The notes: a model not told the origin generated them from the sequence alone. DNA of 64,000 nucleotides from Verrucomicrobiota bacterium (GCA_029548565.1 JAKPNF010000079.1:2101-66100); one strand, 5' to 3'. Numbered from the stretch's first letter, positions 1-64,000 are shown. Numbers and translations: made by a program.

Positions 1-740
1 TATTCCAATTCCGCGGCATCAACGACGAGCTTTCCAAAAACGAAGGGCTATGGCTGTACCGCTCGCGCGATCAGGGGAAAACGATCGAAAAAATCATGGG
101 GCTGTTTGTCTACGCGCACGGGCTGGAATCCATCATCCTTGAAAAGAAGGACGGCACGCTGTGGTATCTGGCGCGTGTGGAGCCGTTCGTGCGCTTTTAC
201 AACTATAACCGCCCATCCACCTCTTTTATTAGAAGCGGTGTGAACACCGACGGCATTTACGAGGCGGTTTCAAAGGACAACGGAAAATCCTTCACGCGTT
301 TAAAACCCTCTAAAATCCCGCACGTGGGCTCGCGTTTTCACATCAGTCGCCTGCAATCGGGCAATCTGCTGCTCGTCAAAAATTACGCCAACGACGAGCT
401 GTGGCTTGCCGGAAAACCAAAAGCCCGCGACGGCGAAGGCGACAAGGACATCGACAAAAAACCGCGCGAGCGCAAGCGCATGATCGCCTATATTTCCACG
501 GACGATGGCAAGACCTGGCAGGGAGGTCTGGAGCTGGACGAGCGCACACACGTGGCCTACCCCGACGCCTCGCAAGCCGACAACGGCGACATTTACATCA
601 CCTGGGATTTTAACCGCTACAAAGACGCCGAGATCTGCGCCGCCAAACTCACCGAGCAGGATATTCTCGCAAAAAAAATAGTTTCCAAAAATTCCATCCG
701 CAACACCGTTATCAGCCGTGGCGCGGACACCAGGAAATAA
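1..740 (+). CDS. BNR/Asp-box repeat glycoside hydrolase (sialidase-like), C-terminal part; 5' end lies outside the window
   Basis: ORF 96..740 stays open in the same frame back to nt 3. Asp-box (S-x-D-x-G-x-T/S) motifs: SRDQGKT (nt 63-83), SKDNGKSF, STDDGKTW. Confidence 0.6.
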   Translation, partial: FQFRGINDELSKNEGLWLYRSRDQGKTIEKIMGLFVYAHGLESIILEKKDGTLWYLARVEPFVRFYNYNRPSTSFIRSGVNTDGIYEAVSKDNGKSFTRLKPSKIPHVGSRFHISRLQSGNLLLVKNYANDELWLAGKPKARDGEGDKDIDKKPRERKRMIAYISTDDGKTWQGGLELDERTHVAYPDASQADNGDIYITWDFNRYKDAEICAAKLTEQDILAKKIVSKNSIRNTVISRGADTRK

Positions 741-744
741 TCTC

Positions 745-2406
745 ATGCCACACAGACACCCATTGATTTTCGCGATCGCGCTTGTTTTGGGCGCGGGGGC
801 GCAGGCGTCTGTCGCGCCGCCGTGGCGGATGGTGTACAGCAACGATATGACGAATATCATCAACTGCATCAGCCCCTACAACGAGCGCGGGCCGCGGGTG
901 ATGACAGAGGAGAAAATCCGCGCGTCGGTGGCGGAGGCGGCCGTTGAGGGCATGGACGCGCAGTTCATTCAGCCGGGCTTTAGCTGGGTGCCGTGGTGGG
1001 ACAGTAAAATTTATCCCTTGGCCGAGCACGAAGCGTGGTTCAAGCAGCACTACGGCAGCAAAGCCGACCGACCCGAACACCGCTTCATGCTCAAAGGCGG
1101 CGACATCATCGGCATCTTCATCGACGAATGCCACAAGCGCGGCGTCGCGGCGGTTTTGTCGTTCCGTGCCAACGACGGGCATTTGCAGGAGATGGCCTTC
1201 GATCCGCCCAATCGGCCCGGGCGCATCGCGCACTGCGTGAGCCGCTTTTACGTCGAGCACCCCGAGTACCGCCGCGGCGCGCTGCCTGCAGCCGCCTGGC
1301 GCGACCGTGTTCACAACTGGGCGATCCCCGAGGCGCGCAAATACAAGGAAGACCTGCTGCGCGAGGCGATACAGCTCTATCACGCCCTCGACGGCGTGGA
1401 GATCGACTTTCAGCGCCACCCTTATTATTTCCCCGATGAGATGCCGATGAACGAGCGCGTGCAGATCATGTGCGATTTTATAAAAAAAGCACGCGCCGAG
1501 CTGGACACTGTCGCGCAAAAAACAAACGGCAAGCATCGCTACCTGGGCGTGCGCGTGCCCAAGTGGAAGGATGATTATACCGACGGCACTTGGGAGGCAG
1601 TGGGCTTTGACCCAAAAGCCTGGGCGGACGCAGGCGTGGACTTTTTCAACTTGAGCACGCACTTTTGCGTGACGCAGGAAATGGCGGATGCGCAGATCGC
1701 CCGCGACGCCGCGCCCAATGTGCGCATTTTCCAAGAGCTGACCAACGCCACGGCCACCTGGCGTTTGGACAAAGGCTACGACAAGCACGGCTACCGCCGC
1801 GCCACGAAGGAGATGCTGGAGACATCCGCGCGGCTGGCTTACGCGCGCGGGGCGGACGCGTTGAGCTTTTTCAATTTCGTCTACTACCGCGAGTTCGGCG
1901 GCATGCGCGACAAAATCGGCCCCTTTGACGAGCCGCCGTTTAATTATTTGCCCAAGCTGACCGACCGCGCCTACCTCGACACGCAGCCGATGTACGCCTT
2001 CCACTGGGCGCGCGACCAACGCTTTGTCGCCACGCGCACGTTTGAATTTTCAATGGATATCCTGCCGGCCAAAGGCAACGGCTCCGCGTTGCTGCGCATT
2101 TTGGTACTCACGGAATCCGAGCGCACATTCGGCGAGGATCAGGCGGCCGAAAAAATCAAGCGCGGCAAATGGGTGGTCAGACTCAATGGCGTAGAACTTA
2201 AGCCCTCTAAAAACCCGCCAAGAACCGCCTACCCGCTGCCCACCGAATTCAAAGCGGGCTTCGACAAACCCGAGCAGTATTTGAGTTTCGATATCCCCGC
2301 AAATCTTTTGAAAGACGGCGAAAACAAAATAGCTGTCACCAACACAAACGTCCCGCAATCCATGCGCCTGCGCTGGGTCGAAATTTTGCAAAAGCCAACC
2401 CGTTGA
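745..2406 (+). CDS. Secreted GH-like TIM-barrel protein, paralogue of 51337..53052 and 53079..54788
   Basis: Start moved to the Met at 745, which gives the signal peptide MPHRHPLIFAIALVLGAGAQA. Shares motifs with the two paralogues: PPWRMVYSNDMTNIINC, VEIDFQRHP, ADALSFFNFVYYR, and a C-terminal beta-sandwich-like tail (KDGENKIAVT). Confidence 0.8.
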   Translation: MPHRHPLIFAIALVLGAGAQASVAPPWRMVYSNDMTNIINCISPYNERGPRVMTEEKIRASVAEAAVEGMDAQFIQPGFSWVPWWDSKIYPLAEHEAWFKQHYGSKADRPEHRFMLKGGDIIGIFIDECHKRGVAAVLSFRANDGHLQEMAFDPPNRPGRIAHCVSRFYVEHPEYRRGALPAAAWRDRVHNWAIPEARKYKEDLLREAIQLYHALDGVEIDFQRHPYYFPDEMPMNERVQIMCDFIKKARAELDTVAQKTNGKHRYLGVRVPKWKDDYTDGTWEAVGFDPKAWADAGVDFFNLSTHFCVTQEMADAQIARDAAPNVRIFQELTNATATWRLDKGYDKHGYRRATKEMLETSARLAYARGADALSFFNFVYYREFGGMRDKIGPFDEPPFNYLPKLTDRAYLDTQPMYAFHWARDQRFVATRTFEFSMDILPAKGNGSALLRILVLTESERTFGEDQAAEKIKRGKWVVRLNGVELKPSKNPPRTAYPLPTEFKAGFDKPEQYLSFDIPANLLKDGENKIAVTNTNVPQSMRLRWVEILQKPTR

Positions 2407-2467
2407 CCACTCACGAAGATCACCTGCTTCTTCTAGATTCCCTAAACTAATTGTCCAAAATTCCATC

Positions 2468-5400
2468 ATGAAAGCTTCAAACAAACCCTTCAACCTTGCG
2501 TCGCGATCATACGAACGGCGCAGAGGCTTTGCCTTGATTTTGGCATTGGGGCTAATGTCTCTGGTCTTGTTATTGCTAGTTTCCTTCAGTGCGCTGATCA
2601 GTGTGGAATCCACCGCCAGCCAGCAAAACCTGGCGCAGCACATCGCCCGCCAAAACGCCCTGATCGGCGCCTATCAGGGATTGGGCGCGCTGCAACAATA
2701 CGCCGGAACCGACCAGCGCGTCACCGCCCGCGCGGACATAGACTTGGCAAATTCCGCCAACCCCTACTGGGTGGGAGTGTGGTCGACCACCGCTTCCGGC
2801 ACCACCACCCCCATGCGCTGGCTGGTTTCCTCCAACAGCACCAACACCGACCCCAGCGCGGCGGTTTCCAACGACGCGATCATCATCTGCAACGCCATCA
2901 CTTCCAGCGGCCGCTTCGCTCCCACCGGCACGCTCGCCCAAGCGGTGACCGTCCAGCGCCTGAACATAAATTCCGGCGACAATGCAGGCGGCTACGCCTG
3001 GTGGGTGCAAGACGAGGGGATAAAGGCATCCGTGGCGTTGAACAACACCACGAATTTGAAGGCCTACGAAAATGGCGGCGGCAGCGGCGAATTAAACGGC
3101 CGCACCAAACAGCAGGCCATCACGGCGCGTTCGCTATACCCCACACGCGCGGGGTTGGAGACGTTGAAAAATTCCAGCTCCGACGATGATATCGTGGATG
3201 CAAGCATCACAGACAACCTCAATCGTCTCACCAGCGCCAAACAACTGGCTGAGCTAAGCAGCGAATTTTCGCAAGTGACCGAAGTTTCCCCGCATGATTT
3301 GACGGAGCTATCCCTCGGCGTGCTGGCGCACACATTGCCCGACGTAACACCCACGCTCAAAGTCGACCTGTCCACCCAGTTGCGCGGCAGCCCCGGAAAC
3401 GATTTCTGGGTTTACAACAACTCCTCGTGCACCTGGGAGCCAACCCAGTCAATCAATGACAGCGCCCTACCCTCGCAATGGAGCGGTTGGGCGGCTCCGT
3501 TGTCCGCTTTCTTATACGCCTGGCGCGCGGAAAAAGACGGGGCTTTTGGCGATCAGTACGAGGCCTCCGTCGTGCAAGCCGGCAGCGAAACGCTCACCCT
3601 GAGTCGTCTGCCACTGGTGGCGCCGATTCCCTCCAACCCCAGTGCCGGCCGGCCTGTGTTTTCAACCATGCCGGTGCTCAGCGAATTTTCCATGACCTTC
3701 GGGCCGATTTTCCGTGTGGACAATCTGACGGCGGGCAACACCCTCATAACCGGCTCGTCCATTGGGCAGGAAATCCTTCAAGAAGGACGCATGAACAACG
3801 AAGTGAGAATTTACAACCATGGTTCTCTGGGTAGCGAGCACTATGGAGTGACGCACAATATTCTGGAACAATTGGCCGACAAACTTCCCGACAACGGCGC
3901 CGTTCCCGGCCGTTTGCGCTACTACGTTTGGGGCTTTTTTGAACTTTGGAACCCCTACACCACGCAGGTGGTGATACCACACACGGGCACCAACTCGACA
4001 CCGGTGAATTCCCCCGCCATGCGCGCGCAGGTGACGGGATTGCCCACCCACGAGGTCACTTACTGGCGAAACAAAACCGGACAAAACGCCCTGAGCTACA
4101 ACAACGAGGACGTCGAACGCGTGACTGACTGGACAGACCTTCCCGGCACCTCCTTGCCGCTGAGTTTGCAAGAGGAACTCGGCTCGCCGTTTTGCGTCAA
4201 TATGCAATTACCCGCCGCCGTGACAATGGCGGGAGGCTCGCTGCATCCCTGGTCGGGTTTTTCCGGCTCGCTTTCAAATGGCATAAAAGCGGGCGGCTGG
4301 GGTTTTAAGGACGGACTGACGGCCTTCAGCGATTACGCCAGCGAGGACGAGGGCCAGCTCATGAACATGTTTGCCGGCCTGCCGTTCGCTTCGACCATCA
4401 CTTTTTCAAACACAAAGGCGCGCGGCCTGCCCATCGGCATCGATGAGTACGGCTACACGATGAACACTTCCAATTATTTCGCCACACGCTACAATTCCTA
4501 CCTGCAGGTCAAAGACGCCGGCAGCGCGCCGGACTTTCAAGTCGAGTTGTACTGGGTGCCTTCCGGAAACACGTCTCAAGGCGGCGGCGTCAGAGTGGGC
4601 AGCTATCGCATGCCTTCGCCCGATGCGCTCAACTGGGGCGATGAATTCGAAAATAGCGGGAAAGCCCCTTGGTACACCAGCGCCGACGGCAAACAAGTCA
4701 ACCCCTACCTCTCCAAGCAAGTGGTGTGCCGCTTCGGCTACGTGTTCATCCGCAAGGACGGCGGCTGGACGGACGACACCGACTTAAACGGCAGCTGGTG
4801 GCTCTCCGCCCTGTCCGACCCGCGCAGCGTCGCGCAGCAAGACGGCCGCAGCTTCGACCTGCTGCAAAACCCCAACGAATTGTACGCGGCCTCGCAAAAC
4901 GCGCTGAGCGGCCTGTCCAACACGCTGCTGGAACGTCCCAACGCCGTCACGCGCGAGCGCAAGGCAAACGCGCGCGACCAGATGATCGACGTGGATTCCG
5001 CAGACACGTCATACATGGTCAGCCAGGCGGCGCTCAAAAATTATATCAATAATCCCAACAGCAACCTCGACGCCATGCTGCCGTCTGCGCAGGACCGTCG
5101 CCCGCTGGAAGACCTCTGCACCCGCGTGCCGCTGTTTGAAGTGCCCACCTCGACACCCGTGTCGCTGGGCGTGTTGCAGCACCTGACAATCGAGCAGGCG
5201 CGCCCCTTTAGCATCGGCAACTCATGGGGCAGCGACATCAATGTCTCCGGCGCGCTCAGCGCCAACGCGGTGTTTGACGTCTTCACGCTCACAGGCGTTG
5301 AAAACACGGAATTGTCGCAAAACCTCGACCCGACGTTGCCGTTGCCCAACCCGAATTTGCAGGCGCTTTGGACTCATCAAAACGACGCCCCCAGTGTTGA

Positions 5401-6211
5401 CAGCGACACGCCCGTGGCCGCCCATTTCATGACCAGAGGCGCCTTCAACATCAACTCCACCTCCACCTTGGCCTGGGCGAGTATGTTGTCGGGCGTTTTT
5501 CTGGACGGCACTTCATCGGACGAAAAATGGCGCTACCTGGACATTGACCCGCAAAGCGGTATCGCCGACAACGCCGACTACAAGGCGCTGGAACTCAAGC
5601 GCGCCTTCTTCCGCTTCCCGCACACCGGCGAACAAACCTTTGTGGCGCCCAATCCCTCGCAGGTTCAGGCCGAGAACAAACTGGTAAACCACAATCAAAG
5701 CGCCGGCACAGATTCGATGCCCTATCGCCGCGGCGTGCGCATGCTCACGCAGCAGCAGATCAACCAGATGGCGCAATCAATTGTGGAAAATATCCGCGCC
5801 CGCGGGCACCCGTTTTTCTCGATGCAGGAGTTTCTCGCCGCGCAAAACGGCAGCGAAAGCGTGCTTGAGCAGGCCATTCGCAGCGCCGCGATCAACGACA
5901 GCGCCGATTGGGACGAAAACGCCGAGAGCAGGCCGCCGCCGTATTCGTCCGCCTATCTCACGCAGGCCGATATCCTGAACACCTTCGCACCCGTTTTTCA
6001 GGCGCGTTCGGACACCTTTAAAGTTCGCGGCTACGGAGACTCGCTCAACAACGACGGGCAAGTCACCGCCACCGCCTTGTGCGAGTTGACCGTGCAGCGC
6101 ATGCCGGAATTGGCCGATAAGAGCGATGGAGGCACCGTGGCCACGCCGTCTGCCGACGGCATCGGGCGCAAATTCCAAATTATTTCCGTCAAATGGCTAA
6201 GCTCCCGTTAA
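2468..6211 (+). CDS. Giant (1247 aa) GspK/PilX-like minor pseudopilin; resembles what I recall as 'Verru_Chthon cassette protein A'
   Basis: N-terminus RRRG|FALILALGLMSLVLLLLVSF is a prepilin-like Gly-Phe junction plus hydrophobic helix, with Leu instead of Glu at +5 as in GspK. C-terminal motif ARSDTFKVRGYGDS...LCELTVQR. Long uninterrupted ORF. Confidence 0.6.
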   Translation: MKASNKPFNLASRSYERRRGFALILALGLMSLVLLLLVSFSALISVESTASQQNLAQHIARQNALIGAYQGLGALQQYAGTDQRVTARADIDLANSANPYWVGVWSTTASGTTTPMRWLVSSNSTNTDPSAAVSNDAIIICNAITSSGRFAPTGTLAQAVTVQRLNINSGDNAGGYAWWVQDEGIKASVALNNTTNLKAYENGGGSGELNGRTKQQAITARSLYPTRAGLETLKNSSSDDDIVDASITDNLNRLTSAKQLAELSSEFSQVTEVSPHDLTELSLGVLAHTLPDVTPTLKVDLSTQLRGSPGNDFWVYNNSSCTWEPTQSINDSALPSQWSGWAAPLSAFLYAWRAEKDGAFGDQYEASVVQAGSETLTLSRLPLVAPIPSNPSAGRPVFSTMPVLSEFSMTFGPIFRVDNLTAGNTLITGSSIGQEILQEGRMNNEVRIYNHGSLGSEHYGVTHNILEQLADKLPDNGAVPGRLRYYVWGFFELWNPYTTQVVIPHTGTNSTPVNSPAMRAQVTGLPTHEVTYWRNKTGQNALSYNNEDVERVTDWTDLPGTSLPLSLQEELGSPFCVNMQLPAAVTMAGGSLHPWSGFSGSLSNGIKAGGWGFKDGLTAFSDYASEDEGQLMNMFAGLPFASTITFSNTKARGLPIGIDEYGYTMNTSNYFATRYNSYLQVKDAGSAPDFQVELYWVPSGNTSQGGGVRVGSYRMPSPDALNWGDEFENSGKAPWYTSADGKQVNPYLSKQVVCRFGYVFIRKDGGWTDDTDLNGSWWLSALSDPRSVAQQDGRSFDLLQNPNELYAASQNALSGLSNTLLERPNAVTRERKANARDQMIDVDSADTSYMVSQAALKNYINNPNSNLDAMLPSAQDRRPLEDLCTRVPLFEVPTSTPVSLGVLQHLTIEQARPFSIGNSWGSDINVSGALSANAVFDVFTLTGVENTELSQNLDPTLPLPNPNLQALWTHQNDAPSVDSDTPVAAHFMTRGAFNINSTSTLAWASMLSGVFLDGTSSDEKWRYLDIDPQSGIADNADYKALELKRAFFRFPHTGEQTFVAPNPSQVQAENKLVNHNQSAGTDSMPYRRGVRMLTQQQINQMAQSIVENIRARGHPFFSMQEFLAAQNGSESVLEQAIRSAAINDSADWDENAESRPPPYSSAYLTQADILNTFAPVFQARSDTFKVRGYGDSLNNDGQVTATALCELTVQRMPELADKSDGGTVATPSADGIGRKFQIISVKWLSSR

Positions 6212-6990
6212 TTTTTCTCATTTTTTATGCCGCCTTCGGCGCCGCGTTCGCCCAGGCACCCGCGCTTGACCCTCCCACCTTCAAGGAAGGGACATTCGGG
6301 TTTGTCTGCGCGCGCAACCTGGAACGCTTTCATTATAAAACCTACCCCACGCCGGAAGAAGTTCAGGCGCAAAAGATCGACCCCACCGTGCCGACTTTCA
6401 AGCCGCTAAAATTCTCGCACAGCTCGCTGCTGGGCCAAAACAAATACTTCGGCCCGCCTGTGTTTGAGCTTTACCGACACGACAGCGCAACGCGGCAATA
6501 CGAAAAAATGGCGGCATTCCCTTTCAAAAAAAATGGCGAGAAAAAAAACTTTATCATTTTCGCACGCAATCCCAAGGAAATGAAAAAAGGCGCCAAGCCC
6601 GACCTGGCGTTTTACGAGTTTTCGCCCGAAACCAAAAAATATCCTTACGAGAGCGTGACCATTTTGAATTTCACACAGCACCCGATTTCCGGTTCTGTCA
6701 ACGGCGTGGTTTGCCGCGGCATAGGCATGTCGGGGCAGACCGTCAAGGCCAGCCAATTTGAAAGTGGGCGAAAAACGATCGACATAAAACTCTTTCGCTA
6801 CGACGCCGAGAACGAACGCGTGCTACCCGCTTACACCGCCGAGTTGATCAACGCCAAAAAGACCCGCTTTTTCGTGCTGCTGATGCCCACCGCGCGTGAA
6901 TTCCCCTTCGCCGCCGACGCCGCGCTCATCATAGACGCCCAACCGCCAACAATTGCCGAACTCAAAGCACTGGCCGACGCCGAAATGTGA
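6193..6990 (+). CDS. Hypothetical secreted protein, overlapping the upstream pseudopilin-like gene
   Basis: Signal peptide MAKLPLIFLIFYAAFGAAFAQAP. Its start overlaps the upstream stop by 19 nt. Followed by a strong terminator. I recognise no family motif. Confidence 0.65.
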   Translation: MAKLPLIFLIFYAAFGAAFAQAPALDPPTFKEGTFGFVCARNLERFHYKTYPTPEEVQAQKIDPTVPTFKPLKFSHSSLLGQNKYFGPPVFELYRHDSATRQYEKMAAFPFKKNGEKKNFIIFARNPKEMKKGAKPDLAFYEFSPETKKYPYESVTILNFTQHPISGSVNGVVCRGIGMSGQTVKASQFESGRKTIDIKLFRYDAENERVLPAYTAELINAKKTRFFVLLMPTAREFPFAADAALIIDAQPPTIAELKALADAEM

Positions 6991-7008
6991 GCGCCTCATT
7001 TTTAGTGC

Positions 7009-7055
7009 AAAAAAAAAATCCACCGTTTTGCGACGCGGCGGATTTTTTTTTTTTT
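7009..7055. terminator. Bidirectional intrinsic terminator between convergent genes
   Basis: A-run 7009-7018, stem TCCACCG (7019-7025) / CGGCGGA (7036-7042) with one mismatch, then a T13 run at 7043-7055. Confidence 0.75.
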
Positions 7056-7072
7056 GCAAGCTAACGCGAATG

Positions 7073-7657
7073 TTACGGTTTCAGGTATTTTGCGGCCAGT
7101 TCGGTGAGCTTTGTGCGCGAGCTGTTCAGGTTGTTAAAGGCGTCCTGCGCCTGTTTGACCAGCGCCGACGCCTTGTCGTCGAGCGTACCGGAGCTGATGG
7201 CGTCCTTGAGCGAGGAGAGCGCCTTTTCCTTGCTCAAACCGGCCAGTTGCTCCTTGGAGGGCATCTGTTCCCAGATTTTCGCAAGCGTTTCGCCGGAGTT
7301 GGCCAGCTCATTGTAGGCGTTCTTAAAATCGGCGGGCACCTGGTCCAGCTCGACGTTCTTGAGCTTCGAGACGCTGTCTTTGAGCGACTGTACCGTCACC
7401 TTGCCCTCGGCCATATCCTGGTAGCTGGCAGGCAGCGCCTTGACCGCGTCCATCGCCTTGGTGATCTGCTCGACGTAGGGTTTGGCCGCCTGCTCGACGG
7501 CGGTTTTGGCGGCCTCAACCGTCTGGGCGACCGTGGTCGAAGTCGTGCTTGAAGACGGCTGCTGCATTTCGGGCGCGGAAGAATCGGTCTTCCCGCAGGC
7601 GGCCAGCAGCAACGCGAGCGCGCAGACGCCCGTCAGTGAACAAATGGATGTTTTCAT
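7073..7657 (-). CDS. Hypothetical lipoprotein
   Basis: MKTSICSLTGVCALALLLAAC|G carries the lipobox LAAC. The mature part is Ser/Thr/Ala/Lys-rich and helical-looking. The ORF also allows a start at 7672. Confidence 0.7.
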   Translation of the reverse strand: MKTSICSLTGVCALALLLAACGKTDSSAPEMQQPSSSTTSTTVAQTVEAAKTAVEQAAKPYVEQITKAMDAVKALPASYQDMAEGKVTVQSLKDSVSKLKNVELDQVPADFKNAYNELANSGETLAKIWEQMPSKEQLAGLSKEKALSSLKDAISSGTLDDKASALVKQAQDAFNNLNSSRTKLTELAAKYLKP

Positions 7658-7726
7658 AGGTAGTTTTTGCATAGGTAGGTTTTCAACCTACGACCGCTTT
7701 TGCGTCCTGTCAAACAGGCCAAACGC

Positions 7727-8434
7727 TTAGCGGCGCGACATGAAGATACGCAGGATATACCAGAACATCGTCAGCAACGCGGCGAACAACTGCAGCGAGG
7801 CCGCGACGTGCTGGCCGGGCTGGTAGTGGTGCAGCATGTTGCTCGTCGTGTATAAAATAGAGGCGGCCATCAGCGCGACCACCACGGCCGAAAACACGAT
7901 GCCCAGCGAAAACCCCGTGAAAATCGCCGCCACGATCACCCCCAAGGCAATCAAACCGCCAATTGCCACGATAGGCCCAAGAAACGAAAAATCCTTGCGC
8001 GTGAGAAACACCGTGGCGCTCAACCCCAGAAAAAGCGCCCCCGTCATCACCGCGGCGTCGAAAATGACTCCCGGGTAATAAGTGACGGCGATCAGCATCA
8101 GCGGCAAAAAAATCAGCGCGTAAATAATCACGTACACCGCAAGCCCCATGTATTGCAGGGCTATATTTTCGCGCGCGTTTGCCCAAGTGTTGCCCAGCCA
8201 GGTGCCCAGCATCGCCAGCCCCAGCACGATCAGCCACGAGAATTGCCCGCCGGTCATTTCTTCAGTCAGCAGCGGCGCCAAGGGCGAATGCAGCAAGACC
8301 GCCTCCAGAACGATGAAGGACAGCAGCGCCAACGCCAAGTGCGCGTAGGTCTTGCGGATAAAGGCTGCCCGCAAGGCGGGAGCGGCCTCGGCCACCGAGC
8401 GGCCAAATGTGGTTTCACGTGCGTATGGTTCCAT
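7727..8434 (-). CDS. Bax inhibitor-1 / YccA family membrane protein
   Basis: Seven hydrophobic segments. N-terminal AFIRKTYAHLALALL and a basic C-terminal end are typical of the BI-1/UPF0005 family. Start taken at Met32 of the ORF (MEPYARE). Confidence 0.8.
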   Translation of the reverse strand: MEPYARETTFGRSVAEAAPALRAAFIRKTYAHLALALLSFIVLEAVLLHSPLAPLLTEEMTGGQFSWLIVLGLAMLGTWLGNTWANARENIALQYMGLAVYVIIYALIFLPLMLIAVTYYPGVIFDAAVMTGALFLGLSATVFLTRKDFSFLGPIVAIGGLIALGVIVAAIFTGFSLGIVFSAVVVALMAASILYTTSNMLHHYQPGQHVAASLQLFAALLTMFWYILRIFMSRR

Positions 8435-8603
8435 AATTTTTAAAAGATTTTCAATTATACTAGTGCCTGGGTGACAATTTTGCAACAAGCGCGGCGTTGA
8501 TTTGAAAATTAACCATTTCGAAGACAAAACGCATATCTATTCTTATTGCCCGTGCTTAAGTTTTGGTTATCTTTTAGGTAGGCACTTTTAAGAAAAAACC
8601 TCC

Positions 8604-11099
8604 ATGCGAAATAAAATCTTCATTCTTGTGGCCGGTGTTTTGGCGGTACTGGTGGCTGCTGTTTTTTTCAGCCAAAAGGCGGGCAGCCTGTTTGAAAAAA
8701 AGCCCACCCTGCGCACCGACGGCACGCTCGATTACGCGCGCTTTTTCAACGAGCAACTGGGAAAAATGTCACCCGCCGACCGCGCGCTGTTTTTATACAA
8801 GCATTTTGAAAAACTCGACGACGCCCAGTTGCCCGTTATTTTTGCCCAACAAAAGGATATCAACCCCATCTATCGCGACCAAGTGGCGGAAGTTCTCACC
8901 TATCGCTGGGCGGCCAGTGATTGCAACCACGCCTGGCAGGCGTTCGTGACGGAAAAATCATTTCCCATGAAACAGGCCCAGACGCTCATCCGCATCTGGG
9001 CGAACACCGACGTGCAAGGGGCGCTCAAGGCCATCCAGTCCCTCGAAAATACTGTCCACCAAAAAACACTGATCGGCCGGCTAGTCAGTGCCTACGCCGC
9101 CATCGACCCCAGGCAGGCCGCCGAAATCAGCCGCAACCCGGGCATTGAAGCCAAGGGGCAAGCACTGTCTGCCGCCATCGCGCTGTGGGCGCAGGCAGAT
9201 CTGGAAGGTGCCATCACCTACGCGCTTGAAAACGACCTGGCCGGCAACCTGCGTGAAGTATTCGCCTACGAGATTTACCCCAATGGCGGCTACGACGCAA
9301 TGGTCGCGCGCCTAAACTCCTTCAACGAAAAAGACCGCGACAAGGCCGTCGGCGCCATCTTGGAACACCACGCCTTCGTCTTGTTTTACGCCGATGATAT
9401 CGAACGGCTGCTCAACGAATTCCCCTCCCCCGACAGGGACACACAGCACAAACGCTTCAAAACCCTCTTTTACCACCTGTGCAACCGCGATATTCGCGAC
9501 GCCTTCGAGCGCATGCTCAAACTAAGCGACGCGGCGCTGCAAAAGGAGCTCATTAGAATTTCTTTTTACTCTTTTTCGCAGGCCGACACGCCGGCCGCCC
9601 TTAATTTTTTGACCCGCCTGCAAACGATCCTCAAAGAAAAGGATTTTCTCGACGTGGTGCGCGATGTGTCGTACGGACTGCTCAGGCGTGATCCGATCGG
9701 CACCGTCGCTTTTCTCAACACCCTACAGTACGACCCTAGGCTCGAGGAAATAAAACACCGCCTGCCCGATTATCTCGATTATGAGGGCGACAATCTGGAC
9801 AAGGCGGTGGAACTTTTCTCGACGTTCAAATTTTCAAAAGATTATGAGAAACCGTCGCTGTACGCGAATTTCGCGGCCCGTCTTTTTCGAAAGGACCCCG
9901 AGGCCGCTCTGCGTTTTATGCAGACGCTGCAAGACCCCAAAATCAAGCAGGCAATCGGCAGCAGATACGTCGAGGAGACAACCAAAAAGGACTTCGCCAA
10001 GGGTCTGGCCCTATACAAAGAATTGTCCGCAAGTATCGGGCGTGCTTGGTTTTCATTCTACGACGCGGAGAATTTCGACGCCGTAGCCTATATGAAAATG
10101 GCGCGCGAGGCGCTCACCGGGTACACGCAGGCTGAAACGCTGGGCAACATCGTTTCGGAAGCTTTCCGCCGCAACGATGCCAGCGCCACGGAATTATTTG
10201 ACTCTCTGCCTGAGGGTCAGGCCAAGGAAAATGCGTTCAGAACGCTTATGCACGAGTTGGCACAAAATGACCCTATGAAGGCGCTGGAACTGCTGGAAAC
10301 TCAAGGCTCCGAACCGTCTACGCGCTATTCCAAAAACTGGCTGCTGGGCGAAATCGTCAAAAAAGATTTCGAAGGGGGGCTGGCCATGTTGCACTCAGAG
10401 CAATGGCTGCCAAAAATTTTCGGCAATGAGGACACCTGGTCGTTCAGCGGCGAAGGCGGCCTGATTTCACAACTGATGAAAACAGACGCCGCGCTGGTGC
10501 GCGCGCATATCGAGCAGATGCCCGAACAGTACAAAGCGCAGGCGCTATCGGCTTATATATTAAGGTTGGCCAGCGACAACGCCGCTGTCGCCGCCCAAGA
10601 GCTCACAAACCTGCCAGATTCGCAACAAACACGCGACGTGACACAAAATGTCCTGCGCCAATGGTCGGAATTTCAACCGCGCCAGGCCATGCAGTGGGTC
10701 TGCGAGCAATACCCCGACAGCGAGGACAAAACCGCCGCCATGCACTATAAAGATGTCCTGCGCCAATGGGTCAAGGTCGAGCCTGAAGCGGCCTCGCAAT
10801 GGCTCGCCGAGCAACCTGCGGGGCTGGCGCGCGATTCCATGGTCGTGGGGCTGATCGATAGCGAAAAATACGGCGAGCCGGAAGTTTCCATGCAATGGGC
10901 GCAAAGCATCACGGACAAAAATCGGCGCGAAGGTAGCATTGCCGGTATTTTTTCCGTTTGGCGCACCTTCGATCCGCAGGCGGCCACTCAGGCGCTCGAA
11001 ACCTCGGGACTGGGACCGGAAAGAATAAAAGAACTAATACAGCAGCCACTGCTGCGTCACGAAACCCACAATAACTACCGCACTTACTATTTTCACTAA
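8604..11099 (+). CDS. Membrane-anchored alpha-helical repeat protein (W-x3-DP-x2-A-x2-W type repeats)
   Basis: N-terminal TM IFILVAGVLAVLVAAVFF. Recurring ~35-40-aa units, e.g. VLRQWSEFQPRQAMQWV, VLRQWVKVEPEAASQWL, IFSVWRTFDPQAATQAL, LVSAYAAIDPRQAAEI. Confidence 0.75.
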   Translation: MRNKIFILVAGVLAVLVAAVFFSQKAGSLFEKKPTLRTDGTLDYARFFNEQLGKMSPADRALFLYKHFEKLDDAQLPVIFAQQKDINPIYRDQVAEVLTYRWAASDCNHAWQAFVTEKSFPMKQAQTLIRIWANTDVQGALKAIQSLENTVHQKTLIGRLVSAYAAIDPRQAAEISRNPGIEAKGQALSAAIALWAQADLEGAITYALENDLAGNLREVFAYEIYPNGGYDAMVARLNSFNEKDRDKAVGAILEHHAFVLFYADDIERLLNEFPSPDRDTQHKRFKTLFYHLCNRDIRDAFERMLKLSDAALQKELIRISFYSFSQADTPAALNFLTRLQTILKEKDFLDVVRDVSYGLLRRDPIGTVAFLNTLQYDPRLEEIKHRLPDYLDYEGDNLDKAVELFSTFKFSKDYEKPSLYANFAARLFRKDPEAALRFMQTLQDPKIKQAIGSRYVEETTKKDFAKGLALYKELSASIGRAWFSFYDAENFDAVAYMKMAREALTGYTQAETLGNIVSEAFRRNDASATELFDSLPEGQAKENAFRTLMHELAQNDPMKALELLETQGSEPSTRYSKNWLLGEIVKKDFEGGLAMLHSEQWLPKIFGNEDTWSFSGEGGLISQLMKTDAALVRAHIEQMPEQYKAQALSAYILRLASDNAAVAAQELTNLPDSQQTRDVTQNVLRQWSEFQPRQAMQWVCEQYPDSEDKTAAMHYKDVLRQWVKVEPEAASQWLAEQPAGLARDSMVVGLIDSEKYGEPEVSMQWAQSITDKNRREGSIAGIFSVWRTFDPQAATQALETSGLGPERIKELIQQPLLRHETHNNYRTYYFH

Positions 11100-11120
11100 G
11101 ATAACACGCTCTCATATTCC

Positions 11121-13475
11121 ATGCGCATTTTTTATTTTCAACTATTTTGGCTGCTGGCCGGGACGCAGGTTTTCGGCGTGCCCGGCGCCGCCGAACAATT
11201 GCAAACGTTGGCCAAAGCGCCCGACAACTTTGAGCGCGCCGCCGCGCTCGAGCAACTCGCCCACGACACGCCCAAGACACAACTGCCGCAATTGCTTGAG
11301 GCCGCCCACGGCCTCAAGCGCCACTTTGGCGAGCAGGCGCTACAAGTCATCCTATCTCATTGGGCCACCAAAGACCCGCAAACCGCCTTCGAGGCCACGC
11401 AAAAACTGCCCGGCGGGCTCTGGCAACGCGAAAGTTCCATGACGTTTTTCAAAGCATGGGGTTATCACGACCCGCAGGCCGCCTTTGAAACGATTGCAGC
11501 CCACAGAAAAACGGGGCAATCCGCTTATATGCTGGACGGGTTTTGGGAAGGCTATGCCGACAAGGACCCTTTGGCGGCTTTCGCGTTTTGGCTCGAGCAG
11601 CGCGACCGTCACCCTGAATGGCTTTCTAATTTTGACAGCAAGTGCGCCGGGCGCATCTTCAACAGTGCAATGACACGCGCGCCCAAACAAATGCTAGATG
11701 CCGTGCTCGCCATCAAGGACAATCGCACCATTAGTGAAAGCACCCTGCTTAACCCGCTGATGAAAAATTGGTTCGAGGCGGATCCCGAGGGGGCAATCAA
11801 AGCCTGCGCGCAGAGCGCGGTGCCGCACGAGCAGAAGATAAAATTAATACGCGCGCTGGCGTACAGCCACGCGGTGAAAGCGCAGCAAGCGCCGAGTGTC
11901 ACAAAGCTCATTGACCGCCTCGCAAGAGGCCATGAAGCCTCTTCGCTTTACCATTCGCTGTTTAACTCGATCGCATGGTCAAATCCCGCCGACGCGTTTG
12001 ATGGTGCGCTGAAAATTGAAGCCTCCCAAAAGCGCGATTCCGCGCTTAGAGGGGTGCTAACTTCCTGGGTGCAAAAAAATCCCGAGCAGGCGCTCGCGCG
12101 TATCGGGCAAATCGAGCACGATGACCTGCGAGCACAATGCACAGAGCAATTTTGGAAAACCGTCGGTTACATGCAAAGCGACAAGGCGTTGGATTTTATT
12201 CGGAAGATTGAGGATCCAAAACAGCAACGCCGCGCGCTGTTCGAATATGCGGGATCTTCCGTTTATTCGCACAATTTCGACATCGATGCCTTTTTGGAAA
12301 AACTGCCAGACCCCCAGGAACGCCAGGGCGTGCTGCGCACTATGCTCAAAAACGCGCGCTACGATATTTTTGAGTCTAATCAAAACACAAAAAACCTGAA
12401 ATCTTTGCGCAAATACGCCCTGGAGCTGCCTCCTTCACAGGAAAAAATTCAAGTGCTGACTTCGCTGCTCGACCCCAGGGACATCAAGGGCTCGTTACAA
12501 TGGATCAATGAAAACACCCAAGGCGTGCAAGCCGAGCGGCTCGTCGAGTACCTGTTTTCACCTAACCGTAATTGGCATAACAGGGAAAACGTGTCGTTTG
12601 AAGTGTACCAACTACTGCCCGATGGCCGCCTGCGCGACGAGGTATTGCCCTACGTCGCGCAGAGCATGGCGCTCAAGCAGCCGGAAATCGTCGCCCAGTG
12701 GCTTAGTGAAATGCCGGCGAGCTGGGCGCGCAACGCCGCCTACGGCGCCTATGTGGGCGCGCTGGCAAAAAACGACCCGCAAGCCGCCATCGAGGCGCTT
12801 CAAAACGCTCCGGAAAATTATGTGCCCGCCGGCGAAATAAGTGACATCGCCTTTACCTACGCGTCAAAAGACCCCGCCGCCGCATTGCAGTGGTCGCTGG
12901 AGATTGGAAACGATTCTTTGCGCACACAGGCGCTGACGGCATTGGCCAATGCCTGGGGCAAAAACGACCCACTTCTGGCTCTGCAAACCTTTCGCGCCCT
13001 TGAGGACGAAAAACTTTCCAACATGGGCATATATAATACCGCCATAAATTGGGCGCAAAAAGACCCCGAGCAAGCGCGCCAATGGGTCGAGGTCAACGTC
13101 GCGCAAGACCCCAAAGCGGCCGCGCAGGTGACCAGCGCGCTTATGGAAAGCTGGGTTTCGCTCGACCCGCAGGCAGCATCCCAATGGATGGCCGACTTGC
13201 CCGAGGGACAACAGCGCATCGCGGCGATCGTCGGCCTAGCGCAGTCTCGGGAATTATACAAATCCCCCGACGCGGTGCTCGAATGGGTGATGACCCTGCC
13301 CGCCGACGAAAAATTCAACTACGGCAGGCATCCGACAGACCGCAAGACTTTGATGACCCGGACGCTCGAAAGGCTAAAATACAATGATCGCAAGGCCCTC
13401 GAAGCATTTTCTCAGCGCACCGACATCTCGCAAGCGGAAAGGAATTTGGCCACTGCGGTGCTTAATCGCGAGTAA
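11121..13475 (+). CDS. Secreted or anchored alpha-helical repeat protein, paralogue of 8604..11099
   Basis: Starts 21 nt after the upstream gene. At least 12 repeats, e.g. ILSHWATKDPQTAFEA, FFKAWGYHDPQAAFET, VLTSWVQKNPEQALAR, LANAWGKNDPLLALQT, AINWAQKDPEQARQWV, LMESWVSLDPQAASQWM. Confidence 0.75.
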   Translation: MRIFYFQLFWLLAGTQVFGVPGAAEQLQTLAKAPDNFERAAALEQLAHDTPKTQLPQLLEAAHGLKRHFGEQALQVILSHWATKDPQTAFEATQKLPGGLWQRESSMTFFKAWGYHDPQAAFETIAAHRKTGQSAYMLDGFWEGYADKDPLAAFAFWLEQRDRHPEWLSNFDSKCAGRIFNSAMTRAPKQMLDAVLAIKDNRTISESTLLNPLMKNWFEADPEGAIKACAQSAVPHEQKIKLIRALAYSHAVKAQQAPSVTKLIDRLARGHEASSLYHSLFNSIAWSNPADAFDGALKIEASQKRDSALRGVLTSWVQKNPEQALARIGQIEHDDLRAQCTEQFWKTVGYMQSDKALDFIRKIEDPKQQRRALFEYAGSSVYSHNFDIDAFLEKLPDPQERQGVLRTMLKNARYDIFESNQNTKNLKSLRKYALELPPSQEKIQVLTSLLDPRDIKGSLQWINENTQGVQAERLVEYLFSPNRNWHNRENVSFEVYQLLPDGRLRDEVLPYVAQSMALKQPEIVAQWLSEMPASWARNAAYGAYVGALAKNDPQAAIEALQNAPENYVPAGEISDIAFTYASKDPAAALQWSLEIGNDSLRTQALTALANAWGKNDPLLALQTFRALEDEKLSNMGIYNTAINWAQKDPEQARQWVEVNVAQDPKAAAQVTSALMESWVSLDPQAASQWMADLPEGQQRIAAIVGLAQSRELYKSPDAVLEWVMTLPADEKFNYGRHPTDRKTLMTRTLERLKYNDRKALEAFSQRTDISQAERNLATAVLNRE

Positions 13476-13793
13476 TTAAAAAAAGTTGCAAAGACTCGGG
13501 CTGTTCCTCGCCAAACAAATTATGCCGCTATAACAAACGGCATTCAACAGACAGATTATCCCTATGCCCCGCAAGGTGGGCGGGCTGCGTCGCGGCAGTC
13601 AAAATACGCCGCACGGCAATACAAACTCAATAAACGAGCTATGTGACCGCGAGAAAAATCCTCTGGGCACTGACAAGCGAAGGATATTTAGGCGAAACAA
13701 AACATGACCAGGCCGTGACGAATGAATCATACCTAGCGATAGGTACCTTCAGGCAAAGCCGGATGCAGGGTCGATCACCTTTTCTATAGACAA

Positions 13794-13830
13794 GGCAACC
13801 TCGCAGAGAAAAACCTCCGCGAGGTTTGCC
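13794..13830. other. Stem-loop in a convergent intergenic region
   Basis: GGCAACCTCGC (13794-13804) pairs with GCGAGGTTTGCC (13819-13830), with a one-nt bulge. No flanking T-run. Confidence 0.5.
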
Positions 13831-13851
13831 AACGTTGCAGAATGGCTTTCA

Positions 13852-13888
13852 CCGCGCGGCGGGGGGATAAAAAACCCCGTCGGCGCGG
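13852..13888. other. GC-rich stem-loop in a convergent intergenic region
   Basis: CCGCGCGGCGGGG (13852-13864) pairs imperfectly with CCCCGTCGGCGCGG (13875-13888). The loop is A-rich. Confidence 0.5.
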
Positions 13889-13962
13889 AAGGCCACGCTG
13901 CTTCAAAGTCCGACACGCTTGGCTCCAAAGAACGTCACGCGCCGGGCTGATGCAAGGTTGCC

Positions 13963-14493
13963 TTATTTCTTCTTGGCAGCTTTTTTCTTAGCCGGGGCCT
14001 TTTTCTTGGCCGGGGCCTTTTTCTTGGCGGGAGCCTTCTTGGCGACGGCTTTCTTGGCAACAGCCTTCTTCTTGGCCGGCGCTTTCTTCTTAGCCGGAGC
14101 CTTCTTGGCAACGGCCTTCTTGGCTACTTTTTTCTTAGCAGGTTTTTTAGCAGGCATGGCGATATGTTGTGTTAGGTTTATGTTTAATCCGCTGCGCGGA
14201 TTGGTTGGCAGTGCGTCCAATGCGGTTCGCAGAAGCTCGCCCACGCTCACGCGGTGTGCCCGCGCGGCGTTGAGTAAAAGCGCCTTTTGTTCCGCAGGCA
14301 GACGCACCGAAAGCTGCCTATGTGCGGGCTTGCCCGCGTCAAATTCGCCAAAATCGAAAGTGCCGATCGCATAGCGAACCACGTCGCTGAGCGAACGCGC
14401 GCCGCTTTTGTTTTGAAAAGACGACACACGCTCAAGGAGGTCTTCCTTGATGTCGAAAGTCAGCGGGGAAACGCTCTCTTCAACTACGGGCAT
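13963..14493 (-). CDS. Tandem ribbon-helix-helix DNA-binding protein with a histone-H1-like Lys/Ala/Pro C-terminal tail
   Basis: Two RHH-like units: LTFDIKEDLLERV...SLSDVVRYAIG and LSVRLPAEQKALLLNAARAHRVSVGELLRTALDAL. These are followed by a 64-aa tail MPAKKPAKKKVAKKAVAKKAPAKKKAPAKKK... Confidence 0.75.
   Translation of the reverse strand: MPVVEESVSPLTFDIKEDLLERVSSFQNKSGARSLSDVVRYAIGTFDFGEFDAGKPAHRQLSVRLPAEQKALLLNAARAHRVSVGELLRTALDALPTNPRSGLNINLTQHIAMPAKKPAKKKVAKKAVAKKAPAKKKAPAKKKAVAKKAVAKKAPAKKKAPAKKKAPAKKKAAKKK
13966..14157 (-). repeat. Coding tandem repeat (AKK/PAKKK units, including a 66-nt / 22-aa duplication)
   Basis: The protein segment VAKKAVAKKAPAKKKAPAKKKA occurs twice in tandem. 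The DNA copies differ by synonymous changes. Confidence 0.85.
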
Positions 14494-14514
14494 GTATGCG
14501 ATTTGTTTTTGGAG

Positions 14515-14533
14515 GTATCAAAGAATTTGATAC
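14515..14533. promoter_or_regulatory. Palindromic candidate operator upstream of the RHH-H1 gene
   Basis: GTATCAAA-gaa-TTTGATAC has perfect 8-bp arms and sits 22 nt upstream of the ATG at 14493. The related direct repeat TTCCCGATAC occurs at 14622-14631 and 14643-14652. Confidence 0.35.
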
Positions 14534-14815
14534 ATCTTTTGGGTACACTTTACGCTTATTTTTTTGAAATGCAATAAAAATTTTTCATTTTTTTTAAAAA
14601 AGTTTTTCGACCGTACCAAAATTCCCGATACACCGTAGGGTTTTCCCGATACGCCCTGTACCCTTTTTGTCAATACAAAGCGGTAGTTGGCAGGCCAATA
14701 CACTGTCCCGAAAGTTTAAATACGTTTGGCTGCCTCCAATAAGCCGCCAAAAGACACGCTCTTGGCCGAAAAATTCTTCAACCGCCCTTCCCCGCTCTGC
14801 CGTCCGAAACGATTC

Positions 14816-15697
14816 TTAGCGCTCCAGAAATTTCCTGATCGCGGGGATGACCGTATCGCCCGCGTCTTCCAGTAGATAGTGTCCCGCATCCGGCACCATG
14901 AGCGGCTCGGATTCAGGAAAACGGCGGCGAAATTCCTCGAAAAATTTGGGCGTGAAGCAAAAGTCCGCCCCGCCCCATGGAAGCATAAGCGGCTTATATC
15001 GCAGCAGTTGCAGTCCCTTGTCTATGCGTTCCAGCTCCTCGTAGCTGGGGTGCGCCTTCTCCATCGGAATGTCCTGCACAAAGCGCGCGACAGCCACGCG
15101 GTTTTTCCAATTGTTGTAGGGCCAGAGGTAGCCGTGGCGCACGGCCGGCGGCAGTTTTTTCTTAACCGCCATGAACGTCGCGGGCCACGCGAAGGCGTTG
15201 AACCCGCGCACCAAAATCTCGCCCAAAACCGGCGTGCGGCACAGCGCGATGCTGCCCGGAATGTCCTTGGACAAAAAAGCCCCCGTGTTCATGAGCACGA
15301 TGCGCCGCACGCGGTCAGGCTCAAGCGTGGCGATACCCATCGCCACGGCGCCCCCCCAATCGTGCGCGACCAAGTCGTATTGCTGGATGCCCAAAGAATC
15401 AATTAACGCGCGCACATGCGCAATGCGGTGGCGCAGGCGGTAAGAAAATTCCTGCGGCTTGTCGGACAGCCCGCAACCGAGGTGATCGGGCGCGATGCAG
15501 CGGAAATCCGGTGCCAACTCCTTTATCAAATTACGGTAATAAAAAGACCAGGTCGGGTTGCCGTGCAACATCACGACGGGGCGCCCCTGCCCTACGTCGA
15601 CATACTGAATGCGTCCCACGCCCGTCTCAAACCAGTGATGCTTGAACGGGTAAAGGGCGCGAATGTCGGGCGGCAGCAGAGAAATGTCTGTCATCAC
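14816..15697 (-). CDS. Alpha/beta hydrolase, haloalkane-dehalogenase-like (OleB-like)
   Basis: VVMLHGNPTWSFYYRNL, CIAPDHLGCGLSDKP and the nucleophile-elbow region LVAHDWGGAV. Lies 10 nt downstream of the OleA-like gene. Confidence 0.7.
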   Translation of the reverse strand: MMTDISLLPPDIRALYPFKHHWFETGVGRIQYVDVGQGRPVVMLHGNPTWSFYYRNLIKELAPDFRCIAPDHLGCGLSDKPQEFSYRLRHRIAHVRALIDSLGIQQYDLVAHDWGGAVAMGIATLEPDRVRRIVLMNTGAFLSKDIPGSIALCRTPVLGEILVRGFNAFAWPATFMAVKKKLPPAVRHGYLWPYNNWKNRVAVARFVQDIPMEKAHPSYEELERIDKGLQLLRYKPLMLPWGGADFCFTPKFFEEFRRRFPESEPLMVPDAGHYLLEDAGDTVIPAIRKFLER

Positions 15698-15707
15698 GTG
15701 AAAGGGG

Positions 15708-16736
15708 TTAAAATTGCAGCGCGGCCATCTGGCAGGACAAACCGCTGCCGATGCCGAGCAAGGCGGCCTTGTCGCCAGGCTTGAGTGCGCCCGCTTCGAT
15801 GGCGGTTGAGAGCGTCAGCGGCAATGAGACACTGCCGACATTGCCCATCGTCTCAAAGGTGGAAAAATCTTTCGCGATGTCCAGTCCCAGCGCCTCGTAC
15901 AGGCGCAACTGATGGCGGCGGCCTACCTGATGACAGATCACGTGGTCAGGCGTGGCGGGTGTCCAACTAGTTTGGGCGGAAAAATCACCCCAAGTCGCGC
16001 GGGCGAGCGCGATGCCCGCTTCCAGCAGCGCCTCGGAGTCCGTGCGCATATCCAGCGCGTCGCCGCTGCTGTTGCCCTCGCACAAGGAATTGGAGGCGGT
16101 GTCGGTACGCGCGCAGGCGGCCAGCAGTTTGGGCGAGCCGGGCGAAAGATCCTCGCGGCACAAAAGCGCACCGACGGCTCCCGAGCCTATCGTGAGGTTC
16201 GCAAAAAAGGGCTTGATCGCATTGCGGCTGAGCGAGGGATCCAGCAGTTGCTTGATCGTGTGCTCGACCAGCGGAAACCCGTTTTCTCCCGAAAGCACGA
16301 GCGCGGTGTCGATCTGCCCGCTTTCAATCATGGAGGCGGCCGTGACCAGCCCGTTCATAAAGCCCAGGCAGGCGTTGGAAATGTCAAAAAAGCCCGTGCG
16401 CGCAGACAAACCCAGCGCGCCGTGCACATAAGCGGCGGTGGCCGGTTCCAAACGGTCGCGACAAACGGCGCAGTGAAACACCCAGTCGATTTTTTCTTTT
16501 GGCAGGCGCGTCTTTTCCAGAACCGCTTTGCCCGCCAGCGTACTGGCTTGGCTCGGCGTTGTGCCCGGGTTCCAAAAACGCCGCTCGCGAATGCCGGTCA
16601 TCAATTCCAAACGCCCCTTGGGCAGCTTCAGGCGTTCGTACAGGGGCGAAAGCTCGTCCTCCACGCGCTCGCTCGTCCACACGTTGGGCGGCAGCACGTG
16701 CGCGATCGATTCGATAACTGTCTTTGAAAATTTCAT
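15708..16736 (-). CDS. Thiolase-superfamily KAS III-like condensing enzyme, OleA-like
   Basis: Candidate catalytic residues: Cys in DISNACLGF, His in VICHQVG, Asn in MGNVGS. RDRLEPATA resembles the Glu-bearing OleA segment. C-terminal ALLGIGSGLSCQMAALQF. Lacks the FabH G-x-G-x-Y-x-P N-terminus and the AAC[AS]GF motif. Confidence 0.65.
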   Translation of the reverse strand: MKFSKTVIESIAHVLPPNVWTSERVEDELSPLYERLKLPKGRLELMTGIRERRFWNPGTTPSQASTLAGKAVLEKTRLPKEKIDWVFHCAVCRDRLEPATAAYVHGALGLSARTGFFDISNACLGFMNGLVTAASMIESGQIDTALVLSGENGFPLVEHTIKQLLDPSLSRNAIKPFFANLTIGSGAVGALLCREDLSPGSPKLLAACARTDTASNSLCEGNSSGDALDMRTDSEALLEAGIALARATWGDFSAQTSWTPATPDHVICHQVGRRHQLRLYEALGLDIAKDFSTFETMGNVGSVSLPLTLSTAIEAGALKPGDKAALLGIGSGLSCQMAALQF

Positions 16737-16742
16737 CTTCGT

Positions 16743-17540
16743 TTACTCTGGCCGGCTGGCCAAACGCACGATCTCCGCGTCAAAATAATTGATGTCCATC
16801 CCCGCGTTGACAGTGACGCCCTGCGCGTTGACACCGCTGGAGCGTTCGGACAAAAGAAACACGGCCACGTCAGCCACTTCCTGCGTTTTGAGCGCCTGCT
16901 TGCGCATCGTCATCTTTTCGGCGTACAAATAATTGTCCATGTAGCCGGGGATGCCCGCCGATGCGCTGGTCTTGAGCGGCCCGGCGTTCACGGTGTTGAA
17001 GCGCACCCGCGTGTCTTTTGAAAAACTCTTGGCCAAAAAACGCGCGCAGGATTCCAGCGCGGCTTTGATCGGCGACATATAGCCGTAGTTCTCCGCCGTC
17101 ACCTGCGAGGAGATGCCCAGCGCCACGACCGAGGCATCATCGGTCAGATGCGGCTTGAACGCGCGCGCCAGTTCCACAAGCGAAAAGGCGGAGATAGTGG
17201 CCGCCTGCAAAAAATCCGCGCGCTTGGTTTCATGAAAAGGCTTCATGCCCTCGGCGTAATTGGCCCAGGCCACCGAATGCAGCAGCCCCGCAAACGGCGC
17301 GTGCGCGGCGGCTTGGGCGGCCAGCGCGTCGATGTCGCTTGGGTTTTCAAAATCGCACACATAGACGGGGTCGTCGCCCGTCAGCGCGGCGACGCTTTCC
17401 TTGCGCGCGGCGCTGCGCACGCTGTACACAACCTTTGCGCCTTGCTCCTTAAGCGTGCGCGCGACATGCCAGGCCACGCTTTTTTTATTGGCGAGCCCCG
17501 TGATCAGAAACGTTTTTCCCTCGAGGTTTAAAAAGGACAT
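16743..17540 (-). CDS. FabI-family enoyl-(acyl-carrier-protein) reductase-like SDR
   Basis: N-terminal LEGKTFLITGLANKKSVAW (E. coli FabI has GKRILVTGVASKLSIAY). Tyr-x6-Lys in YGYMSPIKAAL. RFNTVNAGPLKTSA. Confidence 0.75.
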   Translation of the reverse strand: MSFLNLEGKTFLITGLANKKSVAWHVARTLKEQGAKVVYSVRSAARKESVAALTGDDPVYVCDFENPSDIDALAAQAAAHAPFAGLLHSVAWANYAEGMKPFHETKRADFLQAATISAFSLVELARAFKPHLTDDASVVALGISSQVTAENYGYMSPIKAALESCARFLAKSFSKDTRVRFNTVNAGPLKTSASAGIPGYMDNYLYAEKMTMRKQALKTQEVADVAVFLLSERSSGVNAQGVTVNAGMDINYFDAEIVRLASRPE

Positions 17541-17559
17541 GGCGCGGGCGGTGCGGGTT

Positions 17560-18000
17560 TTAAGACTGCGGGTTTTCTTCCGCCAGCATAGCGACAGTGA
17601 AATCGACCGACAAGACCAGTTTGCCGTCCTGCCGCACGATGCCGTGCAGCGTGAAAAATTTGTTTTGGCTCACTTCGCCGAGTTTTACCTCGATCGTGGT
17701 CACCGCGCCCGGGCGCACCATGTTTTTAAACTTCGCGCCGTGAATGCGGCCCAAAACGGGCACGGTTTTTTCGCCCGCGGGCATCTTGTCCGCCAAAAAC
17801 ACGGCCGCCGCCTGAAACACCGACTCGCACAGAAGCACTCCCGGCGTCAGCGGATTGCCCGGGTAATGCCCCGCGTAAAAGGCGCTGTCCGCGCGCCACA
17901 GGTGCTCGGCAACCAGGCCGTCTTCGCGGCGTTCAAGCACCTTGTCCACAAACAAAAACGGCGGACGGTGCGGGATTTTTTGCGTGACGGTGTCGTTCAT
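17560..18000 (-). CDS. FabZ/FabA-like hotdog-fold 3-hydroxyacyl-ACP dehydratase
   Basis: [13 protein letters not shown] and [23 protein letters not shown] are the FabZ signatures (catalytic His, and Glu in the LCES segment). Its start overlaps the upstream stop as ATGA. Confidence 0.75.
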
Positions 18001-19418
18001 AAAGTCCTTAAATACGAGTCGAGTTTGCCGGAAGCGATAACCCCGTAGTTGATCGTGCCGAGCCAGCCCGACATGATGATCCCCACGCTGCCTGCGTGAA
18101 ACAGACCGGGGACGCGCTCGGGCATTTCCATCGAGACTTTCAGCCCTTCGAACTTCGTGCCAAAGCTCGTGCCCTGTTCGTGCAGCACATAGCGGCGCAC
18201 AGTGCGCGGGGTAGCCGCCTCCGTCCAGTCGATCTTTTCGCGCACATCGGGAATGAGCGTTTCCAGCCCGCGAATCGATTCCTCGATGATGCGCTTTTTA
18301 TGAAAAGCGTAGTCCTCGTCCGATAGATTCGCCCAGTCGTCCCACTTGGCATTGATGGAGGCCACGACCGCGTAGCGGGGGTCGCGGCGCTGCGGGCGCG
18401 TGTCGGGATAATAAACGGAAAAGGTGCGGCTGGTGGTGTGAAAGTCGGTGATTTCTGCGCTGGAATATTCCGGCGCACCCGAGGTGAAAACTAAGTCCCC
18501 GATATTGGGAATCGTCTCGCCCTTGCGAATGCCCATATAAACCTGGCAGGAACTCGTGTTGTTGCGCACTGCGCGCGCCTCGGCGCAAAAATCCTCCGGC
18601 AAATTTTCCTCGCCGACCATGCCAAAGAGCATGTTTTTGATATTGGCGTTGGACAAAACCGCGCGGCAGGCGATTTTTTGGCCGTTGACGATCACCCCGG
18701 CGACTTTTTTATTTTCATCCAGGCATACGCGCTCGACCTTTGCTTTCATGGCGATATGCACGCCGTTCATCAGCAGCTCGGCGCGCATCAGGGCGATCAG
18801 GCGGTCGGTCCCACCTTGATAGATATACACGCCCTTGCTCATGAAGTTGGAAAACACGATCCCGTAGGTGATCGCGGGGTCTTCCAGCGTCGAGCCATTG
18901 GCGTAAGCGATCGGTTCCATCAGCAAACGGTGCACGTCGCTGCGGCCGGGAAAAAATTCCTCAAACAACTCGCGGGTCGTGCGCGGGTCGTTGTCGTAAT
19001 AATTCATCGCCTTGAGCGCCTCGTAAAAGCCCTCGACCCTCTCGGGCGCGACGCCGAAGTCGCTCGTCAAAATCCGCGTGAAATCCTCGCGCGTGAACGT
19101 CGTTTCTATGTTGAACTGCGGGTTGATAAACCGCACGCGGTGCAGTTGCACAATGCTGTCCGAAATTTCCTTCGTCCAGTAGCGGCGGCAGGATTTTTTC
19201 ATCCCCATCGGAAACCCGTGCAGCGAGACGTCGAAAATATGCCCGCCCGGGCGCTTGAAGGAGGTCGCCAACCCGCCGAGCTGGTAATGATGCTCGCACA
19301 ACAACACGCTGCGCCCGAGCTTGGCCAACGTGTTGGCGGCCGTAAGCCCCCCCAGCCCGCCGCCGACAACGACAACGTCATAGGAAGATTTTAAATGAGC
19401 AAGCGCCTTGAGTGCCAT
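17997..19418 (-). CDS. Phytoene-desaturase (CrtI) family FAD-dependent oxidoreductase
   Basis: N-terminal dinucleotide fold [37 protein letters not shown]. About 470 aa with a C-terminal GLFHAGS motif typical of COG1233-type amine-oxidase-fold enzymes. Confidence 0.7.
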
Positions 19419-19513
19419 CTATCGGGAAAAGAAAAAGATTTGGAGAAAGAACAAGCCTAAAATACCCGCCCCGCAATGGCAAGCGCAAGCGCCGCTAGCC
19501 CTTGTGACGAAAA

Positions 19514-19546
19514 CAAAAAAACCTCCTGAAAACAGGAGGTTTTTTT
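19514..19546. terminator. Bidirectional intrinsic terminator downstream of ilvC
   Basis: A-run, stem ACCTCCTG (19521-19528) / CAGGAGGT (19533-19540) with loop AAAA, then T-run 19541-19546. Confidence 0.8.
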
Positions 19547-19565
19547 GGTAAAAATAATCGCCGGA

Positions 19566-20597
19566 TTATTTCGTGTAGGAAGCCTGGGCGCCCTTGATGT
19601 TGCGCTTGGGCATCCAGGGCATCAGCGCGCGCAGGCGCTGGCCTGTCTTTTCGATCTGGTGCTTTTCACCGGCCTTGAGGAGCTTATTGTAATTCTTCAA
19701 GCCGCTTTTGTACTCGTTGACCCACTGGCGAGTGAACTTGCCGCTCTGGATTTCCTTGAGGATCTCGCCCATCGCCTTTTTGCTGGAGGCGTTGATCACG
19801 CGCGGGCCGCGGGTGACGTCGCCGTATTTGGCGGTTTCGGAAATCGAAAAACGCATGCCGGAGATGCCGGACTCGATCATGAGATCGACGATCAATTTGA
19901 GCTCGTGCAGGCATTCAAAGTAAGCCATCTCGGGCTGGTACCCAGCCTTGACGAGCGTCTCGAAGCCCGCGGTCACAAGCGCGGAAGCGCCGCCGCACAA
20001 CACGGCCTGCTCGCCGAACAGGTCGGTCTCGGTCTCTTCCTTGAAAGTCGTCTGAATGACGCCCGCGCGGGTGCCGCCGATGCCCTTGGCCCACGCCAGC
20101 GCGATCTGCTTGGCCTTTTTGTCGGCGTCCTGATAAATGGCGATGAGAGCGGGGACGCCCTTGCCTTCCAGGTACTGCTGGCGCACGATGTGGCCGGGGC
20201 CCTTGGGCGCGACCATGATCACGTTGATGCCCTTCAAGGGCTTGATCAGCTTATAATGGACGGCCAAGCCGTGGATGAAAACGAGGGTCTTGCCCTTTTT
20301 GAGATTCGGCTCAATGTCCTTTTTGTAGACGTCGGCCTGCTTCATGTCGGGGATGGCGACCAGCATCACGTCGGCCTTTTTGACGGCCTCGGCGGTTGTC
20401 ATCACCTCAAAGCCTTTGGCCTTGGCGACCTTCCAGGACTTGCTCTTGGGATACAGGCCGACGATGACCTTGCAGCCGCTGTCCTTGAGGTTCATCGCGT
20501 GGGCGTGACCCTGCGAGCCGAATCCAAGGACGGCCAACGTTTTGTTTTTGAAGACGCTCAGATTGGCATCCTTTTCTGTGTAGACTTTAGCGGGCAT
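19566..20597 (-). CDS. ilvC: Ketol-acid reductoisomerase (class I)
   Basis: [23 protein letters not shown]-binding motif. About 340 aa. Overall reads like IlvC (e.g. [15 protein letters not shown]). Confidence 0.93.
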
Positions 20598-20653
20598 ATT
20601 TTTGATGTGGATAAACGGTTATTTAATTGGAAAGGGAAAAAAAGCGCAAGGGA

Positions 20654-21142
20654 TTATTCCTGCTCCTCGCCGCGCGTCAGGGCGACGTTGCCGGTGCGCG
20701 CCATCTCCTGCACGCCAAAGGGTGTGACAAGGTTTAAAAAGGCGCGGATCTTGTTCTCGTTGCCGGTGCACTCCAAAATCATGGTGGTGGCTGACACGTC
20801 GATCACCTTCGCGCGGAAAATCTGCGCGATCTCGATGAGCTGCGAGCGCTTTTTCTCGTTGCAGTCGACTTTCAGCATCACCAATTCGCGCGCGACAAAG
20901 GGCGTGCCGTGGGAAAAATCCTTCACGTCGATGACGTTGACCAGGCGCTCGAGCTGCTTGATGCACTGCTCCAGCGCGCCTTCGTCGGCGATGATGGTGG
21001 CGGTGATGCGCGAGAGTTTCGGGTCGTGCGTGGGGCCGACGTTGAGCGTCTCGATGTTGAAGCCGCGGCCGCTGAACATGCCGGCCACGCGCGCCAGGAC
21101 GCCGAATCGGTTTTGAACGAGAGCGGAGATGGTGTGTCGCAT
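20654..21142 (-). CDS. ilvN: Acetolactate synthase small (regulatory) subunit
   Basis: MRHTISALVQNRFGVLARVAGMFSGRGFNIETL is the ACT-domain N-terminus of IlvH/IlvN. 162 aa. Confidence 0.9.
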   Translation of the reverse strand: MRHTISALVQNRFGVLARVAGMFSGRGFNIETLNVGPTHDPKLSRITATIIADEGALEQCIKQLERLVNVIDVKDFSHGTPFVARELVMLKVDCNEKKRSQLIEIAQIFRAKVIDVSATTMILECTGNENKIRAFLNLVTPFGVQEMARTGNVALTRGEEQE

Positions 21143-21165
21143 AGTGAAAAATTTTTGAAAAAAAC

Positions 21166-21242
21166 TGGTGGACGGCGACGGATTCGAACCGCCGACATCC
21201 TGCGTGTAAAGCAGGCGCTCTAACCGACTGAGCTAGCCGTCC
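21166..21242 (-). tRNA. tRNA-Val (anticodon UAC), CCA encoded
   Basis: Reverse complement is GGACGGCTAGCTCAGTCGGTTAGAGCGCCTGCTTTACACGCAGGATGTCGGCGGTTCGAATCCGTCGCCGTCCACCA. It has a 7-bp acceptor stem, a CCTGC/GCAGG anticodon stem with loop TTTACAC, and a TTCGAAT T-loop. Confidence 0.9.
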
Positions 21243-21294
21243 GTAAAGGGCAATTATGCAGCGCCGCCTCGTGCGAGGCAAGCACTTAGGCAGC

Positions 21295-21672
21295 TCACCC
21301 GCCCGCCCGCACCACGCGGAAACCTTCTTTGAGCAGAAACGCTTCCACCGCGTCGCGGCAATCGCCCTGTAGCTCGATTTGTTTATTATTGCGCGCTCCG
21401 CCGACGCCGAGAGTGGTTTTCAGACGTTTTAAATAGTCGTCGAGCTGCTGCGGATTGATGTGCAAAAACCCTTCGCCGCGCACGGTCGTCACCGTCTTGC
21501 CGCCACGTCCGGCCTTTTCGCGCCGCAACTCAAGGCGACCGCGCTTTTTGACAACGAGAGGAGCGGGTTGCGAAGGCGCGGTTTTAAAACCGGAACTGTT
21601 CAACGCGGCAAAGGGATTGTCCGTTTTCAAATCGTCGCCGCCCGCGGTGCTGATGCGCTGCTTGTCTTTCAC
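21295..21672 (-). CDS. SUI1/YciH-family translation initiation factor
   Basis: RREKAGRGGKTVTTVRG...IELQGDCRDAVEAFLLKEGF is the typical SUI1 domain. Confidence 0.85.
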   Translation of the reverse strand: MKDKQRISTAGGDDLKTDNPFAALNSSGFKTAPSQPAPLVVKKRGRLELRREKAGRGGKTVTTVRGEGFLHINPQQLDDYLKRLKTTLGVGGARNNKQIELQGDCRDAVEAFLLKEGFRVVRAGG

Positions 21673-21710
21673 GCATTGATTTTGAAGGCAAAGAACGATA
21701 ATTTCAATTC

Positions 21711-23111
21711 ATGCCTGAAAATTCTTTCGACGTGATTGTGGTGGGCGGCGGCCCCGGCGGTTATGTGGCGGCGCTGCGCTGCGCCCAATGGGGAATGAAA
21801 ACCGCGCTCATCGAGCGCGCTCAAGTCGGCGGCACCTGCCTGAACCGTGGCTGCATCCCGGCAAAGGCACTGCTGCATAGTACGGGGCTTTTGCGCGAGC
21901 TGCGCCTGCACGGCAAAGCAAACGGCCTTGCGATGGATTTACCAACGCCCGATCTTGCGGCCATCCACGCCAACAAGGACACCACCGTCCAAAAACTGCG
22001 CGGCGGCGTGGAACTGCTCTTGCAAAAGCGCGGCGTGACAATTTTAAAAGGCGAGGCCACCCCACTGGAATCAAAAGATTCTCCCGCTGTTGAATTAAAA
22101 GGCGGCGAAGAATCCCAGCCGCAAATTTTAAAGACAACGCATCTCATCTGGGCAACAGGCGCGCGCCCCGCCGAACTGCCCGCCCTGCCCTTCGACGGCA
22201 CGCGCGTCATCTCCAGCGACGAGGCGCTGCGCCTCGAAAAAACTCCCACCTCGCTCGCGATTGTGGGCGCGGGTGCGATCGGATTGGAAATGGGTTCCAT
22301 CTGGGCGCGCCTCGGCACGAAGGTGACAATTGTCGAAGCACTGCCGCAAATCGGCGCAGGCTTCGACCCCGACATCGCCTCCATGGCCGAGCGCTTTTTA
22401 AAACGCCAGGAAGGCATCACGTTTTACACAGACGCGCGCGTGAAAGCGATGGACGAGACCGCGCTCATCGCCGAGCAAAAAGGAAAAGATTTACGCATCG
22501 ACGCGGAAAAAATTCTCATCAGCGTCGGCCGCGTCCCCAACAACGAGCCGCTCATAAAAATCGGCGCGAAGGCCGACGAAAAAGGCCGTCTCGAAGTGGA
22601 CGAAGCCTACCGCACGAACTTGCCCGGCGTCTACGCGATCGGCGACGCCATCCCCGGCCCCGCGCTGGCGCACCGCGCCGAGCACGACGCCGAACGCCTG
22701 GCCGCCATGCTCGCGAAAAAACCCGTCCCGCCCGCAAACGCACCCATGCCAGGCGTTGTCTACACAACCCCCGAACTGGCGATGGTCGGCCTGTCCGAAG
22801 CACAGGCACAAGCACAAGGCGTCGATTTTTCCGCCGCCAAATTCCCCTTCGCAGCCAACGGCCGCGCCCTGACCAACGGCACCCCCGAAGGTTTTGTGAA
22901 GCTGATCGGCGACAAGACAAGCGGTAAACTGCTGGGCGCCCAAATTCTCGGCGCAAACGCAGGCGAACTCATTTCAACGATCGGCGCCCACCTGAAGCAC
23001 AACGCGAAAATTTCCGACCTCGCCCACACCCTCACCGCCCACCCGACGCTTTCGGAGGCAATCAAAGAGGCTGCGCTCGTGTGGGAAGGCAACCCGCTGC
23101 ACACAGTGTGA
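21711..23111 (+). CDS. lpdA: Dihydrolipoyl dehydrogenase (E3)
   Basis: FDVIVVGGGPGGYVAA, the redox disulfide GGTCLNRGCIPAKALL, and C-terminal AHPTLSEAIKEA. Confidence 0.92.
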   Translation: MPENSFDVIVVGGGPGGYVAALRCAQWGMKTALIERAQVGGTCLNRGCIPAKALLHSTGLLRELRLHGKANGLAMDLPTPDLAAIHANKDTTVQKLRGGVELLLQKRGVTILKGEATPLESKDSPAVELKGGEESQPQILKTTHLIWATGARPAELPALPFDGTRVISSDEALRLEKTPTSLAIVGAGAIGLEMGSIWARLGTKVTIVEALPQIGAGFDPDIASMAERFLKRQEGITFYTDARVKAMDETALIAEQKGKDLRIDAEKILISVGRVPNNEPLIKIGAKADEKGRLEVDEAYRTNLPGVYAIGDAIPGPALAHRAEHDAERLAAMLAKKPVPPANAPMPGVVYTTPELAMVGLSEAQAQAQGVDFSAAKFPFAANGRALTNGTPEGFVKLIGDKTSGKLLGAQILGANAGELISTIGAHLKHNAKISDLAHTLTAHPTLSEAIKEAALVWEGNPLHTV

Positions 23112-23112
23112 T

Positions 23113-23565
23113 TTACCGCCCGCGCTTAAGACTTTTTTGATAGCTTTCCGCAAAAGGACGAAACAATTCCCTTTGGCGTGAAAAATTTCTCTCCGACTTA
23201 ATTTCTTGCGCAACCTCATCCGGAATTCCGAGCTGCTTCAATCTTTCTGGCTTATTGAAAAAAAAGCGCCGCAATAGGGTCCCTGAAACCGCGTAAAGAG
23301 TCAGAAGTGTAAAAAATACTGTAATGGCACTTGTTGCCGCCTTCATCCAGCTTCCTTCCCCAGAGAGCTGAAGCGCCGCCACCCACGCGCCGATAAAGCC
23401 TGCCAATGAACCGATCAGACAATACGCAAGCAGTCTTAGAAAAGCGTGAGGCTTCGAACGCCATTGCGAAAAATTAAAGAAAGGGAGCGCCTCCGCCCAC
23501 AATTTCTTTTTCTTTTTGTACTCAGCTTTTATTTTTTTGGGGGAAAATTTTTCAGTCTGAGGCAT
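23113..23565 (-). CDS. Hypothetical small membrane protein in a locally AT-richer patch
   Basis: Two hydrophobic segments (LLAYCLIGSLAGFIGAWVAALQL, AITVFFTLLTLYAVSGTLL) with Lys-rich ends. No family motif recognised. Confidence 0.5.
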   Translation of the reverse strand: MPQTEKFSPKKIKAEYKKKKKLWAEALPFFNFSQWRSKPHAFLRLLAYCLIGSLAGFIGAWVAALQLSGEGSWMKAATSAITVFFTLLTLYAVSGTLLRRFFFNKPERLKQLGIPDEVAQEIKSERNFSRQRELFRPFAESYQKSLKRGR

Positions 23566-23620
23566 GAGTTCATGATAAAAAAATCCCCACCATCATCAAG
23601 ACCATTTATGTCTGCCCAAC

Positions 23621-23650
23621 AAAAAAGCCGCTTCAACAGCGGCTTTTTTG
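23621..23650. terminator. Bidirectional intrinsic terminator (downstream of fabF)
   Basis: AAAAA-AGCCGCT (23626-23632), loop, AGCGGCT (23638-23644), then TTTTTT. Confidence 0.8.
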
Positions 23651-23677
23651 TTGGGCGCAGGAAACTGTTTCCGGCGC

Positions 23678-24937
23678 TTATTCTTCCCACTTCTTAAACA
23701 CCACCACGCCATTGTGGCCGCCGAAGCCGAGGTTGTTGGACATCGTGACCTTCGGATTGACTGTGCGTTTGACGGCGGGAACGTAGTCCAGGTCGCATTC
23801 GGGGTCGGGTTCCTCGATGTTGATCGTGGGGGGGACTTCGCCGGTTTGGATGGCTTTGCAGCACACGGCCGCTTCCACGCCGCCGGCGGCGCCGAGCATG
23901 TGGCCGACCATGCTCTTGGTGGAGCTGACTGGAATGCTTTTGGCGCGCTCGCCAAAGACGGTTTTTATCGCCATCGTCTCAAACTTGTCGTTGTAGGGCG
24001 TGGAGGTGCCATGGGCGTTGATGTAGTCCACGTCGTCGGGGGAGAGCCCCGCGTCGTCCAGCGCCGCGCGCATGCAGTCGGCCAAGCCTTCGCCGTTGGG
24101 GGCGGGGCTGGTGATGTGGTAGGCGTCACAGTTGGCGCCGTAGCCGACCAGTTCGCAATAAATTTTCGCGCCGCGGGCCTGGGCGTGTTCCAAAGTTTCC
24201 AATAATAGGACACCCGCGCCCTCGCCCATCACAAAACCGTCGCGGTTTTTGTCGAAGGGACGCGAGGCTTTTTCGGGGGTGTCGTTGTATTTTGTGCTCA
24301 TCGCGCGCATCGAGCAAAAGCCCGCGCACGACAGCATGCTGACGGCCGCCTCGCTGCCGCCGGCGAGCATCACGTCGGCCTTGCCCAGGCGCATGAGGTT
24401 GAGCGCTTCGCCGAGGGCGTGGGTGCCGCTGGCACAGGCGCTCACCACGGCGAAGTTGGGTCCCTTGGCTCCGAACTCGATGGCGACAATGCCGCTGGCG
24501 ATGTTGGAGATCAAAGACGGGATCATGAAGGGGGAAATTTTGCGCGGGCCGCTTTCGTGCAGCACACGGGACTGCTTTTCGATCGTCTCCATCCCGCCGA
24601 TGCCGGAGGCCAGCAAGATGCCGAAGCGTTTCGGGTCAAAGGCGCCCGGCTCCACGCCCGCGTCCTTGAGCGCGAGCTTGGAGGCGGCCACGCCCAACTG
24701 CGTGTAGCGGTCGGAGCGCTTGGCCTCCTTGGGGTCCATGTACTGGGAAGGGTCAAAGTCCTTCACCTCGGCGGCCACACGGGTGGGCAGCGCCGACGCG
24801 TCAAAGCGCGTGATGCAGCCCAAGCCGCTTTTGCCCTGGAGCATGTTGTCCCAGGTTTCTTCGATGGAATACCCCAGCGGCGTCACAGCGCCGATGCCGG
24901 TGACAACCACCCGTTTAAGCGTCAAAGTCTTAGCCAT
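23678..24937 (-). CDS. fabF: Beta-ketoacyl-ACP synthase II
   Basis: Active-site Cys in VVSACASGTHALG, His motifs INAHGTSTP and SMVGHMLGAAG. Located downstream of acpP. Confidence 0.93.
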   Translation of the reverse strand: MAKTLTLKRVVVTGIGAVTPLGYSIEETWDNMLQGKSGLGCITRFDASALPTRVAAEVKDFDPSQYMDPKEAKRSDRYTQLGVAASKLALKDAGVEPGAFDPKRFGILLASGIGGMETIEKQSRVLHESGPRKISPFMIPSLISNIASGIVAIEFGAKGPNFAVVSACASGTHALGEALNLMRLGKADVMLAGGSEAAVSMLSCAGFCSMRAMSTKYNDTPEKASRPFDKNRDGFVMGEGAGVLLLETLEHAQARGAKIYCELVGYGANCDAYHITSPAPNGEGLADCMRAALDDAGLSPDDVDYINAHGTSTPYNDKFETMAIKTVFGERAKSIPVSSTKSMVGHMLGAAGGVEAAVCCKAIQTGEVPPTINIEEPDPECDLDYVPAVKRTVNPKVTMSNNLGFGGHNGVVVFKKWEE

Positions 24938-25096
24938 CCTTTAAGGTCGGTAAGGGATAAATGAAAAGATAAGCAACCCGCGCACAGACTCCAAGGGACG
25001 ACCCTGGCGTCAATACCGGCACGCGGCCAAAAGGAAAATGAGCGAGTATCCTCCCACGCGGATTTTTAGGCCCGCACGGGAAGACACAACAGGGAA

Positions 25097-25357
25097 TTAG
25101 GCCGAGGCCTTGCCCTTGATGTACTCGATGACGGCGGAGACCGTCTGGAGCTTCTCGGCGTCGGATTCGGGAATCTCGCCGCCCTTGATTTCGTCCTTGA
25201 ATTCTTCTTCGAAGGCCATGATAAGCTCGACGATGTCGAGGGAGTCGGCCCCCAGGTCGTCCAAAAAGGACGCCTCGGCGGTCACCTGCTCCTCGTTCAC
25301 ATTGAGCTGGTCAACGATGATTTTCTTGACGCGTTGTTCGATGGTTTGATCGGACAT
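25097..25357 (-). CDS. acpP: Acyl carrier protein
   Basis: [19 protein letters not shown] contains the phosphopantetheine-Ser motif. 86 aa. Confidence 0.95.
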
Positions 25358-25406
25358 AAGGATTTGTTATTGAGTTGGTTTAGTAACTTAAGGGGTTGTC
25401 TTGGTT

Positions 25407-26150
25407 TCACATCGTCATTCCACCGTCAACGGCAATGACTTGTCCCGTGATGTAACCGGCTTGTTCCGATGCGAGATAGGCAACGAGCGTAGCCACGTCC
25501 GCCGCCTGACCAAATTTTTTGAGGGGAATGGTCTTTGAGGCCATCTCCTTGATCGAGGGATCCAAAACGCCCGTCATGTCGGTCTCGATGAAACCGGGGG
25601 CCACGGCGTTGACCGTGACAGTGCGCGAGGCGATTTCACGCGCCAGCGACTTTGTCAGCCCCATCATGCCCGCCTTGGCGGCGGCGTAGTTGACCTGCCC
25701 CGCGTTGCCGACTAAGCCGACGACGCTCGTGATATTGATGATGCGCCCCCAGCGGGCGGAGGTCATCGGGCGGACAAGCCCCTTGATCCAGTAAAAACAG
25801 CTGTTGAGGTTCGTTTTGACGACGTCCTCAAAATCCTCGTTGCTCATGCGCAGCAGCAGCGTGTCGCGGGTGATCCCGGCGTTGTTGACGAGGATGTCAA
25901 CCTTTTCAAATTCCTTGAGGATGGCCGCGCAAGCCTCGGCGACGGCGGCCGAATCGGCCACGTCCACGCAGTAAGCCTTGGCCTTGCCGCCCTTTCCCAC
26001 GATTTCCTTGGCCACCGCCTCGCAAGTGGCCGATTTGCTCACGCAAATAACGGTGGCGCCGCCTTCGGCCAGCGTCAGGGCGATCTGTCTGCCGATACCC
26101 CTGCCGGCTCCCGTTACCAGTGCGACTTTGTTCTCAAAGGAAATTTGCAT
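25407..26150 (-). CDS. fabG: 3-oxoacyl-ACP reductase
   Basis: VTGAGRGIGR, NNAGI, and Y-x3-K in NYAAAKAGMMG. Located upstream of acpP. Confidence 0.9.
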   Translation of the reverse strand: MQISFENKVALVTGAGRGIGRQIALTLAEGGATVICVSKSATCEAVAKEIVGKGGKAKAYCVDVADSAAVAEACAAILKEFEKVDILVNNAGITRDTLLLRMSNEDFEDVVKTNLNSCFYWIKGLVRPMTSARWGRIINITSVVGLVGNAGQVNYAAAKAGMMGLTKSLAREIASRTVTVNAVAPGFIETDMTGVLDPSIKEMASKTIPLKKFGQAADVATLVAYLASEQAGYITGQVIAVDGGMTM

Positions 26151-26313
26151 GCGTTGCTAGTAATAGTAAAAACGGCTCAGGTGCCCTCACGCAAGGTGAA
26201 AAGATTGCCCGAAAGCGCCGTGTTTTTCACATAAAGGATTATTAACTCACGTTTGAGCGCCGATTTCAAGGAGTTTTTAACGAGCCCGCCGCGCCTTCGG
26301 GCGGAACAAGTGT

Positions 26314-27243
26314 TCACTTCTTCAAAAAGAACCCACGTTGTTTTTCACTGACGGGCAGACCCACGCGTTCCATCGCGGCGAGCAAGTCTTCCCAGACTTT
26401 GCGGCGTTCGGACATCAGTTGATTGCGCAGCAGGTAGGACGGGTGATAGGTGGGGATGAGGTCTATGCCCTCGAACTGAAACCATTTTCCGCGAATGGCG
26501 CCCATTCGGTACGGCTCAGCGGGAGCCAGCAGTCCGTTGGCCGCCGTACCGCCAAGCGCGACGATGACCTTTGGTTTCACGATAGCGAGCTGCGCCTTGA
26601 TATACGGCAGGCAAAAATCCATCTCCTGCTGTTTGGGCGGGCGGTTGCCGACTTCAGTGGCCTGCTTTGGCCGCCAGTTCATGATGTTGCCGATGTAGAC
26701 ACTTTCGCGCGAAAGCCCCATGGCGACAATCATTTTGGTGAGCAACTGCCCTGCCGGACCCACGAAGGGTTCGCCCTGCACGCTTTCGTCCATGCCGGGG
26801 GCCTCGCCGCAAAAAAAGATGTCGGCATCCAGCGAGCCCACGCCGAAGACAACCTTTCTGTTGGGGTGCAGGTGGCCGTTGCACACGGGGCAACCGAGCA
26901 CTTTTTCGCGCAGCCAATTCCATTGCGCCTGCTTGTCGCCTGCAGGCAATTCAAAAACCGGCGGCTCGGGAATCGTGTCGTCGTGCGCGACACTGGCCGC
27001 GCGCACGGAAGGTTTGGCGGGGATACCCCTTGATGCCGGGGCACTAGCGGCATGTGCAAAATCTCCCAATGAAACCGCGCCCGTCGTGTGCGACGGCGCC
27101 GGTGCAATGGGCTTCGCGTTTTTCGGCGCGAGCTTGCGCAGCTCCGCCAGTGTCGCGTCCTCCAGATAAAGATGCGTCTCGCCCTGCTCGCGCAGGGTTT
27201 TCACCTGGGCGATGACCCCTTCTATCTGTTCGCGCAACGCCAT
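26314..27243 (-). CDS. Family-4 uracil-DNA glycosylase with an N-terminal extension of about 110 aa
   Basis: CPVC...FFCGEAPGMDE, PFVGPAGQLL and PTYHPSYLLRN motifs in the C-terminal ~200 aa. The N-terminal third is an unrelated Ala/Pro-rich region. Confidence 0.8.
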   Translation of the reverse strand: MALREQIEGVIAQVKTLREQGETHLYLEDATLAELRKLAPKNAKPIAPAPSHTTGAVSLGDFAHAASAPASRGIPAKPSVRAASVAHDDTIPEPPVFELPAGDKQAQWNWLREKVLGCPVCNGHLHPNRKVVFGVGSLDADIFFCGEAPGMDESVQGEPFVGPAGQLLTKMIVAMGLSRESVYIGNIMNWRPKQATEVGNRPPKQQEMDFCLPYIKAQLAIVKPKVIVALGGTAANGLLAPAEPYRMGAIRGKWFQFEGIDLIPTYHPSYLLRNQLMSERRKVWEDLLAAMERVGLPVSEKQRGFFLKK

Positions 27244-27246
27244 CGC

Positions 27247-28254
27247 TTAAAGTTTCCAATTCCCCGAAAGCATAACCTTGCCCATGCGCCCCTTTTCGAG
27301 GTTGCGCGCGACGGCGGCCTTGGCCTCGGCAATCGGGTAGATTTTTTCGACGGGCATTTTCAGCACGCCCGCGGCCATCAGCTCGAAGACGCCCTTGAGC
27401 GCGGCGAGGTATTCCTCGCGCGAATGCGTGCGGTTCCATTTGTCCATCCAAAACCCGCGCAGGCGCAGGTCGCTAAAAATCAAAAAGCGCGTGGGGAAAC
27501 GGATGGCTTCGGTGCTGGCGCCGCCGAGTGTGACGATCGTGCCGCCGTCGGCCATCGATTTTATCTGGCGCCACACGCTGTTGCCGCCGACGGTGTTGAT
27601 TCCCAGGCGGATCGCCCCACCGTTGGTCAGCTCTTTGAGCTGCTTGGGAAATTCGTCGTCGTCCAACAAAACGATATCCGCGCCCGCCTCTTTGAGCATG
27701 TTTTCCCAACGCAAATCGCGCACGACCGAAATCGTCTTGAGCCCGCGCGCGCGGCACAATTGCGTGAGCGCAAAGCCCAGCGCGGAGGAGGCAGCGTTTT
27801 GAATCACCCAGTCGCCGGGTTTCAGATCGTTGGCAAAAGTTTCCAAAAGCACATAGGCAGTCAAGCCGTTGACAAAAGCCTGCGCCGCCTGCTCGGTCGG
27901 GACGTTTTCGGGAATTTCGATGAGATCGGCCGCCTTAAACGTGCCCGCCTCGCGCCACACGCCGGGTTCCTCGGGAAAACGCACGCGCGTGCCGATTGTT
28001 ACATTCTTCACATCGGCGCCCACGGCCACGACCTCGCCCACGCCCTCGCGCCCTGCGATCGCGGGCAAAGCGCGCAGCCGCCCGTACGAGCCGCCTATCA
28101 TCCCCATGTCGGATGGGTTGATACTCGCGCAGCGCAGCGCCACGACCGCCTCGTCTGGCTGGGGAACTGGGACGTCAATCGGTTCCACGGCCAAAACGTC
28201 TTTGGGATCCCCGTTGGTATGATGGCGCACGGCCAAAGCGGTTTGCAGGTTCAT
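27247..28254 (-). CDS. MDR-superfamily NADPH-dependent reductase, MECR/Etr1-like (2-enoyl thioester reductase-like)
   Basis: CASINPSDMGMIGGSYG resembles the INPSDIN-x-IQG-x-Y motif of MECR/Etr1. The nucleotide-binding segment NAASSALGFAL lacks zinc ligands. Confidence 0.6.
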   Translation of the reverse strand: MNLQTALAVRHHTNGDPKDVLAVEPIDVPVPQPDEAVVALRCASINPSDMGMIGGSYGRLRALPAIAGREGVGEVVAVGADVKNVTIGTRVRFPEEPGVWREAGTFKAADLIEIPENVPTEQAAQAFVNGLTAYVLLETFANDLKPGDWVIQNAASSALGFALTQLCRARGLKTISVVRDLRWENMLKEAGADIVLLDDDEFPKQLKELTNGGAIRLGINTVGGNSVWRQIKSMADGGTIVTLGGASTEAIRFPTRFLIFSDLRLRGFWMDKWNRTHSREEYLAALKGVFELMAAGVLKMPVEKIYPIAEAKAAVARNLEKGRMGKVMLSGNWKL

Positions 28255-28324
28255 GATCTTTTTATTATTGTGGAGGTTTTACACAAAGTAAAATCCCAAA
28301 AAATTTCCGCCTCTTTATATAGAT

Positions 28325-30361
28325 ATGCAAACGACCGAAGCTCACCCCTTTTTGCAAACCGACTGTGCCGTGCGCTGGAGCGCGCTGACGCCCGAACACG
28401 TCGTGCCCGACATCACGGCGGCGCTCAAGACCGCGCGCGGGAGAATTGAAAAAATCGGCGCACAAGCGGCGGATACCCTTTCCTACGAAAACAGCTTCGG
28501 CGCGTTCGAGGCCGCGCTAGAGCCGCTTAACACCGCGTGGAATTACGTCGGCCACCTGGACAGCGTCGCCAACTCCCCCGAACTGCGCAAGGCGCACAAC
28601 GAGATGCTGCCGCTTGTCAGCGAATTTCATTCGCGCCTGTACGTGGACAAGGCGCTGTGGAATGTCCTGAAAACCTTCGCGCAAAGTGCGCCCGCCCAAA
28701 CACTCGACCAAGCGCGCGCACGTTTCGTGAGCGAAGTGAGCGCGGATTTCCGCGAAAACGGCGCCGACCTGCCCGAAGACAAGCGCGCCCGCCTCGTGGA
28801 GATCGACGCCGAGCTGGCGCAACTCACGCAGAAATTTTCCGAGAACGTCCTGGACGCCACCAACGCCTTTTCGCTCGTCGTCGAAGACGAGGCGCAATTA
28901 GAAGGCCTGCCCGCTTCCGCGGTCGAGGCCGCCGCGCTGGACGCGAAACAGCACAATGCCCCCGGTTGGCGTTTCACCCTGCACGAGCCTGTCTTGCACC
29001 CTGTCCTGCAATACGCCGACAACGAACCGCTGCGCCGCACGCTGTGGGAGGCGTTCAACGCAGTCGGACGCGAGCAACCGTACGACAACAAGCCCCTCGT
29101 CCCGCGTATTCTTGAATTGCGCGATGAAAAGGCGCGGCTGCTGGGCTTCGACAATTTTTCCGACTACGTCCTTTCGCGCCGCATGGCGAAAACAGGCAAG
29201 CGCGCTTTGGATTTTATCGAAGACCTGCACACGCGCGTCGAAAAAAAATTCAAGGAGGAATGCGCCGAACTGGAAACCTTCAAAGCCGAAACGCTCAACA
29301 GCACCCCCGAGCCGCTGGAGCCCTGGGAACTTTCCTATTGGGCGGAAAAACTACGCAAGGCACGCACCGATTTCGACGGCGAGCAGCTGCGCCCTTACTT
29401 TGAAGTCTCGCGCGTGATTCATGGACTGTTCACGCTCTCGCAAAAACTTTTCGGCATATCGATCACGGAAAATAAAAGCGTCGAACGCTGGCACGAGAGC
29501 GTCAAAGCCTGCGACGTCTTTGACAGCGACTCGGGCGAAAAAATCGGCCTGTTTTACGCCGACTGGCATCCGCGCGTAACCAAGCGCTCGGGCGCGTGGA
29601 TGAACCCGCTAAAAGACACGCCGCAAATAGGCTGCGTGTGCGGCAACATGACCGCCCCCACTGCAGAAAAGCCCGCGCTGCTCACACACGAGGAGGCCAC
29701 CGTCGTCTTCCACGAATTCGGCCACCTGCTGCACCACCTACTCGGAAAAGTGCCCGTCAAATCCTTAAACGGCACCAACGTCGCCTGGGATTTTGTCGAA
29801 CTGCCCTCTCAAATCATGGAGAACTGGTGCTGGGAACCGGAAGCGTTAAAATTGTTCGCGCGCCACTGGCAGACCAACGAACCACTGCCGCAAGCGTTTC
29901 TGGAAAAAATGCTGAAGGCAAAAAATTTCCGCTCCGCCAGCTTCGCCATGCGCCAGCTCTCCTTCGGCAAACTCGATCTGGAAATGCACCTAAACGCCGC
30001 CGTGCGCCAAGGTGACCTGGAAGCCAACCTGAAAGCCGCCCTAAAAAACTACACCGCCCCGCTCAAGCGCGACACCCCCACCATCCTCTACCACTTCAAT
30101 CACCTATTCAGCGGCCCGGTCGCCTACGCCAGCGGCTACTACTCCTACAAGTGGGCGGAAGTCCTCGAAGCCGACGCCTTCACCCGCTTCCAAAAAGAAG
30201 GTATCCTGAATCCAGAAACCGGAAAAGCCTTCCGCGACACCATCCTCTCCCAAGGCAACCTCCAAGACCCCGAAACCCTCTTCCAAAACTTCCTGCACCG
30301 CCCCCCCAACCCCAACGCCCTGCTCAAACGCGAAGGTTTATTGGGAGAAGAAGGAAGATAG
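28325..30361 (+). CDS. M3-family zinc oligopeptidase (oligopeptidase A / Dcp-like)
   Basis: HEFGHLLHH zinc motif with downstream E (FVELPSQIMENW). About 680 aa. Confidence 0.88.
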   Translation: MQTTEAHPFLQTDCAVRWSALTPEHVVPDITAALKTARGRIEKIGAQAADTLSYENSFGAFEAALEPLNTAWNYVGHLDSVANSPELRKAHNEMLPLVSEFHSRLYVDKALWNVLKTFAQSAPAQTLDQARARFVSEVSADFRENGADLPEDKRARLVEIDAELAQLTQKFSENVLDATNAFSLVVEDEAQLEGLPASAVEAAALDAKQHNAPGWRFTLHEPVLHPVLQYADNEPLRRTLWEAFNAVGREQPYDNKPLVPRILELRDEKARLLGFDNFSDYVLSRRMAKTGKRALDFIEDLHTRVEKKFKEECAELETFKAETLNSTPEPLEPWELSYWAEKLRKARTDFDGEQLRPYFEVSRVIHGLFTLSQKLFGISITENKSVERWHESVKACDVFDSDSGEKIGLFYADWHPRVTKRSGAWMNPLKDTPQIGCVCGNMTAPTAEKPALLTHEEATVVFHEFGHLLHHLLGKVPVKSLNGTNVAWDFVELPSQIMENWCWEPEALKLFARHWQTNEPLPQAFLEKMLKAKNFRSASFAMRQLSFGKLDLEMHLNAAVRQGDLEANLKAALKNYTAPLKRDTPTILYHFNHLFSGPVAYASGYYSYKWAEVLEADAFTRFQKEGILNPETGKAFRDTILSQGNLQDPETLFQNFLHRPPNPNALLKREGLLGEEGR

Positions 30362-30368
30362 CGAATGC

Positions 30369-30402
30369 GGGGGAACCTTTTTTTGAAAAAAAAGGTTCCC
30401 CC
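30369..30402. terminator. Perfect palindromic hairpin downstream of the M3 peptidase gene
   Basis: GGGGGAACC-TTTTTTTGAAAAAAAA-GGTTCCCCC. The T/A tracts can extend the stem. Begins 8 nt after the stop codon. Confidence 0.7.
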
Positions 30403-30538
30403 GTACCCCCTCCCAAAAAACTTTGATGACGGATGCTGGCGCATCCTTACCTGCACCCGACAAGTCACGCCTACCCGCAAGCCCTTCTAAAATAATACTG
30501 CACTGCGGCCATCTTTGCTCCGTGCAGCTTTCCCGCAA

Positions 30539-30645
30539 GTGAAAATCCTTCAGGGCGGATTTTGCCGCAGGATAGATGGCGGCACGTACGAGACTACTTG
30601 TCCCCATCGTAAGACAAGGCAAAATTCGCCCTGAAGGATTTTCAC
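30539..30645. repeat. Long inverted repeat (28-bp arms, 27/28 match, 51-nt spacer) in a convergent intergenic region
   Basis: Left arm is GTGAAAATCCTTCAGGGCGGATTTTGCC (30539-30566). Right arm is GGCAAAATTCGCCCTGAAGGATTTTCAC (30618-30645). The flanks TCCCGCAA / CGCGGGA extend the pairing imperfectly. Confidence 0.85.
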
Positions 30646-30774
30646 CGCGGGAACGCGTGAAGATCGCCGATAGGCGAGATTTATGCGGATATATGAGGCA
30701 GCGTCCGTCATTCTGTTGGCCATCCCGTCCAGCGCCAGCACCTCCGCCGCGCGCAGCGCCGCACTCTTTTATTC

Positions 30775-31938
30775 TTAATTCAAAACTATTTTTAAATTGC
30801 GGCGCAGATAAGTTGGGACATCCAAGTCCTCGCCATTGCGCAACGTCGGCTGCGTCCCGTCAAAATAGCCGCGCTGAGCCTGTGTACTGACAAAACCAAA
30901 TTCCTCCTGACTGACGGGCTGTTTTTTTGTTGGCTCGCGCGGCGGTTCGGTCGGCGCCTTTACCGGTTTGGCGGCGTCGCCTGTGCCAAAAAGATAGACC
31001 TCCACGGCGTCGCCGAGCGACTCGTAGGTATAAGCGCACACCAGCATCGTCGCGTGGAAGGGGAATTTTTCGGCGATGAAGGCGGAGAGTTTGTTCAGCA
31101 GTGAAATGTCGAAATCCGGCCGCGCGCACAAGTAGACCATCAGCGTGCCCGTGTGCGAGGTGGCTTGGGGGATGCGCATCAGCGGGCAGTCCATGAGGTT
31201 CGTCAGCGCCTCGTCGAAAGCGTCCTTGCCCTCGCCGCGGCCGATCGAAAAGAGGGTCTTGCCCGCCTTGCCCACGAGCATTTTTTGCACGGATCCGAAA
31301 TCGACCATCGCCGCCGCGCGCGGCGAGAAACTGCGGCACAGCGCGCCCACGGCGCGGCAGATCCACTGCCCTGCCAGTTGAAAAACTTCCGGCGCGGTGG
31401 CGTCTGCGCCCAGCGACTGCATGAGCAAATCGCCCGGCAGCGCGAAGATGCTGTCCGCCCCGCACAGGCGCAGTACTTTGAGCGCCTCCTCGCTTTGGCG
31501 GTGGCGCCGCGCGCCCTCGACCATGAAGGGCATCGAGGCAAAGACAACGGTCAGCGCCCCGCTTTGCGAGGCTATCTGCGCCACGACGGGCGAGGCTCCG
31601 CAAGCCGTGCCGCCGCCCAGCCCCGCGATGATGAACACAAATTTAAAACCCTCCAGCGCCTGCGCGATGCGCTCGCGGTCGGCTTCGGCGGCGCGGCGGC
31701 CCACATCGGCCTCCCCGCCCGCGCTCAGGCCCCGCGTGACGTTTTGGCCTATCATGAGTTTTTCCGGGATATGCGAAAGCGCCAGCGCCGTGGCGTCTGT
31801 GTCCAGCGCGCACAGTTGCGCCTCTTTCAGGCCGCTTGCGTGCAAGCGTGACAAGGCCGCGATGCCCGCGGCGCCCACGCCCACGATTTTGATTCGCGGG
31901 ATGTCCGTTGCGGTCAGAGGAATGTCTGCCTGGCTCAT
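30775..31938 (-). CDS. ftsZ: Cell-division tubulin homologue FtsZ (divergent nucleotide-binding loops)
   Basis: Collinear with E. coli FtsZ (IKIVGVG..., LDTDATAL, FIIAGLGGGTACGASPVVA, MPFMVEGARR). Has the C-terminal FtsA-binding-type peptide DLDVPTYLRR. Last gene of the dcw cluster. Confidence 0.88.
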   Translation of the reverse strand: MSQADIPLTATDIPRIKIVGVGAAGIAALSRLHASGLKEAQLCALDTDATALALSHIPEKLMIGQNVTRGLSAGGEADVGRRAAEADRERIAQALEGFKFVFIIAGLGGGTACGASPVVAQIASQSGALTVVFASMPFMVEGARRHRQSEEALKVLRLCGADSIFALPGDLLMQSLGADATAPEVFQLAGQWICRAVGALCRSFSPRAAAMVDFGSVQKMLVGKAGKTLFSIGRGEGKDAFDEALTNLMDCPLMRIPQATSHTGTLMVYLCARPDFDISLLNKLSAFIAEKFPFHATMLVCAYTYESLGDAVEVYLFGTGDAAKPVKAPTEPPREPTKKQPVSQEEFGFVSTQAQRGYFDGTQPTLRNGEDLDVPTYLRRNLKIVLN

Positions 31939-33143
31939 GATTCGGATTTGAAGAAAGTGGCGAGTTTGCCCAGCAGCCCGCGCTTGGGGGTGCTGGCGGT
32001 TTGGCCGCGCTCCATGCTGCCGAGTTTGAGCACGCCCAAAACGGCGGCAAATTCCGGCCCGGCCAATTCCTCGGACACGCCCGCGGTGGGCTCGGCACAG
32101 CGCGCGGAGACTTTGAAGGCGCGCCCGGCCAATAGGTCGATGCCGTCCAGACGCGAGGAGCCGCCCGTGAGCACCACGCCGCCGGGGATGATCTCGGGAT
32201 CGGCCAGCGCACCCAAATCGGCTTTGATGATTTCAAAAAGCTCGTTGACGCGCGCCATGAGAATTTGCGCGATGGCCTCGCGGCGCACGGGGCGGTCGCC
32301 GACGTTCTTGTCGCCCAGCAGCCAGACTTTTTCGTCTTTGCCGACATGCTCGAGCGCGGCGCTGGCGTGGGTGATTTTTAACTTGTCCGCGCTCAAGGTG
32401 CCGATGCGCAGGCCAAAGGCCAGATCGTTGGTCATGTGGTCGCCGCCCACGGGCACGACGCCGGTGAAACAGGGATAACCCGCGCGGTACAGCACGTACT
32501 CCGTGCAGCCCGCCCCGATGTCGAGCACCAGCACGCCCATGCGCCGCTCGGTCTCGGTGGCCGCCATGCGCGCGGCGGCGATGCCGGAGAAAATCAGCTC
32601 GGTGACCTTCAAGTTGTAGGCCGACAAAATGGAAATGCGGTCGCGGATTTTGGATTCCTCGCCGTAAATATGCCAGTAGTCCACCTCCAGTCGGCGGCCC
32701 TGCATGCCGAGGGGATTGGCGAGCGTCTCGCCGTCGAGCCGATAGGCGTTAACCGCATGGTTAATATACAGGCGCCCGCCGGGAAGCTCCTTGCTCTTGG
32801 CGTCCACCGCCGCGCGGCGCATATCCTCGTAGGTGACCTTGTTGTCGGCACTGGCGACGTTCACGCTGCCGGTGGAACCCATGCCGCACACGTCGGGGCC
32901 GCTATAGGCCAGAAAAACATCGGACAGTTGCGTCTTCGCTTTTTTTTCCGCCGCGGCCAGCGCCGCGTGGACGCTGTTGCCGACCCCGGGCAAATCCAGA
33001 ATATCTCCCTTGCGCATGCCCGCCACGGAGCTAACGCCCATGCCCAGAATCTCCGGCGCGCCGTTCTCGAAGACCTCGCCCACCACGGCCACCGTTTTAT
33101 TGGTGCCGATGTCGACCGCTCCGATGATTCTGCTTTGCGCCAT
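31935..33143 (-). CDS. ftsA: Cell-division protein FtsA (actin-like ATPase)
   Basis: IIGAVDIGTNKTVAVVGEV, VLVLDIGAGCTE, GVVLTGGSS. Sits between ftsQ and ftsZ, with an ATGA overlap to ftsZ. Confidence 0.9.
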   Translation of the reverse strand: MAQSRIIGAVDIGTNKTVAVVGEVFENGAPEILGMGVSSVAGMRKGDILDLPGVGNSVHAALAAAEKKAKTQLSDVFLAYSGPDVCGMGSTGSVNVASADNKVTYEDMRRAAVDAKSKELPGGRLYINHAVNAYRLDGETLANPLGMQGRRLEVDYWHIYGEESKIRDRISILSAYNLKVTELIFSGIAAARMAATETERRMGVLVLDIGAGCTEYVLYRAGYPCFTGVVPVGGDHMTNDLAFGLRIGTLSADKLKITHASAALEHVGKDEKVWLLGDKNVGDRPVRREAIAQILMARVNELFEIIKADLGALADPEIIPGGVVLTGGSSRLDGIDLLAGRAFKVSARCAEPTAGVSEELAGPEFAAVLGVLKLGSMERGQTASTPKRGLLGKLATFFKSES

Positions 33144-33195
33144 GTGAATAGTTTGAAAAAGTCTAACGGATAAAGTCCCTCAAGAGAATTACTTT

Positions 33196-34173
33196 TTAAC
33201 GCCGCCGCGCTCCTGGCGACACCGTGACGGTGCGCGGGGGTTGCCCGCCCTGCCCGTCCTGCAACTGGGCGACGGCCATGCCGTCGGTGGACAGGTCGAT
33301 GCGTTTGACCTTCAGATTTTTGCTCGCGAAATCGTTGACCGCCGTGGCCAGATAATCGAGCTGGCGGGCGAACTGGCGCGGGGCAAAGACGATCTCGCCC
33401 AGGTTTTCGCTTTTCACACGAATGACAGACCAGGGCGCCGCCACGTCGCCGTCGAAATCCTCCAGGGAAACGACCTTGAACTGCGCGCGCACATTGGGCA
33501 AACGAGCGCGCGCCTCGTCGAGCAGTTCGGCCACGGTGGACATCCCGGCAAGGGGCGCGTAGCCTTTCTCGGCGCGGCGCAAGAGCACGCCGTCGAGCCA
33601 CGGCAATTCGCGCAGCGTGGACTGCGCGTACTGGCGCCCCTGATAGACGGCACCGCGGCGCGAGACCAGGTACATCGCCTTGCGCCCATCGGGCAGCGCC
33701 ACGGCCACGCGCGCGACCGGTTCCTCCTCGACCAGCCGTATCTTTAAAATATCCGGCCAGATGCGCTCCAAGCTCGCCTGGCGCACCTGCACGGTATCCT
33801 CGAGTTTTTTTTGCAGTTGCTTGACGTCCGGCTCAAAGTTTTCTGCCCCAAAGCCGATGAAATCCTGCACCCATTGCTGTGAGAGCACGCCGCTGGTCGA
33901 ATAGTCGAGCGTGCTGACCGGCTGCATGGGTTCGCCCAGATGTAAAATCTGCGGATGCTCGCGCACGTATTTGACCGCCCACAGCACGCCGAGGATGCAC
34001 GCGCACAGCAAGCAGGCGTAAAAAATCCCCTTGAAAAAAGAACGCAGACGCCGCCGTTTCATGACGGGGGACGTCAGCGGCGCGGCGCGGTTATCCGCCG
34101 GGCCGACGCTGCGCCAGGAGCGCACGTTTATGTCCTCGAAGTCATCCATCGTGGCGTGTGCCGTGGCGGCCAA
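33196..34173 (-). CDS. ftsQ: Cell-division protein FtsQ (bitopic, POTRA-type)
   Basis: Single TM FFKGIFYACLLCACILGVLWAV followed by a periplasmic domain. Sits between ddl and ftsA. An alternative start is at 34149. Confidence 0.75.
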   Translation of the reverse strand: MAATAHATMDDFEDINVRSWRSVGPADNRAAPLTSPVMKRRRLRSFFKGIFYACLLCACILGVLWAVKYVREHPQILHLGEPMQPVSTLDYSTSGVLSQQWVQDFIGFGAENFEPDVKQLQKKLEDTVQVRQASLERIWPDILKIRLVEEEPVARVAVALPDGRKAMYLVSRRGAVYQGRQYAQSTLRELPWLDGVLLRRAEKGYAPLAGMSTVAELLDEARARLPNVRAQFKVVSLEDFDGDVAAPWSVIRVKSENLGEIVFAPRQFARQLDYLATAVNDFASKNLKVKRIDLSTDGMAVAQLQDGQGGQPPRTVTVSPGARRR

Positions 34174-35077
34174 AAGCCCCTTGCAGCATTTTTAGGACAA
34201 GCGCGGGGAAGTCCAGCCCCGCGCACGAGGCGCTCTTGGGCATGAGGCTCGTGGGCGTGAGGCCGGGAATCGTGTTGATTTCCAAAAGATAAAACGCGCC
34301 CTTTTCGTCCATGACAAAATCCACGCGCGCGAAATCGCGGCAGCCGCACACGTCAAACGAGCGGCTTGCGGCTGTCAACATCGCAGCCTGCGTTTGTTCG
34401 GGAAGCTTGGCGGGAAACTCGTAACGCGTGCTGCCCGCCGTGTACTTGTGCGCGTAATCGTACACGCCGCCTTCGGGTTTGATTTCCACGATACCCATCG
34501 GCTCGCCATACAAAACGCCTATCGCGAACTCGCGCCCGCGCACGCGCGGTTCCATCATCCAGTGACCCGAATTTATTTTATCCAACGCGGCTTGCAACGC
34601 CGCCTGCCCCTGCGTCATTTGAAGCCCGACACTGCTGCCGTCGCTAACGGGTTTTAAGACCAAATCCTCGCCGAGTGTTTTTATTATTTTTTCGGCGGCC
34701 GTTTTTTTCGTTCCTTCAAAAGTGAGTTGTTTAACCACAGGCACGCCGTGTTCGCGCACGCGTGTTTTGGTGTCGACCTTGTCCATGCACAGCGCGCTGC
34801 ACACCGCGTCGCAGCCCGCATAGGCGAAGCCGCCCTGCTCCAACAAGCGTTGCACGCCGCCGTCCTCGCCCCAGCTTCCATGAAAAACAGGGAAGATGAC
34901 TTCTCGCGCCGCATCGAGCGAGGCGGGCAATTTTTCCTCGCCGAGAATTTTAAACTCGCAGGGCAGTTGCGGGGCAAGCGCCTCGTAAACCGCGCGACCG
35001 GAGACGAGCGAGACCTCGCGCTCGCTGGAACAGCCGCCGCACAGGACGACCACGGGGGGGTAGTCCTGTGCGCTCAT
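34142..35077 (-). CDS. ddl: D-alanine--D-alanine ligase
   Basis: VLCGGCSSEREVSLVSGRAV, ATP-grasp region, and LLEINTIPGLTPTSL. Start set to Met at 35077, which forms an ATGA overlap with the murC-murB stop. Confidence 0.9.
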   Translation of the reverse strand: MSAQDYPPVVVLCGGCSSEREVSLVSGRAVYEALAPQLPCEFKILGEEKLPASLDAAREVIFPVFHGSWGEDGGVQRLLEQGGFAYAGCDAVCSALCMDKVDTKTRVREHGVPVVKQLTFEGTKKTAAEKIIKTLGEDLVLKPVSDGSSVGLQMTQGQAALQAALDKINSGHWMMEPRVRGREFAIGVLYGEPMGIVEIKPEGGVYDYAHKYTAGSTRYEFPAKLPEQTQAAMLTAASRSFDVCGCRDFARVDFVMDEKGAFYLLEINTIPGLTPTSLMPKSASCAGLDFPALVLKMLQGAFGRHGTRHDG

Positions 35078-37242
35078 ACGCGATCCTCCTGTTTCACGCC
35101 CCATTGGCGAACCTCGGGTTCAAGTTTGATACCGTGACGTTTCAAAATTTCCGCCTGCACGCGGCGGGCGAGTTTCAAAATTTCATCCGCCCGCGCGCCT
35201 CCGGTGTTCACCAAAAAATTCGCGTGCATGGGCGAGACGAGCGCCTTGCCCTCGCTCCAGCCTTTTAATCCCGCCTGCTCGATGAGCCGGCCTGCGAAAT
35301 CGCCGTCGGGGTTTTTGAAAAAACTGCCCGCGCTCGGGTCGCGTGGCTGACTGTCGCGGCGGCGCTTGGAAAATACCTCCATGCGCGCGCGCAGCTCGGC
35401 GGGGTCGGCGCGCTGGGCGCTGAAAAATTCCGCCCTAAGTGCGATCGCGTTTTCCAGCTCGGGGCAATTGCGGTAGGCGGGGTGCATGTCCTGCGCTTTC
35501 AAGGTACGCAGATTGCCGTCGTTGCCCATCACTTCGACTTGCGTGAGATGCTTAAAGATCGTGTTGCCGTTGGCTCCTGCATCCATACGCAACGCCCCGC
35601 CGATGTTGCCGGGGATGCCCTCCAATTCTTCAAAGCCCGCGATGCCCGCCGTTGCGGCCTGCCCGCATAATGTTTTTAAACGCACGCCCGCGCCCGCGAC
35701 GATGCGGCCGTTGTCCGCGATCTGTAGTGTTTCAAAAAATGGTTTGGACAGGCGGATGACCAAGCCGTCAACGCCCTCGTCGGCCACCAGCACATTGGAA
35801 CCGCGACCCAGAGCAAAAATTTCCAGCGCGTTTTCTTTGGCCAGCAGCAGCAACTCGCGCAGTTGTTCGATATTTTCCGGCTCCGCGTAAAAGCGCGCCT
35901 TTCCACCGACGCGCAATGTTGTTTTGTTGCGCAGCGGCTCGTCGCAGCGCACCCAGGGGGGCAGCGGCTTTTTCAGACAGCGGCAGTGGCGCGCGTGCGC
36001 GAAAGTGTGCGCCAGATTTTCAATGTCGCCCGCGCCCACAAAGACGAGCAGCGTCTCGCCGTCGTGTTTTTTAAAATCATCTTCAAATAACTGAAAGGCG
36101 TCTTGCGGTGTCACTTCCTCAAGCGCGGTGCCGCCCTTCCATTTTTCAACGATCGCGCGGTGCGTGCCGTCCGCAAGCGGCGGCTCGCTCGCCGCGTACA
36201 CGGGGAGCAAAAAAACCTTGTCCGCCGCCGCAAACGCCTGCGCAAATTCACGGGCGTACTGGCGCGTGCGCGTGTAGCGGTGCGGTTGAAACACGCAGCA
36301 CAGCCGCGCCGTTTCATGGCGGCTTTTCAAGGCGCGCAAGAGCGCGGAAATCTCCGTGGGATGGTGCGCGTAGTCGGCCATCACCGTGAGATTTTTTTCC
36401 TTAAATAAAACATCCTGGCGACGGCGGATGCCGGGGAAATCTTCCAATGTCTCAACAGGTGGCGCGCTTTCGCACAGCAGACGCGTGGCGACCAAAGCGG
36501 CTTGCAGGTTGCTCGCGTTGAAATCCTCGGCGTTTTCAAAGGTCAACACCTCGCAGCGCGCAGCTTTCGCGATTTCCCCGAGTTTCGGGCAATTTTTCGG
36601 GATGATGACCGCCCGGGTCGTTCGTTTAAAAAGCGCCTCGAACATGGCCGTGAGCGCCGCCTCGTCGCGGTAACGGTCGGGATGGTCCCAGTCGAAATTG
36701 AGCGCCACGGTCACGGCGGGGCTGAAGCGCTCGATCGTTCCGTCGCTCTCGTCGATTTCGGAAACAACCCAGCGCGCCTCGGGGTCGAATCGCGCCGGCG
36801 GCAGCGACTCGTCGTTATAAAGCCCGCCGATCAAGTAGGAGAAAGGAAGGTCTGTTTTTTCGAGCAGGTGCACGAGCATCGCGGTGGTCGTCGTCTTGCC
36901 GTGCGAGCCGACCACGGCCACCAGCGGCAAATTCTCCACGCATTTTGCCCAGCACTCCCCACGGCGGAAAATCTCCAGTCCGCGCGCAAGCGCCTGCGCG
37001 TACAGCGGATGGTTTTTGGCCACCGCGCTGGAATACACGAGCGTGTCGCAGTTTTCAGGAATCTGCTCGTAGCGCCCGCAAATGACGCCCGCGCGCGTGA
37101 GAAAAGCGCGCGAGGCGGGCGATAAATTATCGTCGTGCCCGCACACGGCGTAGCCGCGCCCGCGCAGATAGATCGCCAGCGGCGCCATTCCCATGCCGCC
37201 GATGCCGATCATAAACACGTTGCGCTGTGCGAGGGTGCCCAT
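35074..37242 (-). CDS. murC/murB: Bifunctional MurC (UDP-MurNAc--L-Ala ligase, N-terminal) / MurB (UDP-GlcNAc-enolpyruvyl reductase, C-terminal) fusion
   Basis: N-terminal half: FMIGIGGMGMAPLAIYL and P-loop VVGSHGKTTTTAM. C-terminal ~280 aa: LRNKTTLRVGGKARFY, LGRGSNVLVAD, PSAGSFFKNP. One uninterrupted 722-aa frame. Confidence 0.88.
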   Translation of the reverse strand: MGTLAQRNVFMIGIGGMGMAPLAIYLRGRGYAVCGHDDNLSPASRAFLTRAGVICGRYEQIPENCDTLVYSSAVAKNHPLYAQALARGLEIFRRGECWAKCVENLPLVAVVGSHGKTTTTAMLVHLLEKTDLPFSYLIGGLYNDESLPPARFDPEARWVVSEIDESDGTIERFSPAVTVALNFDWDHPDRYRDEAALTAMFEALFKRTTRAVIIPKNCPKLGEIAKAARCEVLTFENAEDFNASNLQAALVATRLLCESAPPVETLEDFPGIRRRQDVLFKEKNLTVMADYAHHPTEISALLRALKSRHETARLCCVFQPHRYTRTRQYAREFAQAFAAADKVFLLPVYAASEPPLADGTHRAIVEKWKGGTALEEVTPQDAFQLFEDDFKKHDGETLLVFVGAGDIENLAHTFAHARHCRCLKKPLPPWVRCDEPLRNKTTLRVGGKARFYAEPENIEQLRELLLLAKENALEIFALGRGSNVLVADEGVDGLVIRLSKPFFETLQIADNGRIVAGAGVRLKTLCGQAATAGIAGFEELEGIPGNIGGALRMDAGANGNTIFKHLTQVEVMGNDGNLRTLKAQDMHPAYRNCPELENAIALRAEFFSAQRADPAELRARMEVFSKRRRDSQPRDPSAGSFFKNPDGDFAGRLIEQAGLKGWSEGKALVSPMHANFLVNTGGARADEILKLARRVQAEILKRHGIKLEPEVRQWGVKQEDRV

Positions 37243-37244
37243 TT

Positions 37245-38348
37245 TTAAAAATCAGCGTTTTTATTGGTTGCGATTTTTTCCAAATCGTCCGCGATCTGCG
37301 CGGCGGGGTCGTCCCTGTCCAGGCGCTCCATGTTCTCGCGCAGTTTGCCAAGCATCCAGTCGTTGAAAACCAGATCCAGAATTTCCTTGAAAAGCCGGTC
37401 CATCTGCCGCGCGTTCACGCGCACCGCCGCGCCCTGGCGTTCGGCGAAATCGGCGTTGGCCTCCTGGTGATTGTCCGCCGCGTGCGGATAAGGCACCAAA
37501 ATCACGGGCAGGCGAAAGCGCATGAACTCCGCGATAGAGCCCGCACCCGCGCGCGAGAGCACGAGGTCTGCGGCCGACAGCAGCGCGGGCATGTCGTCGC
37601 AAAAATTGGAGAAGTAGGCCCGCCGCGCCACGCCGTCGCCCCCGCGCTTGACGATGATGCCCTGCCCGCCCTTGTTAAGCCCGGTCACGCAATAAACGGA
37701 GATCCCATCCTGCGCCAGACGAATGAAATTGGATGCCACCCAGTCGTTGAAACTGGCCGCGCCCTGGCTGCCGCCGAGCACCAGCAGCAGCTTGCCGTCG
37801 GCGCGGATGCCGAGCCTTTCGCGCGCCTGCTGTTTGGGCATGCGGCGCATTTCCTTGCGCAGCGGAAAACCACATTCGCGCAGGCGCTTGGGCGGCAGGC
37901 CGCGCAGCGAGACACCCGGCGGCACGTACACGCAGCGCGCCAGCCCGCTGAGCGAGCGGATCGCCCGCCCGGGCACGCGGTTGGCCTCGTGCAAAAAAAC
38001 CGGCACGCGCAAAAAGCGCGCGGCCAGCGAAAGCCCAACAGTGGTAAACCCGCCAAAGCCCACGACCGCCGCGGGTTTTAATCGGCGTAGCAGTTTTAAT
38101 GAAAACAAAATCGAATGCAACTGCCCCAACACAAAGCGCGGCGTTTTCAACACTCCCCACTGAAAACCGACACCCGGGGCGCTGACGAAATCAAGATGCG
38201 GGTATTTTGCGATCAGCCGCGAGTCCACTTTTTTGGAACTGACAATGAGCCTGCAAGTGTGCCCGCGCGCGATGAGCTGCTCGGCCAACGCGATGCCGGG
38301 GGCCAGATGCCCGCCCGTGCCGCCGCTGCTGATCAAAAAGGTGCTCAT
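37245..38348 (-). CDS. murG: UDP-GlcNAc:lipid I GlcNAc transferase
   Basis: ISSGGTGGHLAPGIALAEQL. Start set to Met at 38348 (ATGA overlap with the ftsW stop). The longer ORF to 38552 runs inside ftsW. Confidence 0.9.
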   Translation of the reverse strand: MSTFLISSGGTGGHLAPGIALAEQLIARGHTCRLIVSSKKVDSRLIAKYPHLDFVSAPGVGFQWGVLKTPRFVLGQLHSILFSLKLLRRLKPAAVVGFGGFTTVGLSLAARFLRVPVFLHEANRVPGRAIRSLSGLARCVYVPPGVSLRGLPPKRLRECGFPLRKEMRRMPKQQARERLGIRADGKLLLVLGGSQGAASFNDWVASNFIRLAQDGISVYCVTGLNKGGQGIIVKRGGDGVARRAYFSNFCDDMPALLSAADLVLSRAGAGSIAEFMRFRLPVILVPYPHAADNHQEANADFAERQGAAVRVNARQMDRLFKEILDLVFNDWMLGKLRENMERLDRDDPAAQIADDLEKIATNKNADF

Positions 38349-39490
38349 AGCTCGCGCGCGTGAATCGCAAGCGGGCGCGACCACTTGCGCATGCAGTTGA
38401 CGATGATGCCGGTGAGCAAAAACACCAGCACGAGGTTGGAGCCGCCGTAGCTGATAAACGGCAGCGACATGCCCTTGGTCGGGAACATTCCCGTCACCAC
38501 GCCCATGTTGATCACGGCTTGGCCGATGACGCACAGCAGCGCGCCGGTGCACAGCAAAAATTCAAAGAGGTTCGGCGCGTTTTTAAGCTGGCGGGCGACG
38601 GTCAAAAAATAAACCGCGAACAGCGCGACGATGCCGATCGTGCAAACCGCCCCCAGCTCCTCGCCGATGATGGGGAAAATAAAGTCCGTGTGCGCCTCGG
38701 GCAAAAAGGCCATCTGCTGGCGGCCCTGCCCCAGACCCACGCCGTCGACGCCGCCCACGCCGTACGCCAGCAGCCCCTGATGCAACTGGTAAGCGCTGCC
38801 CGCGCGGTTGGCCTCCACATCGAGAAACGAGGTGATGCGCTGCATGCGCACGGGATCCAGGTAAACGAGCGTGAAAAAGCCCACGATCCCCGCGATGACA
38901 ATCGGCGCCAAAAAGCGCACGCGCACGCCGCACAGGTACATCATCACAAAACCGATCGTGCCGGTGAGCGCCGCGGTGCCAAAGTCCGGCTGCAAGAGCA
39001 CCAGCCCCGCGACCATCCCGATCAGCACGCAGGGAATCACAAAACCCTTCCAAAATGTTTTGACGCCACGCTGGTTCAGGCACAAATAATGCGCCAGCAC
39101 AAACACCAGCGCGAGCTTTGAAAATTCCGAGGGCTGCAGGCGCATCGGGCCAAGATCGAGCCAGCGGCGCGCGCCGTTAATTTCCAGGCCGATGGACGGA
39201 ATTTTCACCAGCACCAGCAGCAGCACGGCAAACCCGAAGATCGGCCACACAAATTTGCGCAGCGCCTCCCAGTTGACAAAGGCCGCCGCCACGCCGCACG
39301 GCAATGCGATCAGCAGCCACAACAGTTGGCGGCGAAACGCGAAGTACGGGTCGCTCGAATTAAGCGAGCTGCCCGCGCTGGTCAACACCACAAGCCCCAG
39401 GATTGTCAGCGCCGCCGCGCACACCACCACCGCCAGCACGGGATTGACGGCACTGAAGTATCCTGAAAACGCTCGCAAGCGCGCCCGCAT
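38345..39490 (-). CDS. ftsW: SEDS-family lipid II flippase / peptidoglycan polymerase FtsW
   Basis: About 10 TM segments. PEAHTDFIF and LPFISYGGS motifs. Confidence 0.9.
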   Translation of the reverse strand: MRARLRAFSGYFSAVNPVLAVVVCAAALTILGLVVLTSAGSSLNSSDPYFAFRRQLLWLLIALPCGVAAAFVNWEALRKFVWPIFGFAVLLLVLVKIPSIGLEINGARRWLDLGPMRLQPSEFSKLALVFVLAHYLCLNQRGVKTFWKGFVIPCVLIGMVAGLVLLQPDFGTAALTGTIGFVMMYLCGVRVRFLAPIVIAGIVGFFTLVYLDPVRMQRITSFLDVEANRAGSAYQLHQGLLAYGVGGVDGVGLGQGRQQMAFLPEAHTDFIFPIIGEELGAVCTIGIVALFAVYFLTVARQLKNAPNLFEFLLCTGALLCVIGQAVINMGVVTGMFPTKGMSLPFISYGGSNLVLVFLLTGIIVNCMRKWSRPLAIHAREL

Positions 39491-39508
39491 TGACTTCGCA
39501 CACGCGCT

Positions 39509-40549
39509 TTACAGGGTTTCGACCGGAACCACCGGCGCGACGGCCGCTTCCTCCTCGACAACCTCCACGACCACGGGCGCCTCCTCGACGACCGGTTGCG
39601 CGGGAGCCGGGGCAGCAGGGGCCGCGGGGGCTTCCGGAGCCTTGGGCGCCTCGGGCGCGGGAGCCGCGGCAGCGGGTGCGGCGGGAGCCTGCGGGGCGGG
39701 CGTCACAGCGCCCTTGGGCAAATTGATTTTCTGGCCGATGCGCAGGCGACGCGAATCGACACCCGGGTTGACCGCCTGCAAGTCGGCGAGCTTGACGCCG
39801 TGCTTGGCGGCGACGCTGCCGAGCGTTTCGCCGGAGGCGATGATGTGCACGTCGCCCGTCGTGGGCGCGGCGGCGGCCGAAGCGGTCGGCGCGGAAGCGC
39901 CGCCCGAGGGAATCACGAGCTTCTGCCCCACGCGGATGACCGTGCCGGAAAGATTGTTCAAGCGCTGGATCGCGGCCACCGTGGTGCGGTGCTGCGTGGC
40001 GATCTTGGAGAGGCTGTCGCCGCGCTGCACGGTGTAGCTCGTCGTCTCGCCCTGCGGGGCGCTGACAGGTTCCATCACAGGCGCGGCAGCGGCGGTCGTT
40101 TGCGGCTGCACTGTGGCGCCCGCGGGAATCACCAGCGACTGGCCGACGCGCAGGGTGTCGGACAATTTCATGTTGTTGGCCGCGGCCAATTCCGCGACGC
40201 TTACGCCGTGCTTGGAGGCGATCTTGGAAAGGCTGTCGCCGCGCTGCACTTTATAGGTGCCCACTTGCGAGGGGACGGGCAGCAATTCCGTCTGCGCTAC
40301 GGGCGCGGCGGCCTCCGGCGTTTCCGTCCAGTTCGGGCGTGTGGGCGGCTGGTACTCGGGCACGACCGGCGCCGGATTCAAATCCGAGGGCGCCTGCATC
40401 GCTCCGGTGGCCGGCACCGTTGTGTCCTGCCCGACGATGACGGGTTCTTTGGTACTCTTGCAGCCCGGCTGCAAAAGGATGAAGCCTAAAACGGCCACGT
40501 GAACCGACACGACAAGCGCGAAGGTGATAGAGAGTTTGGATAGTTTCAT
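39509..40549 (-). CDS. Membrane-anchored triple-LysM peptidoglycan-binding protein with an Ala/Pro-rich acidic tail, embedded in the dcw cluster
   Basis: N-terminal TM ITFALVVSVHVAVLGFILL. Three LysM units: YKVQRGDSLSKIASKHGVSVAELAAANN, YTVQRGDSLSKIATQHRTTVAAIQRLNN, HIIASGETLGSVAAKHGVKLADLQAVNP. The tail is APAAPAAAAPAPEAPKAPEAP...VVEEAPVVVEVVEEE. Confidence 0.85.
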   Translation of the reverse strand: MKLSKLSITFALVVSVHVAVLGFILLQPGCKSTKEPVIVGQDTTVPATGAMQAPSDLNPAPVVPEYQPPTRPNWTETPEAAAPVAQTELLPVPSQVGTYKVQRGDSLSKIASKHGVSVAELAAANNMKLSDTLRVGQSLVIPAGATVQPQTTAAAAPVMEPVSAPQGETTSYTVQRGDSLSKIATQHRTTVAAIQRLNNLSGTVIRVGQKLVIPSGGASAPTASAAAAPTTGDVHIIASGETLGSVAAKHGVKLADLQAVNPGVDSRRLRIGQKINLPKGAVTPAPQAPAAPAAAAPAPEAPKAPEAPAAPAAPAPAQPVVEEAPVVVEVVEEEAAVAPVVPVETL

Positions 40550-40608
40550 GATGGTGATGTGTGTGCGTTGAAAAACAAAAGGTTATATCAGTCAAATGTA
40601 GTCGCGTT

Positions 40609-41892
40609 TCACGTCTGCTTCAAACCCAAAACGCAACTTTCAAAGTGCAGCCCGCGCTCGGCGTAATCGGTGTAGGCGTCGAAGCTCGAAAAGCCCGGGC
40701 TAAAGAGAACCTGCTCGGGCGCCCTGGCCGTTTCATGGGCGGCTTTGACGGCGCCGTCCAGCGAGTCAAAAACCTGTACGGGTTTGTTGACTTTTTTAAA
40801 ATACTTTTCAAGCGCGGCAGCGGTCTGCCCTGTCAGCAGCGCGACGCGGATTTTCGGGGCGATCTGCCTGACGAACGTTTCCAAATCCCCGCCCTTGGAT
40901 TTGCCCCCGCCAATCCAGATGACAGGCTCGTCAAAGGAGCGCAGCGCGGCCAGCACCGCGTGAAAATTCGTGCCTTTGGAATCGTTCCAGTAAGTCACCC
41001 CGTCGATCTCGGCCACCGGCGCGAGGCGGTGCTTGCGCCCCGTGAAATTTTCGGCGGTCTTTTCAAGCATGCGTAGCGGGAGCTGCTCGCTTTGCCAATA
41101 CTCGCGGGCGATCAGGTAATTTTCCTGCTGCGGGTAAGTCGTGAAATAACTTTTGGGCGATATCCATTCTTGCGCCCGCTGCCGCGTGATGACCTTTGTG
41201 TACGCGGGCAGCTCGTAGCCGAGTTTTTGCGCCCACTGGGCGACTTGCTCGCCCACGATCAGGCGCGGGCGGCGCAGGCGGCGTACGAGGTTGAACTTGG
41301 CGTCGAAGTACTCGCGCATGTTCGCGTAGCGGTCGAGGTGGTCTTCCTCAAAATTCGTCCACAAAACAGCCTGCGGGCGCAAAAATTTCAAATCCTCCGC
41401 CTGAAAGGAACTGATCTCGCACACGGCCAGCGCCGCGCGCGAGCGGGCGGACTCCGGCAAAAAGGACAGCGGGCGGCCGATGTTACCCACGGCCACGGCC
41501 TCCATCGCGCAACGGCGCAGCGCGGCCGCGAGAAATTCCGTAAGCGTCGTCTTGCCGTTGGTGCCGGTGACGGCCACCAGCATCCCGTGCCAAAACAGCG
41601 AGGCGAAATCCATTTCTCCCAAACACAGCGCACCGCAACGCCGCGCCAAGTCCAGCCACGGGTGTGACTGCGTAAAGCCCGGGCTGTAGACCACCAGGTC
41701 GTGCTGGCGCGCCTCGGCCTCGAAAAAGATGCGCCGCACACCGAACTCGTCCTTCGCGCCCTCGTCATAAACCACGCAGGCGACGCCGTAGCTTTTCAAA
41801 CACGAAACCACGGCACGCCCGCTCACGCCCAGGCCAAAAACGGCAACGGGGCGCTCGCAGCGGCGGCGGATGGCTTCGGGCAGCGTGTCCAT
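40609..41892 (-). CDS. murD: UDP-MurNAc-L-Ala--D-Glu ligase
   Basis: VAVFGLGVSGRA and P-loop AVTGTNGKTTLTE. Sits between mraY and ftsW. Confidence 0.9.
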   Translation of the reverse strand: MDTLPEAIRRRCERPVAVFGLGVSGRAVVSCLKSYGVACVVYDEGAKDEFGVRRIFFEAEARQHDLVVYSPGFTQSHPWLDLARRCGALCLGEMDFASLFWHGMLVAVTGTNGKTTLTEFLAAALRRCAMEAVAVGNIGRPLSFLPESARSRAALAVCEISSFQAEDLKFLRPQAVLWTNFEEDHLDRYANMREYFDAKFNLVRRLRRPRLIVGEQVAQWAQKLGYELPAYTKVITRQRAQEWISPKSYFTTYPQQENYLIAREYWQSEQLPLRMLEKTAENFTGRKHRLAPVAEIDGVTYWNDSKGTNFHAVLAALRSFDEPVIWIGGGKSKGGDLETFVRQIAPKIRVALLTGQTAAALEKYFKKVNKPVQVFDSLDGAVKAAHETARAPEQVLFSPGFSSFDAYTDYAERGLHFESCVLGLKQT

Positions 41893-41901
41893 TTTTTTTT
41901 G

Positions 41902-43005
41902 TTAGCGAATTTTCAAAGTGGCCAGTCCCGCAAGCGCGAAGACCAGTGAAATAATCCAAAAGCGGATGACGACCTTTGTCTCGGCCCAACCGCCCAGTTC
42001 AAAATGATGATGCACGGGCGCCATGCGGAAAAAGCGCCGGCCGGTGCGTTTGAAAACACCCACCTGAATGATGACGGACAACGCCTCCATCACAAACACG
42101 CCGCCCACGATGACCAGCGTGAAAGGCTGATGCACCAAAAAGGCGATCGTGCCGATCAGCCCGCCGAGCGCCAGCGAGCCGGTATCCCCCATGAACACCT
42201 CGGCCGGATGCGCGTTGTACCACAAAAAGGCCAGCCCCGCCCCGACCATCGCCGTGCAGATAACGGCCAGTTCCCCCGCCCCGAGCACATAGCCGATCAA
42301 AAGATAATCCGAAATGAGCACGTTGCCCGCGCAGTAGGCAAAAATGCCAAAGGCCATCGCCGCCGTCACCGTGCAGCCGATCGCCAGGCCGTCCACGCCG
42401 TCCGTCAAATTGATCGCGTTGGACGAGCCCGCCATCACGATAAAGAAAAACGCGCCCGCGATGACCACCGGCATCACCCACAAGGGATCAGGCCCCGACA
42501 TGAAGGGCACCCACAGCTCCAATAAATCGGCGCGCGTGCCCTTGTTTGTATAGAGCATCAGCACAGCAATAACTGTGAGCAGCGCCTGCCCCGCCAGTTT
42601 GAGGCGACCGGGCAATCCTTTTGAATTGCGTTTGGTGACTTTTAAAAAGTCATCGGCAAACCCGATGAGGGTCAATCCCAGATACACGACCAGACTCACC
42701 GCCACGAGCATCGTAGGCCGCGCCCACAACAGCGTGCTGAGCGTCACCGCGATAAAAATAATCCACCCGCCCATCGTGGGCGTCGTGTGCTTGCCGGCGT
42801 GCAAGTCGGCGAGTTTGCCCACCTCCTTTGCGTCACGAAAGGCCTGCTGCATTTTAAACAGCCGCAATTTCTGAATGATGAAGGGGCTGATAATAAACCC
42901 GATCACCAGCGCCGTGATCAGCCCGCCTGCGCAACGAAAGGACAGGTAGCGGAATAACCGCAACGGGCCGAAAAGGCTCTCATATTCTGAAAGGTAGTAC
43001 AGCAT
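41902..43005 (-). CDS. mraY: Phospho-MurNAc-pentapeptide translocase
   Basis: About 10 TM segments. GFADDFLKV, NAINLTDGVDGLA and MGDTGSLALGG motifs. Confidence 0.93.
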   Translation of the reverse strand: MLYYLSEYESLFGPLRLFRYLSFRCAGGLITALVIGFIISPFIIQKLRLFKMQQAFRDAKEVGKLADLHAGKHTTPTMGGWIIFIAVTLSTLLWARPTMLVAVSLVVYLGLTLIGFADDFLKVTKRNSKGLPGRLKLAGQALLTVIAVLMLYTNKGTRADLLELWVPFMSGPDPLWVMPVVIAGAFFFIVMAGSSNAINLTDGVDGLAIGCTVTAAMAFGIFAYCAGNVLISDYLLIGYVLGAGELAVICTAMVGAGLAFLWYNAHPAEVFMGDTGSLALGGLIGTIAFLVHQPFTLVIVGGVFVMEALSVIIQVGVFKRTGRRFFRMAPVHHHFELGGWAETKVVIRFWIISLVFALAGLATLKIR

Positions 43006-44402
43006 CAGTGGGCAGTGTTTTCCAAGAGTTCTTCAGGCAAAAGTTTTTCAAGCGCGACCGTGCGCGAGCCCTTGAAAAAGAGCGCGCCTTTGAAAGCGTC
43101 GACGACTGTTCGCGCTTCGGCCAGCGACGCCGCCGCTATCATTCGCGAAGGGGGATTGCCCGCCTTGAGCAGCCCTTGACAAATCGCGGCGGCGTGCTCG
43201 CCGACCGTCAACGCCAAATCTTGCGAACGCAGGCACAATTTTTCAACCGCCCGTTCATGCCACAGGGCGGCGTCTTCCCCCAATTCGCCCATCGAGCCGA
43301 TCACGTAAAGACGCGGTAAATTTTCGGACGCGAGAAATTGAAAAGCCTCCAGCGCGTCCATGAGCGAGGCGGGATTGGAGTTATAATAATCCAAATAATA
43401 AACACTGCCGCCAAACTCCCGCAGCTCGCCGCGCATGGCGGAGGCGCTCCAATTTTCGAGGGCGCTTTTTATTTGTTCGTCGCTACGGCCCAGATAACGT
43501 GCCGCGCTGATCGCCAGCGCCGCGTTGGCGGCAACACCCGGGCTGACGGGGCGCATGAAAAAGTCCGTGTGCGTGCCGCCGTTTTCCCACAGTTGCAGAC
43601 AGAGTTTTCCGTTTTCCAATCGCGTCTGATAAAAGCACGCGTGCGCGCCGTACATGTGAATTTCGTGCGGTTTTTCGCGGCAAAGCACCGTCAACGCGCA
43701 GGGAAACTGTTTTTGAAAGGCCGCGTGTTTCATAACGGACACGGGCACAAATCCCATGCCGCCGCGCCGCGTGTTTTCAAGCAGGGCCGCCTTTTCCCGC
43801 GCCACCGTTTCCAAATCCTTTAGCCGCTGCAAATGCGCGGGCGCCACGAGCGTGACGATGGAGACGCTCGGGTCTATCATGCGCGCAAGCGGCGCGATCT
43901 CGCCCGGGGCGCTCGTGCCCGCCTCGATCACCGCGGCGCTGTGCGCAACGGGGTCGATCTCCAGCAAACTCATCGGCACTCCGATGTGGTTGTTCAAATT
44001 CCCGCGCGTGGCGTAGGCGCTGTCGCCCAGCAGGTGTTTTAAAAGGTCTTTGGTGGACGTCTTGCCCGCGCTGCCGGTGATGCCGATGACCGGCTTTAAA
44101 AAACGCTCGCGGTGCGCCGAAGCGATAAGTTGAAAAGACTCCAGCACGTCGTCCACGATCAGTTGCGAAAGCCCTTCTATGTTCTGCGCCTTGCGCACAA
44201 TCGCGGCGACCGCGCCCTTGTCGCGGGCGGCCTGTAAAAATTCATGGCCGTCGCGCCCCGCCCCTTTGAGCGCGACAAAGCAGTCGCCTTTTTTCACCAG
44301 ACGCGAGTCAAACGCGAAGCCCGTGATCGGCTCCATGGGCTGGTGCGGCGACCATACGCCGCCCGTCCAGCCTCCCAATTCGCGTGCAAGGTAAGTGGGC
44401 AT
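43005..44402 (-). CDS. murF: UDP-MurNAc-tripeptide--D-Ala-D-Ala ligase
   Basis: P-loop GITGSAGKTSTKD. Start set to Met at 44402, 4 nt after the murE stop. The extension to 44522 overlaps murE. Confidence 0.88.
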   Translation of the reverse strand: MPTYLARELGGWTGGVWSPHQPMEPITGFAFDSRLVKKGDCFVALKGAGRDGHEFLQAARDKGAVAAIVRKAQNIEGLSQLIVDDVLESFQLIASAHRERFLKPVIGITGSAGKTSTKDLLKHLLGDSAYATRGNLNNHIGVPMSLLEIDPVAHSAAVIEAGTSAPGEIAPLARMIDPSVSIVTLVAPAHLQRLKDLETVAREKAALLENTRRGGMGFVPVSVMKHAAFQKQFPCALTVLCREKPHEIHMYGAHACFYQTRLENGKLCLQLWENGGTHTDFFMRPVSPGVAANAALAISAARYLGRSDEQIKSALENWSASAMRGELREFGGSVYYLDYYNSNPASLMDALEAFQFLASENLPRLYVIGSMGELGEDAALWHERAVEKLCLRSQDLALTVGEHAAAICQGLLKAGNPPSRMIAAASLAEARTVVDAFKGALFFKGSRTVALEKLLPEELLENTAH

Positions 44403-44406
44403 GGTT

Positions 44407-45993
44407 TTAATTTTTCGGCCGCAGCCCGCGCAGCGAGAGCAATTCGCGCGCGACCTGGCGGTCGTCAAAGGGAATGATAGTGTCGGAAAATTCTTGAAAG
44501 CTCTCGTGGCCTTTGCCCGCAATCAACAACGTATCGCCCTCGCGCGCGTTTTCCAAGGCGGCGGCAATGGCTTCGCGCCGGTCGTCGATCCAGCGGATTT
44601 TTTCTGGCGCGGCAACACCTGCTTTCATGTCGTCAAAAATTTGGGAGAGCGCTTCCTTGCGCGGGTTGTCTGCGGTGGCCCAGGCCATATCCGCCCAGCG
44701 CTGCACGGCACCGACCATCAGCGGGCGCTTGCGGCGGTCGCGGTTTCCGCCGCAACCAAAGACGACCAGCAGCCGCCCCTGCGTGATCTCGCGCAGCATT
44801 TTTAACGCGTTGTCCAGCGCGTCGTCCGTGTGCGCGTAATCGACAAACACGCTGAAGGGCTGCCCTTGGTCGACACGTTCCATGCGCCCGGGCACGCCGG
44901 GGAAACGCTCGAGCGCGCCGATCGCCTTTTGCACATCCAACCCGCCCGCGTAAAGCATTCCGAGCGCCGTCAAAATATTGTGCACATTGTAAAGCCCGGG
45001 CAACGCCGTGCGCACGCGCGCCCTGCCCTGCGGCCAGATACAATCAAACTCGCTGCCCTGCGCGCTGAGCGTGATGTTCTCGGCGCGCACTTGCGCGTCG
45101 GCATTCGTGCCAAAGGTAATAACCTGTGTGTCTTGCGACAGTCGCCCGATCAAAATTTTTCCGTGCGCGTCGTCACTATTAATAACCGCTTTCTCGGGCG
45201 CGCGGCCGCTCTTGCCCGTGAACAGGCCGACCTTCGTCTCAAAATATTCTTCCAGCGTGCCGTGGTAGTCGAGATGGTCTTGCGACAAATTTGTAAACGC
45301 GGCCACTTTGACGGGTAACCCGTAAATACGATCCTGGTCGATCGCGTGCGAGCTGATTTCCATAACGGCCGCCTTGCACCCGGCCTCGCGCATCTGCTCG
45401 AACATCGCGTACAGTTCCACGGATTCCGGCGTCGTGCGGTAGGCTGGCAGCGTGCGTTTGCCAAGGTCATAGCTAACAGTGCCGATCAGCCCGGCTGGCA
45501 TGCCGTCCGCGCGCAAAAAATATTGCAACAAGGTGGCGACCGTCGTCTTCCCGTTGGTGCCGGTGACGCCGAAAATGTCCAAGTGCGACTCGGGGTGCCT
45601 GTAAAAACGCTGTGAGATTTCCGCCAGCGCGCGGCGCGTGTGCGGCACCTGCACCCAGGTGACTTGCGAGACGCCCGAAGGCCGCGCCGCCTGCGAGACG
45701 ATCGCCACCGCGCCACGACTTGCGGCCTCGACGACATATTTCATGCCGCTGGTTTGGTGACCGTCGATCGCGAAAAAAACCGCGCCCGGCACCACGCGGC
45801 GGCTGTCGGTGATCAGGCAAGTGACGGGCAGTTCCGTCTTGCCCTTTATGCCGGGCGTCTCAAGCCCGTCAATCAATTCACCGAGCCGTTGCGCCGTGAC
45901 GGAGCCGCCGCCCTGCGCGACGGCTCCCATACGCCGTGCCATTAGAAATGGGTTGATGCAAATCGTATTTTGTAAATTTGAAAAGCCGATCAT
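44407..45993 (-). CDS. murE: UDP-MurNAc-L-Ala-D-Glu--2,6-diaminopimelate ligase
   Basis: P-loop GVTGTNGKTT, and DYAHTDDAL and DNPR motifs. The start at 45993 is chosen for its ATGA overlap with the ftsI stop. Met at 45942, 45930 and 46008 are alternatives. Confidence 0.85.
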   Translation of the reverse strand: MIGFSNLQNTICINPFLMARRMGAVAQGGGSVTAQRLGELIDGLETPGIKGKTELPVTCLITDSRRVVPGAVFFAIDGHQTSGMKYVVEAASRGAVAIVSQAARPSGVSQVTWVQVPHTRRALAEISQRFYRHPESHLDIFGVTGTNGKTTVATLLQYFLRADGMPAGLIGTVSYDLGKRTLPAYRTTPESVELYAMFEQMREAGCKAAVMEISSHAIDQDRIYGLPVKVAAFTNLSQDHLDYHGTLEEYFETKVGLFTGKSGRAPEKAVINSDDAHGKILIGRLSQDTQVITFGTNADAQVRAENITLSAQGSEFDCIWPQGRARVRTALPGLYNVHNILTALGMLYAGGLDVQKAIGALERFPGVPGRMERVDQGQPFSVFVDYAHTDDALDNALKMLREITQGRLLVVFGCGGNRDRRKRPLMVGAVQRWADMAWATADNPRKEALSQIFDDMKAGVAAPEKIRWIDDRREAIAAALENAREGDTLLIAGKGHESFQEFSDTIIPFDDRQVARELLSLRGLRPKN

Positions 45994-47792
45994 GGCCGCT
46001 GCTCCCACGCCAAAAGGTTGCGGTATTCATCCAGCGGCTGAATGCCCAGGTAACGCACGGACTGCATGGCCACGCTTTGGAAAATCGGCGCGCTGATCAG
46101 CCCGCCGTAAGCCACGCCCGGGCCTTGCGCCTCGTCGACAACCACGGAGATGACCAAACGCGGGTTGTCCGCCGGAAGAAAACCGACAAACGACGCCACG
46201 TGATGCCTGCTGGAATATTGCCCGTTGATAATTTTTTGCGAGGTGCCCGTCTTGCCCGCCACCAGATAACCCTCCAGCGAGGCGCGCCGCGCCGTGCCGC
46301 CGGGAGCCACCACGTTGACCAGCATTTTGGAAACCTCCCGCGCCACCGCCTTGGAGACAGCGCGGTTGCGCGCGCGCGGCTCGTAATTAAAGAGCGTCTT
46401 GCCGTCGGCATCGTACACGCGCTTGATCAATTGCGGGGTCATGAGCACGCCGTCGTTGGCGATCGCGCTCATGGCGTAGTGCACCTGCAAGGGCGTGGCG
46501 CTGACGGCGTGGCCCATCGGCAAACGCGTGATCGTCAGGCCGTCCCATTTTTTCACGGGGTGCAGCACGCCGGGGGATTCCACGGCGCTGCCCAATCCCG
46601 CCCTTGTCCCAAAGCCAAACGCCCGCGCGTAATCGTACAGGCGCTGCTCGCCCAAGAGCATGCCCAAGTGCGCGCTGCCGCGGTTGGAAGACTGCGAGAC
46701 TATCTCGCTGACTTGCAACACGCCCATCGAGTGCGCCTCGGCGGGCAGCCTCAAGGTGCGCCCTTTGTACTCGACACTTGTCAACGCGCAGTTAAAGCGG
46801 TCGGTGGGCGTGACGATCTGCTCGTTCAACGCGCCGGAGGCCGCGACGATTTTAAAGGTAGAGCCAGGCTCGAACACGTCCGTCACCGCGCGGTTTTTGA
46901 GCGCGTCGACCGGATAGTCGCCGTAGCGGTTGGGGTCGAAACTCGGGTAGTTGGCCATCGCCAAAATGTAGCCGGTCCGGGGGTCGCTGATGATGATGCT
47001 GGCGCCCTTGGGCGCGTGTTTTTCCACCACGCGCATCAGTTCGCTTTGCGCGATGTCCTGCAAGGCCGCGTCGATCGTCAGCTCCACGTTCAATCCGCCG
47101 CTGGCGGGCACCTCGCGTGAGCGGAACTGCGCCAGCTCGCGGCGTTTGCCGTCGCGCTCGCTCACGCGCCAGCCGTCCTGCCCGCGCAGATAAAAGTCCA
47201 TGAAGCGCTCCACGCCCATCTGGCTGTCGCCCTCCTTGTTCAAAAAACCGATCACGTGCGCGGCCAGGCTCTCGCTGGGGTACACGCGCTCGAATTTGCG
47301 GTTGCCGTAAACGCCGCGGATGCCGAGGGCCATCACCTTGTCGTAAGTCGGCTCGTCGATTTTTTCGGCCAGCTTGCGCCAGCGGATTTTTTTCTCCGGA
47401 TCGCCGTCGCGGAATTTCTCGGTGAGCATCGCGCGCACGGTCTTTTCCTCCTGACCAATCAGGCGCGCAAGTTCGGGCACTTTATCCGGGTTGGGCGTGC
47501 CGTCTTTTTTGCAGCCGACGCCCAGATCGCTGGGGCGCACGCTGTCGGGATCCACGCCCAGTTCCATCACCGTGCGGGTCGTGGCCAAGAGTTGGCCGCG
47601 GCTGTCGGTGATGTTGCCGCGGCGCGCGTCGAGCGTCTCAAAGCGAACGCGCGTGCGCTCGACCGTACGCACGGCCTGGTCGGCCGCCGTCACGTGCAGG
47701 AAAATCAAACGCCCGATCAGACACAAAAAGAACACCCCGACGGCGGTGACCGTCAGCATGTACCGTTTTGTGCTGATCAAGGCGCATTTCAT
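45990..47792 (-). CDS. ftsI: Division-specific class B penicillin-binding protein (PBP3)
   Basis: N-terminal TM, then the transpeptidase motifs STFK, SSN and KTGT. Confidence 0.9.
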   Translation of the reverse strand: MKCALISTKRYMLTVTAVGVFFLCLIGRLIFLHVTAADQAVRTVERTRVRFETLDARRGNITDSRGQLLATTRTVMELGVDPDSVRPSDLGVGCKKDGTPNPDKVPELARLIGQEEKTVRAMLTEKFRDGDPEKKIRWRKLAEKIDEPTYDKVMALGIRGVYGNRKFERVYPSESLAAHVIGFLNKEGDSQMGVERFMDFYLRGQDGWRVSERDGKRRELAQFRSREVPASGGLNVELTIDAALQDIAQSELMRVVEKHAPKGASIIISDPRTGYILAMANYPSFDPNRYGDYPVDALKNRAVTDVFEPGSTFKIVAASGALNEQIVTPTDRFNCALTSVEYKGRTLRLPAEAHSMGVLQVSEIVSQSSNRGSAHLGMLLGEQRLYDYARAFGFGTRAGLGSAVESPGVLHPVKKWDGLTITRLPMGHAVSATPLQVHYAMSAIANDGVLMTPQLIKRVYDADGKTLFNYEPRARNRAVSKAVAREVSKMLVNVVAPGGTARRASLEGYLVAGKTGTSQKIINGQYSSRHHVASFVGFLPADNPRLVISVVVDEAQGPGVAYGGLISAPIFQSVAMQSVRYLGIQPLDEYRNLLAWEQRP

Positions 47793-48241
47793 TGATGCAA
47801 GGGCCTATGCTGGTCCGCGTGCGCGGGCATAGGCACGGTTGTGTTTGTGGTTGGGTTGTAGGCAATCTCGATCGACAATTCGATCGGCTGATAATTGAAC
47901 TCGGCGCGCGTGCGCAACACCTGCGCGGGTGCGACGTAAACAAACTGGCGGTTGCCCGGCACCAGCAAATTCGCGGCGCTGCGGCGTTTGAGCGCCTCGG
48001 GCTGCTGCTCCTGCGCGATGCGCGCCTGCAGGTGCGCGTCGATGCGCCTGGCCTCGGCCAGCTCGCGCTCGAACCCCTTGAGCGTCTGCGCGCTGCGGGC
48101 GACTTCCTGCCGCATCCACACCAGCGTGAACGCCCCGCCGCCCACGACGCAAAAGAGCAAGACGGCCACGGCGAGGCAGGCCAGCTTCCATAAATAAAGC
48201 GGGTTGGATTTACGTACTCGGATAGTGTTGGGAGTGTTCAT
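47789..48241 (-). CDS. ftsL: FtsL-like bitopic division protein
   Basis: 150 aa. TM LWKLACLAVAVLLFCVVGGGAFTLVW followed by a coiled-coil-like segment. Sits between rsmH and ftsI with ATGA overlaps at both ends. Confidence 0.7.
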   Translation of the reverse strand: MNTPNTIRVRKSNPLYLWKLACLAVAVLLFCVVGGGAFTLVWMRQEVARSAQTLKGFERELAEARRIDAHLQARIAQEQQPEALKRRSAANLLVPGNRQFVYVAPAQVLRTRAEFNYQPIELSIEIAYNPTTNTTVPMPAHADQHRPLHQ

Positions 48242-49176
48242 GCGGCCTCCTTGAGTTTGCGCAACGCGCGCAGCTTGGCGCTGCGGCTGCGGGGGTTTTC
48301 CAAAATTTCGGTTTCGTCGGCGGTCAAAGGCTTGCGGCTGACAAGTTCGGCATAGGCCACGCGCTCTTGCTGCGGCGTGGAATCGCGCAGGGACTCGGGA
48401 CGCCCGGCCATGCGGTTGAAAAAGCGCTTCACGATGCGGTCTTCCAGCGAATGAAAAGTGATCACGGCCAGCACCCCGCCTTGCTGCAGGCGCTTGAACG
48501 CCTTGGGCAGCGCTTCCTCCACGGCGGACAGCTCCGCGTTGACGGCGATGCGCAGCCCTTGAAACACGCGCGTTGCCGGGTGGATGCGGCTCTTGCCGTA
48601 GTGCGGGCCGTTGGCGCCGGCAATCAATTCGGCCAACGAAAGCGTGCGGGCGAGTTTGCCCGTGCCGCGCGCGTTTTCGATCGCGGCGACGACCTTTTTC
48701 CATTTGTGCTCCTCGCCGAAATCGCGCACGGCTTGCACCAGCTCGTCATGCGAGGCCGTTTCCAGAAATTCGGCGGCGCTCATCCCCACACGCGGGTCGA
48801 GCCGCATGTCGGCCGGCGCGTCGGCGCGGAAGGAAAACCCGCGATCCCCCTCGTCCAGTTGGAACGAGGAAACACCCAGATCGAACAAAATCCCGTCGTA
48901 GCGTTTCTCAAGCGGCGGCACCGCGTCCAGAAAACGAAAATCGGTGTCAAAGAAACGAAAGCGTCCGCCAAAATTTTTAGAGACTTCCTGCGCGCGCGCG
49001 GCCGCTTGCGGGTCGCGGTCAAGCGCGTCCACACTCGTGCCTTGCGCGGCCTCCAGCAAGGCGCGCGTGTGCCCGCCGCCGCCGAACGTCGCGTCCAAAA
49101 AAGACGCACGACCGCCCCCTAACAACAGGGCGGTCGCCGTGCGCAACAGTACGGGAATATGTCCCTCAGGGTTCAT
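48238..49176 (-). CDS. rsmH: 16S rRNA (cytosine1402-N4)-methyltransferase
   Basis: HIPVLL, LDATFGGGGH, FDLGVSSFQLD and FHSLEDRIVK. Start at Met 49176; the ORF extension to 49785 has no RsmH similarity. Confidence 0.9.
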   Translation of the reverse strand: MNPEGHIPVLLRTATALLLGGGRASFLDATFGGGGHTRALLEAAQGTSVDALDRDPQAAARAQEVSKNFGGRFRFFDTDFRFLDAVPPLEKRYDGILFDLGVSSFQLDEGDRGFSFRADAPADMRLDPRVGMSAAEFLETASHDELVQAVRDFGEEHKWKKVVAAIENARGTGKLARTLSLAELIAGANGPHYGKSRIHPATRVFQGLRIAVNAELSAVEEALPKAFKRLQQGGVLAVITFHSLEDRIVKRFFNRMAGRPESLRDSTPQQERVAYAELVSRKPLTADETEILENPRSRSAKLRALRKLKEAA

Positions 49177-49406
49177 TTTGCGAATGGAAAAAAAGACGGC
49201 GGCGGAGCGTTGTGCCCTTCCAGACGAAAGGCGTGAAAGGCGGGCAGCTCCAAAACATCGTGAAAGCAACGGGCGTGTTCCTCGCTGTTTTCGCGCCCGG
49301 CCAGACGCGAGACAAAATTCCCCGCCCCCTGCGGGAAGTTGCTCTTGCGGCTTTTGCGTGCTCTGGATGTTTTTTGCATGGTGAAAAAATTGCGGAAGAA
49401 GAATTA

Positions 49407-49871
49407 TTACAGTCCCAAATCCTTCAAAGTGGCCGTCAGCGCGGCCGCGTCCTGTTCGGCCTTGCCCTGACGTTCGTAACGTTCGGTGCTCCAAATGACG
49501 AAATTGTTGACCAGCCCCACCAGCACCGCATCTTTCTTGATGCCGGTGTGCTTGATGAGTTTGTCGGACAGCCCGATGCGCCCCTGCTTGTCGGGGCCAA
49601 ATTGCTCGCCCTGCGAAAAAATCTGCTGGATGACGCGCAACTGCTGCGGATTGCCCAGCAAGCCCACCTGCGCGATTTTTTCCTTCAAACGCGCCACCTG
49701 CGCGGGCGAATAGACGATGACAGACCCGTCGGCATTGGGCAGCGCCAGGTAAGTGGCGTCGCCCTCGTCGCCCTTGAAGCGCCATTTCGAAGGCACGGTC
49801 AAGCGCCCCTTCGCATCAAGCGAATGCTGGTATTGGCCGACGTACAGGCTGCTATGTTGGACGGGATCCAT
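49407..49871 (-). CDS. mraZ: Transcriptional regulator MraZ
   Basis: Two SpoVT/AbrB-like halves: LDAKGRLTVPSKWR and DKQGRIGLSDKL. First gene of the dcw cluster. Start at Met 49871. Confidence 0.9.
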   Translation of the reverse strand: MDPVQHSSLYVGQYQHSLDAKGRLTVPSKWRFKGDEGDATYLALPNADGSVIVYSPAQVARLKEKIAQVGLLGNPQQLRVIQQIFSQGEQFGPDKQGRIGLSDKLIKHTGIKKDAVLVGLVNNFVIWSTERYERQGKAEQDAAALTATLKDLGL

Positions 49872-49896
49872 TGAGGTCGTTTCAAGAGGCCTATCG

Positions 49897-49939
49897 CCCC
49901 CTTTTGACCCATTTTCACCCACCTCGCCCCACCTGTCAA
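49897..49939 (-). promoter_or_regulatory. Candidate Pmra promoter overlapped by a 10-nt-periodic TGGG (MraZ-box-like) array
   Basis: The minus strand reads TTGACA-ggTGGGGcgaggTGGGtgaaaaTGGGtcaaaagGGGG. TTGACA is at 49939..49934 and GAAAAT sits 17 nt downstream at 49916..49911. TGGG recurs every 10 nt, 3-4 times, ending about 25 nt before the mraZ ATG. Confidence 0.6.
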
Positions 49940-50165
49940 GCATTTCTGCCCATAAAATCACACAATTTTTTTCACAAAATTATTCACAAATTTTCCGGCA
50001 ATAAACGGCTACGGCACGACGAAAAAGGATTTTAAAAGGTTTTTATCTGCCGCGAGCGGAAAAAATAGGACAAAAAAAAGCGCCGCGTACTATACGCGAT
50101 GCCTTTTTCTGGTTGAAAAATTTTCTGCTTTTTAAAACTGATTCGAAATGGATGTTTGCTCCTTG

Positions 50166-51311
50166 TTATTTTTTCTCGCCAGACAACCTCACGCCGCCGT
50201 TGCCGGGGGTTGATTCCAGACGCAACTCCTGAGCGCCGTCGCGCTCTATAATCTCGTAGGAAAAATCTTTTCCCGCTTCACCTATAAACTCTAATGTACC
50301 TCGCACCTCTATGCGGTTGGCGCGCACAACAGAAAATTTTCGGCCGCGCGGCGGCTTGTAGCGGTCGGGCAAATTGACGGCTATTTTCGCGCCGCTCTCA
50401 AAGACGACCGTGCCCGTGGCGCCGTTTTTGCCCGTCATGATGAGGCGGTCGAATTTTGTCTCGCCCGCTATGTCCACCGAAAGGATGCCCAGAGCCTTTT
50501 GCGTGTAGGTGGCGCTGTTTGCCCCGTCGAGCATGGTCGTGCCGATAACGCCCTCGCCGCCGGGGCTTAGGCGCCCGCCGTTGTTCACGAGGTCTTCGGA
50601 CAGTTTGCGCGTGTTGAGCACCCCGCCCGTCCAGTTGAACTGCCCCTTACCCACGCCGGTGACAATGCCGCAACCAGACGCACCCGAAACCGACAAAACG
50701 CGCTCGCTCGTTATGTTGATCGTGCCGCCGGAAAAATTATAAATCCCCGTGACCACGGTCGAGTTGGAGAGGGAGAAAGGCCCTGTTAGGCACAGTGCGA
50801 AATCGGTGATGGACAGCGTGCCTGCGGTGTGGTTGAAAACGCCCGTGCCGCTGTCGGAGAACATCAATCCGGCCAGCATCATGACCGAGTTGATGGTCAA
50901 GGAGCCGCCGTTTAAATTAAACGTGCCCGTGCGCTTGGGTCCGCGCTGGCCGTAAAAGGTCGTCAGTTCCATAGCACCGCCCGGGTTCCACCACGTGGCG
51001 GTGCCGTTGCCGTTGTGCGCCCAGCCGACGAGTTTCACCGGTCTGGAAATCGTGACCGTGACATTATCCCTGCCGAGCACACCGGCCTCGTTTTCCTTCG
51101 GCGCGTTGGACTTGGAAGGCTTTTGTTTGGCCGGTTGGTCTTTGGGGTCGCGGTAGACCTTTTCCCAAATGGCGTCTTCAAAATTGCCCGAGAGCACCGC
51201 CTGGCGCAAATCCGCCGGGCCGCTATAGCCCACGGGCTTGGACGGTTTCGCCGCCCAGAGCGCGGGCATTATTAAAAAACCTGTCAGTAAAAAAATGCAG
51301 CTTTTTTTCAT
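50166..51311 (-). CDS. Secreted beta-helix-like repeat protein (F/Y-N-x2-G-G-x-L type repeats)
   Basis: Signal peptide MKKSCIFLLTGFLIMPALWA. Repeats: GTFNLNGGSLTIN, GVFNHTAGTLSIT, GIYNFSGGTINIT, GQFNWTGGVLNT. Confidence 0.7.
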   Translation of the reverse strand: MKKSCIFLLTGFLIMPALWAAKPSKPVGYSGPADLRQAVLSGNFEDAIWEKVYRDPKDQPAKQKPSKSNAPKENEAGVLGRDNVTVTISRPVKLVGWAHNGNGTATWWNPGGAMELTTFYGQRGPKRTGTFNLNGGSLTINSVMMLAGLMFSDSGTGVFNHTAGTLSITDFALCLTGPFSLSNSTVVTGIYNFSGGTINITSERVLSVSGASGCGIVTGVGKGQFNWTGGVLNTRKLSEDLVNNGGRLSPGGEGVIGTTMLDGANSATYTQKALGILSVDIAGETKFDRLIMTGKNGATGTVVFESGAKIAVNLPDRYKPPRGRKFSVVRANRIEVRGTLEFIGEAGKDFSYEIIERDGAQELRLESTPGNGGVRLSGEKK

Positions 51312-51336
51312 GGATAAAAAAACAGTGGTTGAAAAA

Positions 51337-53052
51337 TCATTCGCCCGCAGGCAGCGCGATATCGAGGTAAAAAAGCCTCACGGCACCGCCTTTTTTCATC
51401 GTCACGGCGATTTTGTTTTCCCCGTCCTTGACCAACGCGGCGGGCAAAATAAAGGCTTTGTAATTATCCGGCGCGCCCACGCCCGTGTCATAAGGGTTGG
51501 GATAAGGTTCCGAAACATCGTCGGTCTGCTCAAGCTTGACGCCGTTGAACGACACACTCCATTGGCTGCCCTTGAGCGACTCCATGCTCTGGATGCGCAG
51601 GCGGCCGTCCTTGTGCCAACCGCCTGTGGGCGGCGCCATGTCCAGCAGCATTGTTTGCGTCACCCCCGGTTTGAACAACTGGTGAAACGGCCGGCTTTTG
51701 ACCAGCGGCGTGTTGAGGTAGCCCAGAAAATAATACTGGTTTTCTCCCGCCACAAATTCCTTGTCGCGCAGTTTTTTGAACAGGTGATACGGCGGCTCGT
51801 GCGGCGTGCCGTACACGTCTCCGGGATAGCGCGTGCCGCGGTAGTATTGGAAGTTGAAAAAACTAAGGCCGTCCACGCCGCGCGCGTACGCCATGTGGGC
51901 GCTGGTGATGAGCGCCTGGTCGCTCGTGCGGCGCAAGACCCAGAGTGTCTTGGCGTCGGCGGGGATGTCGCGCGCGTCGTAAAAAAGCGTCACCGAACCG
52001 TCCGGCTCGCGCGCGAACGGGATTTTTCTATTTTGCCGCGCGTTGACGTAATGCAGCTCCGTGTAAACCGCGACATTCTCGGGAAGCATTTTTTTAATCT
52101 TCGCCGCCTCGTTTTGCATGTCCGAGTGGTAGTGCCCGCTGATGTTGAACATATCCACGCCCGCCTCCTTCGCCAGACGCACAGGGTCAATGCCGATCGC
52201 GTCCATCATTTCCAGATAGGCGGGAATGCGCACGCACAAATAACGGCGCTGCCCGGGCTTGGCGTGCGCGTCCAATGCGGCGCGCACCTCCTTGACCAGT
52301 TGCGTCATGATGTCGGCGCGCTGCTTGGATGTGCTGCGTTCGGGGTGGAAGTAAAACCAAAAGCGCATGAAGTCCAGTTCGATGCCGTCGACGTCCTTTT
52401 GCGCGAGTTCTTTTATAAACTGCAAACGGTATTCGCGCACTTGCGGGTGAATGAACTCCATCGAGTAGCGGTGGTTGCTCGGCTCATGGGTTCCGGCGGG
52501 CACGTCGCCTATGAGAAACTGCGGGTTTTCGTCGTAGAACTGCGTGATCGCCATCGCCGTGGCGCGCTCAACCGGATCTTTTATCCGCGCCGCGCCAAAG
52601 GCGTGGTGCCCGTCGTTCATGCGGTAAGTGACGAAGACCGTCTGCTTTTTCTTGCGCGCCTCGTCGGTGACAGTGTCGATCAAATCCCCGCCTTGCAGCA
52701 CGAATGTTTGAAACGGCGTGGGCGGCTTGCCCGTGCGTTTTGTGCGCCAGGCGGTATGCTGCTGCATCGGCAGCGCCGTGCTTTTCCACCACGGTTCCCA
52801 ACCCATGCCCGAGGCCATCATCAACACGTCCACACCCCCGCAATCCGCCGTCTCGTCGACGTTGGCGCGGATTTTTTCCTCGGTGAAGGAATAATCCTTG
52901 CCGACGTTGTACCAGGTCGGGCAGTTGATGATGTTGGTCGTGTCGTTGTTGTAGATGATGACAAAGGGCGGCTTGGATTTGCCCTCGGCGGCCGACAACG
53001 GCAGCGCAGGAATGAACACGAACAACGCAATGAGTGTGATTATTTTTTTCAT
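51337..53052 (-). CDS. Secreted GH-like TIM-barrel protein (paralogue family A)
   Basis: Signal peptide. PPFVIIYNNDTTNIINC, GVDVLMMASGMGWEPWW, VDGIELDFMRFW, GVDGLSFFNFQYYR. C-terminal domain GRLRIQSMESL...KDGENKIAVT. Confidence 0.8.
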   Translation of the reverse strand: MKKIITLIALFVFIPALPLSAAEGKSKPPFVIIYNNDTTNIINCPTWYNVGKDYSFTEEKIRANVDETADCGGVDVLMMASGMGWEPWWKSTALPMQQHTAWRTKRTGKPPTPFQTFVLQGGDLIDTVTDEARKKKQTVFVTYRMNDGHHAFGAARIKDPVERATAMAITQFYDENPQFLIGDVPAGTHEPSNHRYSMEFIHPQVREYRLQFIKELAQKDVDGIELDFMRFWFYFHPERSTSKQRADIMTQLVKEVRAALDAHAKPGQRRYLCVRIPAYLEMMDAIGIDPVRLAKEAGVDMFNISGHYHSDMQNEAAKIKKMLPENVAVYTELHYVNARQNRKIPFAREPDGSVTLFYDARDIPADAKTLWVLRRTSDQALITSAHMAYARGVDGLSFFNFQYYRGTRYPGDVYGTPHEPPYHLFKKLRDKEFVAGENQYYFLGYLNTPLVKSRPFHQLFKPGVTQTMLLDMAPPTGGWHKDGRLRIQSMESLKGSQWSVSFNGVKLEQTDDVSEPYPNPYDTGVGAPDNYKAFILPAALVKDGENKIAVTMKKGGAVRLFYLDIALPAGE

Positions 53053-53078
53053 GGAAAGTGTTTTATAGGAGAGTAATT

Positions 53079-54788
53079 TTATTTGGAAGCCGACAAGGCG
53101 ATGTCGAGGTAGAACAACGGCGTGGGCTTGCCATTTTTCAAAATCACGGTGATCTCGTTCAGGCCGTCTTTGAGAAGTTTCACCGGAACCGTAAAAGCCT
53201 TGTAATTTTTGGGCGTGCCCAGCGCGGTGTCGTAGGGGTTTTTGTAAGGTTCGGAAACATCCGCATTGGGCACCAGTTCGACGCCGTTAATGGAAACGCT
53301 CCACTCAGTGTTCGTCAAATCATCAATGCTCTGGATGCGCAGGCGGCCGTCCTTGTTCCAGCCGCCTTCGGGCGGGGCCATGTCGAGCCACTGGGTCTGG
53401 GGTGTTTCACTGACAAATACATTCTGGAAAGGGCGCCCATCACGCGCGGGTTCGTTGTGGGCGTGCCCAAGAAAATAATACTGGTCTTGCTTTTTCACGT
53501 AGTCGGGATCGCGCAGCAGTTTGAACAGGTAGTACGGCGGTTCAAAATTTCCGCCGTGCGCGTCTGTTTCGTTGCGGGTGCTGCGGTAGTATTGGAAGTT
53601 GAAAAAGCTCAACCCGTCCACGCCGCGCGCGTAGGCCATGTGCGCGGCGGTGATGAGCGCCTGGTCGGTCGTGCGGCGAAAAATCCAGGAGATTTTCGCG
53701 TCCGCGGGCGCCGTGCCGGGTTCATAAATAAAATGTTTGCCCTCCTTTGTCTGGCCGACGGGCACCTTGTAATTTTGCTTGGCGCTGGCGTACACTTGCT
53801 CGGTGTAAACGGCGACGTTTTCCGGCAGCATTTTTTTGATCAGCGCGGCCTCGTTTTGCAAATTGGAATAACCGCTGCTGCTGACGTTGAACATGTCCAC
53901 GCCCGCCTCCGTGGCCAGACGCGCGGGATCGATACCGATCTTGTCCATCACATCGCGGTAGGCGGGAATGCGCAGGCACAAGTAACGGCGCTGCCCGGGC
54001 TTGGCGTGCTCGTCAATTTCCGCGCGCACTTCCTTCACAAAATCCGTGACGATGTCCGCGCGCTGCCCGCTCGTCGTGCGGAAAGGGTGAAAGAGCATCC
54101 AAAAGCGCATGAAGTCCAGCTCAATGCCATCGATATCCTTTTGCGCGAGCTCTTTTATAAACTGCATGCGATACGCGCGCACCTCGGGATGCACAAAGTC
54201 CAGCGCGTATTTTGTGCGCGAATCCGGGTCGGCCTCCTCGCCCAGACGAAACTGCGGGTTTTCGTCGAAAAATTGGGTGATAGCCATGCGTGTGGCGCGC
54301 TGTTCGGGATCCTCAATGCGGGCGTTGCCAAAATAGTGATGCCCGTCGTTCATGCGGTAAGTCGCAAAAACCACCTGCCCGCGCTTGTGCGCCTGCGCGG
54401 CGAAAGTATCGACCAGGTCGTTGCCGTCCAAAATATATTTTTGATAAGCGTTCGGATTTTGCCCCTTGCGCTTGAGCTGCCAGTCGGTGTGCGCTTTCAT
54501 CGGCAGCGCTTTGCTCTGCCACCACGGATCCCATCCCATGCCCGAGGCCATCATCAGCACATCCACGCCCCCGCAATCCGCCGTCTCGTTGACCGAGGCG
54601 ATGATCTTTTCAGTCGTGAATCCCTTGCCGTCCTTGTTGAACGCACTGACGGAACTCAGAATGTTCGTCGTGTCGTTGTTGTAAATAATCCTGAAGGGCG
54701 GCTTCTCTTTTTGCGCGGGCGCGTCCGCGTGTAAAAACGGCGACGCGAACGAACTTGCCAGTGCAAACAATGATGCGATTTTTTTCAT
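53079..54788 (-). CDS. Secreted GH-like TIM-barrel protein (paralogue family A, tandem copy)
   Basis: Signal peptide. PPFRIIYNNDTTNILSS, GVDVLMMASGMGWDPWW, IDGIELDFMRFW, GVDGLSFFNFQYYR. Collinear with 51337..53052. Confidence 0.8.
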   Translation of the reverse strand: MKKIASLFALASSFASPFLHADAPAQKEKPPFRIIYNNDTTNILSSVSAFNKDGKGFTTEKIIASVNETADCGGVDVLMMASGMGWDPWWQSKALPMKAHTDWQLKRKGQNPNAYQKYILDGNDLVDTFAAQAHKRGQVVFATYRMNDGHHYFGNARIEDPEQRATRMAITQFFDENPQFRLGEEADPDSRTKYALDFVHPEVRAYRMQFIKELAQKDIDGIELDFMRFWMLFHPFRTTSGQRADIVTDFVKEVRAEIDEHAKPGQRRYLCLRIPAYRDVMDKIGIDPARLATEAGVDMFNVSSSGYSNLQNEAALIKKMLPENVAVYTEQVYASAKQNYKVPVGQTKEGKHFIYEPGTAPADAKISWIFRRTTDQALITAAHMAYARGVDGLSFFNFQYYRSTRNETDAHGGNFEPPYYLFKLLRDPDYVKKQDQYYFLGHAHNEPARDGRPFQNVFVSETPQTQWLDMAPPEGGWNKDGRLRIQSIDDLTNTEWSVSINGVELVPNADVSEPYKNPYDTALGTPKNYKAFTVPVKLLKDGLNEITVILKNGKPTPLFYLDIALSASK

Positions 54789-55114
54789 ATTGGGTCTTGG
54801 GAGGGTGGCAGCCGAAGTGCGCGAATTTTGAAATAAGGGAAAAGATTACGCGCCGCTATAGTATTAGAATAAATACAATATAAGGTTCAAACGTGTCAAT
54901 CGAAAATGGGGGAAATAAAAATCAAAACGCACTTGGCAAACAATCATCGACAAAGGCAAAGGCCGGAAGTGACGCTGCCGGGTGCGTGGCGCGTCACTTC
55001 CAGCCAACACCCTAACAGGCCGGACGTTTCACGCGCGCACAAAAACCCTTCTTGCATTTATGCGCGCGCGAATCCCTAATGTCCAAGCCTGAAATCATTT
55101 CAATCGGCCCTTGT

Positions 55115-56368
55115 TTAGCGACCCTCGTTAAATTCCTGCACCGCCGCGAACGCGGCGATGATGTTCTGCGGGGGCACCTCCGGCATGATGTTGTGTGTTT
55201 GCTGGAAGACAAAACCTCCGCCTTTTGAAAAAGCCTCGCACTGGCGCAGGACATGTTCGCGCACCTGCGCGGGTGTGCCGCGCGGCAAAATGTCGCGCGT
55301 GTCGCAACCGCCGCCCCAGAAGGTGATTTTATTGGCGTACTTTTTCTTGAGTGAATCGGCGTCCATGCCCACGCAGGTGATTTGCACGGGGTTGACACTG
55401 TCCAACCCGGCCTCGATCATGTCGGGCAAGATCGCGTCGATCGACCCGCAGGAATGCAGGTTGGTTTTGGCATTGCTACGTTCGTGCACCATCGCCCACA
55501 TCTTCTTTTGCACGGGCAAAAAATAGCGACGATACATATCCGGAGACATCAACGGCCCGGACTGCCCGCCAAAATCGTCGACAAACAACACCACGTCCAC
55601 GCTTTGCCCAAAGGCGTCGAGCCACACCGCCAAATCCGCCAGGTGACGATCGCCAATCTTGTGAATGAGCGCCTCGTACTCGTCGGGGCACGCGCTCATC
55701 TGGACAAGGTCGTTCTCCATACCAAAGAGCCAGTGCGTCACCTCGAACAAGCTGCCGCCAAACGCGCCGACGACCGCGCGGTCGGTCGACTTGTAAAAAT
55801 CCGCCGCCTGCCGCGCGTAGGGCGCCAGCGCTTCAGGCGTCATGTCCGGCTCGCTTCCCGGCGGCGGCGTGCCGCTCATCGAGCCGCTGGCCCACGCCTC
55901 AAACGGCGCGTCGATACCGTCCTCCAGGTCATAATCGGCAAAGGGCTGGTTGACGCGCTCGAACTGCAGGGCACCTCTCACCTGGACGGCGCGCAGCTCG
56001 CCCGTTTTCATGTTGTGAATAAAATTCTCGCCGTCTTCGCTGCGCACATCGAGGTAGGCGGGAATTTTGCAGGGGGTGCCGTCCGGCAGCGTCCATTCTT
56101 TCCAGTCCTCCTCCCTTAAACAAAAGGCGCGGCCCAATTCGATCGTATCCACGCCAAAAACCGCGAGCACCTCCCGCTCCACGATCGCCAACTGCCCCAT
56201 CACATCGTAGACATAAATGTCACCCGAAGTGATGCCCAGAGCCCGCTTGAGCTTCGCATAAGCAAGCGCCGAAATGGCGGAGGAACGATGCCCGCCCAAG
56301 TCGATGGGCACAGGCCCTTCCTTGAAATTCATGGCGTCCAAAACGCGCTGACGGGAAGTGTGTTTCAT
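55115..56368 (-). CDS. Uroporphyrinogen-decarboxylase (URO-D/MtaA-like) family protein
   Basis: The N-terminal SRQRVLDAMNFKEGPVPIDLGG and the C-terminal FVFQQTHNIMPEVPPQNIIA are typical of the URO-D fold family. No signal peptide. Confidence 0.6.
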   Translation of the reverse strand: MKHTSRQRVLDAMNFKEGPVPIDLGGHRSSAISALAYAKLKRALGITSGDIYVYDVMGQLAIVEREVLAVFGVDTIELGRAFCLREEDWKEWTLPDGTPCKIPAYLDVRSEDGENFIHNMKTGELRAVQVRGALQFERVNQPFADYDLEDGIDAPFEAWASGSMSGTPPPGSEPDMTPEALAPYARQAADFYKSTDRAVVGAFGGSLFEVTHWLFGMENDLVQMSACPDEYEALIHKIGDRHLADLAVWLDAFGQSVDVVLFVDDFGGQSGPLMSPDMYRRYFLPVQKKMWAMVHERSNAKTNLHSCGSIDAILPDMIEAGLDSVNPVQITCVGMDADSLKKKYANKITFWGGGCDTRDILPRGTPAQVREHVLRQCEAFSKGGGFVFQQTHNIMPEVPPQNIIAAFAAVQEFNEGR

Positions 56369-56455
56369 TGAGTAAAAGCGAATGCGGTTTTAAACCAAAT
56401 CTCACTATTTGTTTTTAGGCAAAAACGCCGGCAATGACATTTTTTTCGCCCTTCT

Positions 56456-56487
56456 AAAAAGCCGCCAAAATTAATCGGCGGCTTTTC
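56456..56487. terminator. Bidirectional intrinsic terminator downstream of the PEP-CTERM gene
   Basis: AAAAA-GCCGCC (56461-56466), loop, GGCGGC (56477-56482), then TTTTC. On the minus strand the stem is followed by TTTTT. Confidence 0.7.
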
Positions 56488-56505
56488 TTAAAGCGCAGTT
56501 CAAAA

Positions 56506-57738
56506 TTATTTCCGTCGCCGCGCCGCAAACGCGAGCGCCAACGCTCCCAGCATCGCCGCGCACAACGCGGGTTCGGGAATGCCTTTGTAGGTGACATCGA
56601 TCGTCAATCCGTTCGCGCCCCAGACAAGCGAGCCGACACTGAACAGCGACTCGTCGACACCGATAACGCTATACACCGCCGACGCACCGTGCGTCTGAGT
56701 CGTGTAGCTAACCAACGTGATCGTGATGGTGTCGCCCGCGTCGGCGTCGGCCCAGGCCGAGAAATTCTCGAAGTTGATGACAAGTTCGGTGGTGGCATTG
56801 TCGACGACCTCAAACCTGCCGTTGACATCCACTATTTTCTTATTCTCCCAATCGGCCGCCGTGTAACCGGCAATACCGTCGACATCCAGCGTCAATGTCG
56901 CCTTGCTGGCAAGACGCAACATGGTGCTTGTCGTGGCGTTGGAGCCGCCCACGTGCATCGTGTCCATCTTGGAACTGACGGTGAATTCCGCCTTGTAGTC
57001 GCCAGTCGTCGCGGTGGCCGTGCCCAGACATAGTTCTCCGGCGATGGTAAAGGTACCGCCGTAAAGCATTCCGTAGGCACGGGCATACATGTTGGCGGCG
57101 CCACCGGCAGCAAATCCTATATTGCTGGCGGTTAGCGCGCTGCTGAAAGTGCCCGAATTCATGATGAAGGTCGCGGTCTGGCTGCCGGTGTTTTGAGAGG
57201 CAAACTGAACCTGCTGAGCGGCCGAGGATGAAATGTAAAAAGCCCCGCCATCGATCTGCAACAAGCCATTGCTGCTGAGGCTGACATTTGTGTTGGTAAC
57301 ACCGCCCACACACAACGGAACAAAGCCGGTATACCCCTGGCTGGCGTACACACTGGCTCCCGTGGATATCATCATTGCCCCCGTGCCGCCCGCACCGATG
57401 TAGGTGCGTTCACCCAGCGTCAGCGAAAACGCGGAAACACCCGCACCTCCCACCACCAAGACGCCGGTGCTGCCCGTCCCCCCGATGTTGAGGCGGCTTG
57501 TGGTAAAGCCAAGCTCGGTGGTTAAAGAAAGACTTACAGCGTTTGTCGTTCTGGATGTGCTCGTGATGAAGATATTGTCACCAGCGGCGGGTTTGGTGTT
57601 TTGGTACCAGTTCGAATCCGTCATCCAATCGCCACTGCCAATGGCGACGCGGTCAGCCGCAAACAACGGCGCAGCCAACACGCACACAAAAAGCGCAAGG
57701 CAAGGCAAGGGAACCAGGAGGGTAACTAATTTTTTCAT
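56506..57738 (-). CDS. PEP-CTERM sorting-domain surface protein
   Basis: Signal peptide MKKLVTLLVPLPCLALFVCVLAAPLFA (start at Met 57738). The C-terminus GIPEPALCAAMLGALALAFAARRRK has a PEP motif, a TM segment and a basic tail. Confidence 0.8.
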   Translation of the reverse strand: MKKLVTLLVPLPCLALFVCVLAAPLFAADRVAIGSGDWMTDSNWYQNTKPAAGDNIFITSTSRTTNAVSLSLTTELGFTTSRLNIGGTGSTGVLVVGGAGVSAFSLTLGERTYIGAGGTGAMMISTGASVYASQGYTGFVPLCVGGVTNTNVSLSSNGLLQIDGGAFYISSSAAQQVQFASQNTGSQTATFIMNSGTFSSALTASNIGFAAGGAANMYARAYGMLYGGTFTIAGELCLGTATATTGDYKAEFTVSSKMDTMHVGGSNATTSTMLRLASKATLTLDVDGIAGYTAADWENKKIVDVNGRFEVVDNATTELVINFENFSAWADADAGDTITITLVSYTTQTHGASAVYSVIGVDESLFSVGSLVWGANGLTIDVTYKGIPEPALCAAMLGALALAFAARRRK

Positions 57739-57953
57739 AATCGTGCGAAGTAGGGTTAAGGATGGAAGAAAAATCCGAAAGGAATCTTTATTGTCTCTAT
57801 AAAAAGACAAAAAAGAAAACGAGTCAACGAATTTTTATCAAAAAATACATAACATATTATTTATTATATGATTAAAATTTCACAGAAGGCGAAATTCTTG
57901 CATTTGCAGAGATACAAAAAAGAAAATTCATGACGCATCCGCAGACAGCGGCG

Positions 57954-57982
57954 TTTACACGGGCGCGGCGGCGGCGTATAAT
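57954..57982 (+). promoter_or_regulatory. Near-consensus sigma70-type promoter placed for a leaderless tlyA mRNA
   Basis: TTTACA (57954-57959), 17 nt spacer, TATAAT (57977-57982). The tlyA ATG at 57992 lies 9 nt after the -10 box. Confidence 0.5.
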
Positions 57983-57991
57983 GGGCGCCGG

Positions 57992-58774
57992 ATGCAAAAA
58001 CCAAAACGCACACGTGCCGACGAGCTGCTCGTCGAAAAAGGGCTGGCCGAAAGCCGCTCGCAAGCCCGCGCGCTTATTTTGGCGGGCAAGGTGCGCACGG
58101 GGCCGGATGCCGTCGTCTCCAAGGCAGGGCAACTGCTTGAGCCGGACACAAATTTTATCATCAAACAGCCCCCGCGCTATGTCAGCCGCGGCGCGGAAAA
58201 ACTCGAGGGCTTTTTTGCGGCCTTTGCACACGATGTGACGGGCGCGCTGACACTCGACGTGGGCGCGTCGACGGGCGGTTTTACGGATTACTTGTTACAG
58301 CACGGCGCGCGCGAAGCCACCTGCGTCGATGTCGGGCGCGGGCAGTTGCACGCGCGTTTGAGAAACGACCCGCGCGTCAAAAATTTTGAAAAGGTCAACG
58401 CCCGCGAGCTCGACCAGACCGCCCTGCCCCACGAGCAGTACGACGTGGTGGTGATGGACTTGTCCTTCATTTCGCTCAAGCGCGTGCTGGAGCCCGTGTG
58501 GAAGCGTCTGAAGCCCGGCGGCATCCTCGTCGCGCTGGTCAAACCGCAGTTCGAGGCCGACCGCCAGGCCGTCTCCAAAGGCAAAGGCGTCATCCGCGAC
58601 GACGCTTTGCGCACGCAAATTCTGGAAGAAATAAAAACCTTCGCGCTCGAAAACCTGCCCCACGCCCACATCATCGGCCACACCGAATCCCCCATCGCCG
58701 GAGCCGACGGCAACCGCGAATTTTTACTGGGCTTGAAAAAGAAACCCCTCAGCGAAACTTCACCCGCGCGATGA
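57992..58774 (+). CDS. tlyA: TlyA-family rRNA 2'-O-ribose methyltransferase (S4 domain + FtsJ-like)
   Basis: The S4-like N-terminus RADELLVEKGLAESRSQARALILAGKV and the SAM motif LDVGASTGGFTDYLLQHGA. Confidence 0.85.
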   Translation: MQKPKRTRADELLVEKGLAESRSQARALILAGKVRTGPDAVVSKAGQLLEPDTNFIIKQPPRYVSRGAEKLEGFFAAFAHDVTGALTLDVGASTGGFTDYLLQHGAREATCVDVGRGQLHARLRNDPRVKNFEKVNARELDQTALPHEQYDVVVMDLSFISLKRVLEPVWKRLKPGGILVALVKPQFEADRQAVSKGKGVIRDDALRTQILEEIKTFALENLPHAHIIGHTESPIAGADGNREFLLGLKKKPLSETSPAR

Positions 58775-59915
58775 GGGCGACGGCCAGCAGGCTCAGGGCA
58801 ATCAGCAGGAAGGAGAAGATCAGCGAGGTGCCCTGCGCCACAAAGCCGACGATCGCCGGGCCCGCCAGGATGCCGAGATAGCCGATCGTGCTCACGCTGG
58901 CCACGGCCAGGCTCAGCGGCATTTCTTTTTGCTTTCCGGTCATGACGTAAAAAACAGGCACCACATTGGAAAGCCCCACGCCCACCAGCGCGAAGCCCGC
59001 CAGCCCCGCCCATTCCCACGGCAGCAGCGCCGCCAGCGCGTAACCGGCGCAGCCCAGCGCCGCGCCCACAAACACCACGGCTCGCGCGCCGATCGTGTGC
59101 ACCCAGCGGTCACCCGTCAGGCGGCCGATCGTCATCGTCACGGAAAAGGCGGCGTAGCCCCAGCCCGCGTGCGAGTGCGGCGCACCGCGCTGCTCGATCA
59201 AAAAGACGCCGCTCCAATCCAGCATCGCCCCTTCCGCCAGAAAAACGCAAAAGCACAAAATACCGATCAGCAGCACGATCCCCCGAGGCCGCACCCACAG
59301 GGGGCCCTGCGATTTTTGCCCGTACGGCAAGGCGCCGCAAACGCTCAGCAGCATCAGCAGCGCCAAAAACAAAACGACCGCCAACGCCGCGGTGTTCAGT
59401 GAAAGCCCGCACGCGAAAAGCGCGCTCATGCCGCCGGCGCCCAAAACCCCGCCCAATGAAAAGAAGCCGTGGCAGCTCGAGATGACCGGGCGCGGGAAAG
59501 CGTTTTGCACCTGGACGGACTGCACATTCATCGCCACTTCCGACCCGCCGAGCATCGCGCCAAAAAGCAGCAGCGAGCACGCCAGCGCGGCGACCGACGG
59601 GGCGACGGCCAGCAGGTAAAGCGACACGATCATCGTGAAGCCGAAAACGCCGATCACTTTGCGGCAGCCGAATTTTCCCGTGAGCATCCCGGACAGCGGC
59701 ATCATCACAATCGACCCGCCGCCTATGTACAGCAGCAGCAGCCCCAGCGTGCTTTCGCTCAAGGAGAGGTTCGCCTTCACCAGCGGCACCATCGCCGCCC
59801 AAGTGGCCCCCGCAAAACCGGCGACCAAAAAGACCAGCCGCGTGGCGTTCAAGTTCCATGCGCTAACAGAGGGATCGCGCGGTGTTTGCATAAAGCGCCA
59901 GTGTACACCATGCAA
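58749..59915 (-). CDS. MFS transporter
   Basis: About 12 hydrophobic segments. An alternative start is at 59891. The 3' end overlaps the tlyA 3' end by 26 nt (convergent). Confidence 0.75.
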   Translation of the reverse strand: MHGVHWRFMQTPRDPSVSAWNLNATRLVFLVAGFAGATWAAMVPLVKANLSLSESTLGLLLLYIGGGSIVMMPLSGMLTGKFGCRKVIGVFGFTMIVSLYLLAVAPSVAALACSLLLFGAMLGGSEVAMNVQSVQVQNAFPRPVISSCHGFFSLGGVLGAGGMSALFACGLSLNTAALAVVLFLALLMLLSVCGALPYGQKSQGPLWVRPRGIVLLIGILCFCVFLAEGAMLDWSGVFLIEQRGAPHSHAGWGYAAFSVTMTIGRLTGDRWVHTIGARAVVFVGAALGCAGYALAALLPWEWAGLAGFALVGVGLSNVVPVFYVMTGKQKEMPLSLAVASVSTIGYLGILAGPAIVGFVAQGTSLIFSFLLIALSLLAVALIARVKFR

Positions 59916-59934
59916 AAAAATTCCTCTAGTCTTT

Positions 59935-61209
59935 TTACTTCGCGCGCTCGCGGGCGGACTGGATTTGCTTTTTCCAATAATCCCAATTGTCCTCTATGAC
60001 GGCCATCACGGGCTTGGGTTTCCAGCCTCCCTTATAAAGGGAAAAATCACCGCCGCAGGAAAGGTCGGCGAACTCCCAGCCGAACTGTGTGCCTTGCGCA
60101 AGCGTGTTTTTTAAAAGCGCACGCACTTCGGCGGGTTTGAAGTCGGAGCCGTTGAGCGTCATGTGTTCGCTGATCGCCCAGTCTTTTTTCAGCGTTTTCA
60201 TCGCCGCGCGCACACGGCGGTAGGCCTTGTCGTTCGGGCTGCGCGTGACGATGTGCCAGTGCCAGTTTACCTGAATGATGTCCGCGTCTTTGAGCCCTTC
60301 CAAAAACAGCATGGGATCGCCCACGCGCGCGGCCATTGTGCCCTCGTCGGCGTCGAGGTAATCGACCGCCATCCAGGTGTGCTTGTCGCCAAGGTTTTGA
60401 CGAAAGGCCGCGATGTCGCCGCTGACCCACGCCGCCAGATGCTCGGCGCGAAAACGGTTCCAATAGGGGTTTTTTATAAAATTTTTGTCTACCGGGAAAC
60501 TGCGGGGGAACATGGGCGCGCCCGGGTTTCTTGCGCGCCATTTTTCGTAGGCCGCGCGGGCGGACGGGCCGTAGTCCAGCTGGCGCGTTCCCATGTACTG
60601 CGGCTCGACCGTTGTCTCGCAGTACAAAAAATCCTTGTCCGCCAGCCCCGCGGCCAAGTTGGCGATAAAGCGGCGCGAGGCGGCGAGGTAATTTTCATCA
60701 AACAACGAGGGCACGATGGAATTGAACCCGTACTCGGTGTCGCGCACCGCCCTGCCCTCGGAATCGACGGCGACGGCCTCGGGGTGCTTTTTCCAAAAGG
60801 CTTCCGGCAACGCACCGCCGCCCACCGCGTAGGTTTCCACGCTCAAGGAGGCGAACATACCCTGCGTCTGAATCGCGTCGATCAAACGGCGCAACGGCTC
60901 GAGCGAATGCGCGATGCTGCCGTCGCCCGCAGTGTCGAAGTGGTGCCAGTAACAGTTCAGCTCCAGATTTGTGTAACCCTTGGCCTTGAGCAAGGCCAAG
61001 TCCGCGATCAGTTGGTCAACCTGCGCGGCGTCGGCGAAATTGCGCAGCGGCTTGCCCGTTTTCATGAACCGCCACTGCCCGTCGACGTACAGCGCGCCGT
61101 TTTTCAGCTCGCAGTGTTTGCCGTTGATCACGCGCTCGGAGGCAAGCGCGCATACAAGACCCGCCCACAAAATGAAGGCTACCGGCAGGAATTTTTGCAA
61201 GGGGTTCAT
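59935..61209 (-). CDS. Secreted GH-like protein (paralogue family B)
   Basis: Start at Met 61209 gives the signal peptide MNPLQKFLPVAFILWAGLVCALA. RVINGKHCELKNGALYVDGQWRFMK, GYTNLELNCYWHHFD. Collinear with 62705..63973. Confidence 0.75.
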   Translation of the reverse strand: MNPLQKFLPVAFILWAGLVCALASERVINGKHCELKNGALYVDGQWRFMKTGKPLRNFADAAQVDQLIADLALLKAKGYTNLELNCYWHHFDTAGDGSIAHSLEPLRRLIDAIQTQGMFASLSVETYAVGGGALPEAFWKKHPEAVAVDSEGRAVRDTEYGFNSIVPSLFDENYLAASRRFIANLAAGLADKDFLYCETTVEPQYMGTRQLDYGPSARAAYEKWRARNPGAPMFPRSFPVDKNFIKNPYWNRFRAEHLAAWVSGDIAAFRQNLGDKHTWMAVDYLDADEGTMAARVGDPMLFLEGLKDADIIQVNWHWHIVTRSPNDKAYRRVRAAMKTLKKDWAISEHMTLNGSDFKPAEVRALLKNTLAQGTQFGWEFADLSCGGDFSLYKGGWKPKPVMAVIEDNWDYWKKQIQSARERAK

Positions 61210-61232
61210 TTTTTTATCGCACCTTGAAATTC

Positions 61233-62663
61233 CTACCTGCCAGAGGGCAGGTAAGGCGGCCACAGGGGATCGGCCAACTGCGCGTTCCATTGGTCATAGA
61301 GGTCTCGCAGTTCCCTGACTTTTTCGGGATATTCCGCGGCCAGGTCGGTGGCCTCGCCGATATCCTCGGCCAGATTAAAAAGCCGCATTTGGCCGACGGG
61401 TGCGATCTGAGGGCTTTGCCCCGCGAGGTTCTTTCCTTCCCTGCCTTGAACGAGCTTCCAGTCGCCGTGGCGCACCGCCCATTGCGGGCCGAAGCGCCAA
61501 TAAAGCGTCTCATGCGGGCCGGTGCTGTTTTTGCCCGACAGGTACGGCAGCAGGTCGACGCCGTCGAGCTTGCAGTGCGGATCGATTTTTCCGGCGGCGG
61601 CGACAATGGCCGTGGGCAGGATATCCAACGAACTGACCGGATGGCGGAACACGTCGCCGCCGTTGAGAGTGCCCTTCCACTGAACCAGCAGCGGTGTGCG
61701 GATGCCGCCTTCCCACACGTCGCCCTTCTTGCCGCGCAACGGCAGGTTGCAGGCCGAAAATTTGTGCCCGCCGTTGTCGCTGAGGAAAAAAATCAGCGTG
61801 TCTTCACGTCCTGTTTCCTGCAGGCTCTGCAGTACGCGGCCGATGCCGTCGTCCATCGCCGAGGTCATCGCCGCGTAGAGGCGGCGGTTTTTTTCTTCCT
61901 GGGTTTCTTTGCGCCCGCTCTCTTTTTTGGGAAAGCGCGCGAGGTACTTTTCGGGCGCCTGCAGGGGCATGTGGACGGCCTGGTAAGCCAGATAGAGAAA
62001 AAACGGCTCGTCCTTGTGCCGCCGGATGAAATCCACTGCGCGGTCCGTCAGGTCGTCGGTGCCGTAATAGCCCTCCTTGGGAGGCGGCGGGCGGCTCAGC
62101 GTGTCCACAGGCGGCGGTTCCTTGTATCTGGGCTGTTCCGGGTGGCCGTAGAATTCGTCGAAACCGCGCTGGGTCGGCAGGAACTGCGCTTCGAATCCCA
62201 CGTGCCATTTGCCCAGCGCGCCGGTGACGTAGCCCAGCGCCTTGAGGCGGTCGGCGATGGTCTTTTGCGCGGCAGGCAATCCCATCTTCGCGGCGCAGTC
62301 GGCCGGCACGCGAATGTCGCACAAAAACTCGAAGCCGTAACGCTGCTGGTAACGGCCGGTCAACAGGCCAGCGCGCGAAGGCGAGCAAACAGGACTCGTT
62401 ATGTATGCGTCCGTAAAGCGGACGCCATTGCGAGCCAGCGAGTCGATGTGCGGCGTGGGGATGTCCTTGCAGCCATACGCGCCGGTATCCTGATAGCCGA
62501 GGTCGTCGGCCAGAATGACGATGATGTTGGGCTTGCGGGCCGGTGAAGACTCCAAAGCAGACGCCTCGGCGGCGCCGGCAGTTGTACAGCAAAGGCTCAG
62601 CACGGATATTCCGGCGTCGCACAAAAAGCGGCGTCGCGGCATTGCGTTGTGTTTTTTGATCAT
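61233..62663 (-). CDS. Formylglycine-dependent sulfatase (arylsulfatase family S1)
   Basis: Signal peptide, the sulfatase signature SPVCSPSRAGLLTGRY, and GKWHVG. Confidence 0.9.
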   Translation of the reverse strand: MIKKHNAMPRRRFLCDAGISVLSLCCTTAGAAEASALESSPARKPNIIVILADDLGYQDTGAYGCKDIPTPHIDSLARNGVRFTDAYITSPVCSPSRAGLLTGRYQQRYGFEFLCDIRVPADCAAKMGLPAAQKTIADRLKALGYVTGALGKWHVGFEAQFLPTQRGFDEFYGHPEQPRYKEPPPVDTLSRPPPPKEGYYGTDDLTDRAVDFIRRHKDEPFFLYLAYQAVHMPLQAPEKYLARFPKKESGRKETQEEKNRRLYAAMTSAMDDGIGRVLQSLQETGREDTLIFFLSDNGGHKFSACNLPLRGKKGDVWEGGIRTPLLVQWKGTLNGGDVFRHPVSSLDILPTAIVAAAGKIDPHCKLDGVDLLPYLSGKNSTGPHETLYWRFGPQWAVRHGDWKLVQGREGKNLAGQSPQIAPVGQMRLFNLAEDIGEATDLAAEYPEKVRELRDLYDQWNAQLADPLWPPYLPSGR

Positions 62664-62704
62664 GGGTAGATTTTAATCAAGTTGGAATTTTCTCGAAAAC
62701 ACCT

Positions 62705-63973
62705 TCAGCGCTTGAGGGCTTTTTCGATTTCCTTCAGCCACTTGTCCCATTGCTTGTCGACGACCGCCATGTTCGCGCGGGGGTTCCAGTCGGCGTCGTA
62801 CTGGCTGGTCGGCAGGCCCGGATCGACTGAGTGGAATTCCCAGCCGAACTGCGTGCCGTGGCGGATGGTGCTTTTCATGCACGCTTCGGTTTCTTTCGGG
62901 GTGAGCGGCTCGAAGCCCAATGAGTTGCTTTCGGTGACTGCCCACGAGACATTCTTTTCCTTCATCACCTTGTAAACGGCGCCGTAGGCTTTGTCGTCGA
63001 GCTTCAGCGCGGGGTGGTGGCGGTTCCAGTACACCTGCATGATTTGCAGGTCGCCAAGTGAGTTTAAAAAAACCTGCGCGTCTCCCAGGCGGCGCTGGTT
63101 GCCTTCGCCGTTGTCAAAATAATCGACCGCGATCCAGATGTTCTTGTCGCTTGAATTTTCGCGCAAGGCCGCGATCTCGCCATTGATCCACGCGGCGAGC
63201 CGCTCGGCGCGGAAGCGGTTCCAGTGTTTGTTTTTCAAAAAGGTGTCGCGGATGGGAAAGGTGGCGGGAAACAGCGGGGCGCCCGTGTTGTCCTTGCGCC
63301 AGGCGTCGTACGCCTTTTTCGCGGCGGCGTTGTAATCAATGTCGGTCGTGCCCATGTAATGCGGGTGGGTGCTTGTCTCGCAATATAAAAAATTCTTGTC
63401 GGCCATCTGCCTTGTCAGGTTGGCGATAAAATTGCGGGACGCTTCCAGATAGGCCTCGTCACAAAAGGAAGGCATACGCGCCTCGCTCTTGTGGTCAGTG
63501 TCTATCGCGGGTTTTCCGTCGGACGTCACCGCCTGCTGCGCGGGCATGTTTTTCCAAAAGCCCTCGGGAACCACCGCGCCTAGCGAGTAAGTTTCCACCG
63601 CCAGCGAGGCGAACATGCCTTGCGCGTTAATCGTGTCGACCAGCCTGCGCAACGGCTCGACGCTGGAGGCGGGCACCTCGCCCGTTCCCTGTGTGTCGAA
63701 CACTCTCCAATGGCACACCAGCACAATGTTGGTGTAGCCCAGTTTTTTGTACATGGGCATGCGGTCGATCCAAATCTGTGTGACGGCGGGGTCGGAAAAA
63801 TGGCCGACCACGCGCGCGCTTTTCATGAACTGCCATTTGCCGTCGACATACAGCGCGCCGTTTTTCAGCTCGCACTGTTTGCCGTTGATCACGCGCGGCC
63901 GGCCTTGCGCACAGAGCAAGCAGCATGAAAAAAGAGTCACCAACAGGTAAGGGAACAGTCGGGTGATTTTCAT
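62705..63973 (-). CDS. Secreted GH-like protein (paralogue family B)
   Basis: Signal peptide MKITRLFPYLLVTLFSCCLLCAQG. RVINGKQCELKNGALYVDGKWQFMK, GYTNIVLVCHWRVFD. Confidence 0.75.
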   Translation of the reverse strand: MKITRLFPYLLVTLFSCCLLCAQGRPRVINGKQCELKNGALYVDGKWQFMKSARVVGHFSDPAVTQIWIDRMPMYKKLGYTNIVLVCHWRVFDTQGTGEVPASSVEPLRRLVDTINAQGMFASLAVETYSLGAVVPEGFWKNMPAQQAVTSDGKPAIDTDHKSEARMPSFCDEAYLEASRNFIANLTRQMADKNFLYCETSTHPHYMGTTDIDYNAAAKKAYDAWRKDNTGAPLFPATFPIRDTFLKNKHWNRFRAERLAAWINGEIAALRENSSDKNIWIAVDYFDNGEGNQRRLGDAQVFLNSLGDLQIMQVYWNRHHPALKLDDKAYGAVYKVMKEKNVSWAVTESNSLGFEPLTPKETEACMKSTIRHGTQFGWEFHSVDPGLPTSQYDADWNPRANMAVVDKQWDKWLKEIEKALKR

Positions 63974-64000
63974 GACAAGGATGTTTTTAAGTTTTTTCCG

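Follow-up and report, generated by a model that had tools for sequence, protein, structure and literature searches.

The verrucomicrobial order Opitutales carries a lineage-wide operon of five genes in which an oleA-oleB pair is joined to genes for a FabI-like reductase, a FabZ-like dehydratase and a CrtI-like flavoenzyme. We describe here the copy found on the minus strand (14816-19418) of a 64,000-nucleotide stretch of DNA from a Verrucomicrobiota bacterium, referred to below as the window. The genes upstream of oleA form a module whose most likely role is to build or tailor acyl chains for a canonical Ole pathway, with oleC and oleD unlinked.

ORF calling and translation of the window gave five tightly packed genes, which are listed with their boundaries in Table 1. 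The first two share an ATGA stop/start overlap at 17997-18000, and the remaining intergenic gaps are 19, 6 and 10 nt, as the initial annotation had described. The last gap depends on the start assigned to oleB, which is either GTG at 15697 (gap of 10 nt) or, in the JGI call, ATG at 15694 (gap of 13 nt, 292 aa). The strong hairpin proposed to separate the operon from ilvC is present and is the strongest terminator-like site of the scanned region. No sigma-70 consensus was found in the leader that follows it (19419..19513). Pfam and profile searches label the five products as KAS III, alpha/beta hydrolase, FabI-type SDR, FabA/FabZ hotdog and amine-oxidase/CrtI-type flavoprotein, matching the domain labels given earlier to all five genes.

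Table 1. Features of the operon and its upstream boundary, with positions counted from the first letter of the window.
Feature	Position	Strand	Length	Remarks
FAD1: CrtI/PDS-fold flavoenzyme	17997..19418	-	473 aa	operon gene 1
FabZ-like hotdog dehydratase	17560..18000	-	146 aa	start overlaps FAD1 stop (ATGA)
FabI-like SDR, probable enoyl-thioester reductase paralogue	16743..17540	-	265 aa	
OleA-family thiolase, head-to-head acyl condensing enzyme by family	15708..16736	-	342 aa	
OleB-family alpha/beta hydrolase, probable beta-lactone decarboxylase	14816..15697	-	293 aa	
ilvC intrinsic terminator	19514..19547	-		upstream operon boundary; 15-bp stem, then T-run
Leader, terminator to FAD1 start	19419..19513	-	95 nt	presumed promoter region

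The condensing enzyme is, by its sequence, of the OleA type (acyl-CoA:acyl-CoA alkyltransferase family, EC 2.3.3.20) and not FabH, which agrees with its first reading. It matches the X. campestris OleA (XcOleA, 3ROW) with 228.8 bits and 38% identity, against 76.9 bits for the best FabH match, 29-47 bits for PqsD, PqsC, CorB and MxnB, and 29-34 bits for the DarB models. Profile NF006720 gives 420 bits (cutoff 285) and the FabH profile TIGR00747 only 101 bits (cutoff 292), and the enzyme nests within the OleA family, beside canonical members. The Cys143, His285 and Asn315 of OleA all align, as does its Glu117 base. An equivalent of Glu117 is kept in 121 of 123 family representatives, whereas E. 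coli FabH has Phe at this position. The OleA pattern EPxx[AS]x(14,18)DxxNACL (PMC7158056) is satisfied by every orthologue (82/82), and the motifs NACLGF, RDRLEPATA, ICHQVG and MGNVGS, on which the earlier assignment had drawn, are all in the translation.

The gene immediately 3' of oleA, both in the window and in 55/58 Opitutales loci, encodes a hydrolase that we class by similarity as OleB-type (beta-lactone decarboxylase family, EC 4.1.1.114). It shares 48% identity (266 bits) with the OleB from L168, a canonical oleABCD cluster, and 41% identity (221 bits) with a Xanthomonad-type OleB (L086), whereas the top solved haloalkane-dehalogenase-like chain scores 139.7 bits and all HLD equivalog cutoffs are missed. 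Canonical OleB is a better match than any solved haloalkane dehalogenase, in line with the OleB label of the initial annotation. The Asp-His-Asp triad is intact. Among the OleB orthologues the Asp nucleophile motif HDWG is found in 74/74 and WGxxD in 73/74, with the His also present, and the HGNPTWSFYYR, DHLGCGLSDKP and HDWGG motifs noted earlier are all in the translation.

The three remaining products resemble known enzymes more distantly. The SDR matches Pfam adh_short_C2 (177 bits) and B. subtilis FabI 3OIF (130 bits), carries the Y-x6-K motif in 75/75 orthologues, and scores 96-160 bits against 14 FabI models with cutoffs of 299-477 (best 159.6, cutoff 370). It is predicted to work like FabI without being a FabI orthologue, because the Y-x6-K motif is present and all 14 cutoffs are missed. 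The hotdog protein matches Pfam FabA (63 bits), and its top PDB match is FabZ 3D6X (62 bits), to which its GHxPG His and LCES Glu align; the His motif is present in 70/70 orthologues. It scores 89.8 bits against the FabZ equivalog NF000582 (cutoff 113) and 82.2 against TIGR01750 (cutoff 155). The flavoenzyme FAD1 matches Pfam Amino_oxidase (67.6 bits) and NAD_binding_8, and scores 104.6 bits against TIGR02730 (cutoff 587) and 71 bits against TIGR02734 crtI_fam (cutoff 238). Its AF2 model (pLDDT 88.8) has its closest PDB folds in the carotenoid desaturase 4REP (TM 0.76), plant PDS 5MOG (0.73) and CrtI 4DGK, at 15-17% sequence identity. Sequence and predicted fold thus support only distant membership of the superfamily that includes phytoene desaturase, carotenoid isomerase and RetSat. 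Its orthologues are 58-80% identical across Opitutales.

We assessed conservation among 281 relatives in species-representative genomes, the best 80 of which are all Opitutales. The comparison of gene order called for at the outset used the 58 Opitutales loci with enough flanking sequence. The five-gene order is kept in 44/58 and a four-gene order, lacking only the flavoenzyme, in a further 11/58, so that hotdog, SDR, OleA and OleB form an invariant core in 55/58 loci. The arrangement is not due to chance, since the same gene order recurs in dozens of species; the complete genomes of Oleiharenicola sp. Vm1 (NZ_CP180537) and Coraliomargarita akajimensis DSM 45221 are among the carriers. Upstream, a 203-aa ORF, a FabF-like KS, an ACP and a second CrtI-like flavoenzyme (FAD2) are colinear in 36/50 loci, and most Opitutaceae have the KS, ACP and FAD2. 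With 324 bits, below the FabF cutoff of 494, this KS is not the housekeeping FabF. In some relatives (L008, L066, L165 and L169) oleA-oleB, or oleA alone, occurs with no module genes nearby.

The nearest canonical relatives, L168 (OleA 49% identical) and L174, retain oleABCD or oleABC. In the sister lineage, locus L173 combines both gene sets: a KS, an ACP, orthologues of FAD2 and FAD1 (56% identity for FAD1), a KR, the hotdog protein and an SDR orthologue (55% identity) are transcribed divergently from oleA, oleB and the beginning of oleC. No KR was found in the Opitutales clusters, unlike L173. In relatives the FabI-like and FabZ-like genes are accompanied by a dedicated KS, ACP and KR, and they are therefore pathway-specific; the flavoenzyme gene is likewise a pathway-specific paralogue. 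The initial annotation had left this point open for the FabI and FabZ copies, and the missed curated cutoffs argue in the same direction. It had also cited a 'MECR-like' ORF at 27247-28254 as a second enoyl-reductase candidate; this proved to be only a generic MDR/quinone-oxidoreductase-family protein, well under every curated cutoff.

These data bear on whether the cluster could be core fatty-acid synthesis, with its KAS III, FabI-like and FabZ-like proteins serving as the organism's only FabH, FabI and FabZ. Neither the window nor ~1.3 Mb of related loci contains a canonical fabH, fabI or fabZ, a fabH partner is missing beside the fabG-acpP-fabF nearby and the solitary fabD, and the NCBI family name of the condensing enzyme is '3-oxoacyl-ACP synthase III'. 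We nevertheless regard a housekeeping role as very improbable. The KAS III matches OleA with three times the score of any FabH match, and it has the OleA-specific Glu in place of the FabH Phe. Its gene is translationally coupled to that of an OleB orthologue, a protein that plays no part in FAS, and its sister sequences are located in oleABCD clusters. The SDR and hotdog protein miss every curated FabI and FabZ cutoff. In L173 a complete private KS-ACP-KR-DH-ER set adjoins the ole genes, and in L008 and L066 oleA occurs apart from the module genes.

The canonical pathway requires two middle enzymes, OleC and OleD, and the initial annotation had remarked that neither flanks the pair. Searches by tblastn (E<1e-3 for OleC) and by Pfam analysis of the other large ORFs found no OleC or OleD homologue in the 64-kb window, and tblastn found neither within 10 kb of the cluster in 84 Opitutales loci. 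The sole OleD matches in these flanks are weak N-terminal Rossmann matches to an opposite-strand sugar-epimerase gene 6-7 kb away. As a positive control, the same tblastn recovered OleC in 20/35 and OleD in 18/35 Xanthomonad-type loci; none of these 35 loci contains module genes. Among the 120 database sequences closest to the nearest canonical OleC, named Myxococcota and Planctomycetota are represented and named Verrucomicrobia are not. The two middle enzymes are thus not encoded nearby and may lie elsewhere in the genome. Opitutae have been stated to carry an 'oleABCD operon' (PMC5673642), which does not fit what the MAGs in question (L053, L072) encode locally, and such published statements call for caution.

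Absence of both genes from every Opitutales locus examined would fit a route that dispenses with them. The SDR or FabG would reduce the 3-keto group of the thioester-bound OleA product, attack of the resulting hydroxyl on the thioester would give a beta-lactone without ATP, perhaps aided by the hotdog protein, and OleB would decarboxylate the lactone. ATP-independent lactonisation from thioesters has a precedent in thioesterase-made beta-lactones such as obafluorin. The invariant core consists of just the hotdog protein, SDR, OleA and OleB, and named Verrucomicrobia are missing from the 120 OleC relatives. Since OleB is conserved with an intact triad, some leaving-group-bearing substrate must also exist. 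Such a route, which the initial annotation had raised as a possibility, is however unsupported and unlikely on the present evidence. The SDR has the FabI-type Y-x6-K motif and matches FabI models only, not ketoreductases, the hotdog protein retains the FabZ dehydratase His and Glu, and module orthologues coexist with oleC in L173. The conservation of the OleB triad in 74/74 orthologues also speaks against it. In addition, Opitutaceae MAGs are reported to contain oleC (PMC10176705), and PMC7158056, citing Sukovich 2010, describes ole genes in Verrucomicrobia and olefin production by a Verrucomicrobium.

A product other than an olefin is a further alternative. After OleA had condensed two acyl chains, full reduction of the 2-alkyl-3-ketoacyl intermediate by FabG and the FabZ-like and FabI-like enzymes would yield a deoxygenated, mycolic-type fatty acid with a 2-alkyl branch, or the keto acid would decarboxylate to a long-chain ketone. 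The OleB-like hydrolase would have taken on a different Asp-nucleophile reaction, with the flavoenzyme desaturating the product. In any FAS cycle KS and KR act first and DH and ER follow, and the DH and ER genes lie directly upstream of oleA in 55/58 loci. Ketones are reportedly formed by OleA alone, in work from 2010 ascribed to Sukovich, and OleC and OleD are locally absent. On the other side, the hydrolase has 41-52% identity with canonical OleBs and all of its catalytic motifs are in place, so nothing suggests that its function has drifted. The self-contained KS-ACP-KR-DH-ER set of L173, divergent from oleABC, resembles chain building and not post-condensation processing. Taken together, we find a non-olefin product decidedly doubtful.

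L173 places the module orthologues beside oleA-oleB-oleC, and so the module most likely builds or tailors chains for the canonical Ole pathway. A dedicated acyl-chain tailoring module feeding OleA had been one of the options in the initial annotation and is the reading we favour. In its full form, with a precursor module acting alongside OleA and OleB, middle steps supplied by unlinked oleC and oleD, and a long-chain hydrocarbon as product, we hold it with roughly even confidence. The KS, ACP, DH and ER (with KR in the sister lineage), together with flavin-dependent desaturase or isomerase steps, would constitute a private type-II FAS-like line that elongates and tailors (desaturates, isomerises or saturates) acyl chains for OleA. 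OleA would then join two such chains, with the module acting before it and its substrates coming from this line, although the DH, ER and flavoenzyme may instead work after OleA, on the condensation product or the olefin. OleD from an unlinked gene would reduce the keto group, OleC, likewise unlinked, would form the beta-lactone in an ATP-dependent step, and OleB, as a putative Asp-nucleophile beta-lactone decarboxylase, would release a cis-olefin and CO2. Because unlinked oleC and oleD would supply the middle steps, the end product would be a long-chain, probably unsaturated, membrane hydrocarbon.

Like the canonical oleABCD clusters of Xanthomonas campestris, Shewanella oneidensis and Micrococcus luteus, the operon has members of the OleA and OleB families with conserved catalytic residues, encoded in oleA-oleB order and often translationally coupled. 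Unlike them, it lacks adjacent oleC and oleD, which adjoin oleA/oleB in L086, L168 and 18-20/35 control loci, and unlike Xanthomonad-type loci it opens with flavoenzyme, dehydratase and enoyl-reductase genes. The condensing enzyme, hotdog protein and SDR share folds and catalytic motifs with housekeeping FabH, FabZ and FabI (Cys-His-Asn, His/Glu and Y-x6-K, respectively), but they fall below the curated cutoffs for these enzymes, and the condensing enzyme has the OleA-specific Glu and resembles OleA far more closely. The known ole contexts are oleABCD, oleBC fusions and oleACD (PMC7064751). The present layout is absent from these three types and is an undescribed fourth, order-wide ole context. 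It shares an incomplete ole set and extra tailoring genes with the oleACD beta-lactone clusters (lipstatin, nocardiolactone; PMC7064751), of which it is a mirror image: those have oleC and oleD without oleB, whereas here oleB is kept and oleC and oleD are locally missing.

Two other systems combine acyl-chain synthesis with similar genes. In Shewanella, Geobacter and Planctomycetes, pfa (PUFA synthase) genes linked to ole genes presumably provide OleA with special precursors (PMC3098273, PMC6463001), and L172 is an example among the loci found here. In both cases a dedicated chain-making system is encoded beside ole genes, and by this analogy we infer the same precursor-supply logic. Unlike pfa-ole, the Opitutales system is a dissociated type-II set (KS, ACP, KR in L173, DH and ER) with one or two CrtI-fold flavoenzymes and no multidomain Pfa megasynthase. 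The candidate ladderane clusters of anammox bacteria (ACP-FabZ-FabF-'phytoene desaturase'-radical SAM), of unproven function, contain flavoenzymes that do not desaturate phytoene and are proposed to desaturate acyl chains (PMC2649909, PMC4790861). Those clusters also belong to the PVC superphylum and combine type-II FAS paralogues with CrtI-like flavoenzymes; in contrast, radical-SAM genes are missing from the present operon, which is coupled to OleA and OleB.

Ole pathways, which produce long-chain hydrocarbons of membranes, have attracted interest for biofuels. An oleA-oleB pair tied to its own FAS-type dehydratase and reductase genes and to flavoenzymes resembling carotenoid desaturases, in many loci together with a private KS and ACP, points to a new type of precursor-supply or tailoring line behind the head-to-head lipids of Verrucomicrobia that abound in freshwater, soil and the sea. 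The operon also offers a tractable setting for the CrtI-like 'fatty-acid' flavoenzymes of PVC bacteria, including those of the anammox ladderane candidates. More speculatively, and with rather low probability, the module, with its KS, ACP, two CrtI-fold flavoenzymes, DH, ER and in some lineages KR, may be a hitherto unrecognised, Pfa-independent, possibly O2-independent route to (poly)unsaturated acyl chains for head-to-head hydrocarbons, in a pathway that in Opitutales perhaps also lacks OleC and OleD and forms the beta-lactone from a thioester rather than an acyl-adenylate. If true, the flavin chemistry that desaturates or isomerises the acyl chains would be new, and the Ole pathway would be a shortened one.

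The cluster consists of five tightly spaced genes on the minus strand. Open reading frame calls recovered exactly the five genes of the initial annotation, with the same coordinates (see table). The sequence also contains the ATGA stop/start overlap at 17997-18000 and the spacings of 19, 6 and 10 nt; the third spacing widens to 13 nt if oleB uses an ATG 3 bases after the GTG, the start chosen in the JGI gene call. The hairpin terminator proposed to lie toward ilvC has a 15-bp stem followed by a T-run, and no other terminator-like site in the scanned region is as strong. An AT-rich spacer of 320 nt (14494-14815) lies 3' of oleB, the last gene. The packing, the overlap and the upstream terminator all fit the proposal that the five genes form one operon.

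Features of the cluster and its upstream boundary in the window
Feature	Position	Strand	Length	Remark
Flavoenzyme (FAD1)	17997-19418	-	473 aa	
Hotdog protein	17560-18000	-	146 aa	
SDR	16743-17540	-	265 aa	
OleA-like condensing enzyme	15708-16736	-	342 aa	
OleB-like hydrolase	14816-15697	-	293 aa	
ilvC	19566-20597			Upstream neighbour of first cluster gene
Hairpin and T-run	19547-19514		15-bp stem	Between ilvC and first cluster gene

The condensing enzyme had been read as OleA-type rather than FabH, and profile and structure searches bear this out. The protein passes NCBIfam model NF006720 (420 bits, cutoff 285) and falls below the FabH model TIGR00747 (101 bits, cutoff 292). Among all solved structures, OleA of Xanthomonas campestris matches it best (3ROW and others; 228.8 bits, E 9e-67, 38% identity), while the top FabH structure scores 76.9 bits. 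Alignment to the Xanthomonas enzyme shows that the Cys, His and Asn residues are kept, together with the equivalent of Glu117. This glutamate is conserved in 121 of 123 family representatives and is replaced by Phe in E. coli FabH. The OleA search pattern EPxx[AS]x(14,18)DxxNACL (PMC7158056) is matched by the window enzyme and by 82/82 orthologues, and all motifs initially quoted for the condensing enzyme and the hydrolase were found in their translations. A neighbour-joining tree built from 50%-identity representatives groups the window OleA with its close relatives in a clade that falls within the OleA family. Head-to-head ketosynthases of the DarB, StlD, PqsD, CorB or MxnB type were excluded because they score only 29-47 bits, as does PqsC.

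The hydrolase belongs with OleB, as first suggested. It shares 48% identity (266 bits) with the OleB of a canonical oleABCD cluster (L168) and 41% identity (221 bits) with a Xanthomonad-type OleB (L086), against 140 bits for the top solved haloalkane-dehalogenase-like chain. The Asp nucleophile motif HDWG is present in 74/74 OleB orthologues and the acid motif WGxxD in 73/74, and the His is likewise kept. A haloalkane dehalogenase was ruled out, since the protein falls under all equivalog cutoffs and OleB is far closer.

The other three genes encode more distant members of their families. The SDR matches FabI models only, at 96-160 bits (cutoffs 299-477), and keeps the FabI signature Y-x6-K. 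The hotdog protein is FabZ-like (89.8 bits, cutoff 113) with the catalytic His and Glu in place. FAD1 belongs, as a distant member, to the CrtI / carotenoid-isomerase / RetSat group, scoring 105 bits against TIGR02730 (cutoff 587) and 71 against TIGR02734 (cutoff 238). The folds nearest to its AlphaFold model (66 orthologues, pLDDT 88.8) are those of the carotenoid desaturase 4REP (TM 0.76), plant phytoene desaturase 5MOG (0.73) and CrtI 4DGK, at only 15-17% identity.

In tblastn searches with E. coli FabH, FabZ and FabI, the cluster genes are the sole matches in the window and related loci. The reading of the cluster as housekeeping FAS II was nevertheless rejected as the main one, given the OleA and OleB matches, the failed curated cutoffs, and the private KS-ACP-KR-DH-ER set of a related locus, L173; we consider it highly improbable. 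The window has a housekeeping fabG-acpP-fabF group 5 kb from the cluster (23678-27243, minus strand). This group is without its usual fabH-fabD partners, and the expected place of fabD is taken by a family-4 uracil-DNA glycosylase; in Opitutaceae loci, fabD is solitary and lies ~5 kb from the cluster. The supposed MECR-like second enoyl reductase at 27247-28254 (minus strand) proved to be a generic medium-chain dehydrogenase / quinone-oxidoreductase (best match the PIG3 family, 113 bits, cutoff 297), and no link of this gene to fatty-acid synthesis was found.

Elsewhere in the window, Pfam identifies a dcw cell-wall cluster, ilv genes and unknown proteins. The dcw cluster (~30.7-49.8 kb) includes an apparent murC-murB fusion, a 722-aa reading frame at 35074-37242 (minus strand) with MurC-like Mur ligase domains and MurB domains (FAD_binding_4, MurB_C). 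Six large reading frames of 562-1247 aa have no Pfam match: 718-2406, 2468-6211, 8604-11099 and 11121-13475 on the plus strand, and 51337-53052 and 53079-54788 on the minus strand. The third and fourth lie directly downstream of the operon region and also had no match when searched against NCBIfam. Separated from oleB by the AT-rich spacer is a gene for a 176-aa protein with a ribbon-helix-helix (CopG/RelB-like) segment (13963-14493, minus strand), where the JGI contig calls a 182-aa gene. A tRNA-Val(TAC) (21166-21242, minus strand) lies immediately upstream of ilvH-ilvC; Rfam and tRNA scans gave no other RNA gene in the window.

Neither OleC nor OleD flanks the oleA-oleB pair, in agreement with the initial annotation. 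Searched by tblastn with queries from two canonical clusters (L086 and L168), neither the 64-kb window nor any of 84 Opitutales loci with 10-kb flanks gave an OleC-like match at E<1e-3. For OleD, the same searches gave only weak Rossmann-fold matches to an opposite-strand sugar epimerase. This upstream epimerase was dismissed as a candidate OleD, being of the GDP-mannose-dehydratase/UDP-glucose-epimerase type, on the opposite strand, and similar only in the N-terminal Rossmann region. Elsewhere in the window, Pfam found no AMP-binding or 3beta-HSD protein. The same tblastn search, run on 35 Xanthomonad-type loci as a positive control, recovered OleC in 20 and OleD in 18, with module genes (FAS-like and flavoenzyme genes) in none, and the local absence of OleC and OleD is therefore real. 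An APS kinase gene 3' of oleB in L028 was considered as a possible sign of sulfonate-activated decarboxylation and was dropped because it occurs at a single locus.

The gene order of the cluster, whose conservation the initial annotation had proposed to check, is maintained across Opitutales. When one genome of each species was scanned, 281 relatives of the OleA-like gene were recovered, and the best 80 of the 281 are all from Opitutales or Opitutaceae. The order flavoenzyme-hotdog-SDR-OleA-OleB is kept in 44 of the 58 loci with enough flanking DNA. A further 11 have only the last four genes with housekeeping genes on either side, and the remaining three carry oleA-oleB alone, SDR and oleA, or oleA alone, in one locus each. 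Coraliomargarita akajimensis shares the arrangement of the window. The cluster is longer in 36 of 50 loci having at least 6.6 kb upstream, where a conserved 203-aa reading frame, a FabF-like KS (324 bits, FabF cutoff 494), a small ACP and FAD2, a second CrtI-like flavoenzyme with ~24% identity to FAD1, lie 5' of it in the same orientation. The window is without this KS-ACP-FAD2 block. The ~200-aa reading frame, always 5' of the block (L028 3590-4201 and 35 other Opitutaceae loci), has no Pfam or NCBIfam match. Genes for a photolyase and for an epimerase of the YfcH type (Epimerase and DUF1731) precede the C. akajimensis cluster on the same strand (L001 5282-8603), and the epimerase overlaps a shorter flavoenzyme gene of 326 aa. 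L052 and L057 also have photolyase homologues, there just 3' of the cluster, and these neighbours hint at a connection with light or oxidative stress.

The surroundings of sister sequences of the window OleA are instructive. P0132 (49% identical) lies in the textbook oleA-oleB-oleC-oleD cluster of L168. In L174, P0129 belongs to an oleA-oleB pair with the first part of oleC behind it, and in L171 P0130 lies divergent to genes for KS, ACP and flavoenzyme. The most informative arrangement is that of P0141 in L173 (contig ena:ERZ25072490 ctg171897). One strand carries a TrmB-like gene, KS, ACP, orthologues of FAD2 and FAD1, a FabG-like KR, a hotdog gene and a FabI-like SDR; the other carries oleA and oleB, then the N-terminal part of oleC up to the contig end. 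The FAD1 orthologue and the SDR are 56% and 55% identical to those of the window. The three 'extra' genes of the window therefore have orthologues in a self-contained type-II FAS-like set that adjoins a canonical ole cluster in a related lineage. In Opitutales, the genes of this set have come to lie colinear with oleA-oleB, and oleC/oleD and KR are not nearby. The TrmB-like gene of L173 (205 aa) occupies the place of the ~200-aa reading frame, with no detectable similarity between the two.

The most economical interpretation has two parts. OleA and OleB would keep the same roles as elsewhere, and the flavoenzyme, DH and ER, with KS, ACP, FAD2 and KR where present, would form a dedicated line that builds or tailors the chains of the lipids joined by OleA. 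Such a line would parallel the linkage of pfa PUFA-synthase genes to ole genes (PMC3098273). Genomes bearing the cluster would encode oleC and oleD at unlinked sites. We give an even chance to this explanation, which is the best available. To our knowledge, the sole known substrate of OleB is the beta-lactone made by OleC. Since the triad of OleB is also intact throughout the clade, unlinked oleC and oleD are expected. A truly OleC/OleD-independent route appears unlikely. With the closest canonical OleC as query, the named organisms among the best 120 matches are Myxococcota/Planctomycetota-type. The literature reports oleC in Opitutaceae MAGs (PMC10176705) and olefin production in Verrucomicrobia (Sukovich et al. 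2010, as summarised in PMC7158056); these reports agree with unlinked oleC/oleD but are not decisive. An 'oleABCD operon' has also been stated for the Opitutae MAGs Tous-C4FEB and Tous-C10FEB (PMC5673642), with which the local gene content of both (L072 and L053) disagrees. A product other than an olefin, such as 2-alkyl fatty acids or ketones, seems quite improbable.

A curated survey recognises three OleA contexts: oleABCD, an oleBC fusion, and oleACD without oleB (PMC7064751). The cluster is not among them, as it keeps oleA-oleB, has no local oleC/oleD, and adds FAS-type and CrtI-type genes; our literature searches found no description of this arrangement. Two known systems are conceptually near. 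In the first, the acyl-chain-making pfa PUFA-synthase genes are linked to ole genes (PMC3098273). An example is L172 (ena:ERZ26696514 ctg218312, 1.97x coverage), where a pfa-like cluster (PS-DH, PKS-type KS and FabA domains) is directly followed by oleA-oleB-oleC. A FabA-OleA fusion protein from this low-coverage long-read contig, P0253, was discarded as a Rosetta stone and is probably a frameshift artefact. The second comprises the candidate ladderane clusters of anammox bacteria, in which paralogues of FabF, FabZ and ACP accompany 'phytoene desaturases' for which phytoene is not the substrate (PMC4790861). The interest of the Opitutales cluster lies in its order-wide conservation, in the prospect of flavin-based acyl-chain modification feeding head-to-head lipids, and in the possible dispensability of OleC and OleD.
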